From positions 2,666,001 through 2,730,000 of the forward strand of contig NW_026781945.1 of NCBI RefSeq assembly GCF_031769215.1: a DNA stretch of 64,000 nucleotides, given 5' to 3'. This stretch comes from Ylistrum balloti. Its lineage: Eukaryota. Shown here piece after piece: positions 1-64,000 of this stretch. The notes below the pieces were generated by a model. The model had not been told where the DNA came from. It saw only the letters and a program-made list of their open reading frames with translations, and made no database searches. Each line of letters opens with the position of its first letter. The first letter of the stretch is position 1. The position numbers and the translations under genes were made by a program.

Positions 1-2269
1 TATAATACACAATGCAGTTCCCTGTTTTTTTTCAAACATGTAAAAGTATCTGGCAACCAATAAATATGTATGTAATGCCTGCTGCATTTATACAAGGAAT
101 GTACAGAACTTAATGCAATCTAATCAACAAATCTTGCTCCTGAAATTTAACAAAAACTTAAGTATACATTCAAGGATAAAGCAGACTGCTATCAATTGTG
201 AAAATACTCTGCATGGTGTACACTGACGTTCAACATTGAGACAACAGCTAATGCTGATAGAAATTGAAGCATGGAGACGGAAAACCTGTAACCAACCAAT
301 CAACCAAGCAACCATATGTTTATGTATTGAGCCTTGCTTACAAATACCATTATATGAATTACTAGAAATCTGTCTTATGCACAAATTGAAAGTGAAAATA
401 AACAACTACAGTAACCACCAGCTCCCAGGATCTGTAACATGAAAACTGTGTATCTGTTTATTGTTTATATCAAAACGTTTTCATTTATGATCAGTTTCTT
501 TGTTAGATATTTTGATGCCTGGTATAACTAAGAAGAGGAACATTGGACTAAATGTTATACTTGATTCTGGTGGCAGATTTAAACATATAAAATGTACATC
601 ATGATGAGAATATACTGTCAGAAAAACCTAAACTGTCCCAATACATAGTAAAACATCAGTGAATAAAAAAAAACATTCTTAACATTTTCGGTGAAATATC
701 TGTTTATGATCTGAATTTGTAAATACACGTAAATATAAAAGTACCCATATTTTCTTTTCTTTATTTTATTGCCATAAATAAATAAATAAATATCCCGCAC
801 AAGGACTGATTTTGGCCCCAATTTTTGTAAATAAGTAATAAATATTTAATAGGAAAATCCAATGAACGATTGATAACGTAAAATACTCATATATGCTATC
901 AGGAAGAACAACTTGAATTGTCTTGTATAGATTATGAGTCTGTCAAAAGGTGGTCTATAAGCTTGCAAGTTTAAATGTGCACAATCTCCTCTATGGGAAT
1001 CACAGAAATTTGGCAAGTAACAGAAATGTGTATGGTAATTACAGTATTATTTACATGTTCTCACTATAGTTCTCATGCAGCTTCTCTATATTAGCCATCA
1101 GACTACAAGTTTGATAAAAAAAGATATCTTGAATCATAATTAGCACTGCCTACCACAACAGCGTGTTGACTGGAGCCTACTTAACTATGTAACACCAATA
1201 CAGACACAACAATGGACATCCCGTGTACATTAGAATCAGTGAACCGGTCCCTTCTTAATTGCTGAAATATGGTGCATGAGATATTCTTAGACACCAAATC
1301 AGTATTCTTACAGCAAATGAGCTGAAATTTAGCATTGTATACATGTATATATAACATATAAAATGTAAATATTATTCAGGAAGTGGCTAGCTGCCTATCC
1401 GATGACAAGGTGGTTCTAATCTCCCCAACGTGGTGACAAGCCAACAGTTATCACAAAGTCGACCATGAAATTCTATACACACAACCTTCATGAATGAAAT
1501 GATACAATTCAATGCATTTAAATGTTTTAACAAAACTACATATTTATTTATTTTCTTCAGATCAAAGGGTACATATAGAAGATAATGTAAAAGATGAAAG
1601 TCAACACTTTACTTACCAGATGTCTAGTTCTGCCAGATGACAAGGACAGTTGACACACAGGAAGCGACACTAAAGTTGCTAAGTATGGTCCGTCACAGAT
1701 CACCATAACACACCGCCCATCATTAGTACAGCGTGGCCAACGTTTGTTGCCTTGTTGCTATGTAGAACCAAGGGGTGTAACCAGTACATGATTGACAAGA
1801 TGGCGGGAAGTTTAAAAACAGGAAGACCAAACAAGGGAAATAACAATAAACAACTGCTGCAATAGATGAAACAATTGAAAGTTTAAAGTTTGATTTATTT
1901 TATCATAAAATGTTTATAGAACATCGTAACATTGGATTTTTTCAACAAGTGGCTAAGCGTAATCTCAGGCCTACTGTAATTGTTACATGACCAAGAGCGC
2001 AGACAATAACTTGTTCACAACTTCCATAAATATTATCGGGTGAAACAGAACGAGTGAACTTAAGCTCTACAACTTACAACTGTTGTCAAATCAAAACAAA
2101 TGTTACCTTTTTTATTCACCCATACGCTATTTATTGCTTTCGATTTCAAGCCATTTGTTTATCTACGTATCGGCGTCAAACGAACGCATTCCGAAATACA
2201 CCATGGCAAGTATTCGTTCCAAACATCTTTCTGATCATGATCATTATTATGAAAGGTGAAAGGTCAAGT

Positions 2270-2333
2270 AGCAATGGCGGCAAGTGTTCGATCAAGAAGG
2301 ATTGATGATTAATTTTTCCAGATTAGGGCCAAG
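2270..2333 (+). other. Probable non-coding first exon of the RING-H2 gene, containing a 12-codon uORF (2274-2312, MAASVRSRRIDD*)
   Basis: CpG-richer segment ending in a strong donor AAG|GTAAGT at 2333/2334. A further UTR-exon candidate lies at 4598-4641 (CAG|...AAG|GTAAGG). The transcription start is unknown. Confidence 0.4.
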
Positions 2334-3344
2334 GTAAGTACATACAAGAACTTTAATCGAATGCAGGAAATTATAGTATCATTATATATTCATCACCTTC
2401 TTCATCTATGCTCAATATAACACGGAGAGCATCAGAAACACAAGACATTGTTGTAACACCCCTGTCTGGGGTTACTGGGTCATGATCACAAAAGTCACAG
2501 AGTATGAAGTTAGAATCTCTTGAAGAATAAATAAATATTTATAAAATTATAATTGAAGTGGTATATTAATTAAAATAGAAGCACGCAAAGCATATAGATA
2601 TAGCATGGGAGTATACCCGGAATGTTTATACAAGGTGATCGATCAGAATTTAAGGGACTGTATAGCAGGTATGGCACTCCTGTACAACATGCAGTGTAAT
2701 CAGAACCGTTGTAAACAAGTGCGTATACACTGTCTTATTCATACTGATGACATGGACACATGGCAGTAAGAATACACACAAAATATGTCTTATCCTTTTA
2801 TCATATTATATAAATGCACCAACACAATTTATACATTACATAGATGTATCCTTTTTGTGTTTCAAGCGACAAGATATAATATGATAAAATGAATTAACAC
2901 CATAAGAGACACAAGGTTATACAGTACAGTCAGTAATTTCTTCTCATAACCCCCACTCCCCAACAACAACCCCGATTATTTGAATTTTGTATGTGGTAAG
3001 TGATCTGATTCAGCTGGTTCTTTATTTCATGATGTTTGATTTTCACAGGGAGAAATGGATTTTTCTCCAGCACCCAGTACTTTTGTACCTCAGACTAAGT
3101 TTGATATTCAAGCATTCAAGCTAAAGGGAAGTTATTTCTAGCCAAGCGGTATATTGAATCTAGAACTTATCAGCCTCAAATACATAATGAAATCATATAT
3201 TATTGAGATTTGTCACTGACTATCAGTTTGACAAAAGAATAGACATTGCATTTGAAGCAAGAAAATACAAACTGCACCAAAGACATTATACTAAAGTAAT
3301 CTTGTGTTTTTAGGGCATCTGCCATCTTTTACTATATATTGGAA

Positions 3345-3870
3345 CTATTCATGAATGACTGGGCAGATTTTTATCAAATTTAGTCTGAAGCATTCTTGGG
3401 GAAAGAGGAATTTAATGTAATTGGTGGGTCTGGCCCTCGCCAGGGCCTGAGAGGTGGGGCTAAATAGGGAAAATCTAAAAAATGCTTTAAAATCTATCTT
3501 GTTCTATAGGAATCACAGAATATTATCCAGATTTTGTATGAAGCATGCTTTGTTGAAGGCAAAGCAGTTTTATATAAATGATTGGTCTTGGGGCCCCCTG
3601 GGACCAGAGGGATGGGGCCCAAAAGGGAAAATCTGTTATAGAATAATTCTTTAGAGTCTATCTTGTTCTTAAAGGAATCATAGGATATTGTCCAAATTTG
3701 GTTTGAAGCATGGTTGGGTGAAGGAAAATCAGTTTTTTTGAAGCAATGTATCTCGGCCACCTGGTGCCAGATGGGCAGGGCCCAATAGGGAAAACTAGAA
3801 ATTTCTTTAAATTCTATCATGTTCTTATATAGGAATGCCTGGATTCTGTCCCAATTTAGTGTGAGATATG
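3345..3870. repeat. Degenerate internally repeated element, probably a non-autonomous interspersed repeat
   Basis: About three diverged ~170-190 bp blocks share motifs such as AATAGGGAAAA-CTA...AATCTATC-TGTTCT and TGAAGCATG-TTG. Family not identified. Confidence 0.45.
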
Positions 3871-3935
3871 CCAGTGTTGTATGAACAGTGGAAAAACAGA
3901 TCAATAGTGATATGTATGAATCAGTGGATTTAGTC

Positions 3936-4168
3936 AAACATCTAACCCCATTGTAGAGGAGTGTCAAATCTACTACAGGGAAATAAAATGTTTTTTTATG
4001 TTGGGAAAATATAGTACAAACATCTAACCCCATTGTAGAGGAGTGTCAAATCTACTACAGGGAAATAAAATGTTTTTTTATGTTGGAACTGAAAACTTAG
4101 TTATGTACAAACATCTAACCCCATTGTAGAGGAGTGTCAAATCTACTACAGTAAAATAAAATGTTTTA
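3936..4168. repeat. Three-copy tandem repeat, unit ~82-91 bp
   Basis: AAACATCTAACCCCATTGTAGAGGAGTGTCAAATCTACTACAG recurs at 3936, 4018 and 4109. Confidence 0.9.
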
Positions 4169-4740
4169 CATACTTTTCCCTTATTTAAGATAGACCAATT
4201 TCAGGTAAATCAGGTAAGCAATACAGGCCCTGTGGGTCTCTTGTTATTGTTTGTTTCCTGCTTTATAGGGCACAACAACTAGTTTTCCTGCAGGTAGCAT
4301 AGCCCTTTGTCCTTATTTGTGGAGTCCATTTGAGAGAGTATCACACAAGATTATCATTGCAGATGTTTCTTATTTTTCCAAGACTAAATGGGGGTTGGGG
4401 GGGATTAGAATTGTTTTGTTATTGTAAGAAAACATTATTTACTGAGACTGTGTATTAATATCAGTTAAGTTACAACCAGTTAACATAGAATTTGTTACCT
4501 GACATGAGGAAACCATACAATTATCCAAATCTGTTTATGTTTTTAAAAGTTTCATCACACTCATGCTTAGCTATTGCAGTAAGCTTGCACTTTACAGTTG
4601 TTTCTCATTTTTCCAAGGCTGAAAGATTTTAAATGATCAAGGTAAGGTTTTTACAACTGAGACATCTAGATGTAGAATATTTAATATACGCCTATCATAA
4701 CCTTTTATTTCCTTAAGTTTTTTATCTTGGAATTTCAGAC

Positions 4741-7700
4741 ATGGATCCAAATGGCAACCTTTTTCAGAGGATCCAACAAAAAATCAAAGATGGAAAAAAG
4801 GGGGAAGATTATGATGGAGCAAAGAGATTAACATCCTCTGGTCTCTGTCAGAAATCAAGTGAGGCAACTCATACATCGAAGTCTGCAGAGGAGATGCAAG
4901 GAACATCAAATGGAAATGATAGTGTAATAATTATACCAGATACTCCAAGGTAAACATTTTATTTAAAGAAATTGTTTGACTGTTCTATAGTTGATATGAA
5001 ATAACTAATGGCTGATGGGAGTCCAGCTAGATCAGGTGCATACCTATAAGAATTATATGTTACATACATTTGTGAATTTGTGAACACAATAATTTGAGTA
5101 AACAGTCTCATATTTTGATAAGACTTGGTATACAGCCTTCTATTAATATAATCTCAGAGAGTTCAACAATGGAAGTGATTTGGTGAGTCTTATAGAGTTC
5201 AGCTCTTTGCAGTTGATGTCACGTGACAGCTTTGGCCCATAGACTTCTTTTTCTCTATAATAGCACATGTTAAGAATTTCTTACAGATTTTCTGAAAAAC
5301 AAAAATGGTAAAAATTCCTTAATCTTGCCCCAGAGTGTTCCCTGCTCCTACATATATACTGAACACACTACCAAAAGGTACACAAATATCATTATCATTT
5401 TTCAGCCCAGTATTTTCAAGGTTTGTTGGGAAAAGAGGAAAACCAACGCAAGGGAAACAATTCACCACTGATGGACATAAAGAGACCAGTGATGACAGAC
5501 AGGAGCCTACTAACTCAAAATTTAAATGGTCAACCAAATGTCAAAGGGCAGAGAGCAACTTACCTAGCAAGTCAAGACTGCCTAGGGCACCAGTGTTAAC
5601 ACCAGAGAAACATTCATCACCATGGAAACAAAATCAATTTGAAGAGAACAGTAACAATGCAAGTTCAGAATCTACTAAAATTGTGCCTAGTATGCGAAGC
5701 AAATTTTTGGATGCTAAAACGAAGGTTGCATTAAGTCCAGGAAAGGTAAAAATCAGCCCATATGTTCCGTCCCATGGCATCCATTTTAAAACAGCTTTAC
5801 AAGAAATGATGGAAAAAAAACAAGATAAATTTAGAAATGAATCAAAACACCCTAATCAGACTACAGAACAGAGTGCTAGAAAACCATCCCATACCTCAAG
5901 CTCTTCAGGACTTCATAAGAATCACCATGACCTGTCCTCTCATACTGAGTCATGCCACCATGTAGATAGAAATTGTGCAAGAGTAAATCATCGTCACTAT
6001 GTTAAACCCAGTCTCAAACTATCTATAGATCAAAAGAAGGACCCAGAAACACACCATAACAGAGAGGCTGCCTCTAATGCTGGAAGAAGAAAGTGTGAGG
6101 CCTCGTCATCCCCGGCCAGAAGTAAACGTGCTCGACTAGATAGCAGAGTTCATTCCAAATCATTGTACCCAGTGTATGACACATGGCCTTCAGATTCCTC
6201 AGACAGTGAGGATAGTGAATTTGATCCCATTAGTTCACAGACACTGAAAGAAATGATTGATTGTAGTTGTGAACCACAGACTGACGACACATTGTCTGCA
6301 GTCCCACATGTCTCGCCTACCAAAGGTCAGGGTCACTTTCACAGACACAGAGACGAGGCAAAGAGATGTGCTAATCACACATTTACAACGCACACAAAAC
6401 CTCACTTAACACACGTATCATCTTTACATGACATTACTTCTTCAAGGTCAAGCAATCATAATCCTCAAGGTCATCAAGTTGAAAGCCAAAGTTTGGGAGC
6501 ACATAGAAAACAGGAAAAATTGGATGGAAATAAAACAAAACATTTAAATACAAAATCAGTGAAAAGTGATCAAAGTGAAAAAATGTCGGACTGGTTTGAT
6601 GATGGCTTTTCTAGAATGGCAGAATCAGATTGGTCTCCAACTGTGAGAGAGGAGTCAAGGTCACATTCAAGAAAAATGGCCACAGAAAGGTCCAGATCAA
6701 TTCAACATACAACAGAGGGGAGGTCACATAAAAACAAAAGAAGTAAGAAATTTCATTTCGTGTTTATGTATCCAGAGATTTCACACTGTGAACTGATGTT
6801 TTCAGATTTGGTCTTAAATGTTATTAGCTTAATGTACTTGGCCAATTTAGGGCTAGATGAGCTGATGTCATGGTTTTGCAATTGCTATCCATTTTGTTTC
6901 TCAGTTTTAAAAGGATCTTTGGTTCATAACAGCAACAGTCTTGTTATTAGCTGCTTATAATTACTTGTATACTGAACACTAACAATTACAATTATGCTAT
7001 CAAACATGTAGGAACTGTATTCACCTCAGCCTTAATGTGATTTTAATCTGTGGGTCATGACTTTCTAGCTAATCCAAGTCCAAGAAAGGACCAGGGATGT
7101 ACACCTGTCTTAAGGCAGCAGGATGGATGTCCTGGACAACCAATTATATGTGATAATGTGGAAGAGAGTACACCTTGTCAAAGTCAAATTGATCAGGTAG
7201 AAGGCGATGAAGAGTTAGCCAAAAAATTACAGGTATGCAGTTGACAGGTCAACCAGATTAAATCATTGGCATATTAGCTTCATAAGAGTTGAGGTTCGTA
7301 AAAGGTTTTTATATATATGTTTATATATATATATATATATTGTATTAGAGTAAGAGAGAATGGATGTCTTAGATAAAGTCATCCAAGTTCAAAGTAAGGG
7401 TATAAAGAATGGTGATATTTCTATACTGATTACCAGACCATACTGTTGTAGACCCTCTGATAGGTGACATATTCCCTAATCACATATTTAATGTTTTCTA
7501 CAGGAGCAGATGGACATGGAGTTTGCCCTGTCTCTTCAGAATCTTGAGAACCAGCCCCCAGTGTTTGGAGCAGGGGTTTTCCCTCACCATGACATGGCAT
7601 CGCCAACCCCAGTTGCCTACAACAGGGGTCCTATGGCTGTAGGGCAGGGACGTTGGGCCACTGCACAGAGGGGACGGGCCACATCTCGTTATCCTGGTAG

Positions 7701-10700
7701 GTATTTTCTTTAGTGGAACATTGTCGCATTTAAATGATAAAAATATGTGTGAATGTGTAAGTACTTGGTAAAAGCTATCAGATCATAACTTGAAATATTA
7801 AATATAACTGTGTTAGATTCTTGATAAAAGCAGTATGTCTTTGTTATTTATTTGATACAAGTTGTCAAATGTCAAGGTGTAGTTATAAAGAATATGTCAA
7901 GTTATGTGCAGAATAAAATAAAATGAAGGTTGGTGTTAAGGTGTAGCTAATGGTTTAGTTCTTAAACTAGAACATATACTAAAAGCAAGGTCAGGGGTTA
8001 ATATATTCATTAAACTTCAAATTATGAAGTATAAAGCTCAGATTACTAGAACATGTACTAAAAGCATGGTCAGGGGTTAATTTATTCATTAAACTTCAAA
8101 TTAGGAAGTTTGAAGGTCAAATTATTTTGGCTTGATCATATCTCGAGTACATAGTATCAAAACTTAAGTTGAAGGTGAAGTACAGAATCAATATAGGAAT
8201 TGGTGACTTCACACATTCAGTGACTTCACACACTAGATGACATCACACATTCAGTGACATCACACACTATGTGACTTCACACACTCAATGACATCACACA
8301 CTAGATGACTTAACACACTCAGTTACATCATACACTATGTGAATTCACACACTCAATGACATCACACACTAGATGACTTAACACACTCAGTTACATCATA
8401 CACTATGTGACTTCACATACTCAATGACATCACACACTCCATGACATCAAATACTGGATGACTTAACACACTAGGTGACATCACACACTACGTGACTTCA
8501 CAGACTCAATGACATCACACACTCCATGACATCAAATACTGGATGACTTAACACACTAGGTGACATCACACACTACGTGACTTCACAGACTCAATGACAT
8601 CACACACTAGGTGACTTCACACACTCCATGACATCAAACTCTGGATGACTTAACACACTAGGTGACATCACACACTACGTGACTTCACAGACTCAATGAC
8701 ATCACACACTCCATGACATCAAATACTGGATGACTTAACAAACTAGGTGACATCACACACTACGTGACTTCACAGACTCAATGACATCACACACTCCATG
8801 ACATCAAATACTGGATGACTTAACACACTAGGTGACATCACACACTACATGACTTCACAGACTCAATGACATCACACACTAGGTGACTTCACACACTCCA
8901 TGACATCAAACTCTGGATGACTTAACACACTAGGTGACATCACACACTACGTGACTTCACAGACTCAATGACGTCACACACTCAGTGACATCACACACTA
9001 GATGACATCATGCACTTGATGACATCACACACAAGATAACTTCACACACTTGGTAATATGACACTAGGTGATAGCACAAATTGGGTGACATCTTATGGTA
9101 GATGACATCACACACTAGGTAGCAACACACTCTGGATGACTATGAACACCTTTTGAGAGTGAATTATATGTAAGTCTATTTGTTACAGATCTAGATGAGG
9201 TGGAGGCACTACTTCATGACCTTGATGAACCTGAGGAGCATTTACTTCAGGTTTGTATGCTATATATCCTACAATGTATGTTATTAAAACATGAATATTT
9301 TAGGTCACTGTAAGTCTCCCTGTAGGAGATATTAGTATATCATTGTAACAAAGTATGTGATTGTTATTTCAATTTTACCTTTGAGTTGATTGTTGGCATC
9401 ACACCATTCCTTTTAGAGTCTCAGTTTCATAGGTTAATGAATAAATAACATCAGCTCTCTAATGTGTCTATTTTATTTCAGCATTCCCCGCAAGGTCGAC
9501 CAATGACACGTAACGGTGTCCGAACACAAACAGGCCAGCATTTTCTGGATGACATTGGTGATTTTTATTTTTACTTTATAGACTTGATATCAAACATTAG
9601 AGAATGATAGTATTGCTTGGCTGTTGATATTTTAAAACTTGGAATTGAAGCTTAGATGTACACTAGTAATGATAATAGTTCAACATTAACCTTTAACCTT
9701 CCTCATATATGGAGAACCCTTTAACCTTACAATTAACTTTTCTCATATGCATGTATATGTATAGATGGTTAGAGTACTTTTAACCTTACAGTTAACCCTT
9801 TTGTTATAAAGTTTGGAACACAGAGCTACTTAGTACTTATATCAATCATTTAGAGTACAGCATGTTCTTTGTTGTCTTGAAAGACCTTTCTGTGTTCATA
9901 ACCTGATAAAACCATAAGTCCATACTGTCTGATGATAAAGTTTTTATTGTGATTCTATGCAGCTATGTGAGTTTTTCTAGCTATGTTTCTTAATATGAAT
10001 TGGTTTGGTGTTACAGCTCATCTCAACCACAGCCTGTTGTCTATGTTAGAGGGAGGTAACTCTGTAATGAGTCCTGTAAGTACTTTGTCATGTGTGTGAT
10101 TATATCCATGTTGTATTGACTTCCTGTATGATAAGTAAAAAAAATTGTGTAATAACTATACATATATATATTATTGGTGTCAGCAAGGAATTCTTCATAT
10201 TCATTGGTTATGCAATAATCTGTCACTAGGTTGGTGGTTTTTTATATCTCTTTCTGTTTTAAAGTCATATGACCCAAAGAGAAAAACAGTGAAAAAATAA
10301 TACTTCTGCAGACTTACACCAGTAAAAGGAGAATACATATTTCCTCTAATAAAATTGACAAATCTTAAAACCCAATACAAAAAATTAACAACACAAAACA
10401 AGAAACACAGAGGGGTTGTTTACTAGTAACATGACCTTCAATTCCATGAGAAACCATGAGCAAGCAATGCAACGCAAGTTACCTTATCAGAGATAAAACC
10501 CAATTAATTCATAACTGAACATCTTGAAAGCGGAGCTACTGCCATATCATCAGCCACATGCTAACTTGTCACAAGTTAAACTCTCTTTGAACACTGTTAG
10601 AAACATGAATAAATAACATTTTTTATGTGAATATGAAAATGAATGAAAATTGCAATCTGTTTTTTGTTTACATATTTTTATGGCTACATTTTGTCATATA

Positions 10701-12829
10701 CTGCAAAGTTATGAGTGAGTAGTGGTCACAAATATCCTAGTCAGCTTGGTCTTTTTTATCTAAATGTGTCAGTAATTTGGCTATATTGTTTGTGAAAATG
10801 TTATGGATAGAGGGTATTTAAAAGTGTCTCCAGTAATAACAAATATTTCACTTGTTTGTCTATTTTTTTGGTATTTTTCACTTGCTGCACGCTGGTGAAA
10901 GATACTTACCTGGTAGATATTAGGCACTCTTGTGAAATATATTTGTTATTACTGAAGAAACTATTAAATATTCTCTATTTGTCTGTCATTGTATGCCAGG
11001 TATTCAGCCACCGAATGTAAAACACACTTTAAAATTCTTCTTAAGTTTCATTAGAGTTATTCAGCTCTAACTTGCCTGACATGGTCCTGACACTGCTGGT
11101 CCAAAATCCAATATGACTGCCATGGCAGCCATCTTGAAAAACTTGTTTTAAACTTGTTCTCAAGTTCTATTGGTGCCATTGAGCTAAAAATTGGTGGGGA
11201 AGATGAAGAAAATAAGGTGACAAAGTGTTGTTCTTAATTCAATTCAGTTCAACTCATTCAATATGGCATCTGTTTTGGCCATTTATTCACATAATTGTAC
11301 AATCAGGCTTTCCTCATGTTTCAAATTTCTTAGTTCCACTTGTGGAATTTGGCTGTAACCTGCTTAACATGATCCGGAGATGGGTCTGACCATTTGTTGT
11401 TATTTTTCAGGTCTTTCCTAAATCCAATATGGCTGCCATGACCACCATTTTGAAAAGCAAATTTTAAACTTCTTATCAAGTTAGATTAAAATGAAATTTT
11501 ATGAGAAACTAGATTGTAGAGTGTTATTTTTGTTGCCTTCACTGCTAAAGTTTACAAATTTGTCTATAGTTTGATGTTCATTAAGACCCATTGGCCTCTT
11601 TGTGTTGTTAGGTGTATTTATGTTAAACAATCAAATGTTTACATTGTAGCCTGTGGCACGACATTCACGGTCTAGACGGAGAGGACAGAGGCGGAATGCT
11701 GCCCCACGTGGATTTGATGTAGGCAGTTCAGTAGATGGAAATGATTATGAGGTGAGATATCATATATTCTGTACATGCCCTCTGATCGAAGTTTGGTAGC
11801 TGCATTAATTTGGATAAAGTTCATAAACCTGGTATTTCATCTCATCATAAGCGGATGCAGTTTTCACAAATACAGTGTATCTCCAAATACAAGTTTTATT
11901 CTCTGGTCTATTACCTAAACATGTATATCCAGCTGAGATTGCAAGATAAAGAAGAGATTTACAATCCAAGTCTTCATTTGTAATTACAACAATATTTCAA
12001 CTTATTGGTTCAGTTTTCTTCAAGAAACTATACTGTTTTTGTACAGGATCTATTAAGTCTGGCTGAGATGTTGGGTGATGTAAAGAACAAAGGTTTGACT
12101 GAAGCACAGAGCTCCAGGCTTCCAATACGTACATATCAGGCAAACAGTGAAAAGCAGGAGTCAGAAGACTGCCTCATTTGTATGTGCGAGTATGACCAGA
12201 ACGACCGACTTAAAATGCTTCCATGCTTCCACGAGTTTCATGCTCAGTGCATTGACAAGTGGATCAAAGTAAGTAATATAATTTGATATTCTGTTGATAT
12301 GTTTAGACCTCAGATTAAAATAGATATTTAATTTTCAACATTTTGTATGTTGAAAGTGTACAATCATACTCAATTTTTATATTTTTTGTAGTTTTTTTCT
12401 CTAATTTAAAAATGATTCATATCTGTTCAATATTATGATGGATTTCTCTTCCCTGTGAACTTGTTATAATATCTCTTTTGTGAGATAAGTGTCAATCACT
12501 CATATATATGGATGGGCATATGTTGTTTCCTATTGAAATGAGACTGAAGGTGACAAAATAAAAGAGAGAATTATAAACATCAACAGTGCTGGTAACCCAC
12601 GCGTCCAAATATTGAATGTGTATAGATATAATGTAACTAACTTTTAGAATTTAAGAATTGGAATACTTTTTAAACATTAGATTTAGTATATTTGTAGTCA
12701 TTGCCTTATGTAACATTTATGAAATATTTTTTAACTGCTGTTGTAATTATCATTAAATGTTACTTATCTTTTTTTTGACAGGGAAATGCAAGCTGTCCAG
12801 TGTGTCGTGTAGAGGTCAAATTAACATGA
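4741..12829 (+). CDS. RING-H2 E3 ubiquitin ligase (RLIM/RNF38/RNF111-like C-terminus), ~823 aa, 10 coding exons
   Basis: Exons: 4741-4949, 5406-6742 (alternative acceptor 5421), 7069-7232, 7504-7696, 9189-9250, 9482-9557, 10017-10075, 11650-11751, 12047-12268, 12782-12829. All are GT-AG with matching phases and total 2472 nt. The C-terminus NDYEDLLSLAEMLGDVKNKGL...CLICMCEY...[26 protein letters not shown] is a canonical C3H2C3 RING-H2 with the typical YExLLxL..GL preamble. Confidence 0.88.
7310..7340. repeat. (TA)n microsatellite
   Basis: Interrupted TATATA run in an intron. Confidence 0.8.
8205..9135. repeat. 17-bp minisatellite (GTGACATCACACACTAG-like), ~55 units, with higher-order repeats
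   Basis: The unit is visible throughout. The variant CTACGTGAC recurs at 8488, 8573, 8675, 8760, 8845 and 8947 (spacings 85/102/85/85/102). Intronic in the RING-H2 gene. Confidence 0.95.
11060..11610. mobile_element. Fragment of a non-autonomous interspersed repeat (family unassigned)
   Basis: The motif AAATCCAATATGRCTGCCATG...CCAT-TTGAAAA occurs twice (~11103 and ~11420). A related motif AATCCAAGATGGCTG occurs at ~38509. Confidence 0.35.
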
Positions 12830-15800
12830 AACATGTCATTATCAGTATTACGCAAATCTTGGATGATCTGTGTTAACATACGAGGAAGAATTTGAAAAAA
12901 TTGAAAGATGGTGATAAAGTGCTACCTGAAGAATCTCTGTGCTTGATTAATTTGTTGCTGGATGGACTATGCCCCACACTAATATACTGTCCACTGTCAC
13001 TTCCTGGAATATAACAAACATAGTTCATACCATTGGTGATTTGTTTGTAATAAAGTACAATGGACATTTATATAGGGATTAAATATAGCATGAGATAAAA
13101 AGTCATTGTTGCTATGAAATCCTCCAGTAATCTAGTTTAAACTTAATTGAGATATATTTCAATCATAATGACAAAAAATGTACTGTAAAATAATCCGTGT
13201 TTGTGAGGTATTTATTTTCAATGACTTTGTGTATACTCTCAGTCCTTGAACATTAATATAAATATCTTCATACATCTATGTTTATCCATGAACTCGAGTG
13301 TCAACAATTAAGGTGGGTTTTTTTTAACCATGAAATTAACCTCATAAGAATATATGATTCTACATTTCATATTAAAATTATTGTACTTAGTTTTTATGTA
13401 CAGTATTTTCTTACATCACAACCAGTTCGCTAAATCAACATTCAATGGAAAGTACTTTGTTACAACCAGATGTATGTCTGGAAGATAACTAATTTGATGT
13501 GTTTTTACATTTTGTTACATGAATTTCCAGCTTAGTGTACATAGGGTTATAATAACATAGAGAATCCTGTTCATTACCGACTTGTATACTGCATACCTCT
13601 GTGTAAATACACACCACATTGGTCATTCGTCTGATGAAGGTTGCAGTGTAATCATCAAAATGAATGAAATTTGTAATTATCATGATATGTGATCATCTTT
13701 TCAGTTGTTAAAATATTGGCAATTTCTTCTTGTAATATTTGGTACTAAACTATATGTAGATTAAATGATAGAAGAACCATCAACTCCCAAACATTATCAC
13801 CTGCAGTATAGCTAGAAATAGATCTAAGTCAAAGTTCAAATAAAATGGCAGTACTTTGTATTATTATGTAACTATTTTTTCATTCCGTCTCTGAGGTTAA
13901 GACAAACTAAATTGCCTTTATGCAATATCATGATTTGTATGAGATATGAAATCCTAATGGAGGTTTATTTATAATAAGTTTTTCTTCTCGAGTGGTATTT
14001 TCATACACAAATCATGCCTATTTTCATCACCATGTTTAGTACAGTACTTCTGTTGAATGATGTAAATTCTTCTAATTATGTATGTATATGTTTGGCACTC
14101 ATTGTGTGAAGCAAATTCGTACTGATTTCAAAAGTGTATTTCATTGGATGAAAAGTGACAGATCATCAATTGATAATGTATACACCTTGATATGAATAAT
14201 AATTTTATTTTGATCAGCACCACTGCAAATTTACATGTGGGTGAGGTGAAGAGGTTTGGTTAGTATAACTATGTCCATCTGTCTTTTGACCGAAGTTTGT
14301 CAGGTGTTTTGATGTGACATAGTTCTTTGTGGTTTGTCCTGTACTTTCCATATTACTTCTAGACGTAGCTTGAGAGGGGGAACTAGGAGGATACGATATG
14401 GTATTGATAGACAATAAACACAGTAATCACCTGTAGAACTGATGTGACATTATTGTACAGCTGCTATCAGCTGGTGTTATGATAGGCCATAGGAGTTTTA
14501 TTCTTACATGCGAGGTATGTGGTCTGTGGATAAAGTTTATTCAAATGATCATACTTATAGTCTAAATATAGTCTCCAGTTTCTGTTTAACTTCATTTTCT
14601 TCAAAGGGAGATTATTTGTTATTAAATTTTACAAAACCTGTCTAGTTTTTCAATTACTGACCGTGTTAGTCCTATGAAAGTATTTCCTGTAGTTCGCATG
14701 TGTTTATACTATTCTAGTTTTATACTCAACCATTTAAATTATCCTCTAAACTGGTCCCTATCTTATAAAATCATTTGATTAACCCTAATCTCCTACCCCT
14801 CTATCCCAGTCCTCCTCCTTCTCCTCAACCACAACCGAACCCCCCATCTTGATCTCTAATTTAGATTCTAGATGCATGTCTAATTCTACTTGTATGTGAT
14901 GTATTTGGCTGGTTTTATGTTGTAACCTAAGGGAGATAATTCTTAAAAGAAACTGTAGGACTGCGATAGTGATTTATTATGGTAGTACTGCATGTAGTTA
15001 GATATATAGTTCTAGTTTTAATTTTATTCTTGAATAGACAACCATTTTGATAGTATTACATAGGTAGTGTGCTGTATAATTGATAGTATTGGAAGGGGGA
15101 GTCAATTTCGCTGTATTTTTTGGTTATTGTAATTGACACAAAATTAGAGACCCAGCAAAATGTTAATGGAAATAGAGATCTCAGGCAATGTATGTCATAT
15201 GGGTACATACATGGATACCAATGTTTAAATGTGCAAAATTTAGTGCCTGTGATTTGTTATAGAACTATACAGTATACTGACATATTTTAAAATTCGAAAG
15301 TATTCTGACCACCAAACAACAAATATTTCAAAATCTATTATTGTGAAAAACTGTAAACAGATGTCAATAACTAGTGTGTGTGGGTTTTGATAAACATCAA
15401 ACTTTATTTTTAATATCAGGTTTGATAAGAACAATACACTGTTGGTTTAGGATGTAGATTGTCAAGCATGATTTTACAGCTAGAAGAATGAAATATGTAA
15501 ATGTTGAAATTAATTTACACTGAAAATTTAATATAGTATACATAAAGTTTCAACTTCTGATTTAAATGTCAGGCCCCAGTTCCTGAAAACTTTATGAGGT
15601 ATTATTTTCAAACCCATCTGTTAACTCTAACCAGGTTTTAACCACTGGGGCCAGACATTTATCTATGTTTTTGTTGGAGTGTTAATTGGATAAAGCGCAC
15701 AAGTTTGTTGCTATTTTATTCTGTTACATGATGCATAGCAGGAAACCTGAAAAAATTATACTCTAAAATGTTTCAATGTTAAGATGTGCAGTAGTATGAT

Positions 15801-16089
15801 AAAACTGTAAAGTTTTGTATTTTGGTATACCAAGATAAACGTTTTGTGGCATGTATTTATTTCGATACGGAATTAGTCATACAACTCATATGTGCATGTA
15901 GATTGATTGATAGTAAAACCAACATTTGTCCAGATGTGTATGTAGTGTGTTGTTTTACCATGTACCTAATTGTTGACTGACTGGTGAAAATCCTGTTTTT
16001 ATATCATTTGTATAATATAATAAAAATTACACCTTGTCATATCAAGTCTTACTGTGTTTTATATATGGGTCAAAAGAATACTTGTACCT

Positions 16090-16500
16090 ACAACTGTTCT
16101 ATAAAAACGTTCCAACAGGTGTTTTACCTAACCTTCCTGTATCTGTTCTATAAAACGTTCCTACAGGTGTTTTACCTAACCTTCCTGTATCTGTTCTATA
16201 AAACATTCCTACAGGTGTTTTATCTAACCTTCCTGTATCATTTCTATAAAACGTTCCTACAGGTGTTTTATCTAACCTTCCTGTATCTGTTCTATAAAAC
16301 ATTCCTACAGGTGTTTTATCTAACCTTCCCATATCTGTTCTATAAAACGTTCCTACAGGTGTTTTATCTAACCTTCCTCTATCTGTTCTATAAACCGTTC
16401 CTGCAGGTGTTTTATCTAACCTTCCCATATCTGTTCTATAAAAAGGTCCAACGGGTGTTTTATCTAACCTTTCTAAATCTGCTTTATAAAATAGTCCTGT
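16090..16500. repeat. 48-bp tandem repeat, ~8 copies, with degenerate copies at ~16730-16975
   Basis: Unit TTCTATAAAACGTTCCTACAGGTGTTTTATCTAACCTTCCTGTATCTG. It explains the spurious repetitive ORFs 15984-16502 and 16099-16428. Confidence 0.95.
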
Positions 16501-17400
16501 GACTGGTCTTTACAATAATCCTTTATTTGATACAAGGAATTAGACATGTGTATATCGGTTTTGGAACTTTTCCTACCGATGGCCTATTAAATGCTTGGTA
16601 TCTACTGTATTAAATACAACTGCATAAAACATAGTTATATTTTCTCTATAACACATTATACTTAAATAGAACATTACTATCTATGAAATGTTCTTATATT
16701 TTGTATGTAAAACTGTTACCACAACAGTTCTATGAAAGCTTCCTTTATCTGCTCTTTAAAGTTCCTATATCTGACCTATAAAATGTTTCTGATCTAGTAA
16801 TTCTCCATTTAGGATACAAAACTTTTATACTTCTGATTAAAATAAAACTTCCTACAACTGTTCTATCAAGCCTTCCCACATTTGCTCTATAAAACGTTTC
16901 AGTAGCTGGCCTACCAAACCCTCCTATATCTGTTCTACAAAACATTCTATAGAATGCTCCTATATCTAGAATGTGAAAATCAGGCACGGATCTAGGATGT
17001 TGTTAGTTTGAAAATGGTTTCATTTGTTTTGTATTTCTAAACACAATCACGTTTAGTTTCGTGCATTTTTTTGTCGAAGTGGGGTTGGGGGGGTGGGGGT
17101 GCGGGGACAGTTGGTTGGCCGTCAATTTCGTGTCGCTTTTTTGTATTTTGACTTTTAAAAAGTGTTTACTGGTATTGCATTACTTCTTGAGAAGAAATGA
17201 AGGGATCGTCTTCAAATTCCATACGTGTATATGTTTCCGTTGGTCCCTAAAGTTGGATGTTCAGATTTGGGTCCAATTGGGAAAACAAGATGGTCTACAA
17301 ATAAATGGTTGTGTCTTTGATGTCGACCAATAGCTCGACCAAATTTCGTATGTAGGTTTTCCTTGGTGTTTTCTTGTCAACGTTTAATTTAGAGACTGCT

Positions 17401-18920
17401 TTTAGTTTAAACATATTTATTGCCAAAAGGAAGACAAAGGATTAGGCACAAGTTATTGCAACTTATCAACGCCTTCTCCCAATATACATTTTAAATGACA
17501 ATACAATCATGACAATACAAATATACAATTATTGTTACACATTGGCATCAAAATCTCTTGCTGGATTTAATATAGTTTTGCACAGATCTAAAAATGTTTG
17601 CATTAAGGTCCACGGAAAATTGAGAGTTGCCAAACAAAAGAATTTCTATATCTAATGCAACGTTCTAATTATTTAGATTTTGAACTAAAATACGTCTTTC
17701 CTTTGAGAAACGTTGACATTCAATGAAACAGTGAAAGACATTCTCACAAGGATGACCACATTCACAAGATGCATTCTCAAGGAGGTTAACTCTAAAAAGG
17801 TCATAATTAAGGGAACTGCAATGGTGTCGGAGCTTAGTATGCAATATATTAAGTTTGCGATTTCCAATTTTATAGTAAATTGGTGGACATGACTGATTAT
17901 TTGATGTTAAACAGGATTTGTATGAATTTATAGTGGGCATTCAGGAGTTAATCTATTATGCATCTTATACATTAGTTGAAGTTTCCTAACTTTTCTGCGA
18001 TTAGATAGGGTTTCAAGACCCGTTTCATAGTATAAGGTGTTAATAAGGGAATATGAAGGCAGTCCTAATATAAAGCGAACCGCTTCACGTTGGGCCTTTT
18101 TTCTAACTTTTCTGATTCAAGCATTCTGCAACCGTCCCACAACTCACAAGCATATTCTAAAACAGGTAAAATAAAAGTCTTATGATTTTTTTTTAAAAAG
18201 AGCATCCCTACTTAATAAGTGTTTCAATTTCCTGAAGGCATTGATTTTTTTCAAAACCGAAGTGTAACTTTCATTTACATGATCCCCCACCACTTTGCAT
18301 TCTAATTAAAGGTTACACACAAATGTTTATGATAGTCTGTAAAATTTTGAACTTTCCCGTCAAATTCTAAGTCTAAGTCTTCTTCGATATCAGTGGGATT
18401 TGAAATAAATCATACATCTGTTTGTTCAGTATTAAAATTAACCAACCAAGTTTCTGACCAAGTATTTGAAGTCTCTATGTCTCTATTTAACGTTTCTTGA
18501 ATTTCTAGACAAGATGAAGATGCCTTTAGTAATGACGTATCGTCTGCAAAGAGACGAGACGTCGATTAAAAAATACCTGCTATGTCATTGATAAAAATAA
18601 GAAATAAAAGTGGCCCTAGAATAGAACCTTGGGGAACCCCTGCCTCAATGAACCCTTCAGAAGAATATGAACTGTTTAAAACACCTTTTGACATCTGTGA
18701 GATAAAAGATTTTCTAGCCAAATGGGCAATTCGCCTGAAATTCCGTTCGCTTTCAATTTCGCCAAAAGACCTCTATGCCAGACCCTATCAAAGACTTTGG
18801 ATATGTCGCAGAATACAATACATGTATGTTTTCTTTCTTCAGGTGCAATACAAATTTGGTGGTAAATATCAATGAGTTGATACACTGTAGAATGACCAGG
18901 CATAAAGCTAGACCGAATCA
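17401..18920 (-). mobile_element. 5'-truncated, frameshifted non-LTR retrotransposon (CR1/L2-like LINE): RT domain, C-terminal Cys-His region and 3' tail
   Basis: Minus-strand translations give SFMPGHSTVYQL...[37 protein letters not shown] (~18590-18640), RLFADDTSL (~18530-18556) and CECGHPCENVFHCFIEC. The 3' end reads AATAAATATGTTTAAACTAAA. Multiple stops and frameshifts. Confidence 0.9.
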
Positions 18921-20039
18921 TCGAGCACTTTACATTGGAAATGCTTTTAGAATGACTAGGATAGTCCAGTCATTTTATGCCAAAATTAAGCTTAACCTCA
19001 AATGACTGGACCAATCCTCGACAAGATACACTAGCGTATAAGGTCATTATACAAGTCAATGATGAGAATTTCAGATTGCTATTTTGAAATAATCACTTAG
19101 ATCCGCGCGTGAAAAACTCCTACATCTGGTCTCTACAAAATTCCTATGTCTAGTCTATAAAATTTTCCTAGATTTTATTTTTAAATGTTTCTTTATCTGC
19201 TTCATAAAACAATCTTATACATGCTCCTTATTTATTTATTTATTTATTTGGCCCACGATTAAATGTTCCTGAATTTAGGGTTTAAATGTTATATATCTGC
19301 TCGTTTCTACATCGTTTATGTGATGTTTAAAATTGTTTTTATATCTACTTTATAAAATGTCCCTATGTCATGTCTTTGAAATATTCCCAAATCTCCTCCA
19401 AACAACGATCCTATGTTTTTGCCGTGCAAATTTCCTATTTATGCTCTTTGAAATGCTTTCACAACTGATCTACATATTGTATGCTAAACATAGTCTGTGA
19501 ATTAATCAAACGTCTGGACTATGAAATTTATATTTGACGTATAAATCGTTCCTTTGTCTAATTTTAAAAAAATAACATTTATGTTGTTCTTCTTTCAAAT
19601 GTCACTATATCCGTTATGTTTTATAAATCTTTCTTATATCCTGTATATAAAGCATGCCTATGTCTGATTAATGATATGTTCATATGTCTTGTCTATATAT
19701 TAACAGAGAGATGAATCAGATGATGCTTACCTTTCCGGACACAGGTAACCGTATAAATCTCTCTTTTTGTTCATAGACTGTCCCCGTTTCGTCAATTTTG
19801 ACATAGAATTACGATTTAGTCAATATATGGGTACTTTTTTTTTCATTTCCCTGATTGAAAATACGCTTATTCTCTTTATTTTATCCGAGCCGAAGATTTA
19901 TCAGCAGAATAATACATAAATATATATTGACAAAATGGAATGCATTGATTTTGATAAATAGGTAACACAATTTAGAGAGAAGAAAAGTAAAGAAAAATGT
20001 ACAATATTAACACAGATTACAGTATCATGCCGGCCTGTC

Positions 20040-21073
20040 ACAAAGACGTAAGCTACTCTCGCGCGCCATTGTTACTTTCAGCTGCTAATCACGGCCACAC
20101 TGACCCTTGAAATTCTGAAGCAGGAACTCATCACCACTTCTCCAATAAAATAATTGTTAAAGTCTTTAGAAACGATAAACACTTTATCAATTCAGAATAA
20201 ATGGCGCCTTTTCTTCTAAGGCAAACTGCGCGCGAAAAAGCGCACTAATAGAATTGCGCCTTTCCCTTTTTACCACCTTCTAGTAGTAACAGTCACTTTG
20301 CATTTCGTAACGACAGAGGGGTACGGCAAATTATACAAGATAATGTTTTTATTCGCTTTTCAGCACCCACCATAAAATATTCCGTTCCAGAGCCATTTGT
20401 TAAAAATATGTCTGTTAGATGACCGTGGGAACACTGGACATAGCCGTATATAAAAATGTAGTGAATTTAAAGTTATAACAGATGGACAGGGACACTGTGT
20501 TTCATAAAATGGAGACGATAATATTGACATACTATAAGAATTACTGCACCTCCCATTCAATCTGCTTACACTTTTTTTTACGAATCGTAAATTTTAACAA
20601 AGATCCTTATTAAAATACTGTTAACCAGGTCTATGATATCGATGAGATAAGATAGTAATTTTGTTAATTGGAGTGATCACTCGTTCACTACAGAAGATGG
20701 TAAACAGTTGGTTAATAAAGCAGTAAAAATTGATCCTCGGTAAACGTGGAAATTTCCAGTAATATCCGAGAAATCGACTATAAATAGGTACCTGACTAAA
20801 ATCCTGTTTATATATCAGATTTTTACTTAAAATGTTGTATAGTGAAGTAAGCAAATTATGTGAAAGCATTGTCGATGAGCGAGTTAGGCCAATTCTATAT
20901 TTGCTCAAGCAAAGTTCTGTAAACCTGCATTATGATCACGTGACGGCGTACGATCACTTCCTGTTTAGTACGAGCTCGATGTCAAGAAAATGGCAGAATG
21001 AATCAGACGAAGAGTGAAGAATTTTGACAGCGTTTAGGGTGTAGACGGGACGGAATCAAGTGTTGGGGACACG
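20040..21073 (+). promoter_or_regulatory. CpG-rich promoter and leader region of the PARP gene
   Basis: Local CpG enrichment. E2F-like GCGCGAAAA at 20230-20238, E-box TCACGTGA at ~20936-20943 and ETS-like CACTTCCTG at ~20955-20963. Function is inferred from motifs only. Confidence 0.45.
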
Positions 21074-24000
21074 ATGAATTCCTCACCCGATACACCAATT
21101 CTTATAAATTCTGACGGTAGGTTACTGAAAATGTTATGTTGGGCGGCAATTCATGGGCGAACTTGTTGTTGGCAGTGTGTTTATATGTCGAGGGTGTTTC
21201 AGGTTGTGTTGTCCCCTGAGTCAGCTGTCTTAGATATTAAGTCTTACTCTCCCATATACCTTTAGTTAGATACGTCACACCCTTAATCGTATCTATATCA
21301 TGAGAATAACTCAAAAGAAACCATCTTTATACAGTCAGAACCTCATTTTACCACGATAAAATTGAAAATGAAAGCAATCCGATTAATTAGATAGTCATTC
21401 ATCACCACGTTCTCAGAATTATCGACACGGTAAGTCTCTAGACCAAGGAAAGCCACCGTTTGATGTCTGAAAAGATTTTTTTCTGTACTTTTGAAAGTAA
21501 TAGAATGATTATACAATAACTTGTGACATTGTCACTAGTACTTATTGTATATCGTGTAATTAGCAGCTGTAATTAAGTCGAGGCTTCCAAGTAGACTGGA
21601 CTAGAAAAAAATCGTCATCATATAAAAATGTCTGTGACTTTATATAGCAGTAATATTGCAAGCCCTTACTTATTTAAAATGTGTTAATGTGTTAGAGCAT
21701 TGACTGAATCACTGAATGTCTATAAGTCATAATGGCAAACTGCCTCCGATAAACTCCAGTGATAGAGTACAGGTCATAGAAAAGTCTTCTGTGGTCCTTG
21801 GTTTGACACCTTATGTAGACATGACACTAGCTTTCCATTTGCTTTTGCTTCATTCCTTACATGTTTGACTTAACAGGTATCTAGATTATACTTTTCATTC
21901 TACAGGCTACCAATCTGATTATGCTTCATCATTTCACTACATCCTTTCAAATTTCGTTTTCAATGCACTTCAAGCTCCCCACCATTAAAAACTGAAAGGA
22001 AATAATAAACATACGTCAATACAATATATTTATAATTAATATATAACAGAATCACATTTCCTGTCCCCATTATCAATATTATGTGTATAACATCGCTCAT
22101 TCTTTCCATCATGAATATTCATTATTAAGAGCACTCTAATATCAGTATCACATTTTCTGATTTTCCTTGATATCAGCGCTACATTCTTGTCCCCCACCTC
22201 CATTAATATCAGTATGGAATATCTGTTTCTTAATTCATATTCCTTCATTTATATCAGTATCACACATTTCCTGATTTTCTGTTCTGCATTAGTAAGAGTT
22301 GAACCCCTGTTATATTCAATACCACATTTCTGCTACCCATCCTGCCTCCCCTCTCCCCGTCCTCACTTTAAACACATTAATATCAATGCTACCTGCTCCC
22401 CTCCCCCACATTAATATCTATATCACATGTATATACCCTATCCTATTGATATCATTATCTCATATCCTGTCCCTCATTCACACAATGATACGTGAAAAGC
22501 AAAGTCTGAAATGAGCATAGAATTTACTTACCTGTAGTATTTGGTATTGAACATTTATTATTACGAAAATATGTAATTGATTCTATGAAAACATGGTATA
22601 GTAAAATTTCAATTGTGGTATTCATTATTGTATTATATAATCAAGGGATAAAGAAACGCAGTGACATTATTTGCAATATCTTGTGAAAACGTTCATAAAC
22701 AATGAAAATCAGTCAAGCAACTCTCTAGGTTACAGTGCACTCAGTCCTGTATAAAATATTTCATTATTGTATTGCGTGACAATGTCCTAAAGTATGAAAT
22801 TGGAAAATCTTGTGCACAACAGTGTTGTGACATTGAGTTTTACTACTCGTCATACCATTAAGTAGTCTTCATAGAGACACATCATTTTCTGATATTTTGA
22901 TTAATTTCTGATAGTATAATATGGAAGTTCAGAGGGGTCAGGCCATTGCGATGATTATGCAAGGTCAAAGGCAAATACAGGTTGCCAGACATTTTGATGT
23001 CTACATTTGCGCTATAGAATGTCTTGCTAGACTTGTAAGGGAAACTGGACAGGTTGCTGACAGACCTAGATCTGGGCATCTGTATGTGACAACACAACAT
23101 CAGGACAGCTTTACTCATCTTGCGCATTTGCGAAATCGGCACCTTCCTGCCACTGAATCTGCCCTTCATACCATAGGTACTTTAAGCCGTCCCATCCATG
23201 CAAAAACTGTAAGGAAACGATGACAGGAAGTTCGTCTGAGGGCATGTCACTTGTTTGTAGGTCTGCCCCTTACCGCTGCTCATCACTGGCGTTGTATGGC
23301 TTGGGTGACAGCACATGCCCCCAGAATATTCCCATTGAGGCAGTGGAGGCGGGTCTTGTTCACTGATAAGTCCTGGTTCACCCTGTTTCGAACAGACGGT
23401 TGACATGTATACAGATTGTTCAGTTATAGTGTGGGGTATGTGTGGTAGCGGGTAATTTAACTGCCGCTAGGTATATAGATGAGATCCTCGGACCCCATAT
23501 TGTCCCATTGTTGCAGCAAAACAACCTCACATGCCAGCAGGCCCCATTTAGCGATGATCTGTCGCAACTTTCTCACAAACATCAATATCCACCTACTGGA
23601 CAGGCCACCATACAGCCCCCACCTATCCCCTATTATGCACTGGTTGTACCAGCTGGATAGACAGGTTTGACGATGCAAGCCTCCCTCTGTTACTCTGGCC
23701 CAATTGAAAATAGCCCTCTTGGAAGAATGGGTCAACATCCCAATGAGGAGGATAAACTTACTCATGAACTCCTTGCCTAAGAGAATCAGGGCTGTGGAAA
23801 GAGCGAATGAGAAACATACCTGGTATTGACTAGCCAACTACAGGGTTCTCTTTCAATTCCCTTCAATTACTCCTAATACCAGATACAAATTGTTGATTTT
23901 GCAGTTTGTTCTATATGAATTAATCTTCATTCTTACTTTAAGATATTGGACATTATACTTGACATCTTTCCTAGAATCATTTTCAAAGTTTATGCTGTGT

Positions 24001-27000
24001 TTCTATATCCCTGGAGTATGGTAGTATTTTGTATAGATACAATTCAGTTTGATTATTTATTTGGTTAGTGATTGACCTTCAACATTGACTTCAAATGATG
24101 AAGATGAACTTGTATTATAGGAATAGTTCTTATCATGGTTAAAGTTTATACTTTTGTCCCCTACCCCTCTGGAACTCTTAGCTCTAGTGGGTAGCTCGAT
24201 AGCCTTTTCTTATAAAATAAAGAAAACTCAAGCTGGGAACTCAGTCATGAATTCTCCGTAAAGTAACCCCCTCCCTCCCCACTCCCTCATTACGTTGAGC
24301 CGTAATTTTGAAAATTAACGTGTCCACAATTGTTTGTTTATACTTCATTCACTTTTTCTTACAGAAGATGAAGATGATAGTGATGTGGAATTCATTCACG
24401 AAGAAAAAAATGAAGACTTGGATGTGATATTTGTATCACAATCAACTACAACACTGGTCACTCCAAAATGTGATGAACAACATACAGGATGTGGTCATGT
24501 AGTACCATCTGTATCAAATCGCAGCATGAGCATATCCAGCTCGCTGGGTATGACTTTGACTATAGAGGATCGTGACCTCAACTCTCCCCTCGACCTGTCA
24601 TCTAAAAAAGGACCAAGTGATTTCAGTGACATCAGTGAGGCAAGTGATGATTCTGATGATGATGATGATAGCAGTGCGATTGATGACCTAGATGAGGATG
24701 GCGATGTGATACAAAGTCTGGTATCAGGAAGCAGTAAGGGTGTAGACAGGGGAGACTTGGGCTGTAGGCTGAGTGGAGGTGGTACTGGGGACAGTCTTAT
24801 GCAGCCCCTACAGGATAGCAGTCTCCCTAGCAATGGTGTCTCCTCCATGGATGTCATGGATAGCTCTGATGTTACCATGGCAGTGGTCAGTTCATCAGAT
24901 ACCAGCCTGCCTACAGCCAGGCAAGGATGTGTCTTATCTGTGCCCTCTCCACATGTAACAGACTTGGACATAAAACCACATATACCTCATTACAAATCTG
25001 AAAAACTGGAACCTTTTATACATGTGGGAGCTAAAACCAAGGATGGAATAATACCAAAGGTCGCTCCTGTGTTGGCACGGCCCAAGGATCTCCAGTCCAC
25101 ATCCAAAGGTGTTAGCAAGGACGAGGAAACATCTGGGGATATATGGGACACTCTTAAAAAGGACTTAGACTTTTTAAATGACACACCTTCATGTCCGTCA
25201 GCACAAAGTTCACTTTCCTACCCAGGAGGAAATGGACCAGGAACACTGAGTATCTCCAAGATACTGGACCCTACTCATCCACCCTCCAAGTGCATGAATA
25301 CATCCACACAATCATCTAACAATTTTTCCATCTCATCCATACTAAATTCCTCTGCCTCGACAGACTCCAGTCTCCGTTTGACTCAAGGTCACATAAAGGA
25401 CAAGGTCAATACCAGTCATTTACATGTTTCCACTACACCAAAGTCCGACACTTCACCATCGACTAGTATGTCAGTGGATGACCTTACCTACAGTAACACT
25501 ATAAATAAACAGTTACCCCCAAAGAAGCAGCAACGATGTATGAGGCAGTTCAGCTGTCCTTCACTTCGCAAAGGAGGGGCTACATCAGCTGTTACCTCAT
25601 CAAAGTCACAGAATTCATGCTTTGGCTGGGAAAAATGTTCTTACTGTCAGGTCTCTCTCATGGGTCTCAAATCGTCACGGTGCCTACAAGGTCACGTGAC
25701 CTGTGGCATGTGCCTGGAGGAAAAGGTCAAACTAGTGCTAACAGGAAAAACTAAGGTAAGGCATCTGTCAATATGTTATTTTAGTATGTACTGTATATCA
25801 TAACCATCACTGAAAAAAAATCCAGTTTAACAAGAAGGATATAGCTGGCAACAGTGGCCATGGGTTCCCTTTGATGTTGTAAACTGTGTGATTGATTAAT
25901 GGTTTTCAACACTATATAGATATATATATCTGATCTATTGCCTGCAGGTATGATTAGATTCTGGTCATGTTAAAACCTGGTCAACACTGTCGCTCATATA
26001 CATGGATGAGTGCTCACTTACTTACATAACTCACATGACACGTGTAGAGCAAATTGGCAAGCATTAGGGCAGAACCATTGGAAGGGAGGCAACTCTTACA
26101 GTGATATTTTCAGCAATTTGTGATGACTACAGCAAACACAGCTATAAAAATGTAGCTTTTATTGATTAGGTACAATACCTTTAAACTTAATTGATGAGGT
26201 GCAGTACCTGTAACCTTTATTGATGAGGTACATTACCTATAACCTTTTATGATGAGGTACAATACCTGTTACCTTTCTTTATTGATAAGGTACAATACCT
26301 GTAACCTTTATTGATGAGGTACAATACCTGTAACCTTTATTGATGAGGTACAATACCTGTAACCTTTATTGATGTGGTACAATACCTGTAACCTTTATTG
26401 ATGAGGTACAATACCTGTAACCTTTATTGATGTGGTACATTGTCTTCGACCTTTATTGATGAGGTACAATACCTGTAACCTCTATTAATGAGGTACAATA
26501 CCTGTAACCTTTATTGATGTGGTACAATACCTGTAACCTCTATTAATGAGGTACAATACCTGTAACCTTTATTGATGTGGTACAATACCTGTAACCTTTA
26601 TTGATGAGGTACAATACCTGTAACCTCTATTAATGAGGTACAATACCTGTAACCTTTATTGATGTGGTACAATACCTGTAACATTTATTGATGAGGTACA
26701 ATACCTGTAACCTTTATTGATGTGGTACATTGTCTTCGACCTTTATTGATGAGGTACAATACCTGTAAGCTTTATTGATGTGGTACAATACCTGTAACCT
26801 CTATTAATGAGGTACAATACCTGTAACCTTTATTGATGTGGTACAATACCTGTAAGCTTTATTGATGAGGTACAATACCTGTAACCTTTATTGATGTGGT
26901 ACAATACCTGTAACCTTTATTGATGAGGTACAATACCTGTAACCTTTATTGATGAGGTACAATACCTGTAACCTTTATTGATAAGGTACAATACCTGTAA

Positions 27001-30000
27001 CCTTTATTGATGAGGTACAATACCTGTAACCTTTATTGATGAGGTACAATACCTGTAACCTTTATTGATGTGGTGCAATACCTGTAACCTTTATTGTTGA
27101 GGTGCAATACCTGTAACCTTTATTGATGAGGTACAATACCTGTAACCTTTATTGATGTGGTACAATACCTGTAACCTTTATTGATGAGGTACACCTTTAT
27201 TACATTGTCTGTCGACCTTTATTGATGAGGTACAATACCTGTAACCTTTATTGTAACCTCTATTAATGAGGTACAATACCTGTAACCTTTATTGATGTGG
27301 TACAATACCTGTAACCTTTATTGATGAGGTACTATACCTGTAACCTTTATTGATAAGGTACAATACCTGTAACCTTTATTGATGAGGTACAATACCTGTA
27401 ACCTTTATTGATGTGGTACAATACCTGTAACCTTTATTGATGTTGTACAATACCTGTAACCTTTATTGATGTTGTACACATGTAATACCTTTAACTATTG
27501 ATGAGGTACAATACCTGTAACCTCTATTAATGAGGTACAATACCTGTAACCTTTATTGATGTTGTACAATACCTGTAACCTTTATTGATGTTGTACACAT
27601 GTAATACCTTTAACTATTGATAAGGTACAATACCTGTAACCTTTATTGATGTGGTACAATACCTGTAACCTTTATTGATGAGGTACATTGTCTTTGACCT
27701 TTATTGATGAGGTACAATACCTGTAAGCTTTATTGATGTGGTACAATACCTGTAACCTTTATTGATGAGGTACAATACCTGTAACCTTTATTGATGTGGT
27801 ACAATACCTGTAACCTTTATTGATGTGGTACAATACCTGTAACCTCTATTAATGAGGTACAATACCTGTAACCTCTATTAATAAGGTACAATACCTGTAA
27901 CCTTTATTGATAAGGTACAATACCTGTAACCTCTATTGATGAGGTACAATACCTGTAACCTTTATTGATGTGGTACAATACCTGTAACCTTTATTGATGA
28001 GGTACAATACCTGTAAGCTTTATTGATGAGGTACAATACCTGTAAGCTTTATTGATGAGGTACAATACCTGTAACATTTATTGATGTGGTACAATACCTG
28101 TAACATTTATTGATGAGGTACATTGTCTTCGACCTTTATTGATGAGGTACAATACCTGTAAGCTTTATTGATGAGGTACAATACCTGTAACATTTATTGA
28201 TGAGGTACATTGTCTTCGACCTTTATTGATGAGGTACAATACCTGTAAGCTTTATTGATGAGGTACAATACCTGTAAGCTTTATTGATGAGGTACATTGT
28301 CTTTGACCTTTATTGATGAGGTACAATACCTGTAACCTTTATTGATGAGGTACAATACCTGTAACCTTTATTGATGAGGTACATTGTCTTTGACCTTTAT
28401 TGATGAGGTACAATACCTGTAACCTTTATTGATGAGGTACAATACCTGTAACATTTATTGATGAGGTACAATACCTGTAACCTTTATTGATGAGGTACAT
28501 TGTCTTTGACCTTTACTGATAGGGAACAATAATATTTCTGTAACCTTTATTTGTAACATTCATATCTTTATATCACCAGCTGTTTGAATGTGGCACATGT
28601 TTATAATGTATTTGTAACTTTTTTTTCTTAAGTTCTGAAAATAAGTAAAATTGTGTTTGAGACATATGTCTTAGTCATATCACAAAATGTAAAACAGCCT
28701 TTTATCTATCACTTGTAATTCTTACCTTCTACTTAGTACATTTTTGCTAAATGTTTTGTGTCAATACTTTGTATTTCAGGAATCTCTACGTTGTGTACAG
28801 AGCGGTTGTGACAGTTACTACCCAATGAGTAAGTATCAGTTATCTGCTCCATCTCACGTGTCTCAAGGATGCAAGTTAGATTATACAATATGGTGCAGCA
28901 TTCAAAGTCAGGTCTAGCATCAGATAATGGTCTATTGTCCGTCTAGTCTGAGACAATTCTTGCTGTAGTTTTTGAGAAATACCCCATGGATCATCAGAGG
29001 TGTGCATTGTTCCATTTTGGGACTGATCAAAAGAACAAAGTGGCTAACAAGCTAATCAGAAAAAGAAGACAGTCAGCCGACGCCCACATTGGTTTTTGAT
29101 AGTCATAATTTGTGATCATCTTTCCTTGAAAAGTACTGGATGGATCTTTGCCAAAATTCATATGTAGGTTTCCTTAGTGTCTTATTGTACCCTGTTGATT
29201 TTGGGACTGATCAGAAAAACCAAATAGCTGAAAAGTAGAAAAGAAATTGTACACAGCAGGCATGATATTGTTTATCTCTTTTGTATCACTTGTTTCTATA
29301 AGTTATGATAGTTAATAAGATATAAGGTAATATGACAGTGTCTTCATGTAAAGTCACATAACAGTGTTTGTGTAAAGACACATGACAGTAGTATACATGT
29401 GCTATATAAAATTTCTAACAAAAATAAAGACAAGAAAAGATGATGAATACATTTAACAATTTAATGACAATACACTCATGTCTGAAGGAGGATTTCCTAC
29501 AACTTGCTTTAGTAAACAGTCTATTTTTGTAAAAGGAAATGTTTAAGATCACCAAGTTTTAGTAAACTTGCTGTACTGATGCTCATTAATTTAGACAATG
29601 GCCTTTTGTTTTGCTTTAATACTGTGGTGTCTCTGTACTTCCTCCTGTAATTTTCAGGTTATTGATACTTTCCTGTACGTTCCTTCCTCTATATACTCGT
29701 CCTACATTCTGCCATAACTTTGCGTTTTGTAGATGTTTCAGATGTTAGGCTAACACACCCTTCCTGACGTACAAAAGTCATACATGTATATATACTAGTA
29801 TGAAAGCCATCTGACTATTCATCACATATAAAGTAGGCATTTACAATCCTGATTTTAATCCTAGTGAACTTGCATGTGTATGACAAGTGTATAGCTGGTA
29901 GTTTTGATTACCAGTTTTTACAGAAATGCGTTATCCTGGGCTTAGTCACATCTTCAGTCTTATCTGTAGTAAACGTGTTTCCATTGCATACATTTTTTCA

Positions 30001-33000
30001 GGTTGTTTGTGAATATTGTAAATTAGTGCTAAATGTAATATAACTGTGATTGTGAATACAATACTGGTCAGGTTCTGTCAGCTGTCTGCCTCACTCAATA
30101 GTAGGGAAGTGACCTTTCACCTGAGGCAAGTTAATCAGATCACTGTTGAAATCCTGTGGGATGTAAAATTCTCACTCAGAGCTGGTGTAGTGTTCGTTCA
30201 TGTTCAAAGGTCATACTGTATTTTAAAAGTTCTTTTTCCTGCCTTTGTTAACATTTTAATACATGCATGCTCATATCTGTTGAGAGTCTGAATGTAATTA
30301 CTCTTTGTAGTTTAAAATTGTAATATTACACCACATCTACAGGATTCTAAAAATTCATGTTATTCGCAGTGACCTTGACCTTGATTTTAATATGATATAT
30401 GTAACTGAGTCCTTAGTTACATTAGTCATAGACATACATAGTTGAGAACTTTCATCACAAGTATTTGTAAAAGTGAAAGTTTTCATCTACTTCAATTATG
30501 ATGACTACTAACACTTAAAATTTAAGTACTAGAAGTGGAGTGATGGGTGGGAAGGTCATAAGTATAGGTTGACTGAAGCACTGTAAGTACTAAGTGGTTG
30601 CATCGAAGAGTTCTTTAAGGGGTCCATCCACTACTAATGATGTATTCTTACTAGTGAGTGACATAAACTTTAGCAACACCGTTCTCTGAAATTCTGAACT
30701 TTTAGATTATAATAATTTTGTAAATCTGCTGATATTTATCTACATAGAGTGGCTTCTATATTGAAATAGCAATGGGTATATTGTCAAGATTATGGGTTAG
30801 TTACATGCTGGGGTGAAGAGTTTTCAAGTTTGTTCAAATAAATGACTTTGGCTCTCTTTCAATGTCACATAATTGAAATATTTGAATTTTTTAAATGTTT
30901 TGTGAATAAACAAGAAATCACAGGTTTTAGATGTGTATTTTTAAATCACCTGACCATAGGTCATGGTTACCAATAGCAATCATTGTTCATCCATGGTCAT
31001 GCATTGACTTTTTCTCGTGAACATGATAACAATAATAAATATGAAAAATAATACCTCAGATGAGCTTAACTATGAAATTGATTCGATTGTAACTTACAGA
31101 GTTGTAGCCCTCTGCAGTTTTATTACTATTGAACCTTGTGAACATAATTTGAGTAAATAAAAAGAGATTTTGATGAAATTTTGTATGCAGCTTTATGTAA
31201 AAAACGAAATAGTATGTCTGGTTAATACTAGTCAGCTGATTGTTTAAGTCAATTGGCCTCTTGTGTAACATTTAAGGAGGGACAGGTGTTACATTTAGGG
31301 TAAAAATGAAAATGACACAAATAAAACCATTTTATTATAAGCTGCAGATCCAGGACCTTTTGGCCTTTTACATTGTTTGATCCATTCAGATGGTGTAATA
31401 TACCCATTATTATTATTTACAGGTGAGCTGAAACAGTCACTTCCAAACATAGTGGTGGAGATACTGGAGGACAAACTTGACAATGACTACATTGATTACA
31501 TTGCCAATATGATCCTGAAGAATGCAGGGGCCTCTTCTCCTCCTTCCTCTAATCCAGCTCCTTCCACTTCATCATCTACGTCATCCCTTTCCTCCTCAGC
31601 TTCTTGCTCCAGTTCATCTGTTCCCTCAACTTCAGCTGCCCCCATGGTGATGATGGATGACTCTATGGGTGCCTCGACCAGCCAGCCATTGAGAACACCT
31701 GATGTCAAAGACACCAATGAAACTGTAAGACCAGAGTTATCAACCGAGAAAAAAGAACCTATGATGGAGGACTGTCCACCCAACTGGACACCAATGGACA
31801 AACGCTCGGTATGCCAATGAAGTTTAAGAAACCATTTCAGACAAAAAGAATCATATCAAGTGATTCAGTCAAAACTCGTTATCTCAAATTGATTGTAAAT
31901 TTCAAAAACCTTCTCAATACCCAGATCAGATAGAACACTCTTAATGGATTGAAGTGTCTTATATGTTTTACCAAATTTTGTCCCCCTATGGTCTCAAATT
32001 TCCCCTTGAGGAAGGAATCAGATTTACTGTAGTTTATAGTGTATGTTACAGTTTTGAGCATAACTTGTTTATGTTCAATTGAAATTAGTTCAAACTTGGT
32101 TTGAATTGTCACTATAGGATAAGAGTTTGATAATATGCACATGTTGAACCTGACTGACCCCTTATGGATGATTGGTGGGGTCAAATTGACTGAATTTCAA
32201 AAACCCTCTCACTATCCAGATAAAGTAGAACCTTAAACTCTTCATTGATAAAAGTGTCTTAAAAGTACTTTACTAAAATTTTAAGTTTCATGAGCCAAGG
32301 GTCTCTCATTTCCCCATTGGAAGGGGGTAAATTCTGCTATAGTTAATATAGGAAAATAACATTTTAGGCATAATCTATTTATTTTCTATAGGAAATAGTT
32401 TAAACTTGGTTAGAATTGTCATTGTCTCTTAATAAGTCCACCCCTAGACTTTTAAACAGAAGTAATGTGTTGGTTCCCTTGTTTATTGCAGAACAAATAA
32501 GGCATTTGTGTCAATATGTATGTTTGAAAAAGTCTTGATTTATGTTCTTGTTGATTGTCCTTTGTCCTAATTCCTGGTACATTGTTTTACACAGAGCTAT
32601 TTTATGGTCCCCCTTGAACCGGAGTCACAGGAATATGTTGATGTTGCCCTGAAGTTCCACAATTCAATGAAGTTCCCAGCAGCTGATATCACCAAAATCT
32701 TCAGAGTTCAGAATCCGATTCTCTGGAAATACTACACAGTGTAAGACAGCAATAAAGATGAAAAAAATGTTGACAACAAGAAATGTATCTACCTAGGAGT
32801 TATCATATTTAAAGTATTTCCTTATTATGTAATCATCTGACTTCGAGGGTCGGGATGACTTATAGTCATTGTGTATATGCTTACTGAGGCCTTCGAGTTT
32901 CAGACTCGTAATTCTTAGGTTTTTGATTACTTACAATCTTTGCAGAGAAAGTAGAATATGATCACAACCCCTGAAACTTTGAGACTGTGTGAGTACAAAA

Positions 33001-34839
33001 ATGTCTGTAAACTTCTATATGCCTCTGTAGCACACCAGACTTGTTACTACACATATCAAATCTGTATTCTGATCAGGTCTCTAGTTAGTCACTTGTAATT
33101 ACTAGGATAGAAGATCTTATAACACAACTAGTAGAGATTTAGTTAAGACATTTTGAACAACTACATGGTCACCTTCATTAGACAAAAATGTCCAATGTGA
33201 AGAGTACTAGCACTGATGTATGTAATGTACGAGATGGTAAGGAATTGACCCATTGATACACTACATACATCAGTTTGCTTCACAATCTTTTACAAGTTGT
33301 GTTCTAAGAACTTCTATTCTATTAACCAACCTGGAGAAATTGTGCCAAAACACTTGTAACTGCAATATATGTTTGTTTAACAGGAAGAGAACAGAGATGA
33401 TTATCGAGAATGATGGGTTGGACGTCCAGGAGAACAGTCTGTTTCATGGCACTACAAGTTCTGTTTTGGATGCCATCTGTAAAAAAGGATTTGACTGGAG
33501 AGTATGTGGAAAAAATGCAACAGTTTATGGCCAAGGTAAGGGAGGCAGTATAGAGATATACGCTTATACCTTGATACAGTTAATGGAGGCTTTGAATCAA
33601 AACTGAGACAGCTGTATTAATGAGGATGAAAGTAAACAATAACTCAAACTAAAACTATGGATACTGTAAAACATTACATTTTATACTCACTTGTCTGGAA
33701 CTTGTTTGAACGGTACAAAACTTGTTTGGAACTTTGTTGAACGGTACAAACTTTGAACAGTGGATATTATATAAAACAAAAAAATAGTCTATTATGGAAA
33801 ATGATATGTATGTATTTTTGTGGTTTCAGGTCAAATGAGAAAACTACAAATGTTGATGTATTAAATTATATTTTATGTTAGGGAATAGATCACTATTTTG
33901 ATAACTGTTTCAGGCCTCGAGACTTTTGATAATAAAAAAAGAATGATATTATTATATAAAATGATAAAAAATGAATGATATTATTATATAAAATGATAAA
34001 AAATGAATGATATAATTATATGAAATGTATCTTTTCTGTCGTCAGGTTCATACTTTGCTGTGAATGCCTCCTACTCTCACATGTATACAGATAATGGCAA
34101 TGAAAATCGTCGTCGTGGACGTGTTGTTACCTTGTTGTCTGGGATGCCTCGCCCAATGCCGGCCCATGTGCCATTCTTGTCGACACCCCCCTCCTCAAAT
34201 GTTCTTTCAACACAGATTGGGTTTAGTCCAGCTGCGATACAGGTGTACCATCCACCAAATCCTATTTCCTCCATTTCTACTGGAGCCAGTAATGTCCCTC
34301 TCTCCAATGTTGCCACACCCACTAATTCTTCCAGCTCCTCTCACATGGTAGCTCAGGGTCTAGTGGCGCCTCCTCCAGTGGACAAAGGATCCAACAATTC
34401 CAGTCAGGTACCGCAGCAACAAGCAGCTGCATCATCTGGCCAGCAGGCTCCTGGACCAATCAGAAACCGACACATCACTCACCAGCTCACCTCCATAAGG
34501 AGACAACTTAATGTGCTGCGTTCCAGTGTACAGCAACTGAGAAATACATCAATACCCACCCAGATTGGTCAGCCTGCACTGGGCAATCCAGCAGACATTC
34601 AGGCATCAAATAAAACTGTACATAGAATGTTTCTGGCTAAGGTGCTAGTGGGGAAATATACTGGTGGTCACAGTGGGCTGAGAAAACCTCCGCCATTATA
34701 CCCATGTACAGATCCCTATGGCAAGTGCTACGACTCTTGTGTTGACAACATACACAACCCAAAAATATTTGTCATATTTGACACAGCCCAAGCCTACCCA
34801 TCTTACGTGCTGGAATATCATTGTGAAGATGGTCAGTGA
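21074..34839 (+). CDS. Mono-ADP-ribosyltransferase (PARP7/TIPARP-PARP11-PARP12-like catalytic domain) with an RBR-type RING1 and a long disordered N-terminus, ~986 aa, 7 coding exons
   Basis: Exons: 21074-21116, 24365-25755, 28780-28828, 31423-31808, 32595-32740, 33384-33535, 34046-34839. Phases match and the total is 2961 nt. Motifs: PPNW, IFRVQNPILW, LFHGT, GFDWRVCGKNATVYGQGSYFA, MFLAKVLVGKY, YDSCVDN..NPKIFVIFD..QAYPSYVLEY. The triad is H-Y-I. Confidence 0.88.
22040..22480. repeat. Degenerate C-rich tandem-like repeat
   Basis: Recurring ATATCAGTATCAC(A)CATTT-CTG and CCCCC-CATTAATATC blocks. Confidence 0.4.
22636..24018 (+). mobile_element. Decayed Tc1/mariner DNA transposon (~1.4 kb) in intron 1 of the PARP gene
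   Basis: ORF 22921-23223 encodes the Tc1 HTH region (VARHF...ETGQVADRPRSG...HLRNR). Broken frames downstream give WRRVLFTDKSWF, GNLTAARYIDEIL and PPYSPHLSPIMH. Diverged TIRs: left AGGGATAAAGAAACGCAG (~22644) and right, reverse-complemented, AGGGATATAGAAACACAG (~23995-24012). Confidence 0.88.
26170..28530. repeat. 29-bp satellite, ~80 copies
   Basis: Unit GATGAGGTACAATACCTGTAACCTTTATT, with interspersed CATTGTCTTCGACC variant units. Lies in intron 2 of the PARP gene. Confidence 0.97.
31860..32410. repeat. Degenerate two-to-three block repeat or interspersed element fragment
   Basis: TTTCAAAAACC-TCTCA-TA-CCAGAT...GTCTCA-ATTTCCCC-TTG...AAACTTGGTT-GAATTGTCA occurs twice (~31900 and ~32195). Confidence 0.45.
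33930..34025. repeat. 32-bp AT-rich tandem repeat, ~3 copies
   Basis: ATGATAAAAAATGAATGATATTATTATATAAA at 33961 and 33993, just upstream of the last PARP acceptor. Confidence 0.85.
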
Positions 34840-35254
34840 GAATCGTGGTAGTGTACCGGAGAGAGTGTAGTTAGTGTCAGATTCACATCTGTAGTGCTTT
34901 AAGGTTGTCCGCCATGTTGATACCATTACCATGGAAATATATACAAACAGGATGAAGACATATGACTGTTTAGGTTAAGAGAAGTAGTATTAAATGAGTT
35001 CTTATATCTTTGTAGTGGCTGTGATTGTATATCAAGCATTAATTTAGTCAAATTCACTTGTTATATTGAGAACAACCATGGACACATTTGCTACCTCTCG
35101 TTTGCTTGTTAAAAGTCTTAAGACACCAGTGCTGACTGTCATGTCACTAAATTAATCAGTTTAACAGTCATTCCTTACTTGTCACTGACTCGTATTTATA
35201 GTATCGATTGTATACATATGTATAGCATATGAGAGAGTTTGGCTAGTGTAACTG

Positions 35255-35545
35255 ATCGAACATCAAGTATCGACTGACGTGTCATTGAAGTATACAGGCT
35301 AGGTTAACTGATAGTACATCGAGTATTGACTGACATGTCACTGAAGTATACAGGCTAGGTTAACTGATAGTACATCAAGTATGGACTGACATGTCACTGA
35401 AGTATACAGGCTAGGTTAACTGATAGTACATCAAGTATGGACTGACATGTCACTGAAGTATACAGGCTAGGTTAACTGATAGTACATCAAGTATTGACTG
35501 ACATGTCACTGTAGTTTTCAGGCAGGGTTAACAGATTGTACATCA
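35255..35545. repeat. 56-bp tandem repeat, ~5 copies
   Basis: Unit GTATACAGGCTAGGTTAACTGATAGTACATCAAGTATGGACTGACATGTCACTGAA, period 56 (35346 to 35402). Confidence 0.93.
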
Positions 35546-37079
35546 TGTGTCTACTATGGTTTTTTGTTCTCTTTATAAGGGAAGTCAAAACTTTTTCTTT
35601 ATGTATGAGCATCTGTACTTTAAATAAGTAATATTCAAAATATTTTGTTGAATTTTTCTTGCCCATTTCAACATTTTTTTTCTTATGTAGGTGATATGAT
35701 TGTGATGATACCTATAGAGAGTTCCCAGTATAAAGTATTACAGAAATTGATATATGTGCTCCTGATCTATAAAATATCTGAGACAAAGTATTGGAAAACA
35801 AGACATTGCAATTGTTACATTTATGTGATAAATGTACAGAAGTAATTTACAACTTGATTATGTTATTTTAATTTATAGTATTAACAATTTGAGGTTCAGA
35901 AAAACAATTGAACTGAAATTTTTAGGCATGCATAATTAATTATGTTACAAAAATTTAAGATGTTTTAAATTATAATTAGATGTAAAACATTTAAAGTGTG
36001 ATTACCTTTGTTCATTAGTTTTAATTTTGTATCTACAGAAATGTCCGATGTCATTGATTCTCTTCTAAAAAAGATAAATTTTCTAATTGAAGAGTAATTT
36101 AAAAATCCATTTTGCATATATAATAATAGACTCTCACAAATGTATGACTTAAATATTAGATATTTTGAAATATTATGAGTATATATGTATATTTGTAAAA
36201 ATGATTATTACAAATCACACAAGTGTAATTTATATTTATTATAAACACACCGACAATATGAAAGTAAAGGTGTCCTAGAGATGAAGTTCTATCAAATTTC
36301 ATCAATATTTGTGAACTCTAGAAAGTCACAGATTCACAAAATATTCCTGTTTGTAACGCCTAAAGAGCTGTGAAGGTAGGGTGAAACATTCTGTAGCATT
36401 TGCTTATATAATTAGTTGTTGTGATCATGACTTACCAGTTAAGTGCACCGTAATTCTGCACTAAACTTCACAGCATTACATTAAAGTGCTGTGTAATTCT
36501 TTACCAAGCTTCTCATGGAAACATCTGTATCAATGGTATGTCTTATGTCTTTCAAACATCGGATTGAGCTGGAATCTCTGTACATTTTATATCTTTGATT
36601 GCTTCATGATATGTGTAATGTATTGATTACCCTATGATTTTTTTAAATCTTTTTTTTTTTAAGAAGAAAGCTTTTTTGTGCAAAGAAATCACATGACACA
36701 GCTTTTCTGTTTTTATTCCCCACAGATTTTTAACCATCACATTTGTAAAGACATTTTCCAGTCTAATTTGAATTCATAAATTAAGAAGTTAATTCTTCAT
36801 TTCAGATCTCTCTCCTTTAAATTCAGTGTCCTTTTCTTTAGTATGCTTCTCTTGAACCTTAAAATATTTAGAGTGGAACTTTTGAATTTCAAAGAAAGAT
36901 GATTATGTTCTTTTAAAAAAAATCTAAATTGTTTTTAATTACAACTACTGCAATAGAGAGATTGATTATCATGACCTAAATATATGTTGTACCACTTGCA
37001 ACCATTGAATGAGAGTTTACAGTCATGAAATATGAACTTCGGATTTTACGTCGATACATAACATAGAGAAGGGAATATC

Positions 37080-37300
37080 AACAATGACAAGTTACTGTTA
37101 CCATAGCAACAATGTAAAGACGCTTTATATTGATATATAATATACAGGAGTAAGACATCAACAAGACAAGTTATCGTTACCATAGTGACCATATAAAGAG
37201 ATAACATTTATACATAACATACAGGAGGGAGACACACCAATGACAAGTTATTGTTACCATAGCAACAATGTAAAGGGACTCCACATTGACATGTTACATT
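37080..37300. repeat. Degenerate ~80-bp repeat, 3 copies
   Basis: GACAAGTTA(C/T)(T/C)GTTACCATAG recurs at ~37085, ~37165 and ~37243. Confidence 0.7.
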
Positions 37301-38984
37301 GAGGAAGACGCCACCAACAACAACTTGTCAGTAGAAAAGTAATGCTGAATATTATGTTTATTAATGAGTTATATGATGTGAGCCAAAGTCTTCTTGACTG
37401 TAAGTATAGTTGTTGATGACAGGATATTCCAACATGCAAGTTTTTGGTGTCATTATGTATATAGAGAGAAACTAGTAGTTTTGCTGTAAACATAGAAATG
37501 TGCCAACAGTTTGATTTTTTTAAAAATAGCAGAATATGGATAATGAGAAGAAATGATTTCACATAAAATCACAGAATCCAAAGTCTGAATCATGTGACAA
37601 ATATCGGAATGAATTTTGTCGAAGTATTGTATTAATTTCAGTTTAAATACTGTAGATATAGATATATAGTATTTCAGATGTTTTCATTGTTATGTTTGAA
37701 CCTCATAAGAGGCTATTTTTATGTGATGGTTGTTGTTTTATGGAATCTCTTATAATCTATATATATACATTCTGATACTAGGTACATCTGGCTGTTGAAA
37801 GTTATGTTAGCTTACTGTACATTTGACTTTCTTTAATGGCTACTACTTTTTTCTATTTCAGCAATACAATAAGTTTGCAGAAATTTAATTTCATGAATGC
37901 TGAATAACCATTGTAAAATTAACTTCTGTAATTTTGGATTCAACTTGAAAGAATGTTTACTGTACTGATTGTTACATGTGAAATGTTGCTAAAATTTGGT
38001 CTACTTGGGCACGCCAAGATGTATTGAATTAAAAAAACTTCTGAGAATGAGAGTCTGATGAGTATGTGTGGATGTATTGAATCAAGAGGTCTGTCGAAAA
38101 ATTCCAAGTAAGAAGGAGAAAAATGCATTAAAGAGCAAGAGGAGGTAAGAGAGTTACAACAGAAAGACTGCATATGGCAAGCTTTTTTTTATAAAGTTCT
38201 TTATAATCTGTGATCAGGTGTAATTTAAACTGGTCCATTTAGATAAAGTTTTTTTTTCACAATTCAAAAGGAAATCCAAGAAATCTGAGTGGCTGAAATT
38301 GAGCTAAACATTATTTGTATTTCTAAAGTTCCCCTGGAATGGTAAACCAAATTTCTCAAAATTTTGTGTATCAGTTTGCATCTAGTTCCTTGATCCATTT
38401 ATGGTTTTTGACTTAAGAAAAATAAATCTTCTTATCTTTTCAAAACAAAGTAGAAATGACTGTTGTTTGGTCAGAGTGTTCTTATTGTAATGGTTTCAAT
38501 CAGTTAGAAATCCAAGATGGCTGCAATGATATATTTGTTAAATCATTTTCAACTACTTGAGAGTGTATGACAAATACTGACTGATACAGGCCCAAAAAAG
38601 CCTTTTGTTTTTGAATAGATTTAGAAATTATTAAGTAGAGCTTTCAATGGACATAATCAATTTTGTTGCAAATAGTTTAAAAAATGGTTTGAAAGTCTGT
38701 GAGATATTGGTTGTTTACATGATGTCACGTTTGCAAGAATTATGATTATGTAAACGTTTGTGTCCAATATTTATACAGAGGAGAGAGAGGCTAGATAGAA
38801 CCTCGGATATGACTGGGAGGCTGTCATGAGGTGTACAATCATATTATTTGTATTACAGAATAAATGTAAAACATGTCAATCTTCTGTCTTCTTTTTTATG
38901 TCATGTACAACCCTTACTTTCGTGATATTTTGGATCCATTATGAAGCATCCATATTTGTTTTCTCAATGAATTTAGTATAATTG

Positions 38985-41315
38985 GTTGGTCACCTAAATT
39001 CTCCACCTAGATGTTCACTGATGAGAGGGCATGTTTACCTATATTCACCTCCCAGATGTTTACTGATGAGAAGGCTTGTTAACCTATACTTACCACCCAG
39101 ATGTTTACTGATGAGAAGGCTTGTTAACCTATATTCACCTCCCAGATGTTTACTGATGATAAGGCATGTTAACCTATATTCTCCATCCAGATGTTTACTG
39201 ATGAGAAAGCTTGTTAACCTATATTCTCCATCCAGATGTTTACTGATGAGAAAGCTTGTTTACCTATATTCACCACCCAGATGTTTACTGATGAGAGGGT
39301 TTGTTAACCTATACTTACTCCCCAGATGTGTACTGATAAGGCTTAACCTATATTCTCCATCCAGATGTTTACTGATGAGAAGGCTTGTTAACCTATATTC
39401 ACCACCCAGATGTTTACTAATGAGAAGGTATGTTTACCTGTACTCTCCACTTAGATGTTCATTAATGAGAGGGCATGTTTACCTGTACTCTCCACCTAGA
39501 TGTTCACTGATGAGAAGGCATGTTTACCTGTACTCTCCACCTAGATGTTCACTGATGAGAGGGCATGTTTACCTGTACTCTCCACCTAGATGTTCACTGA
39601 TGAGAGGGCATGTTTACCTGTACTCTCCACCTAGATGTTCACTGATGAGAGGGCATGTTTACCTGTACTCTCCACCCAGATGTTTACTGATGAGAAGGCA
39701 TGTTTACCTGTACTCTCCACCTAGATGTTCACTGATGAGAGGGCATGTTTACCTGTACTCTCCACCTAGATGTTCACTGATGAGAGGGCATGTTTACCTG
39801 TACTCTCCACCTAGATGTTCACTGATGAGAGGGCATGTTTACCTGTACTCTCCACCTAGATGTTTACTGATGAGAAGGCATGTTTACCTGTACTCTCCAC
39901 CTAGATGTTCACTGATGAGAAGGCATGTTTACCTGTACTCTCCACCTAGATGTACACTGATGAGAAGGCATGTTTACCTGTACTCTCCACCTAGATGTTC
40001 ACTGATGAGAGGACATGTTTACCTGTACTCTCCACCTAGATGTTCACTGATGAGAGGGCATGTTTACCTGTACTCTCCACCAGTATGTTCACTAATGAGG
40101 CTTGTTAACCTATATTCTCCACCCAGATGTTTACTGATGAGAAGTCTTGTTAACCTATTTTCTCCACCCAGATGTTTACTGATGAGAAGTCTTGTTAACC
40201 TATATTCTCCACCCAGATGTTTACTGATGAGAAGTCTTGTTAACCTATATTCTCCACCCAGATGTATACTGATGAGAAGTCTTGTTAACCTATATTCACC
40301 ACCCAGATGTTTACTGATGAGAAGGCTTGTTAACCTATATTCTCCACCCAGATGTTTACTGATGAGAAGTCTTGTTAACCTATATTCATCACCCAGATGT
40401 TAACTGATGAGAAGTCTTGTTAACCTATATTCACCACCCAGATGTTTACTGATGAGAAGTCTTGTTAACCTATATTCTCCACCCAGATGTTTACTGATGA
40501 GAAGGCTTGTTAACCTATATTCTCCACCCAGATGTTTACTGATGAGAAGTCTTGTTAACCTATATTCTCCACACAGATGTTTACTGCTGAGAAGTCTTGT
40601 TAACCTATATTCTCCAACCAGATGTTTACTGATGAGAAGGCTTGTTAACCTATATTCTCCACCCAGATGTTTACTGATGAGAAGTCTTGTTAACCTATAT
40701 TCTCCACCCAGATGTTTACTGATGAGAAGGCTTGTTAACCTATATTCTCCACCCAGATGTTTACTGATGAGAAGCCTTGTTAACCTATATTCTCCACCCA
40801 GATGTTTACTGATGAGAAGGCTTGTTAACCTATATTCTCCACCCAGATGTTTACTGATGAGAAGTCTTGTTAACCTATATTCTCCACCCAGATGTTTACT
40901 GATGAGAAGGCTTGTTAACCTATATTCTCCACCCAGATGTTCACTGATGAGAAGTCTTGTTAACCTATATTCTCCACCCAGATGTTTACTGATGAGAAGT
41001 CTTGTTAACCTATATTCTCCACCCAGATGTTTACTGATGAGAAGTCTTGTTAACCTATATTCACCACCCAGATGTTTACTGATGAGAAGGCTTGTTAACC
41101 TATATTCTCCACCCAGATGTTTACTGATGAGAAGTCTTGTTAACCTATATTCTCCACCCAGATGTTTACTGATGAGAAGTCTTGTTAACCTATATTCACC
41201 ACCCAGATGTTAACTGATGAGAAGTCTTGTTAACCTATATTCACCACCCAGATGTTAACTGATGAGAAGTCTTGTTAACCTATATTCTCCACCCAGATGT
41301 TTACTGATGAGAAGG
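38985..41315. repeat. 45-bp satellite, ~52 copies, two sub-types
   Basis: Units CTTGTTAACCTATATTCTCCACCCAGATGTTTACTGATGAGAAG(G/T) and CATGTTTACCTGTACTCTCCACCTAGATGTTCACTGATGAGAGGG. They explain the 473-aa and 268-aa ORFs with a 15-aa period. Confidence 0.97.
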
Positions 41316-44300
41316 ATGAAGAGCAATTTTAATAGTATTAATAAGATACTACAAATGTTTATGTTGATGACCTAAGCCACTATACAACAACTGCTCCATA
41401 TACAGCATGATTAAGGTGCATCATCTGATCATGCAAGGACATTGTTAAAAAAAAACTGCTTACAGAAACATATATATGTTGCTTGTTTGTTCATAAGGTG
41501 CCATTTTTTCAACACTAACACATATGCATTTGAAAGTTTTAGTATGGAAAAACTTGCAAACAACTGGCATATTTCAATCTATGTTTCACAACTGAAAACA
41601 CCAGAAACTTTAATTAGCAAACTACATGCTGGTGTGGCTTGGTGTTGTGAAGCATGGCGTTATGAACTGGGGTATCATCATGGTAAAGTGAACCACAGTG
41701 ATGTATACACTAAGTCAAGACCTTGATGATTATTTCAGTCTGATCCAAATCCCATAGACGGTTTAAAGGTGATGTTCAAGAAAACCAATATTGTTGTTGC
41801 CATGCTGAACTTTTGACAAGACCAAAAATTAACAACACTTTGTCGGCTCTTTTCCTTAACATTCCCGCTAATTTGATAGCAATTTCAGGATCATTCAAGG
41901 CAAGTTTCGGATCATTCCACTGGTGGAACTTCAGATGAAGATTCAAATACCGGTGAGTGTTTTTCAAGAAAATCATGATTGTACAATCATTTTACAAACA
42001 GGCCAGCACTAGATCGATCCCAATGGTAGAATTTGAAGTAACAATGGTAAAATGTGTAAAGGTTACACAGTGGATGGTGCTAGGCACACAATAGACAAAA
42101 CATGTTGGTTATAGGTCATCCTGACCAAAAGTCGTACCATGTAAAAATAAATCTCAACCATTTTGATTTTTTTGTAATGCAGAATCTATTGAATTTGCAA
42201 ATACATAACTCAGTACAATGTATATATGTATTTAACCCTTCTGTTATCACATGAATTAAAAAATTAGTTAGTTCTATTTATCCATCAGTTAGATAACACA
42301 TTAAACCAATTACAAAAGGAAGTATGATTGCACAAGATAAGACTTTTCTAGAAGTTTTATAAAAAATTGATTTTAAATCAAAATCGTATATTCTCAATAG
42401 ATTATAAATTCTATCAACATTGCATTTCATCTCTGGTCATAGCATCCCATTGCAGAATATTGAATTACTGATCTTGTATCTTATCATAAAACCCTGATGT
42501 TCTAAGATACACATTTTCATGTAATTACTGATGCTGGGCATCACTTTAACTACAATTAACCCAAATCACACACAACCATTCTACAAATTAAATAATAAAT
42601 TGATATGTTTCCCATTTTGATTTACTACCCTGTGTCTAAACTGAACTTTGTTGATATTGGTAAGTAATGTTGATAGATAAATATTCATAGACAAGAAGAT
42701 AAAATCCTACGTGGTAAAAAACAACGAATGTTTATATATAAGAGTTACTTGTGACAATAAAAAATATCCGAGATCAACTCATACCCGAAAGAAAACTGGT
42801 AAAATATGAATATAAATTATTAAAAGGATACAAACCTGAATTAACAAGTACAAATTTAAAAGATTATTTCATAAAAATATCAATTACACCAGTGTTAATT
42901 GACCATTGTTTACATTTACTGCAACAAGTTTTTACAATATTTGAGATTATGTTTAAATGTAACATAGAAAGAGAAAAGACAAAATTTAGATAGTATTAAC
43001 AAGTGTCTGGTTATATATTAATTGAACATTAGTATTGTTAATATCAAATATAGACACACTTTGCAGCATTTAAATTCCAAAGAGTGAAACACTGCAGGTT
43101 TTGTTCTAAAAAACTGTTCTGGTGATTGTACTTTTCCACAGATCTGTGTCAAACTATGGTCATGAATGTCCCTTAACAGAAGGGGGATAATCATGTTTTA
43201 TCTTTTAAACACATTTTCATATCACTAACAATGGAAAGAATAAGTTTTTACCAAAAACAAACACATTAGAACCACCATGATTACAATCTAGTATTCATTC
43301 TTCCATACCACAATTACACTCAATAGTATGATGTATAATCTCTCAATGTTTCTTTTTTAATTCAAACAATGATCTATATAGGAAGTTAAACTAACAAGTT
43401 TCTAACATCCAATTTCACGAATGAAATTTCACGAATGAAATTTCACCAATCAGCACTAATATTACCATGAAGATCACAAGAAAGTAACACTCTATCAATC
43501 TGTGTATGATGAGATCCTAGCCATCAAATTCGTGGAAAGGGACTATTTATGGAAATCTGCATACTCAGATAATATAGAATATCAGGGGAATTTTATCAAA
43601 CAGTGATTGGATCCTTGCGATCAAATTCGCAGAAACAATGAAATTCCATAAATCAACAATTTTCTATAGACAATAAGGAAGCAAAAGCAGCAGAAATATT
43701 TCTCAATACAAGACCTGAAACATCAAAATAAAAAACAGAACACAAATACAGTAAAACCCCATTTACTTGACCCCGTTTTCCTTGAATACCCCTAATCATC
43801 GAACAAGTCGCTTTGTCCTAGCCATGTCCTTCTTAAGTGTTTCTAGTTATTCAACCTCCAATTCCTCGACCCATTATTCCTTAAATACCATGCATTCCTC
43901 AAACTTATTTTTACCCCAATCTTTTCATGTTCATAGTATTTCCTCCCTCTATTTGTTGAACAATTTATCTCTATCACAGAACTGTGATCAACTTCAGGGT
44001 AACTGTTCCAATGACACATTAATTGCATGTAAGTTATGTACACATGTTTACGTCAAGATTGTTCGCATCTTTTCTGTTACTCTGCAAATTCCACTTACCA
44101 GAAATGAAAAGTATTGCAGGTATATAGTATTTGGTCCCATAACAGTTTTAAAGATTTTCTTTGCAATTTGATGACTTAATGTATTAATTATTCATCAATT
44201 TATATGGAATGCTGTAAATCCACCTCCTATTTACTACATACACTAAGCTTAAGAAACCATCAATTACATACTTACTGTAGAATTCAGATTGGTGTTGCGA

Positions 44301-44892
44301 TACCATTTTTATATAATTCTCTCCATTAAAATTTGAGACAAATTGACGTTTTTAGTCAATCAAAAAATGATTATAAATTTGACTGGTCAAAGAACTGTGT
44401 ATTGAAGAAGTCATTCAAGGACATGGATTGTCCATACAGGACCATCAATAACCAATCTCTGATTACCTGAATACGCCATATTCCTTAAACTATTGACATG
44501 GTCCCAAGGAGCATGATTTAATGAGGTCTTACTGTATGACATTACTGAACAATTACAAATGCCAAATTAATTCAAGAAAATTAATCACAAAAAATACATT
44601 TTGATTTTTAAAACATTCTAGAATAATTCTGTATGGTAATGAAACTTAAATAAGAACACATACACTATTCCCTAAAACTAAGCTGAAACAAAGACACTAG
44701 CTAAACAGAATCATTAACATGTATTCAATTAACTGATTTTGGCATCAATTAATTTCCCTAGTAAACAACAATGCCCCAATTTCAATAAATCCTTAATCTT
44801 GCAAAAACCTCATATATTGGAAAAAATATCACCTATATTGTCACAATCAGTCCTTAATTTTAAAATCCTAAGTATGATGTTCACAGCAGGCT

Positions 44893-44928
44893 TTAAAGTC
44901 GACTAGCTGGTTCATCATCCAGGCCTAG

Positions 44929-44931
<3 letters not shown>
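44893..44931 (-). other. Stop-codon readthrough extension of IDH1 with a cryptic PTS1 (X-LGLDDEPASRL*)
   Basis: The minus strand reads TGA CTA GGC CTG GAT GAT GAA CCA GCT AGT CGA CTT TAA. This combines the UGA-CUAG leaky context with a terminal SRL. Confidence 0.8.
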
Positions 44932-55053
<10,122 letters not shown>

Positions 55054-56878
55054 TTTTGGTGCCGGTTATGTCAAAAGGCCAACAACTAAATATTCTGCAC
55101 TGCTCGATAGATCAACGTGAGCAAACAGGACTTGACCTTTACCCCTGGACTGTGATTGGCTCATCAATGAGAGGCTGCTGAAGGGGGAGGGGCGGATTTG
55201 ACTGTAATTAATAATTCAGTTAACATCGACTGATTCCGGTAATCATGCTGCACCAGGACTTGGTTACAGATGGTTTGGTCCTTCCGGGACAGTCAACGAT
55301 TCTATTGGACAGAGTTGTTGATTCTTAGTCCGGAAAGAATACCAAAAACCAGCCCAGCAAGTGCATAAACCCAAGAATAAGTTTCTTAATTCTCAATAAT
55401 AATTTATTTCAAATTCATGCGCGAGGAACGTATAGATTATTATTCTTGCCACTTGGCCCTTTCGGAAAAAAAAAGAAAATTAAAAAAAAAAAAAGTTCCG
55501 TGGTTACAGCTAACCTCGGGGGCGATGTACAAGCTACTATTACAAGTGATCTCAAATGCTGCCCTCCGAGTCTTCAGTTGCATTTTATGAGTGCGGGCTT
55601 CACACCATTGAGGTATATTCGAGTTTAACCAGAGACGTATATTTCACGTGATATATACGTCTCTGGTTTAACCAACCTTTCTATAAACATAACAGAAGTA
55701 CGCATGTTTAACTATTTACGAAATTACTGAAATATCATTCTGTATGATACACTATTGTCAGACTGTTGGGTCTTCGGAATATAAGGGTGTCACCGCCCAA
55801 AAGATGAAGAAAATTATTTCTAAATAAGTGACATTAAATCTGAGTAGTCTTTCGTTTGACGCGTGTGATTCTTATACCATGTCATTTAGATTTATTTGAT
55901 ACGTAAATGAGATTCACCCCTCATTTCCGGACAAAAATGGTAAGTGCTAAGTCGACACTAACTGCAATATAAAAGTGAATTGGGTATAGGTAAAACTGTT
56001 GTGAACAGTGGGGGCTTCGGTGACTGTGTAAATTGGTGAATAATCTCCGAAAAGCTAAATCTTCACAGCTTTCATATTTTGGCACCGAGGCACACGACGC
56101 CCATTAAACAATGTACTTGCGGAAGTGTATCACACTCTGTCGTTTTGCGGGGTCGGTCGCTTCGGGGACGATCAAATCGGTTGACCCAAGTTTAACTTTG
56201 CAACAAGTCAAATGGTGTGACTCAACGCGGGGCTCACCTAAGAGCATCATGTGAACGTCCTTCGCCCTCTGTATTTGTAACAGTCCGGACATGCATGGGG
56301 CTTATGATGAAGTTGATAACGTTACAAGATTGGGCGAGTTCAATGTCCTGAGAAACATACGTCCCTGGAGAAACTAAGGAACTGGTGTCATTTTGATGAA
56401 ACTCGAACGAAGACACAAGTTAGTCGTCGAAAACCTCGACCGTGGAGCTCTTCCATTCAATCGTACTTTCAGGTATGATATGATTTTATCAAGTTTTCGT
56501 TTATTGACAGGTTTTCTGTCTCTATTTAATTGTGTTCTTTTCAATGTCCGTTTTTGGTTGGCAGTTCTTCTCAGCCAATGTAATTTTGGGATTATTTTTT
56601 TTTCGGGGGGGGGGGGGGTTGGGTTGTTGTTGTTAATGGCAAGGCCCCCTTGAGTAATCTCGTAGAGTTGTTCATATTTTCCCGCTTACTAAATACAAGC
56701 GTCTTCCCCGCTGTACAAAACTGTTTCTTTACCCTGATCAGCCCGATATTTTTGGGGTCACATAAACGCTTATTGACTCGTTATTCAGCGCTCAGTAAAA
56801 AAGGTTATGAATGACATGGATAGAATCAGCGCCATCTGTCGGCGAAATAATGAACAAAACACGATGTGTTGACAAGAG
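55054..56878. promoter_or_regulatory. Divergent (head-to-head) promoter region shared by IDH1 and SPRYD3
   Basis: CpG-rich 1.8 kb between opposed start codons. CCAAT box (ATTGG) at 55155-55159, GC box GGGGCGG at 55189-55195, and a 42-bp palindrome at 55627-55668. Confidence 0.6.
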
Positions 56879-59800
56879 ATGAACGAGAAAGATGTCGTGT
56901 CTTCGTTACAGGTAAATTGTTTGCGGTATTGGTTTGGCTGATCTGAGACGTCGATAATTAACTATTCTGTTTTATTGATAGCCATTACGCATACTTATAT
57001 ATTAAGAATAAACGCGTACTGTAACAGATGTTGTCCGTTGCATAGCTTCCCTTATGGGCCTCTTGGAAAAGACAAGATTACGTTGTTGTTATTTTTGTTT
57101 GCAAAAGGAAGTAACGTTCGTGATTGTGGATATTATGATTTTTCTAATTTGGAATGCTTGCACGTAGTAAAGTCTACTCACATGAGGTATGTGGTTGATT
57201 CCTCTTTACAATATCAACATTATCCACAATTTCTCCTTGAATTTTTACACTAGTAATTTGTTGATAAACTGAGACGTGTGACATGACTGACTATCTGTTC
57301 ATATATTTACTGTTATTATTCAAGCTGTTATCACTTCGCATTGTAGGTTTTGCTGTATTTGAAAATATCCATTTCAGCGCACACTAAACGTTGCAAATTT
57401 TATATGATAAAGTTGTAAAATGGGTAGATTGATGACTTGTGTCAGAATAGAGTATATTGGTTTTCTCACAAGAGAACCAGATCTGCTCATTTTGAGCATG
57501 TTGAGCAATGATGTATAAAGGTCTTGCTTCAGGTCTATCTAAAAATTGGCAACAAGTAAAATTGGTGACTAAGTAGTGAATGAAGTTAGCGTCATCAAAG
57601 AATTTATTGTAGATATGAATAATAAACTTAGGTAACAAGTTTCCTGTTGATATTTGTGAAATTGGTTGAGTCATATACCGTTCAATTTTTCCTTGATCGT
57701 CAGAGATATATGTGTGTATAGTGTACCACTATATCTTAAAATACCTAATAAAGTTCATGGCATGAAAAGATATATTAATATGGTCCTAATACAATTATAT
57801 ACAAAGTCAGTTTCATATATGATAACGACCAAATTAAGATGATTTCATTATTGAGTATACAGTAACAGGTCACGATAAATCACATGTGTATTTGTGTTGG
57901 ATTTGATCTGTGTGAGTTCAGTTTGCAAAATCACTGTAATTAGCTCATTGTTTCATATGGATTGATTTTGATGGTGCTAATAATCATAAGTTTCAGCTAC
58001 CTGTGTTTAGTTTGACCCTGTGATTTGCTAATTAATAATAATTAAGGATTAATGACATATGTTTAGGAAATGCTTACTTTTATTAGGAATATATCTTGCT
58101 TGCACATCTAGATATGTCATGATTCTGGCTTGTACAAATTTTTAGGAACTGTCATCCTTCTAACATTTCCTTGAAGTCAATGAATCAGACAATGTCTTTG
58201 TTGATGAACATTGACCAAATGTTGTAATTTAACTTATCAGATAATTTTCTAGCACAAACTTTTTCTCTGTCATCTGTATTTTTTTGTTCATGTGCACCTG
58301 GCTTCTTTTTCATTATTTGGCTGAGCAAAGTTTAAAGCAAAATATTCTCATGTACAAGGGTATGTTTTCATTAGACATTGTTCTGGAATAAATGTCTGCT
58401 TGATAGGTTTTTTAAACTTTTTAATGGATATCCAAAAATCTTGTTATTTTAGGTTGGAGCGAGACCTTGTATAGGTACTGTTTGCAATGCAAGGATTTGC
58501 ATTCACAGTTTCCTTTACTACTCAAATCATGGAGCCAAACTAGTAGGATATTTAAAGTATGATACCTTTAACATATACCAGGAGGATAAGTTGTTCTTTT
58601 CTTTAATGACAAATGACTTAGTACCTCAAAAAAAAAGATCATCATGATGAGGTTCACCTGTGCCATGAACCTCAGAGGCAACAATAACTGCCACCTCCAC
58701 CAAAAACCTGTTGTTTAAGATAGTTAAGACAGTGACTGACTAGTGAGGTTTGGTCAAGTATATTACTGTCAACTGTGTATCTCTGTATAAGCTTCCACAC
58801 ACAGGACAAGGAGTACACTCTCAATGTTGATGTTATAGTGTATAGATTTAACTCCAGTGGTTCTTCTGCCAAAAATGAAGAAACTTTAAAAGATAATGTA
58901 GCAATTGGAAATCGATTGTAAAGTAACCATGTGAAACTCTGGGGTAAATTTCAGATTATTCACTCTCACAGAATCTTGGTTCAATCTCCAGTGGAAGCTG
59001 TATGTGTAGATGTTAATAAGTTCCCCACTTGTCACTGGAATTAAAACTTGGGATACAGGTTCACTTGGTGAATGGTGTGTCATGTATCAAAAGTAGGTCA
59101 CTGTTGCCAACATTTTGACCTTTGACCTCCATCATAGGAAAAACAAATTTGAGCACTGTCTCCTACACTATCAGTCACTAGAATTTTATACTTGGGGTAA
59201 GGGTCCACCTTGATGAGGCAATGCGTTATGTGTCAAATCTAAGGCACTCTGACTTACATTTGACCTTTGACATACATAAAAGAGAAAAAATGAAATTGTT
59301 CAGGCTCCATTAGCTAAATCTTTTCACTGGAATACTTAGTAGGGATGTGGGTAGGCCACAGACCAAGTGTTAAATGAAGCGTAGCCGAATTGACCACCGT
59401 AACTTGTTACCATCTTATGTATTTTTTTTGTCTATGATCTGTTTACCATCTTGTCACACTATTTTTGACCTTAGTGTATGTAGGATTATAATACAGCTCA
59501 AAAAAATCTTCGATTCCACACACCATCTTGTATACTATGTAGGTCAGTGCTAGTACACTCCACACTGATCATATGTCTGATGAAGGTGACTATGCAGTCA
59601 TCGAAACGTCACACTGTAATCTTCTACAGGTTGTGTTATAATAACTTCTATCCATTTGCATTACCAACCCTAATCCAAAGTTTTAAAATACTGGAACTTC
59701 ATACTCGCATTGGTGGGGTGGGGTGTTGATGGGGCTCTGTGAATTGTCCTGTTTCTTTAAACTTAAGAGGATTCATGGTATCATAATGGAAATGAAATCA

Positions 59801-62800
59801 TTTGATTTAAGCTTCATTTTGGTCCATCATAGGGAATTTTGTTTCCTTACTTCTGACTATACTATACATCCAATCTGCCAGATCTTATTTTACCAATACA
59901 TATTGTATTGAAAGTATAGCTTATTGCTTCTCATTCACTACTACTAAGCATGTGGTAAAGATAATGACATAGCAGTACAAATGTTTGAGATCATTAAAAT
60001 TTAAATTGTTAAGTCCTTAGATAAACTTGATAACCTATCATAGAATGACATCAATGATAATTATACTGATTGTTTTCTGATCATCAGCAGATATATCTCA
60101 TCATTTTACTGAAACTGTGTTGCTTTCTTTTTTTTTCAGAACTTAGTGGCCATGGAAATACGATATCCGAATCAATTCATGCATGTATTTAGACATCACC
60201 AGAGAATTCACCAGGATGCTGGACAGGTGCGAGATGCCGATGTAGAAGCAGGACAACCAAGATATGCCAACATTAGTGTTGATGGAGATGTTCTCGGGTA
60301 ATGAGCATTAAGTCAAACCATATTGTTGTCATGATTATTTCTGCAGTGGGTTAATTTTGTGATTTCAATTTTCTGATCTGAAAAGAAGCATAACAATGGA
60401 AACAGCTCAAAATCAAATGTCTTATTAGTCAGTGAAAATTAGATTAAGACAAAGAACTGTGCTTTGACAAACATTAAGTAAGAGTTAATTATTAAATATA
60501 GTTTGTAATTTATGTTTCAAAAGTAACTTTGAAAATGGTAAAAAAAAAAAAAGTTTACCTTTAATTCTTTAAAAATATAGATTTATTGATTCTACTTCAC
60601 TTCATACGATCTGCAATATATACTTTACCCAAACTAACTTCATAAGACTTTTTTTTTTTTCATTATACACAAAAACCCTTTCTCTTTCTGATCTACAATT
60701 AGTAGTTTTGAGTATCATTTGTATCAGACAGGCTATATCTCTTGGTAGAATTAGTTATGATATAAACTTTTGTATAGTATATAATTCATTTTGCCATCAT
60801 CATTATCTTGGATTTCAGCTATGCCCCGAATGACAGATTTAGTGTTGGATTATATGTAGCAGGGGAACCTCTCACACCAGAAGATTACTATTTTGAGGTG
60901 GAAATCCTTGACATTGGCAATCGAGGAACCATAGGTTAGCATGTTTTGTTTAAAGTAAATGATAATCGAGCTTTTCCAAACACAAATATTGATTTGTTTT
61001 CACTTAGTATTGGCTATATTTATGTGAATACATCATTATAGAGTTATGAGGATACTCTAAAGATAAAATGGTATTGAGGTATTTGTGTAAATGCAAAATA
61101 TTACTTTTCACTAAATTTGTTTGAAAACGTTGTATCAAATGTGATTAAAAAAATTGTTAGTTATTTCAGAGTTGTTGGAATGAAATGATATTAATTTTTA
61201 AGGTGTGGGTTTGGTGCCCCAGAGATACCCTCTTGATGCCCAGCCTGGATGGAGAGCATTTTCTGTAGGATTCCATGCTGATGATGGGAAGTATGTGATC
61301 GCACCCATAATATGCTGCCTGATTAACTATGTTCCTGATGATTGTGTAATACTGCCCAATGATAATGGAATATTATGCTGATTTGGATCAATTAAAGTTT
61401 GATGTTCAAAGCTCATGTCTTTTTCAACACTGTTTAAACATTATCAACAGCAATAAGATGGCAAATTAAATTAAATTATCGACTACTTAAAATGTGTGGT
61501 ATATTTAAATTAACTGAAGAAAAAATACATGTAAAAAATTGATTATGATGATGTTGGTTTTAGACATGCTGTTAATTTTTTTCTGTGTTTGTTGCGGCAG
61601 GCTTTACAAAGCTAACGGTTTTGGCAAACCCTTTGGCTCAAAGAGTCAAACTGGCGATAGAATAGGATGTGGAATCAAATTTTCAGCCCCAGAGGAGGGG
61701 CCAGGGCAGTCGGTCAAGGTCTTCTTTACACACAATGGGAAGGAGGTTGGTTAAGTTGACTGTCACCCCACTTCAGAAAACTTAAGGATATATTATCTGG
61801 TCACTATTGATGGCATCCATGTTTTATTTATGTAAAAAAAAACTAGTGTTATTTACCTACTTTTAGTGGAAAAGGGAATTGTCTCCCAAACATTGACTAG
61901 GACATACTATTGTCACTTCATTGATGCCTGAGTGCTATGAAAAGTTTTTCTCAGATATCCACTTGAGTTATAAACATCAATTTCCATCACAAACCATTTA
62001 ATTTCTAATCCATATCATACAGGCAAAGTATGTACTGATATATGTAAATGGATGCTATATCTATTGAGAAATTTATTATTTATATCAAAGTGCCCGTGAT
62101 GATTTAAATGATATACTACTGGTACATGTTCATGTCTATGTAAGTACTTTACATCATTAAGAAATAGATATCAAATGTTCTTAAACTTTTGATTTGTTTT
62201 TGCTGCAGGTTGGCATGACGATGATGCAAGCTCCGGCCCGAGGGTTGTATCCTGCAGTAGGAATGCACTCCTCTGGGGAAGAAGTGCGTCTCAACCTAGA
62301 GGCGGAATGGCTGTATGAGGACCTGGTGCTCATGGCTGTCGACAATGGGGAGGAGGACTGGTCTCGTCTCCATGATGTCAGGTTGAATGGCACAGTAAGT
62401 TGAAATCAATTTTACATGACCTTTACCTTAGACTCTGTGGCAAGTAAAGTTCATATAGGTCTGAATATTGATTTAGTTTTCAGTTGAAATGCAAAGGTCA
62501 TATCTCCATAATATTGTATATCAGAAAATACTGTAATTTCATGTGATATTTCAGACTTTAGAATACATGGGACGAGGGAAGAGCATACATGATGTTGGTT
62601 TAGCTCAAGCCAGATGGCCCCTCGACACAACATATCATTATTTTGAAATTGAAATAATGGATCCAGGTGAAAACTGCTACATTGCAATAGGAGTGGCTAG
62701 AAGAGTGAGTACAATATCCAGTCTAATCTGTAGTATAATGGTTATAGAAAGGGCAAACGGGAACAATTTGAAGACTATTTTTAGAACTGTTTATGGAGGT

Positions 62801-63355
62801 TGTTACTAACAATAATACAATTTAGTGATTAAGTACAAAGGTTGGTCTATATCTGGGATTATTTACCATAGTTAATATTCTAATAGCATGTTACCTTTGA
62901 GGGGAAAACTTGCAAAGGCCTATACTGTTTATCGATTTTCATTAAACTGTCTGTAGCGTTAAGATATAGAGAATGAACATTTTGTGTCACTCAGTTTCTT
63001 CATTAATGCATAGTATTACAAAGTATGCTGACTAGCTACTACACAATGTACCAAGTACGTTTTTCAAAATGGTTTAGTTGTCATAGAATTGAAGGAGATC
63101 AATTGTTGTTGGATAAACCTAGTTATTCATTCAATATGTGGTAACTGTAACTAGAAAATGTAATTCTTGCAAACACGAAGTTAAAACATGTTTTATTGAT
63201 TCATTTGTAAATAGATTTTGTTAAATATTGGTAGAATTATCCTCATCACCGACACCCTGGATGGAACAAAGGGTCCATAGCATACCATGCAGACGATGGT
63301 AAAATATTTGTGGGGTCTGGTGTTGGAGATCCATTTGGACCAAGGTGTCATAAAG
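56879..63355 (+). CDS. SPRYD3: SPRY domain-containing protein 3, partial (3' exons lie beyond the window)
   Basis: Exons: 56879-56911 (least certain), 60140-60297, 60819-60934, 61203-61290, 61601-61745, 62209-62394, 62555-62704, 63235-63355, with consistent phases. Tandem SPRY motifs: YFEVEILD, QPGW...FHADDGKLY, GDRIGCGI, LYPAVGMHSSGEEVRL, WSRLHDVRLNGTLEYMGRGKSIHDVGLAQAR and HPGWNKGSIAYHADDGKIF. Confidence 0.93.
59567..59621 (+). ncRNA. Minimal type I hammerhead ribozyme-like motif
   Basis: CUGAUGA (59577-83), an extra A, a 7-bp stem II (GGUGACU/AUGC/AGUCAUC), GAAA (59603-06), CG, and a GUC cleavage triplet ending at 59610. Stem I pairs GAUCAUAUGU with ACACUGUAAUC, with one bulge and one mismatch. 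Confidence 0.6.
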
Positions 63356-63439
63356 GTGAGATTTAGCTGAAGTAAATTTAAGAGGTAATCTGTATTATGA
63401 CACTGTGTGTTAATGGGTAGTGGTATAGTGTAAATTACC

Positions 63440-64000
63440 ATTGTCTGTTGAACTTAATAAAATATGTGATATAATGGGTTGTAGTATACCATTGAGGGGT
63501 AAACTTGATATTACATGTGATATTATAGGTTGTGGCATACCATTGAGGGGTAAACTTTGTATTACAGGTGATATAATGGGTTGTGGTATACCATTGAGGG
63601 GTAAATGTTGTATTACATGTGATGTCATGGGTTGTGGTATACCATTGAGGGGTAAACTTTGTATTACAGGTGATATAATGGGTTGTAGTATATGATTGAG
63701 AGGTAAACTTTGTATTACATGTGATATAATGTGTTGTAGTATACCATTGAAGGGTAAACTTTGTAGTACATGTGATATAATGTGTTGTAGTATACCATTG
63801 AGGGGTAAACTTTGTATTACAGGTGATATAATGGGTTGTGGTATACCATTGAGGGGTAAACTTTGTATTACATGTGATATAATGGGTTGTGGTATACCAT
63901 TGAGGGGTAAACTTTGTATTACAGGTGATGTCATGGGTTGTGGTATACCATTGAGGGGTAAACTTTGTATTACAGGTGATGTCATGGGTTGTGGTATACC
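63440..64000. repeat. 51-bp tandem repeat, ~11 copies, running off the window
   Basis: Unit GTGGTATACCATTGAGGGGTAAACTTTGTATTACAGGTGATATAATGGGTT. It explains the 17-aa periodic ORF 63410-63985. Lies in a SPRYD3 intron. Confidence 0.95.

What the first reader, a model, noticed from the sequence alone, without database searches (positions are those of the whole stretch)
25636..34839. Chimeric enzyme: an RBR-type RING1 fused to a mono-ART domain in place of IBR-RING2
Seen: spliced exons give CSYC-x11-CLQGHVTCGMCLEEKVKLVLTGKTKESLRCVQSGCDSYYPMSELKQSLPNIVVEILE, then a Ser/Pro linker, then a complete H-Y-I PARP domain. No IBR or RING2 appears in these exons, and I see none in the intervening introns. 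Established: the C-x3-H-x2-C-x2-C...C-x4-C spacing plus the PxSELxxxLP helix is typical of RBR RING1 (from memory, closest to RNF216/TRIAD3). RBR RING1 binds E2~ubiquitin, while catalysis needs the RING2 cysteine. PARP7/11/12 normally carry CCCH/WWE domains instead. Inference: a domain swap may couple E2~Ub recruitment to mono-ADP-ribosylation, in the manner of the PARP9-DTX3L crosstalk but within one polypeptide.
Basis: partly seen in the sequence, partly recalled or inferred. Interest (0 to 1): 0.75.

Follow-up and report, generated by a model that had tools for sequence, protein, structure and literature searches.

The report
RNF216-type RING1 fused to PARP
This scallop gene, conserved across molluscs, joins SUMO-binding motifs and the E2-docking zinc finger of the ubiquitin ligase RNF216 (without that ligase's catalytic half) to an active-looking PARP7-like mono-ADP-ribosyltransferase, an undescribed way of wiring the ubiquitin/SUMO and ADP-ribose systems into one protein.

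Summary
A 7-exon, 986-aa gene (21074-34839, + strand, all introns GT-AG) encodes three N-terminal SUMO-interaction-type motifs, a PLDLS motif, a C3HC4 zinc finger with a following helix, a disordered linker and an H-Y-I PARP domain. Spliced mRNA contigs from the bay scallop align to the window in exactly these seven blocks, so the RING and PARP exons sit on one transcript and no IBR/RING2 exon exists.

The zinc finger is an RNF216-type RBR RING1:
- A family profile hits only RNF216 in the PDB (E 3e-8) and in a 5.8-billion-protein search (E 8e-5).
- hhalign gives 96% probability.
- AlphaFold plus Foldseek puts RNF216 first and RNF144A RING1 second.
- A phase-0 intron sits at the same aligned position in fish RNF216.

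The architecture occurs in bivalves, gastropods and a chiton, in two paralogue groups, always with a 138-388-aa disordered insert in the PARP domain. No paper I could search describes it.

The canonical E2-contact positions are polar and variable, so E2 docking is doubtful. My best reading is a SUMO-directed nuclear mono-ADP-ribosyltransferase whose RING1-helix is a non-catalytic docking module. It is a new variant of a known kind, of moderate interest.

The parts
21074..21116 (+). Exon 1: start codon and first SIM-like core (PILINSD...), phase-1 donor. The 5' UTR extends back to about 20973.
   Evidence: The Argopecten mRNA contig aligns to 20973-21114.
24365..25755 (+). Exon 2: acidic tail of SIM1, SIM2 (24382-24405), SIM3 (24415-24438), PLDLS (24586-24600), long disordered Ser-rich region, LPPKKQQR (25513-25536), and RING1 ligands 1-6 (25636-25713).
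   Evidence: dN/dS is 0.008 for the SIMs and 0.07 for the disordered part.
25636..25755 (+). RING1 first part: C-x2-C-x11-C-x3-H-x2-C-x2-C plus the central helix CLEEKVKLVLTGKTK, ending at a phase-0 intron shared with fish RNF216.
28780..28828 (+). Exon 3: RING1 ligands 7-8 (C-x4-C, 28792-28809) and YYPM(S).
31423..31529 (+). Exon 4, first part: helix equivalent to the RBR RING1-IBR helix (SELKQSLPNIVVEILEDKLDNDYIDYIANMILK).
   Evidence: AF2 predicts helices at 64-70 and 73-100 of the domain, pLDDT about 88-90. It aligns to the RNF216 helix.
31530..31772 (+). Exon 4, middle: Ser/Pro-rich disordered linker.
   Evidence: pLDDT below 50 with no secondary structure. dN/dS is 0.20.
31773..31808 (+). 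Exon 4, end: CPPNWTPMDKRS, the N-terminal edge of the PARP7/12-type catalytic region.
   Evidence: P313 and W316 are invariant in A2.
32595..32740 (+). Exon 5: PARP domain N-terminal helices (…RVQNPILWKYYT), ending at an intron also seen at about this position in fish TIPARP and an oyster WWE-PARP.
33384..33535 (+). Exon 6: PARP domain with the H of H-Y-I (LFHGT, 33439-33453).
   Evidence: Pfam PF00644 scores 27.1 bits on this exon alone. H/G/T are invariant in the family.
34046..34839 (+). Exon 7: GSYFA (the Y), ASYSHMY, disordered insert (34087-34617), MFLAKVLVG…PKIFVIFD (the I, 34756-34782), stop codon.
34087..34617 (+). Low-complexity insert of about 177 aa in the loop after the second nicotinamide-stacking Tyr helix. 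It falls between PARP12 construct residues 124 and 125.
   Evidence: One search shows two matched stretches contiguous in PARP12. The insert is 138-388 aa in all 12 RING-PARPs sampled and absent from TIPARP, PARP12 and mollusc WWE-PARPs. pLDDT is below 50. It is retained in Argopecten mRNA.

Best explanation
One gene encodes a member of a mollusc-wide, so far unnamed protein family. Its layout is: an N-terminal cluster of three SUMO-interaction-type motifs, a PLDLS motif, a long disordered region, an RNF216-derived RING1 with its RING1-IBR-type helix (no IBR, no RING2 catalytic cysteine domain), a disordered linker, and a PARP7/TIPARP-side H-Y-I mono-ADP-ribosyltransferase domain with a long disordered loop insert.

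Shown: the single transcript, the domain identities, strong purifying selection on the SIMs, the RING1-helix and the ART domain, and descent of the RING1 from the RNF216 lineage.

Inferred: the protein is an active mono-ART, probably nuclear, brought to SUMOylated partners (and possibly CtBP) by its N-terminal motifs. The RING1-helix cannot carry out RBR chemistry because there is no RING2 cysteine. It also lacks a basic linchpin for direct E2~Ub discharge, so it acts as a non-catalytic docking or regulatory module. Whether its partner is still an E2~ubiquitin is open; I put that at about one in three.
For: - **Gene model and transcript.** Seven GT-AG exons give 986 aa. Argopecten spliced mRNA contigs from four runs match the seven blocks in the window and in their own genome.
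- **RING1 identity.**
  - Profile against the PDB: RNF216 7M4M/8EB0 at E 3e-8, next RBR ARIH2 at 0.08.
  - RING-only profile against 5.8 billion proteins: the only hit outside the family is RNF216, E 8e-5.
  - hhalign: 95.9%, 68 ungapped columns.
  - ESM-Atlas structure neighbours: 7 of 10 carry PF26191 RING-HC_RBR_RNF216.
  - AF2 model (pLDDT 80.8) with Foldseek: top hit 8EB0 RNF216, second 1WIM, a RING finger domain I take to be RNF144A's RING1.
  - Same-column phase-0 intron in fish RNF216.
- **No other domain.** Pfam finds only PF00644 in nine orthologues. AF2 shows linker and insert disordered. No Cys-rich frame lies in the introns.
- **ART competence.** The nearest solved structure is PARP12, E 2e-40. 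H-G-T, Y-F-A and Y-x-H-x-Y are invariant and the I is at least 90% conserved. dN/dS is 0.006-0.013 for the ART halves and the RING1-helix, and 0.008 for the SIMs.
- **SIMs.** They are conserved from chiton to scallop. RNF216 also carries N-terminal SIMs (PMC9834252 Fig. 1 legend; fish RNF216 motifs).
- **No linchpin.** The residue after the last Cys is D/N/S/E in 16 of 19 members. RBR RING1s hold E2~Ub open and need RING2 (PMC9834252).
Against: - There is no biochemical or expression evidence from this species; no RNA run was found.
- SIMs, PLDLS and the basic LPPKKQxR patch are short linear motifs. They can arise by convergence, and their function is inferred only from conservation.
- The canonical E2-contact positions are polar and variable, which argues against the E2-docking part. 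RNF216 itself has Cys at the first of these positions and tolerates Ala there, so this is not decisive.
- The TIPARP-side placement of the ART domain rests on one unrooted tree with moderate support (92/79).
- dS between the two scallops is saturated (about 1.1), so the dN/dS values are rough.
Confidence: 0.6

Rival explanations
1. One reading: the RING1 still docks an E2~ubiquitin (UbcH7/UbcH5 type), and the adjacent ART domain acts on or with it. It could ADP-ribosylate ubiquitin or the E2, or the docked E2 could place ubiquitin on the ADP-ribose that the ART domain has written. A ubiquitin/ADP-ribose mark would then be written by one SUMO-targeted polypeptide.
For: The RING1 fold and all eight ligands are conserved and closest to an RBR RING1 that binds UbcH7 canonically (PMC9834252). 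The RING1-helix is under purifying selection as strong as the catalytic domain. PARP-E3 partnerships exist (DTX3L-PARP9, from my own knowledge), as do PARP fusions with U-box or UBCc domains (PMC2964712).
Against: The positions that contact the E2 in canonical RING and RING1 complexes are polar and unconserved. Across 19 members the residue before Cys2 is Q/N/T/S/K…, the residue after Cys2 is K/Q/G…, and the helix +4 position is Q/R/K. RNF216's hydrophobic helix face (I, Y) is replaced by E and Q/R/K. Even the full RNF216 RBR shows no detectable E2~Ub binding without allosteric di-Ub, which needs the IBR. No complex could be modelled with these tools.
Confidence: 0.2
2. A SUMO-targeted ubiquitin ligase (STUbL) with an added ART domain. 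The SIM cluster plus RING works like RNF4 or RNF111, with the RING1 having become an autonomous E3 that discharges E2~Ub directly onto SUMOylated substrates.
For: The layout, an N-terminal SIM cluster followed by a RING, is that of known STUbLs (my own knowledge). The SIMs are conserved.
Against: A basic linchpin after the last Cys is present in only 1 of 19 members. The hydrophobic E2-contact residues are missing. The nearest relatives are RBR RING1s, which hold E2~Ub open and prevent direct discharge. RNF4 appears only as an insignificant hit (E 0.11-2.1).
Confidence: 0.1
3. The RING1-helix is purely an intramolecular regulator or oligomerisation element of the ART domain, or a binder of a non-E2 partner such as ubiquitin, SUMO, Ubc9 or a substrate. 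On this view it has no remaining link to ubiquitin transfer.
For: The most conserved surfaces are the acidic central helix (CLEExVK, K invariant) and the post-RING helix (MVVEILEDKL), not the E2-contact loops. In RBRs that helix is a ubiquitin/UBL-binding surface.
Against: Nothing speaks directly against it; it overlaps with the best explanation. It does not explain why the full eight-ligand RING1 geometry is kept for such a role.
Confidence: 0.35
4. Annotation artefact: two neighbouring genes, a RING gene and a PARP gene, wrongly merged.
For: None beyond the absence of RNA-seq from this species.
Against: Exon 4 alone encodes both the RING1-type helix and the start of the PARP region in one open frame. 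Intron-less 3.8-kb contigs from four Argopecten runs, and further 3.0-3.7-kb contigs of unnamed source, carry the whole ORF. The architecture recurs in more than 25 species.
Confidence: 0.02

Closest known systems
RNF216 / TRIAD3 (RBR E3 ligase; PDB 7M4M, 8EB0; Pfam PF26191 RING-HC_RBR_RNF216)
   Same: It is the best and only significant sequence match of the zinc finger. Ligand spacing is identical, including C-x3-H and C-x4-C, with 18 residues between ligands 6 and 7. The SEL..LP helix start matches, a phase-0 intron sits in the same column, and it is the top structural match. RNF216 also has N-terminal SIM-type motifs.
   Different: No IBR, no RING2/Rcat catalytic cysteine, and no UBA_RNF216 or RNF216_N domain were found. 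The E2-facing residues have diverged to polar ones. The C-terminal half is a PARP domain.
TIPARP/PARP7 and PARP12 (CCCH-WWE mono-ARTs, H-Y-I)
   Same: The catalytic domain is closest to PARP12 among solved structures (E 2e-40). By profile score and tree it is closest to vertebrate TIPARP among non-mollusc proteins. It has the H-Y-I triad and the PxxW lead-in, and shares an intron near ...LW.KY..|K...
   Different: No CCCH finger and no WWE domain. A 138-388-aa disordered insert follows the ASYSHxY helix. The SIMs and RING1 take the place of the RNA- and ADP-ribose-reading modules.
DTX3L-PARP9 (and Deltex RING-DTC) ubiquitin/ADP-ribose crosstalk
   Same: It brings a RING-type module and a PARP-fold protein together.
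   Different: There the two are separate polypeptides, the RING is a canonical Deltex RING with a DTC domain, and PARP9 is a poor enzyme (my own knowledge). Here there is a single chain, an RBR-type RING1, no DTC, and an intact H-Y-I ART domain.
Other PARP fusions with ubiquitin-system domains: Dictyostelium U-box-Macro-PARP (DDB0232928) and fungal clade 6A PARP-UBCc (Citarelli et al. 2010, PMC2964712)
   Same: They are precedents for a PARP catalytic domain sharing one polypeptide with an E2-binding or E2-like domain.
   Different: The partner domains differ (U-box, UBCc), as do the PARP clades and the taxa. None has an RBR-derived RING1 or SIMs.
SUMO-targeted ubiquitin ligases (RNF4, RNF111)
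   Same: A cluster of hydrophobic-core, acidic-flank SIMs lies at the N-terminus, followed by a RING-type finger.
   Different: The RING here is of RBR RING1 type without a linchpin. RNF4 is only an insignificant sequence hit. An ART domain is attached.

Membership tests
RBR E3 ubiquitin ligases (RNF216 subfamily) | RING1 with the RNF216-type ligand pattern and fold | tested here: met
   Profile E 3e-8 to 7M4M/8EB0. hhalign 95.9% to fish RNF216. Foldseek top hit 8EB0, TMq 0.65, rmsd 2.2. Atlas neighbours carry PF26191. However, the Pfam copy used here gave no significant hit.
RBR E3 ubiquitin ligases (RNF216 subfamily) | IBR domain after the RING1-IBR helix | tested here: not met
   A disordered Ser/Pro linker follows the helix. 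No IBR hit in nine orthologues. No Cys-rich frame in the introns or downstream. The mRNA has no extra exon.
RBR E3 ubiquitin ligases (RNF216 subfamily) | RING2/Rcat with the catalytic cysteine | tested here: not met
   Same evidence as for the IBR.
PARP / ARTD family, mono-ART class | PARP catalytic domain (PF00644) above the curated cut-off | tested here: met
   The orthologue with 89% identity scores 80.7 bits against a cut-off of 26.7. The window's exon 6 alone scores 27.1 bits.
PARP / ARTD family, mono-ART class | H-Y-[I/L/V] triad instead of H-Y-E, with intact NAD+-site residues | tested here: met
   Alignment to PARP12 2PQF. H393, G394, T395, Y425, F426, A427, Y432, H434 and Y436 are invariant and I661 is at least 90% conserved.
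PARP / ARTD family, mono-ART class | Measured ADP-ribosyltransferase activity | not testable with these tools
   Needs recombinant protein and an NAD+ assay.
TIPARP/PARP7 orthologue group | CCCH zinc finger and WWE domain N-terminal to the catalytic domain | tested here: not met
   Pfam finds only PF00644 in nine orthologues, whereas the TIPARP hits carry PF02825/PF23466.
TIPARP/PARP7 orthologue group | Catalytic domain groups with TIPARP rather than PARP12/ZAP | tested here: inconclusive
   The unrooted ML tree puts RING-PARPs with TIPARP plus amphioxus at 92/79 support. Profile scores are about 250 bits for TIPARP and about 230 for PARP12.
SUMO-targeted ubiquitin ligases | Several SIMs (hydrophobic core with acidic or Ser flank) | tested here: met
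   Three motifs within residues 8-39 are conserved from chiton to scallop. dN/dS is 0.008. Actual SUMO binding is not testable here.
SUMO-targeted ubiquitin ligases | RING able to activate E2~Ub for direct discharge (hydrophobic E2 contacts, basic linchpin) | tested here: not met
   The E2-contact positions are polar and variable, and the linchpin position is D/N/S/E in 16 of 19 members. This is sequence-level evidence only.

The most novel reading that the evidence does not exclude
A single polypeptide that is recruited by polySUMO, docks an E2~ubiquitin on an orphaned RBR RING1, and uses its own ART domain to write a combined ubiquitin/ADP-ribose mark. It might ADP-ribosylate ubiquitin or the E2, or the docked E2 might ubiquitylate the ADP-ribose it has just written. 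That would be a natural one-chain SUMO-to-ADPr-to-Ub relay, and a case where an RBR RING1 has been re-used without RING2.
Probability: 0.12. Interest if true: 0.85.

Novelty: new variant of a known kind. Interest (0 to 1): 0.55.

Why it matters
Crosstalk between ubiquitin and ADP-ribose (Deltex/PARP9, ubiquitylation of mono-ADP-ribose) is an active field, and so far it is known mostly as cooperation between separate proteins. Here evolution has kept the E2-docking half of an RBR ligase, SUMO-binding motifs and an intact mono-ART in one chain across the deepest splits sampled within molluscs (chiton, gastropods, bivalves). All three elements are under strong constraint.

This gives a natural test of two questions. 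First, what can an RBR RING1 do without RING2? Second, can SUMO, ubiquitin and ADP-ribose signalling be hard-wired together?

It also shows that molluscs hold a PARP7-side enzyme whose targeting modules (CCCH, WWE) are replaced wholesale. Automatic names such as 'PARP7S', 'serine-rich adhesin' and 'zinc finger CCCH-type antiviral' hide this. If the RING1 turns out to be only a structural remnant, the finding is a tidy case of exon-level domain shuffling and of modest interest.

Tried and rejected
- **Pfam.** Scans of the single exons and of 19 RING fragments found no significant family for the zinc finger. The best hits were Sina_RING and zf-RING_14 at E 1e-3 to 1e-2, below cut-off. The RNF216 link therefore had to come from PDB profile, hhalign and structure searches.
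- **Exon-2 half of the RING alone against the PDB.** Only noise came back (RNF4 at E 0.11).
- **RNA-seq for this species.** Two run searches returned one run of unknown kind. Laid on 28700-34699, its contigs are collinear with the genome through the introns (about 1% SNPs), with no joints at the exon borders, so it is DNA and says nothing about splicing.
- **Hidden IBR/RING2 exons.** A scan for Cys-rich open frames over 19-47 kb gave only the known exons and a few frames whose Cys/His spacing shows no IBR or RING2 pattern by eye.
- **A real intron hidden in the exon-7 low-complexity stretch.** Rejected: the stretch is retained in Argopecten mRNA and present in all orthologues.
- **Merged-gene artefact.** Rejected (see rivals).
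- **Members outside Mollusca.** None appeared among the best 150 of 1.84 billion representatives, or among the 8000 candidates scored in the profile search. Several transcript-only clusters have no taxon name, so the range is a lower bound. No named cephalopod appeared.
- **A mollusc RNF216.** I could not retrieve one. The timing of the fusion relative to mollusc RNF216 is untested.
- **PARP-side introns.** One position is shared with both fish TIPARP and an oyster WWE-PARP, so it does not discriminate between them.
- **Literature.** Five full-text searches found no description of this architecture. 'PARP7S' appears in the searched papers only as a bare label on a mussel protein entry; from my own knowledge it is an automatic orthology label.

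Full report
**Observation**

The + strand between 21074 and 34839 carries a seven-exon gene: 21074-21116, 24365-25755, 28780-28828, 31423-31808, 32595-32740, 33384-33535 and 34046-34839.

The eight ligands follow C-x2-C-x11-C-x3-H-x2-C-x2-C-x18-C-x4-C and are split between exons 2 and 3. Exon 4 opens with the SELKQSLP helix. It continues in the same frame through a Ser/Pro linker to CPPNW, the lead-in of the PARP domain. One exon therefore already ties the RING-type module to the PARP module.

**One transcript, and no hidden IBR or RING2**

No RNA run could be found for this species. The single run that holds the stretch is collinear with the genome, introns included, so it is DNA.

The bay scallop Argopecten irradians supplies the missing evidence. 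Its 995-aa orthologue is encoded by a 12.6-kb spliced gene. It is also encoded by four independent 3.8-kb contigs, from different runs, each with an uninterrupted ORF. One of these contigs aligns to its own genome in seven blocks at 98-100% identity, and to the window in seven blocks that coincide with my exons. No extra exon is present, and the low-complexity stretch in exon 7 is retained.

A scan of 19-47 kb for Cys-rich open frames found nothing IBR- or RING2-like. The next gene downstream is an isocitrate dehydrogenase on the minus strand.

**The zinc finger is an RNF216-type RING1**

Pfam did not recognise it. Four other lines of evidence agree.

- **PDB profile.** A profile of 19 family members (A1) finds RNF216 (7M4M, 8EB0) at E 3e-8, covering RING1 and the start of the following helix. 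The next RBR, ARIH2 RING1, is at E 0.08.
- **Large database.** A RING-only profile, given a long first row so that long proteins were eligible (A3), found only family members and one outsider among the 8,000 word-sharing candidates scored out of 5.8 billion proteins. That outsider is a fish RNF216, at E 8e-5.
- **hhalign.** Against that fish protein it gives 95.9% probability over 68 ungapped columns.
- **Structure.** Seven of the ten nearest ESM-Atlas neighbours carry PF26191 RING-HC_RBR_RNF216. An AlphaFold2 model of the domain (pLDDT 80.8) has RNF216 8EB0 as its top Foldseek hit (probability 1.0, TMq 0.65, rmsd 2.2 Å). The second hit is 1WIM, a RING finger domain that I take to be the RING1 of RNF144A, another RBR.

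There is also a shared intron. The scallop phase-0 intron at TGKTK|ESLRC lies in exactly the column of a phase-0 intron at FGSGK|SELSC in the fish RNF216 gene. That points to descent rather than convergence. The second scallop intron in the RING is not shared.

**The PARP half**

The nearest solved structure is PARP12, at E 2e-40. It matches in two stretches that are contiguous in PARP12, so the scallop protein carries an insert of about 177 aa right after the ASYSHxY helix. From my own knowledge, this is the loop where tankyrases carry their zinc-binding motif.

The H-Y-I triad and the surrounding NAD+-site residues are invariant or nearly so across the family. AlphaFold2 of residues 300-983 of the closest orthologue shows only three folded parts: RING1-helix and the two halves of the ART domain. 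The linker and the insert have pLDDT below 50, and no WWE- or CCCH-like fold is hidden there.

**The family**

- **Range.** The same architecture (880-1510 aa) occurs in scallops, mussels, oysters, pearl oysters, unionids, clams, the protobranch Solemya, abalone, limpets, a vent snail, periwinkles, pulmonates and a chiton. A second, more divergent paralogue group appears in Pinctada and Solemya.
- **Naming.** All are labelled uncharacterized or carry automatic names. I take 'PARP7S' to be an automatic orthology label; in the searched papers it appears only as a bare name on a mussel protein entry.
- **Insert.** It is 138-388 aa long in every member sampled. It is absent from TIPARP, PARP12, ZAP-like and mollusc WWE-PARPs.
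- **Nearest outsiders.** Outside the family, the best profile scores go to vertebrate TIPARP, then PARP12. An unrooted ML tree of catalytic domains puts the RING-PARPs together (85/83). It places them next to TIPARP plus an amphioxus protein (92/79), apart from PARP12/ZAP and the mollusc WWE-PARPs. This placement is tentative.
- **Limits.** No member from outside Mollusca and no named cephalopod turned up. Some transcript-only clusters have no taxon.

**Other conserved elements**

The first 40 residues hold three SIM-type motifs: a hydrophobic core with acidic or Ser flanks. In the window they read PILINSD-acidic, DVEFIHEE and DLDVIFVS, and they are conserved from chiton to scallop. A PLDLS motif, noted by a sibling finding, and an LPPKKQxR patch are conserved in most bivalves and several gastropods.

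RNF216 is also drawn with N-terminal SIMs (PMC9834252, Fig. 1 legend). The fish RNF216 has three comparable motifs in its first 70 residues. This fits the idea that the whole 5' half derives from an RNF216-like gene, but short motifs converge easily.

Between this scallop and Argopecten, dN/dS values are as follows. dS is saturated, so they are rough.

| Region | dN/dS |
|---|---|
| SIMs | 0.008 |
| RING1-helix | 0.013 |
| ART halves | 0.006-0.010 |
| Disordered N-terminal parts | 0.06-0.07 |
| Insert | 0.08 |
| Linker | 0.20 |

**Mechanism**

Three things follow from established RBR biology together with the sequence.

- Without RING2 there is no ubiquitin thioester, so RBR catalysis is impossible.
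- RBR RING1 domains hold E2~Ub in the open state (PMC9834252). The linchpin position after the last Cys is D/N/S/E in 16 of 19 members, so direct RING-type discharge is unlikely.
- The ART domain looks competent.

What is uncertain is whether the RING1 still binds an E2. The canonical contact positions are polar and unconserved in the family: the residue before Cys2 (Cys517 in RNF216), the residue after Cys2 (Tyr519), and helix position +4. RNF216's hydrophobic helix face is replaced by E and Q/R/K. The invariant features are instead the acidic helix CLEExVK and the post-RING helix MVVEILEDKL.

I therefore favour a SUMO-directed, probably nuclear mono-ART whose RING1-helix is a non-catalytic docking or regulatory module.

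**Comparison with known systems, and novelty**

PARP domains fused to ubiquitin-system domains are known: U-box-Macro-PARP in Dictyostelium and PARP-UBCc in fungi (PMC2964712). PARP-E3 partnerships such as DTX3L-PARP9 are well studied.

I found no description of an orphan RBR RING1 fused to a PARP7-side ART domain together with SIMs, in five full-text searches. The proteins are in public databases only as uncharacterized entries. The protein fails membership of the RBR family (no IBR or RING2) and of the TIPARP orthologue group as defined by CCCH-WWE. It is a bona fide PARP-family mono-ART by sequence. I class it as a new variant of a known kind, with interest 0.55.

Noticed in passing
window 26151-28531: A 29-bp satellite of about 82 copies (86% matches) fills most of the intron between the two RING1 exons (exons 2 and 3).
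   Followed up: no
window 38992-41315: A 45-bp satellite of about 52 copies (93% matches) lies downstream of the gene. It reads through as long spurious ORFs (38982-41213).
   Followed up: no
window 16094-16491 and 35241-35545: Two further tandem arrays: a 48-bp unit with 8.3 copies upstream, and a 56-bp unit with 5.4 copies about 400 bp beyond the stop codon. The Argopecten mRNA stops aligning to the window at about 34950, so whether the second array lies in the 3' UTR is unknown.
   Followed up: no
window 22921-23670 (+) and 17665-18921 (-): Transposon remnants. By eye, Tc1/mariner-like transposase ORF fragments lie inside intron 1 of the gene, and reverse-transcriptase-like ORF fragments lie upstream on the minus strand.
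   Followed up: no
window 47024-47332 (-): An exon of an NADP-isocitrate dehydrogenase gene on the minus strand (motif ...AAHGTVTRH...). This is the next gene downstream and the subject of sibling finding s1-232027.
   Followed up: no
window 24586-24600: The PLDLS (CtBP-binding type) motif noted by sibling finding s1-232098 is conserved in most bivalve and several gastropod orthologues, but not in the chiton, Patella or the pulmonates.
   Followed up: partly
P0213 (Pinctada, 974 aa) and P0212 (Solemya, 1419 aa): A second, divergent paralogue group also has the RNF216-type RING1 and a PARP domain with the loop insert. The family therefore duplicated early in bivalves or before.
   Followed up: partly
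L007 8761/9140 (fish RNF216 gene) against window 25755/28780: A phase-0 intron sits at the same aligned column in RING1 of vertebrate RNF216 and the scallop RING-PARP. The next RNF216 intron falls at the helix/IBR boundary (ADELVR|CPFC), near where similarity to the mollusc protein ends.
   Followed up: yes
L008 (Astyanax TIPARP) and L009 (Saccostrea WWE-PARP) against window 32740/33384: An intron at about the same place (…LW.KY..|K…) occurs in fish TIPARP, an oyster WWE-PARP and the scallop gene. It is probably ancestral to the PARP7/11/12 group. The phases were not checked.
   Followed up: partly
window 28700-34699, run X1: An independent DNA data set of the same species is collinear with the window at about 1% divergence. 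It shows small intronic indels and high-copy depth spikes at 29100-29299 and 33100-33499 (repeats in introns). The two exonic differences (31775 T>C, 32639 T>C) are third-codon positions. The first is synonymous (Cys); the second was not checked.
   Followed up: partly

Follow-up and report, generated by a model that had tools for sequence, protein, structure and literature searches.

The gene for cytosolic NADP-isocitrate dehydrogenase (IDH1) of the scallop Ylistrum balloti probably gives rise to a minor peroxisomal isoform through stop-codon readthrough, a reading to which we assign a probability of about 85% on comparative grounds. The main open reading frame closes at a UGA followed by CUAG, and a short in-frame extension past this stop carries a hidden SRL, a canonical peroxisomal targeting signal (PTS1), at its end. 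This layout is almost certainly real, given that the same layout is displayed by 12 protostome species. An initial annotation of this stretch had proposed that IDH1 is split between the cytosol and the peroxisome by readthrough, and the 11 further orthologs described below support that interpretation comparatively, with readthrough and import as its predicted consequences.

The IDH1 gene and the codons past its stop

The window, i.e., the whole 64,000-nucleotide stretch of DNA analysed in this work, holds the IDH1 gene on its minus strand, and a gene model was built from the stop-free frames and splice sites found in it (Table 1). Every intron displays GT-AG borders, and the 12 exons of this spliced model encode a protein of 412 aa, identical at 412/412 residues to the NCBI entry 'isocitrate dehydrogenase [NADP] cytoplasmic-like [Ylistrum balloti]' (P0163), which carries the Iso_dh domain (PF00180); given this 100% match, the gene model equals the public annotation. 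Identity to other animal IDH1 proteins ranges from 79 to 97%. Furthermore, the N-terminus is devoid of a mitochondrial presequence, and homology to bacterial IDH of 404-405 aa starts from residue 1.

Tandem repeats were observed within and around the gene. The last IDH1 intron holds a 126-bp repeat of about 7 copies with 98% identity (window 45299-46211), which yields recurring 36-aa mock ORFs on the minus strand, and intron 3 holds an array of 5 copies of a 25-bp unit (window 51909-52035). Downstream of IDH1, a 45-bp satellite with about 52 copies and 93% identity (window 38992-41315) can be read on the minus strand as one long, repetitive open frame. A further array, of a 51-bp unit with at least 10.5 copies, occupies window 63464-64000 and continues past the window end.

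Table 1. Features of the IDH1 locus in the window, and 3' ends of the orthologs read from genomic loci
Feature	Position in window	Strand	Remarks
IDH1 (cytosolic NADP-isocitrate dehydrogenase), ATG to first stop	44929..55053	-	Spliced model, 412 aa
IDH1 exons 1-6	55053-55038, 54942-54903, 52243-52137, 51702-51616, 50319-50159, 49832-49686	-	
IDH1 exons 7-12	49203-49136, 48815-48747, 48418-48267, 47202-47062, 46602-46440, 45016-44929	-	
First stop TGA, proposed leaky stop	44929..44931	-	TGA in 12/12 species read
CTAG directly 3' of the stop, readthrough-promoting UGA-CUAG context	44925..44928	-	Context rules: Stiebler 2014
In-frame extension, 11 codons, LGLDDEPASRL	44896..44928	-	Sequence reading
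AGT CGA CTT = SRL, canonical PTS1 tripeptide	44896..44904	-	Sequence reading
Second stop TAA, puts SRL at the C-terminus	44893..44895	-	Position kept in Pecten (TGA) and Argopecten (TAA)
Pecten maximus			TGA CTAG; extension LDMEDEPASRL
Argopecten irradians			TGA CTAG; extension LDVDGEPASRL
Magallana gigas			TGA CTAG; extension LAGRDPSKL
Mytilus edulis			TGA CTAG; extension LEESKL
Mercenaria mercenaria			TGA CTAG; extension LDSNARL
Haliotis rufescens			TGA CTAA; extension LKPTIETTRSSL, end TTRSSL
Aplysia californica			TGA CTAC; 19-codon extension, end RDASKL
Octopus bimaculoides			TGA CTCG; extension LGRFKPITESKL, end ITESKL
Lingula anatina			TGA CTGG; extension LAAGEAQGLSKL, end QGLSKL
Owenia fusiformis			TGA CTAT; extension LSNAKL
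Limulus polyphemus			TGA CTGC; extension LLKSSISRL

Read on the minus strand, the main ORF finishes with GAA AAG AGA ATG GGA CAA TCC AGT followed by TGA, encoding ...EKRMGQSS, and its C-terminus QSS holds no PTS1. The extension (44928-44896) is made of the codons CTA GGC CTG GAT GAT GAA CCA GCT AGT CGA CTT, after which TAA follows. The initial annotation had described a protein ending in KRMGQSS-TGA without PTS1, continued by CTA...CTT TAA (LGLDDEPASRL) past a leaky UGA-CUAG context; the sequence agrees with this description base for base, and the leakiness of the context is documented in the literature (Stiebler 2014, PMC4207609; Jungreis et al.). In Ustilago and in HeLa cells, a CU directly after UGA suffices to cause readthrough, which increases with A as the third and G as the fourth base after the stop (Stiebler 2014, PMC4207609), and UGA-CUAG triggers readthrough in four human genes, as summarised by Jungreis et al.

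With this arrangement, the majority of ribosomes would terminate at UGA and produce cytosolic IDH1 ending in ...QSS, devoid of a peroxisomal signal, and the weak termination context UGA-CUAG would lead a small fraction of ribosomes to insert an amino acid at UGA. The residue inserted at a readthrough UGA is Arg, Trp or Cys. Readthrough ribosomes would then decode 11 further codons and terminate at TAA, yielding an isoform ending in -SRL, which could be bound by PEX5 as a PTS1 and thus imported into peroxisomes. The occurrence of readthrough in scallop IDH1, its rate and the import of its product are all predictions of this model. The peroxisomal role, demonstrated for yeast Idp3, is carried over to the scallop enzyme by analogy and may apply to it, and the acidic residues DDE upstream of SRL may reduce the strength of the PTS1 in Ylistrum.

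Layout of the 3' end across protostome orthologs

A search using exon 11 as query against a 50%-identity representative library returned nearly exclusively exon-sized genomic ORF fragments, and no usable full-length animal IDH1 was found among them; the best fragment match (P0001) lies on a 1.7 kb contig that ends before the last exon. An exon alignment on a broken plant-like carrier (A1) was discarded, as its fragments were misplaced by MAFFT. Scallop IDH1 proteins were retrieved with a profile built from two partial carriers and the exons of the window (A3), and a second search with the full-length protein as query yielded named IDH1 sequences from animals, about 60 in number. For 11 orthologs, the 3' end was then read from the genomic locus; together with Ylistrum, these make 12 protostome species belonging to Mollusca, Brachiopoda, Annelida and Chelicerata (Table 1).

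The first stop is TGA followed by CT in all 12 species, and the full CTAG is found in every bivalve (6/6). A canonical [SA][KR]L stands directly before the second stop in 11 of the 12, the remaining one being Haliotis, with SSL, a non-canonical and weaker tripeptide that was nevertheless rated 'targeted' by a PTS1 predictor in Xenopus MDH1 and human SYNJ2 (Stiebler 2014 Table S2, PMC4207609). Recurrence of TGA-CT with an in-frame PTS1 across molluscs and other lophotrochozoans, which the initial annotation had put forward as a check of its proposal, was thus observed throughout for the stop context, and with a single non-canonical ending for the signal. The linkers comprise 6-19 codons (extensions of 18-57 nt) and are unalignable between orders, and the stop, the CT, the frame and the terminal tripeptide are kept despite this, a pattern to be expected from a translated and selected extension rather than from inherited neutral sequence.

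The main ORF lacks a canonical PTS1 in all named protostome IDH1 proteins, whose annotated C-termini include MSS, GQS, ESS, MSA, MAQ and LEQ, among others; this set covers bivalves, gastropods, cephalopods, a chiton, Lingula, Owenia, Lineus, a bryozoan, spiders, Limulus and a mantis shrimp. A main-ORF PTS1 is present in hemichordates (MSKL), fish (PKL) and Trichoplax (SSKL).

Alternative readings of the sequence past the stop

The same PTS1-bearing product could be obtained if the UGA were bypassed by A-to-I editing (UGA to UGG) or by selenocysteine insertion, routes that we consider improbable. UGA is also the codon for selenocysteine, and in Ylistrum it lies within a predicted hairpin of 10+4 bp (window 44897-44934, minus strand, z = -2.5), a conceivable ADAR substrate in which AGUUGACUAG, containing the UGA, pairs with CUAGUCGACU, containing the SRL codons. 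This pairing arises because AGT-TGA-CT is almost palindromic to AGT-CGA-CT. Folding of the Pecten and Argopecten sequences did not return this hairpin, and those of oyster, mussel and clam fold differently and without significance (z from -1.4 to +1.0); an RNA structure stimulating readthrough or editing was therefore rejected, the Ylistrum hairpin being an incidental by-product that is not conserved in five other bivalves. Likewise, a search for SECIS elements gave no family match in window 42500-45100, covering 2.4 kb downstream, at E values up to 10, and the selenoprotein reading of the UGA was rejected for this interval. Moreover, the feature kept among the species is CU at positions +4/+5, a determinant of readthrough and not a hallmark of editing or of selenocysteine insertion.

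How the extension evolves over short distances bears on whether it is translated at all. When the Ylistrum, Pecten and Argopecten sequences are aligned over the last exon and its 3' flank (A4), 22 sites vary in the final 27 codons of the CDS, and 19 of these are third positions. The extension of 33 nt that follows is invariant at 26/33 sites (79%) and free of gaps, and in its last six codons (EPASRL, 18 nt) the sole differences are GCT/GCA and CTT/CTG, both synonymous and at third positions. The place of the second stop is fixed and its identity varies (TAA in Ylistrum, TGA in Pecten, TAA in Argopecten); past it, conservation falls to 45% invariant sites with gaps in the next 33 nt, and to 27% in a further 67 nt. 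Thus, the extension evolves in a coding-like manner among the three scallops. A non-coding explanation, in which the block after the stop constitutes a 3'UTR regulatory element such as a site for an RNA-binding protein or a miRNA, can appeal to the fact that conserved blocks occur in 3'UTRs, these scallops offering an example at 44871-44851. However, the last six codons have changed only synonymously, unlike what would be expected of an element acting at the nucleotide level, and between orders the nucleotides diverge whereas [SA][KR]L with its stop, the frame and TGA-CT persist; we therefore hold this explanation to be very improbable.

The example just mentioned is a block of about 21 nt, TTAGGATTTT(A/C)AAATT(A/T)AGGA, located on the minus strand 22 nt past the second stop (A4 columns 147-168). 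It is near-invariant across the three scallops, with variable flanks, and probably has a regulatory function in the 3'UTR.

Chance could also have placed an in-frame SRL and a CTAG in an untranslated 3'UTR, as short motifs arise randomly. To estimate this, each stop triplet of the window (TGA, TAA or TAG), on either strand, was taken as a mock stop (n=8265). An in-frame [SAC][KRH][LM] directly before the next stop was found for 0.2% of them, and CTA follows 1.2% of the TGA in the window; the IDH1 site is the sole place in the window where a PTS1-like end is combined with CTA after TGA. A pooled null was also drawn from the window together with the 11 orthologous loci. Of its 34196 mock stops, 0.22% are followed by a canonical PTS1 at a distance of up to 20 codons; CT follows 5.3% of TGA, and TGA makes up 36% of stops, which together give a joint expectation of about 4e-5 per stop. 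As controls, frames +1 and +2 were read in the same stretch of all 12 species and showed no canonical PTS1. The view of the initial annotation that a leaky context and an in-frame SRL would hardly coincide by chance is in keeping with these figures; with the layout present in 12/12 species of four phyla in spite of unalignable linkers, and with the coding-like substitutions of the scallops, the ortholog comparison effectively rules coincidence out. Alternative splicing that would skip the stop and fuse the ORF to the PTS1, the origin ascribed to the cryptic PTS1 of fungal GAPDH by a paper citing Freitag 2012, is hardly credible, as the extension adjoins the stop within one exon, its 18-57 nt in the 12 species are too small for an intron, and the stop is not framed by any GT-AG pair.

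Relation to known systems and evolutionary reading

As a kind, the readthrough PTS1 of NADP-IDH is already known, having been predicted for insects and Aplysia; the initial annotation had suspected a prior proposal for an insect enzyme, and such a proposal dates from 2014. Stiebler et al. 2014 (PMC4207609) name the NADP-IDH of D. melanogaster as a readthrough candidate, and present TGACTA with a PTS1 extension in Drosophila (SHL), Apis (SKY), Tribolium (ARL) and Aplysia in their Fig. S3B, where 'no readthrough' is given for the IDH of C. elegans, Xenopus, chicken, human and Ustilago. The extension listed there for Aplysia californica, N16-SKL with a PTS1 score of +9.7, agrees with our reading of the gene (19 codons ending in SKL). 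A 2016 review restates IDH readthrough as a prediction, a Drosophila cell-based survey rated Idh as non-peroxisomal, and our literature search found no later paper testing IDH readthrough or extending it to molluscs.

The enzyme, the TGA-CTA and a short in-frame PTS1 extension are common to Ylistrum and to the NADP-IDH of Drosophila melanogaster, Apis mellifera, Tribolium castaneum and Aplysia californica. Unlike the four species of that prediction, Ylistrum is a bivalve displaying the full UGA-CUAG and SRL, and whereas the 2014 prediction covered four species in a supplementary figure, the present comparison covers 12 species of 4 phyla and includes coding-like evolution. New here are the instances from bivalves, each of which has the complete UGA-CUAG, and those from a cephalopod, a brachiopod, an annelid and a chelicerate, as well as the coding signature in scallops.

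Experimentally proven systems of a similar kind are found in vertebrates, and the sequence features of scallop IDH1 are those of the readthrough-derived cryptic PTS1 class to which LDHBx, MDH1x and fungal PGK belong. The initial annotation had stated that LDHB and MDH1 form minor peroxisomal isoforms by readthrough of UGA-CUA and that vertebrate IDH1 carries AKL, and both points are confirmed, the latter for the human protein, by Stiebler 2014 (PMC4207609); the human LDHB extension ends in SSRL and that of MDH1 in CRL (Table S2 of the same paper). As in human LDHBx and MDH1x (Schueren et al. 2014; Stiebler et al. 2014), UGA-CUA(G) in scallop IDH1 would gate a PTS1 concealed behind the stop of an abundant dehydrogenase of the cytosol, the tripeptide SRL is common to the LDHB isoform and Ylistrum IDH1, and the logic would be shared as well, with a minor portion of the enzyme placed in peroxisomes to balance redox cofactors. 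The scallop case differs in the enzyme and in its cofactor (NADP versus NAD), and its peroxisomal isoform is a predicted one, whereas the human cases have been proven experimentally.

Peroxisomal NADP-IDH is reached by other routes elsewhere. Pre-duplication yeast IDP2 (Yanagida et al. 2015, PMC4526572) resembles scallop IDH1 as a cytosolic NADP-IDH with a PTS1 hidden in the 3'UTR and partial peroxisomal localisation; however, in yeast a frameshift gives access to the signal, which is in the +1 frame (PMC4526572), and that of the scallop would be reached by in-frame readthrough. Vertebrate, hemichordate, placozoan and fungal IDH1/Idp would share with the scallop the outcome, i.e., a peroxisomal NADP-IDH obtained through a C-terminal PTS1. 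In these constitutive forms every molecule bears the PTS1 in the main ORF, as with the AKL or PKL of vertebrate IDH1, in contrast to the scallop PTS1, which is gated by a stop codon.

Together with the published insect cases, the data from the 12 species suggest that the protostome ancestor already had the arrangement. We lean slightly towards UGA-CU with a hidden PTS1 being an ancestral protostome trait of IDH1, more than 500 million years old, as opposed to one that is scattered in the manner of an 'evolutionary playground'. Molluscs, brachiopods, annelids, chelicerates and insects would then still carry it and C. elegans would have lost it, with deuterostomes, Placozoa and fungi retaining a main-ORF PTS1. 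As Placozoa, fungi and deuterostomes have the signal in the main ORF, the gated form is probably derived, judged against these three groups. The residue before the leaky stop is Ser in 7/12 species and Ala in Lingula, giving [S/A]-UGA-Leu (window 44926-44934 in Ylistrum). This resembles a PTS1 whose middle K/R codon has been made a stop, and may point to one CGA/AGA codon of an ancestral tail having mutated to UGA; a readthrough constraint on the codon before the stop, or chance, could also account for it.

If the protostome ancestry is true, IDH1 readthrough would be among the oldest programmed readthrough events in animals, and would represent a standard protostome means of setting the peroxisomal share of NADPH production. 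The present findings add a well-supported case of predicted functional readthrough beyond vertebrates, insects and fungi, in which what was earlier a four-species supplementary prediction now appears as a layout conserved across at least four protostome phyla. Regarding annotation, the predicted peroxisomal isoform is missing from protostome IDH1 entries, and inventories of invertebrate peroxisomes would rate IDH as absent or non-peroxisomal if the main ORF alone is considered. The supply of peroxisomal NADPH in PUFA-rich marine animals thereby becomes addressable, and the orthologs offer UGA-CUN contexts and PTS1 endings that vary naturally, with which the tuning of the peroxisomal share may be studied.
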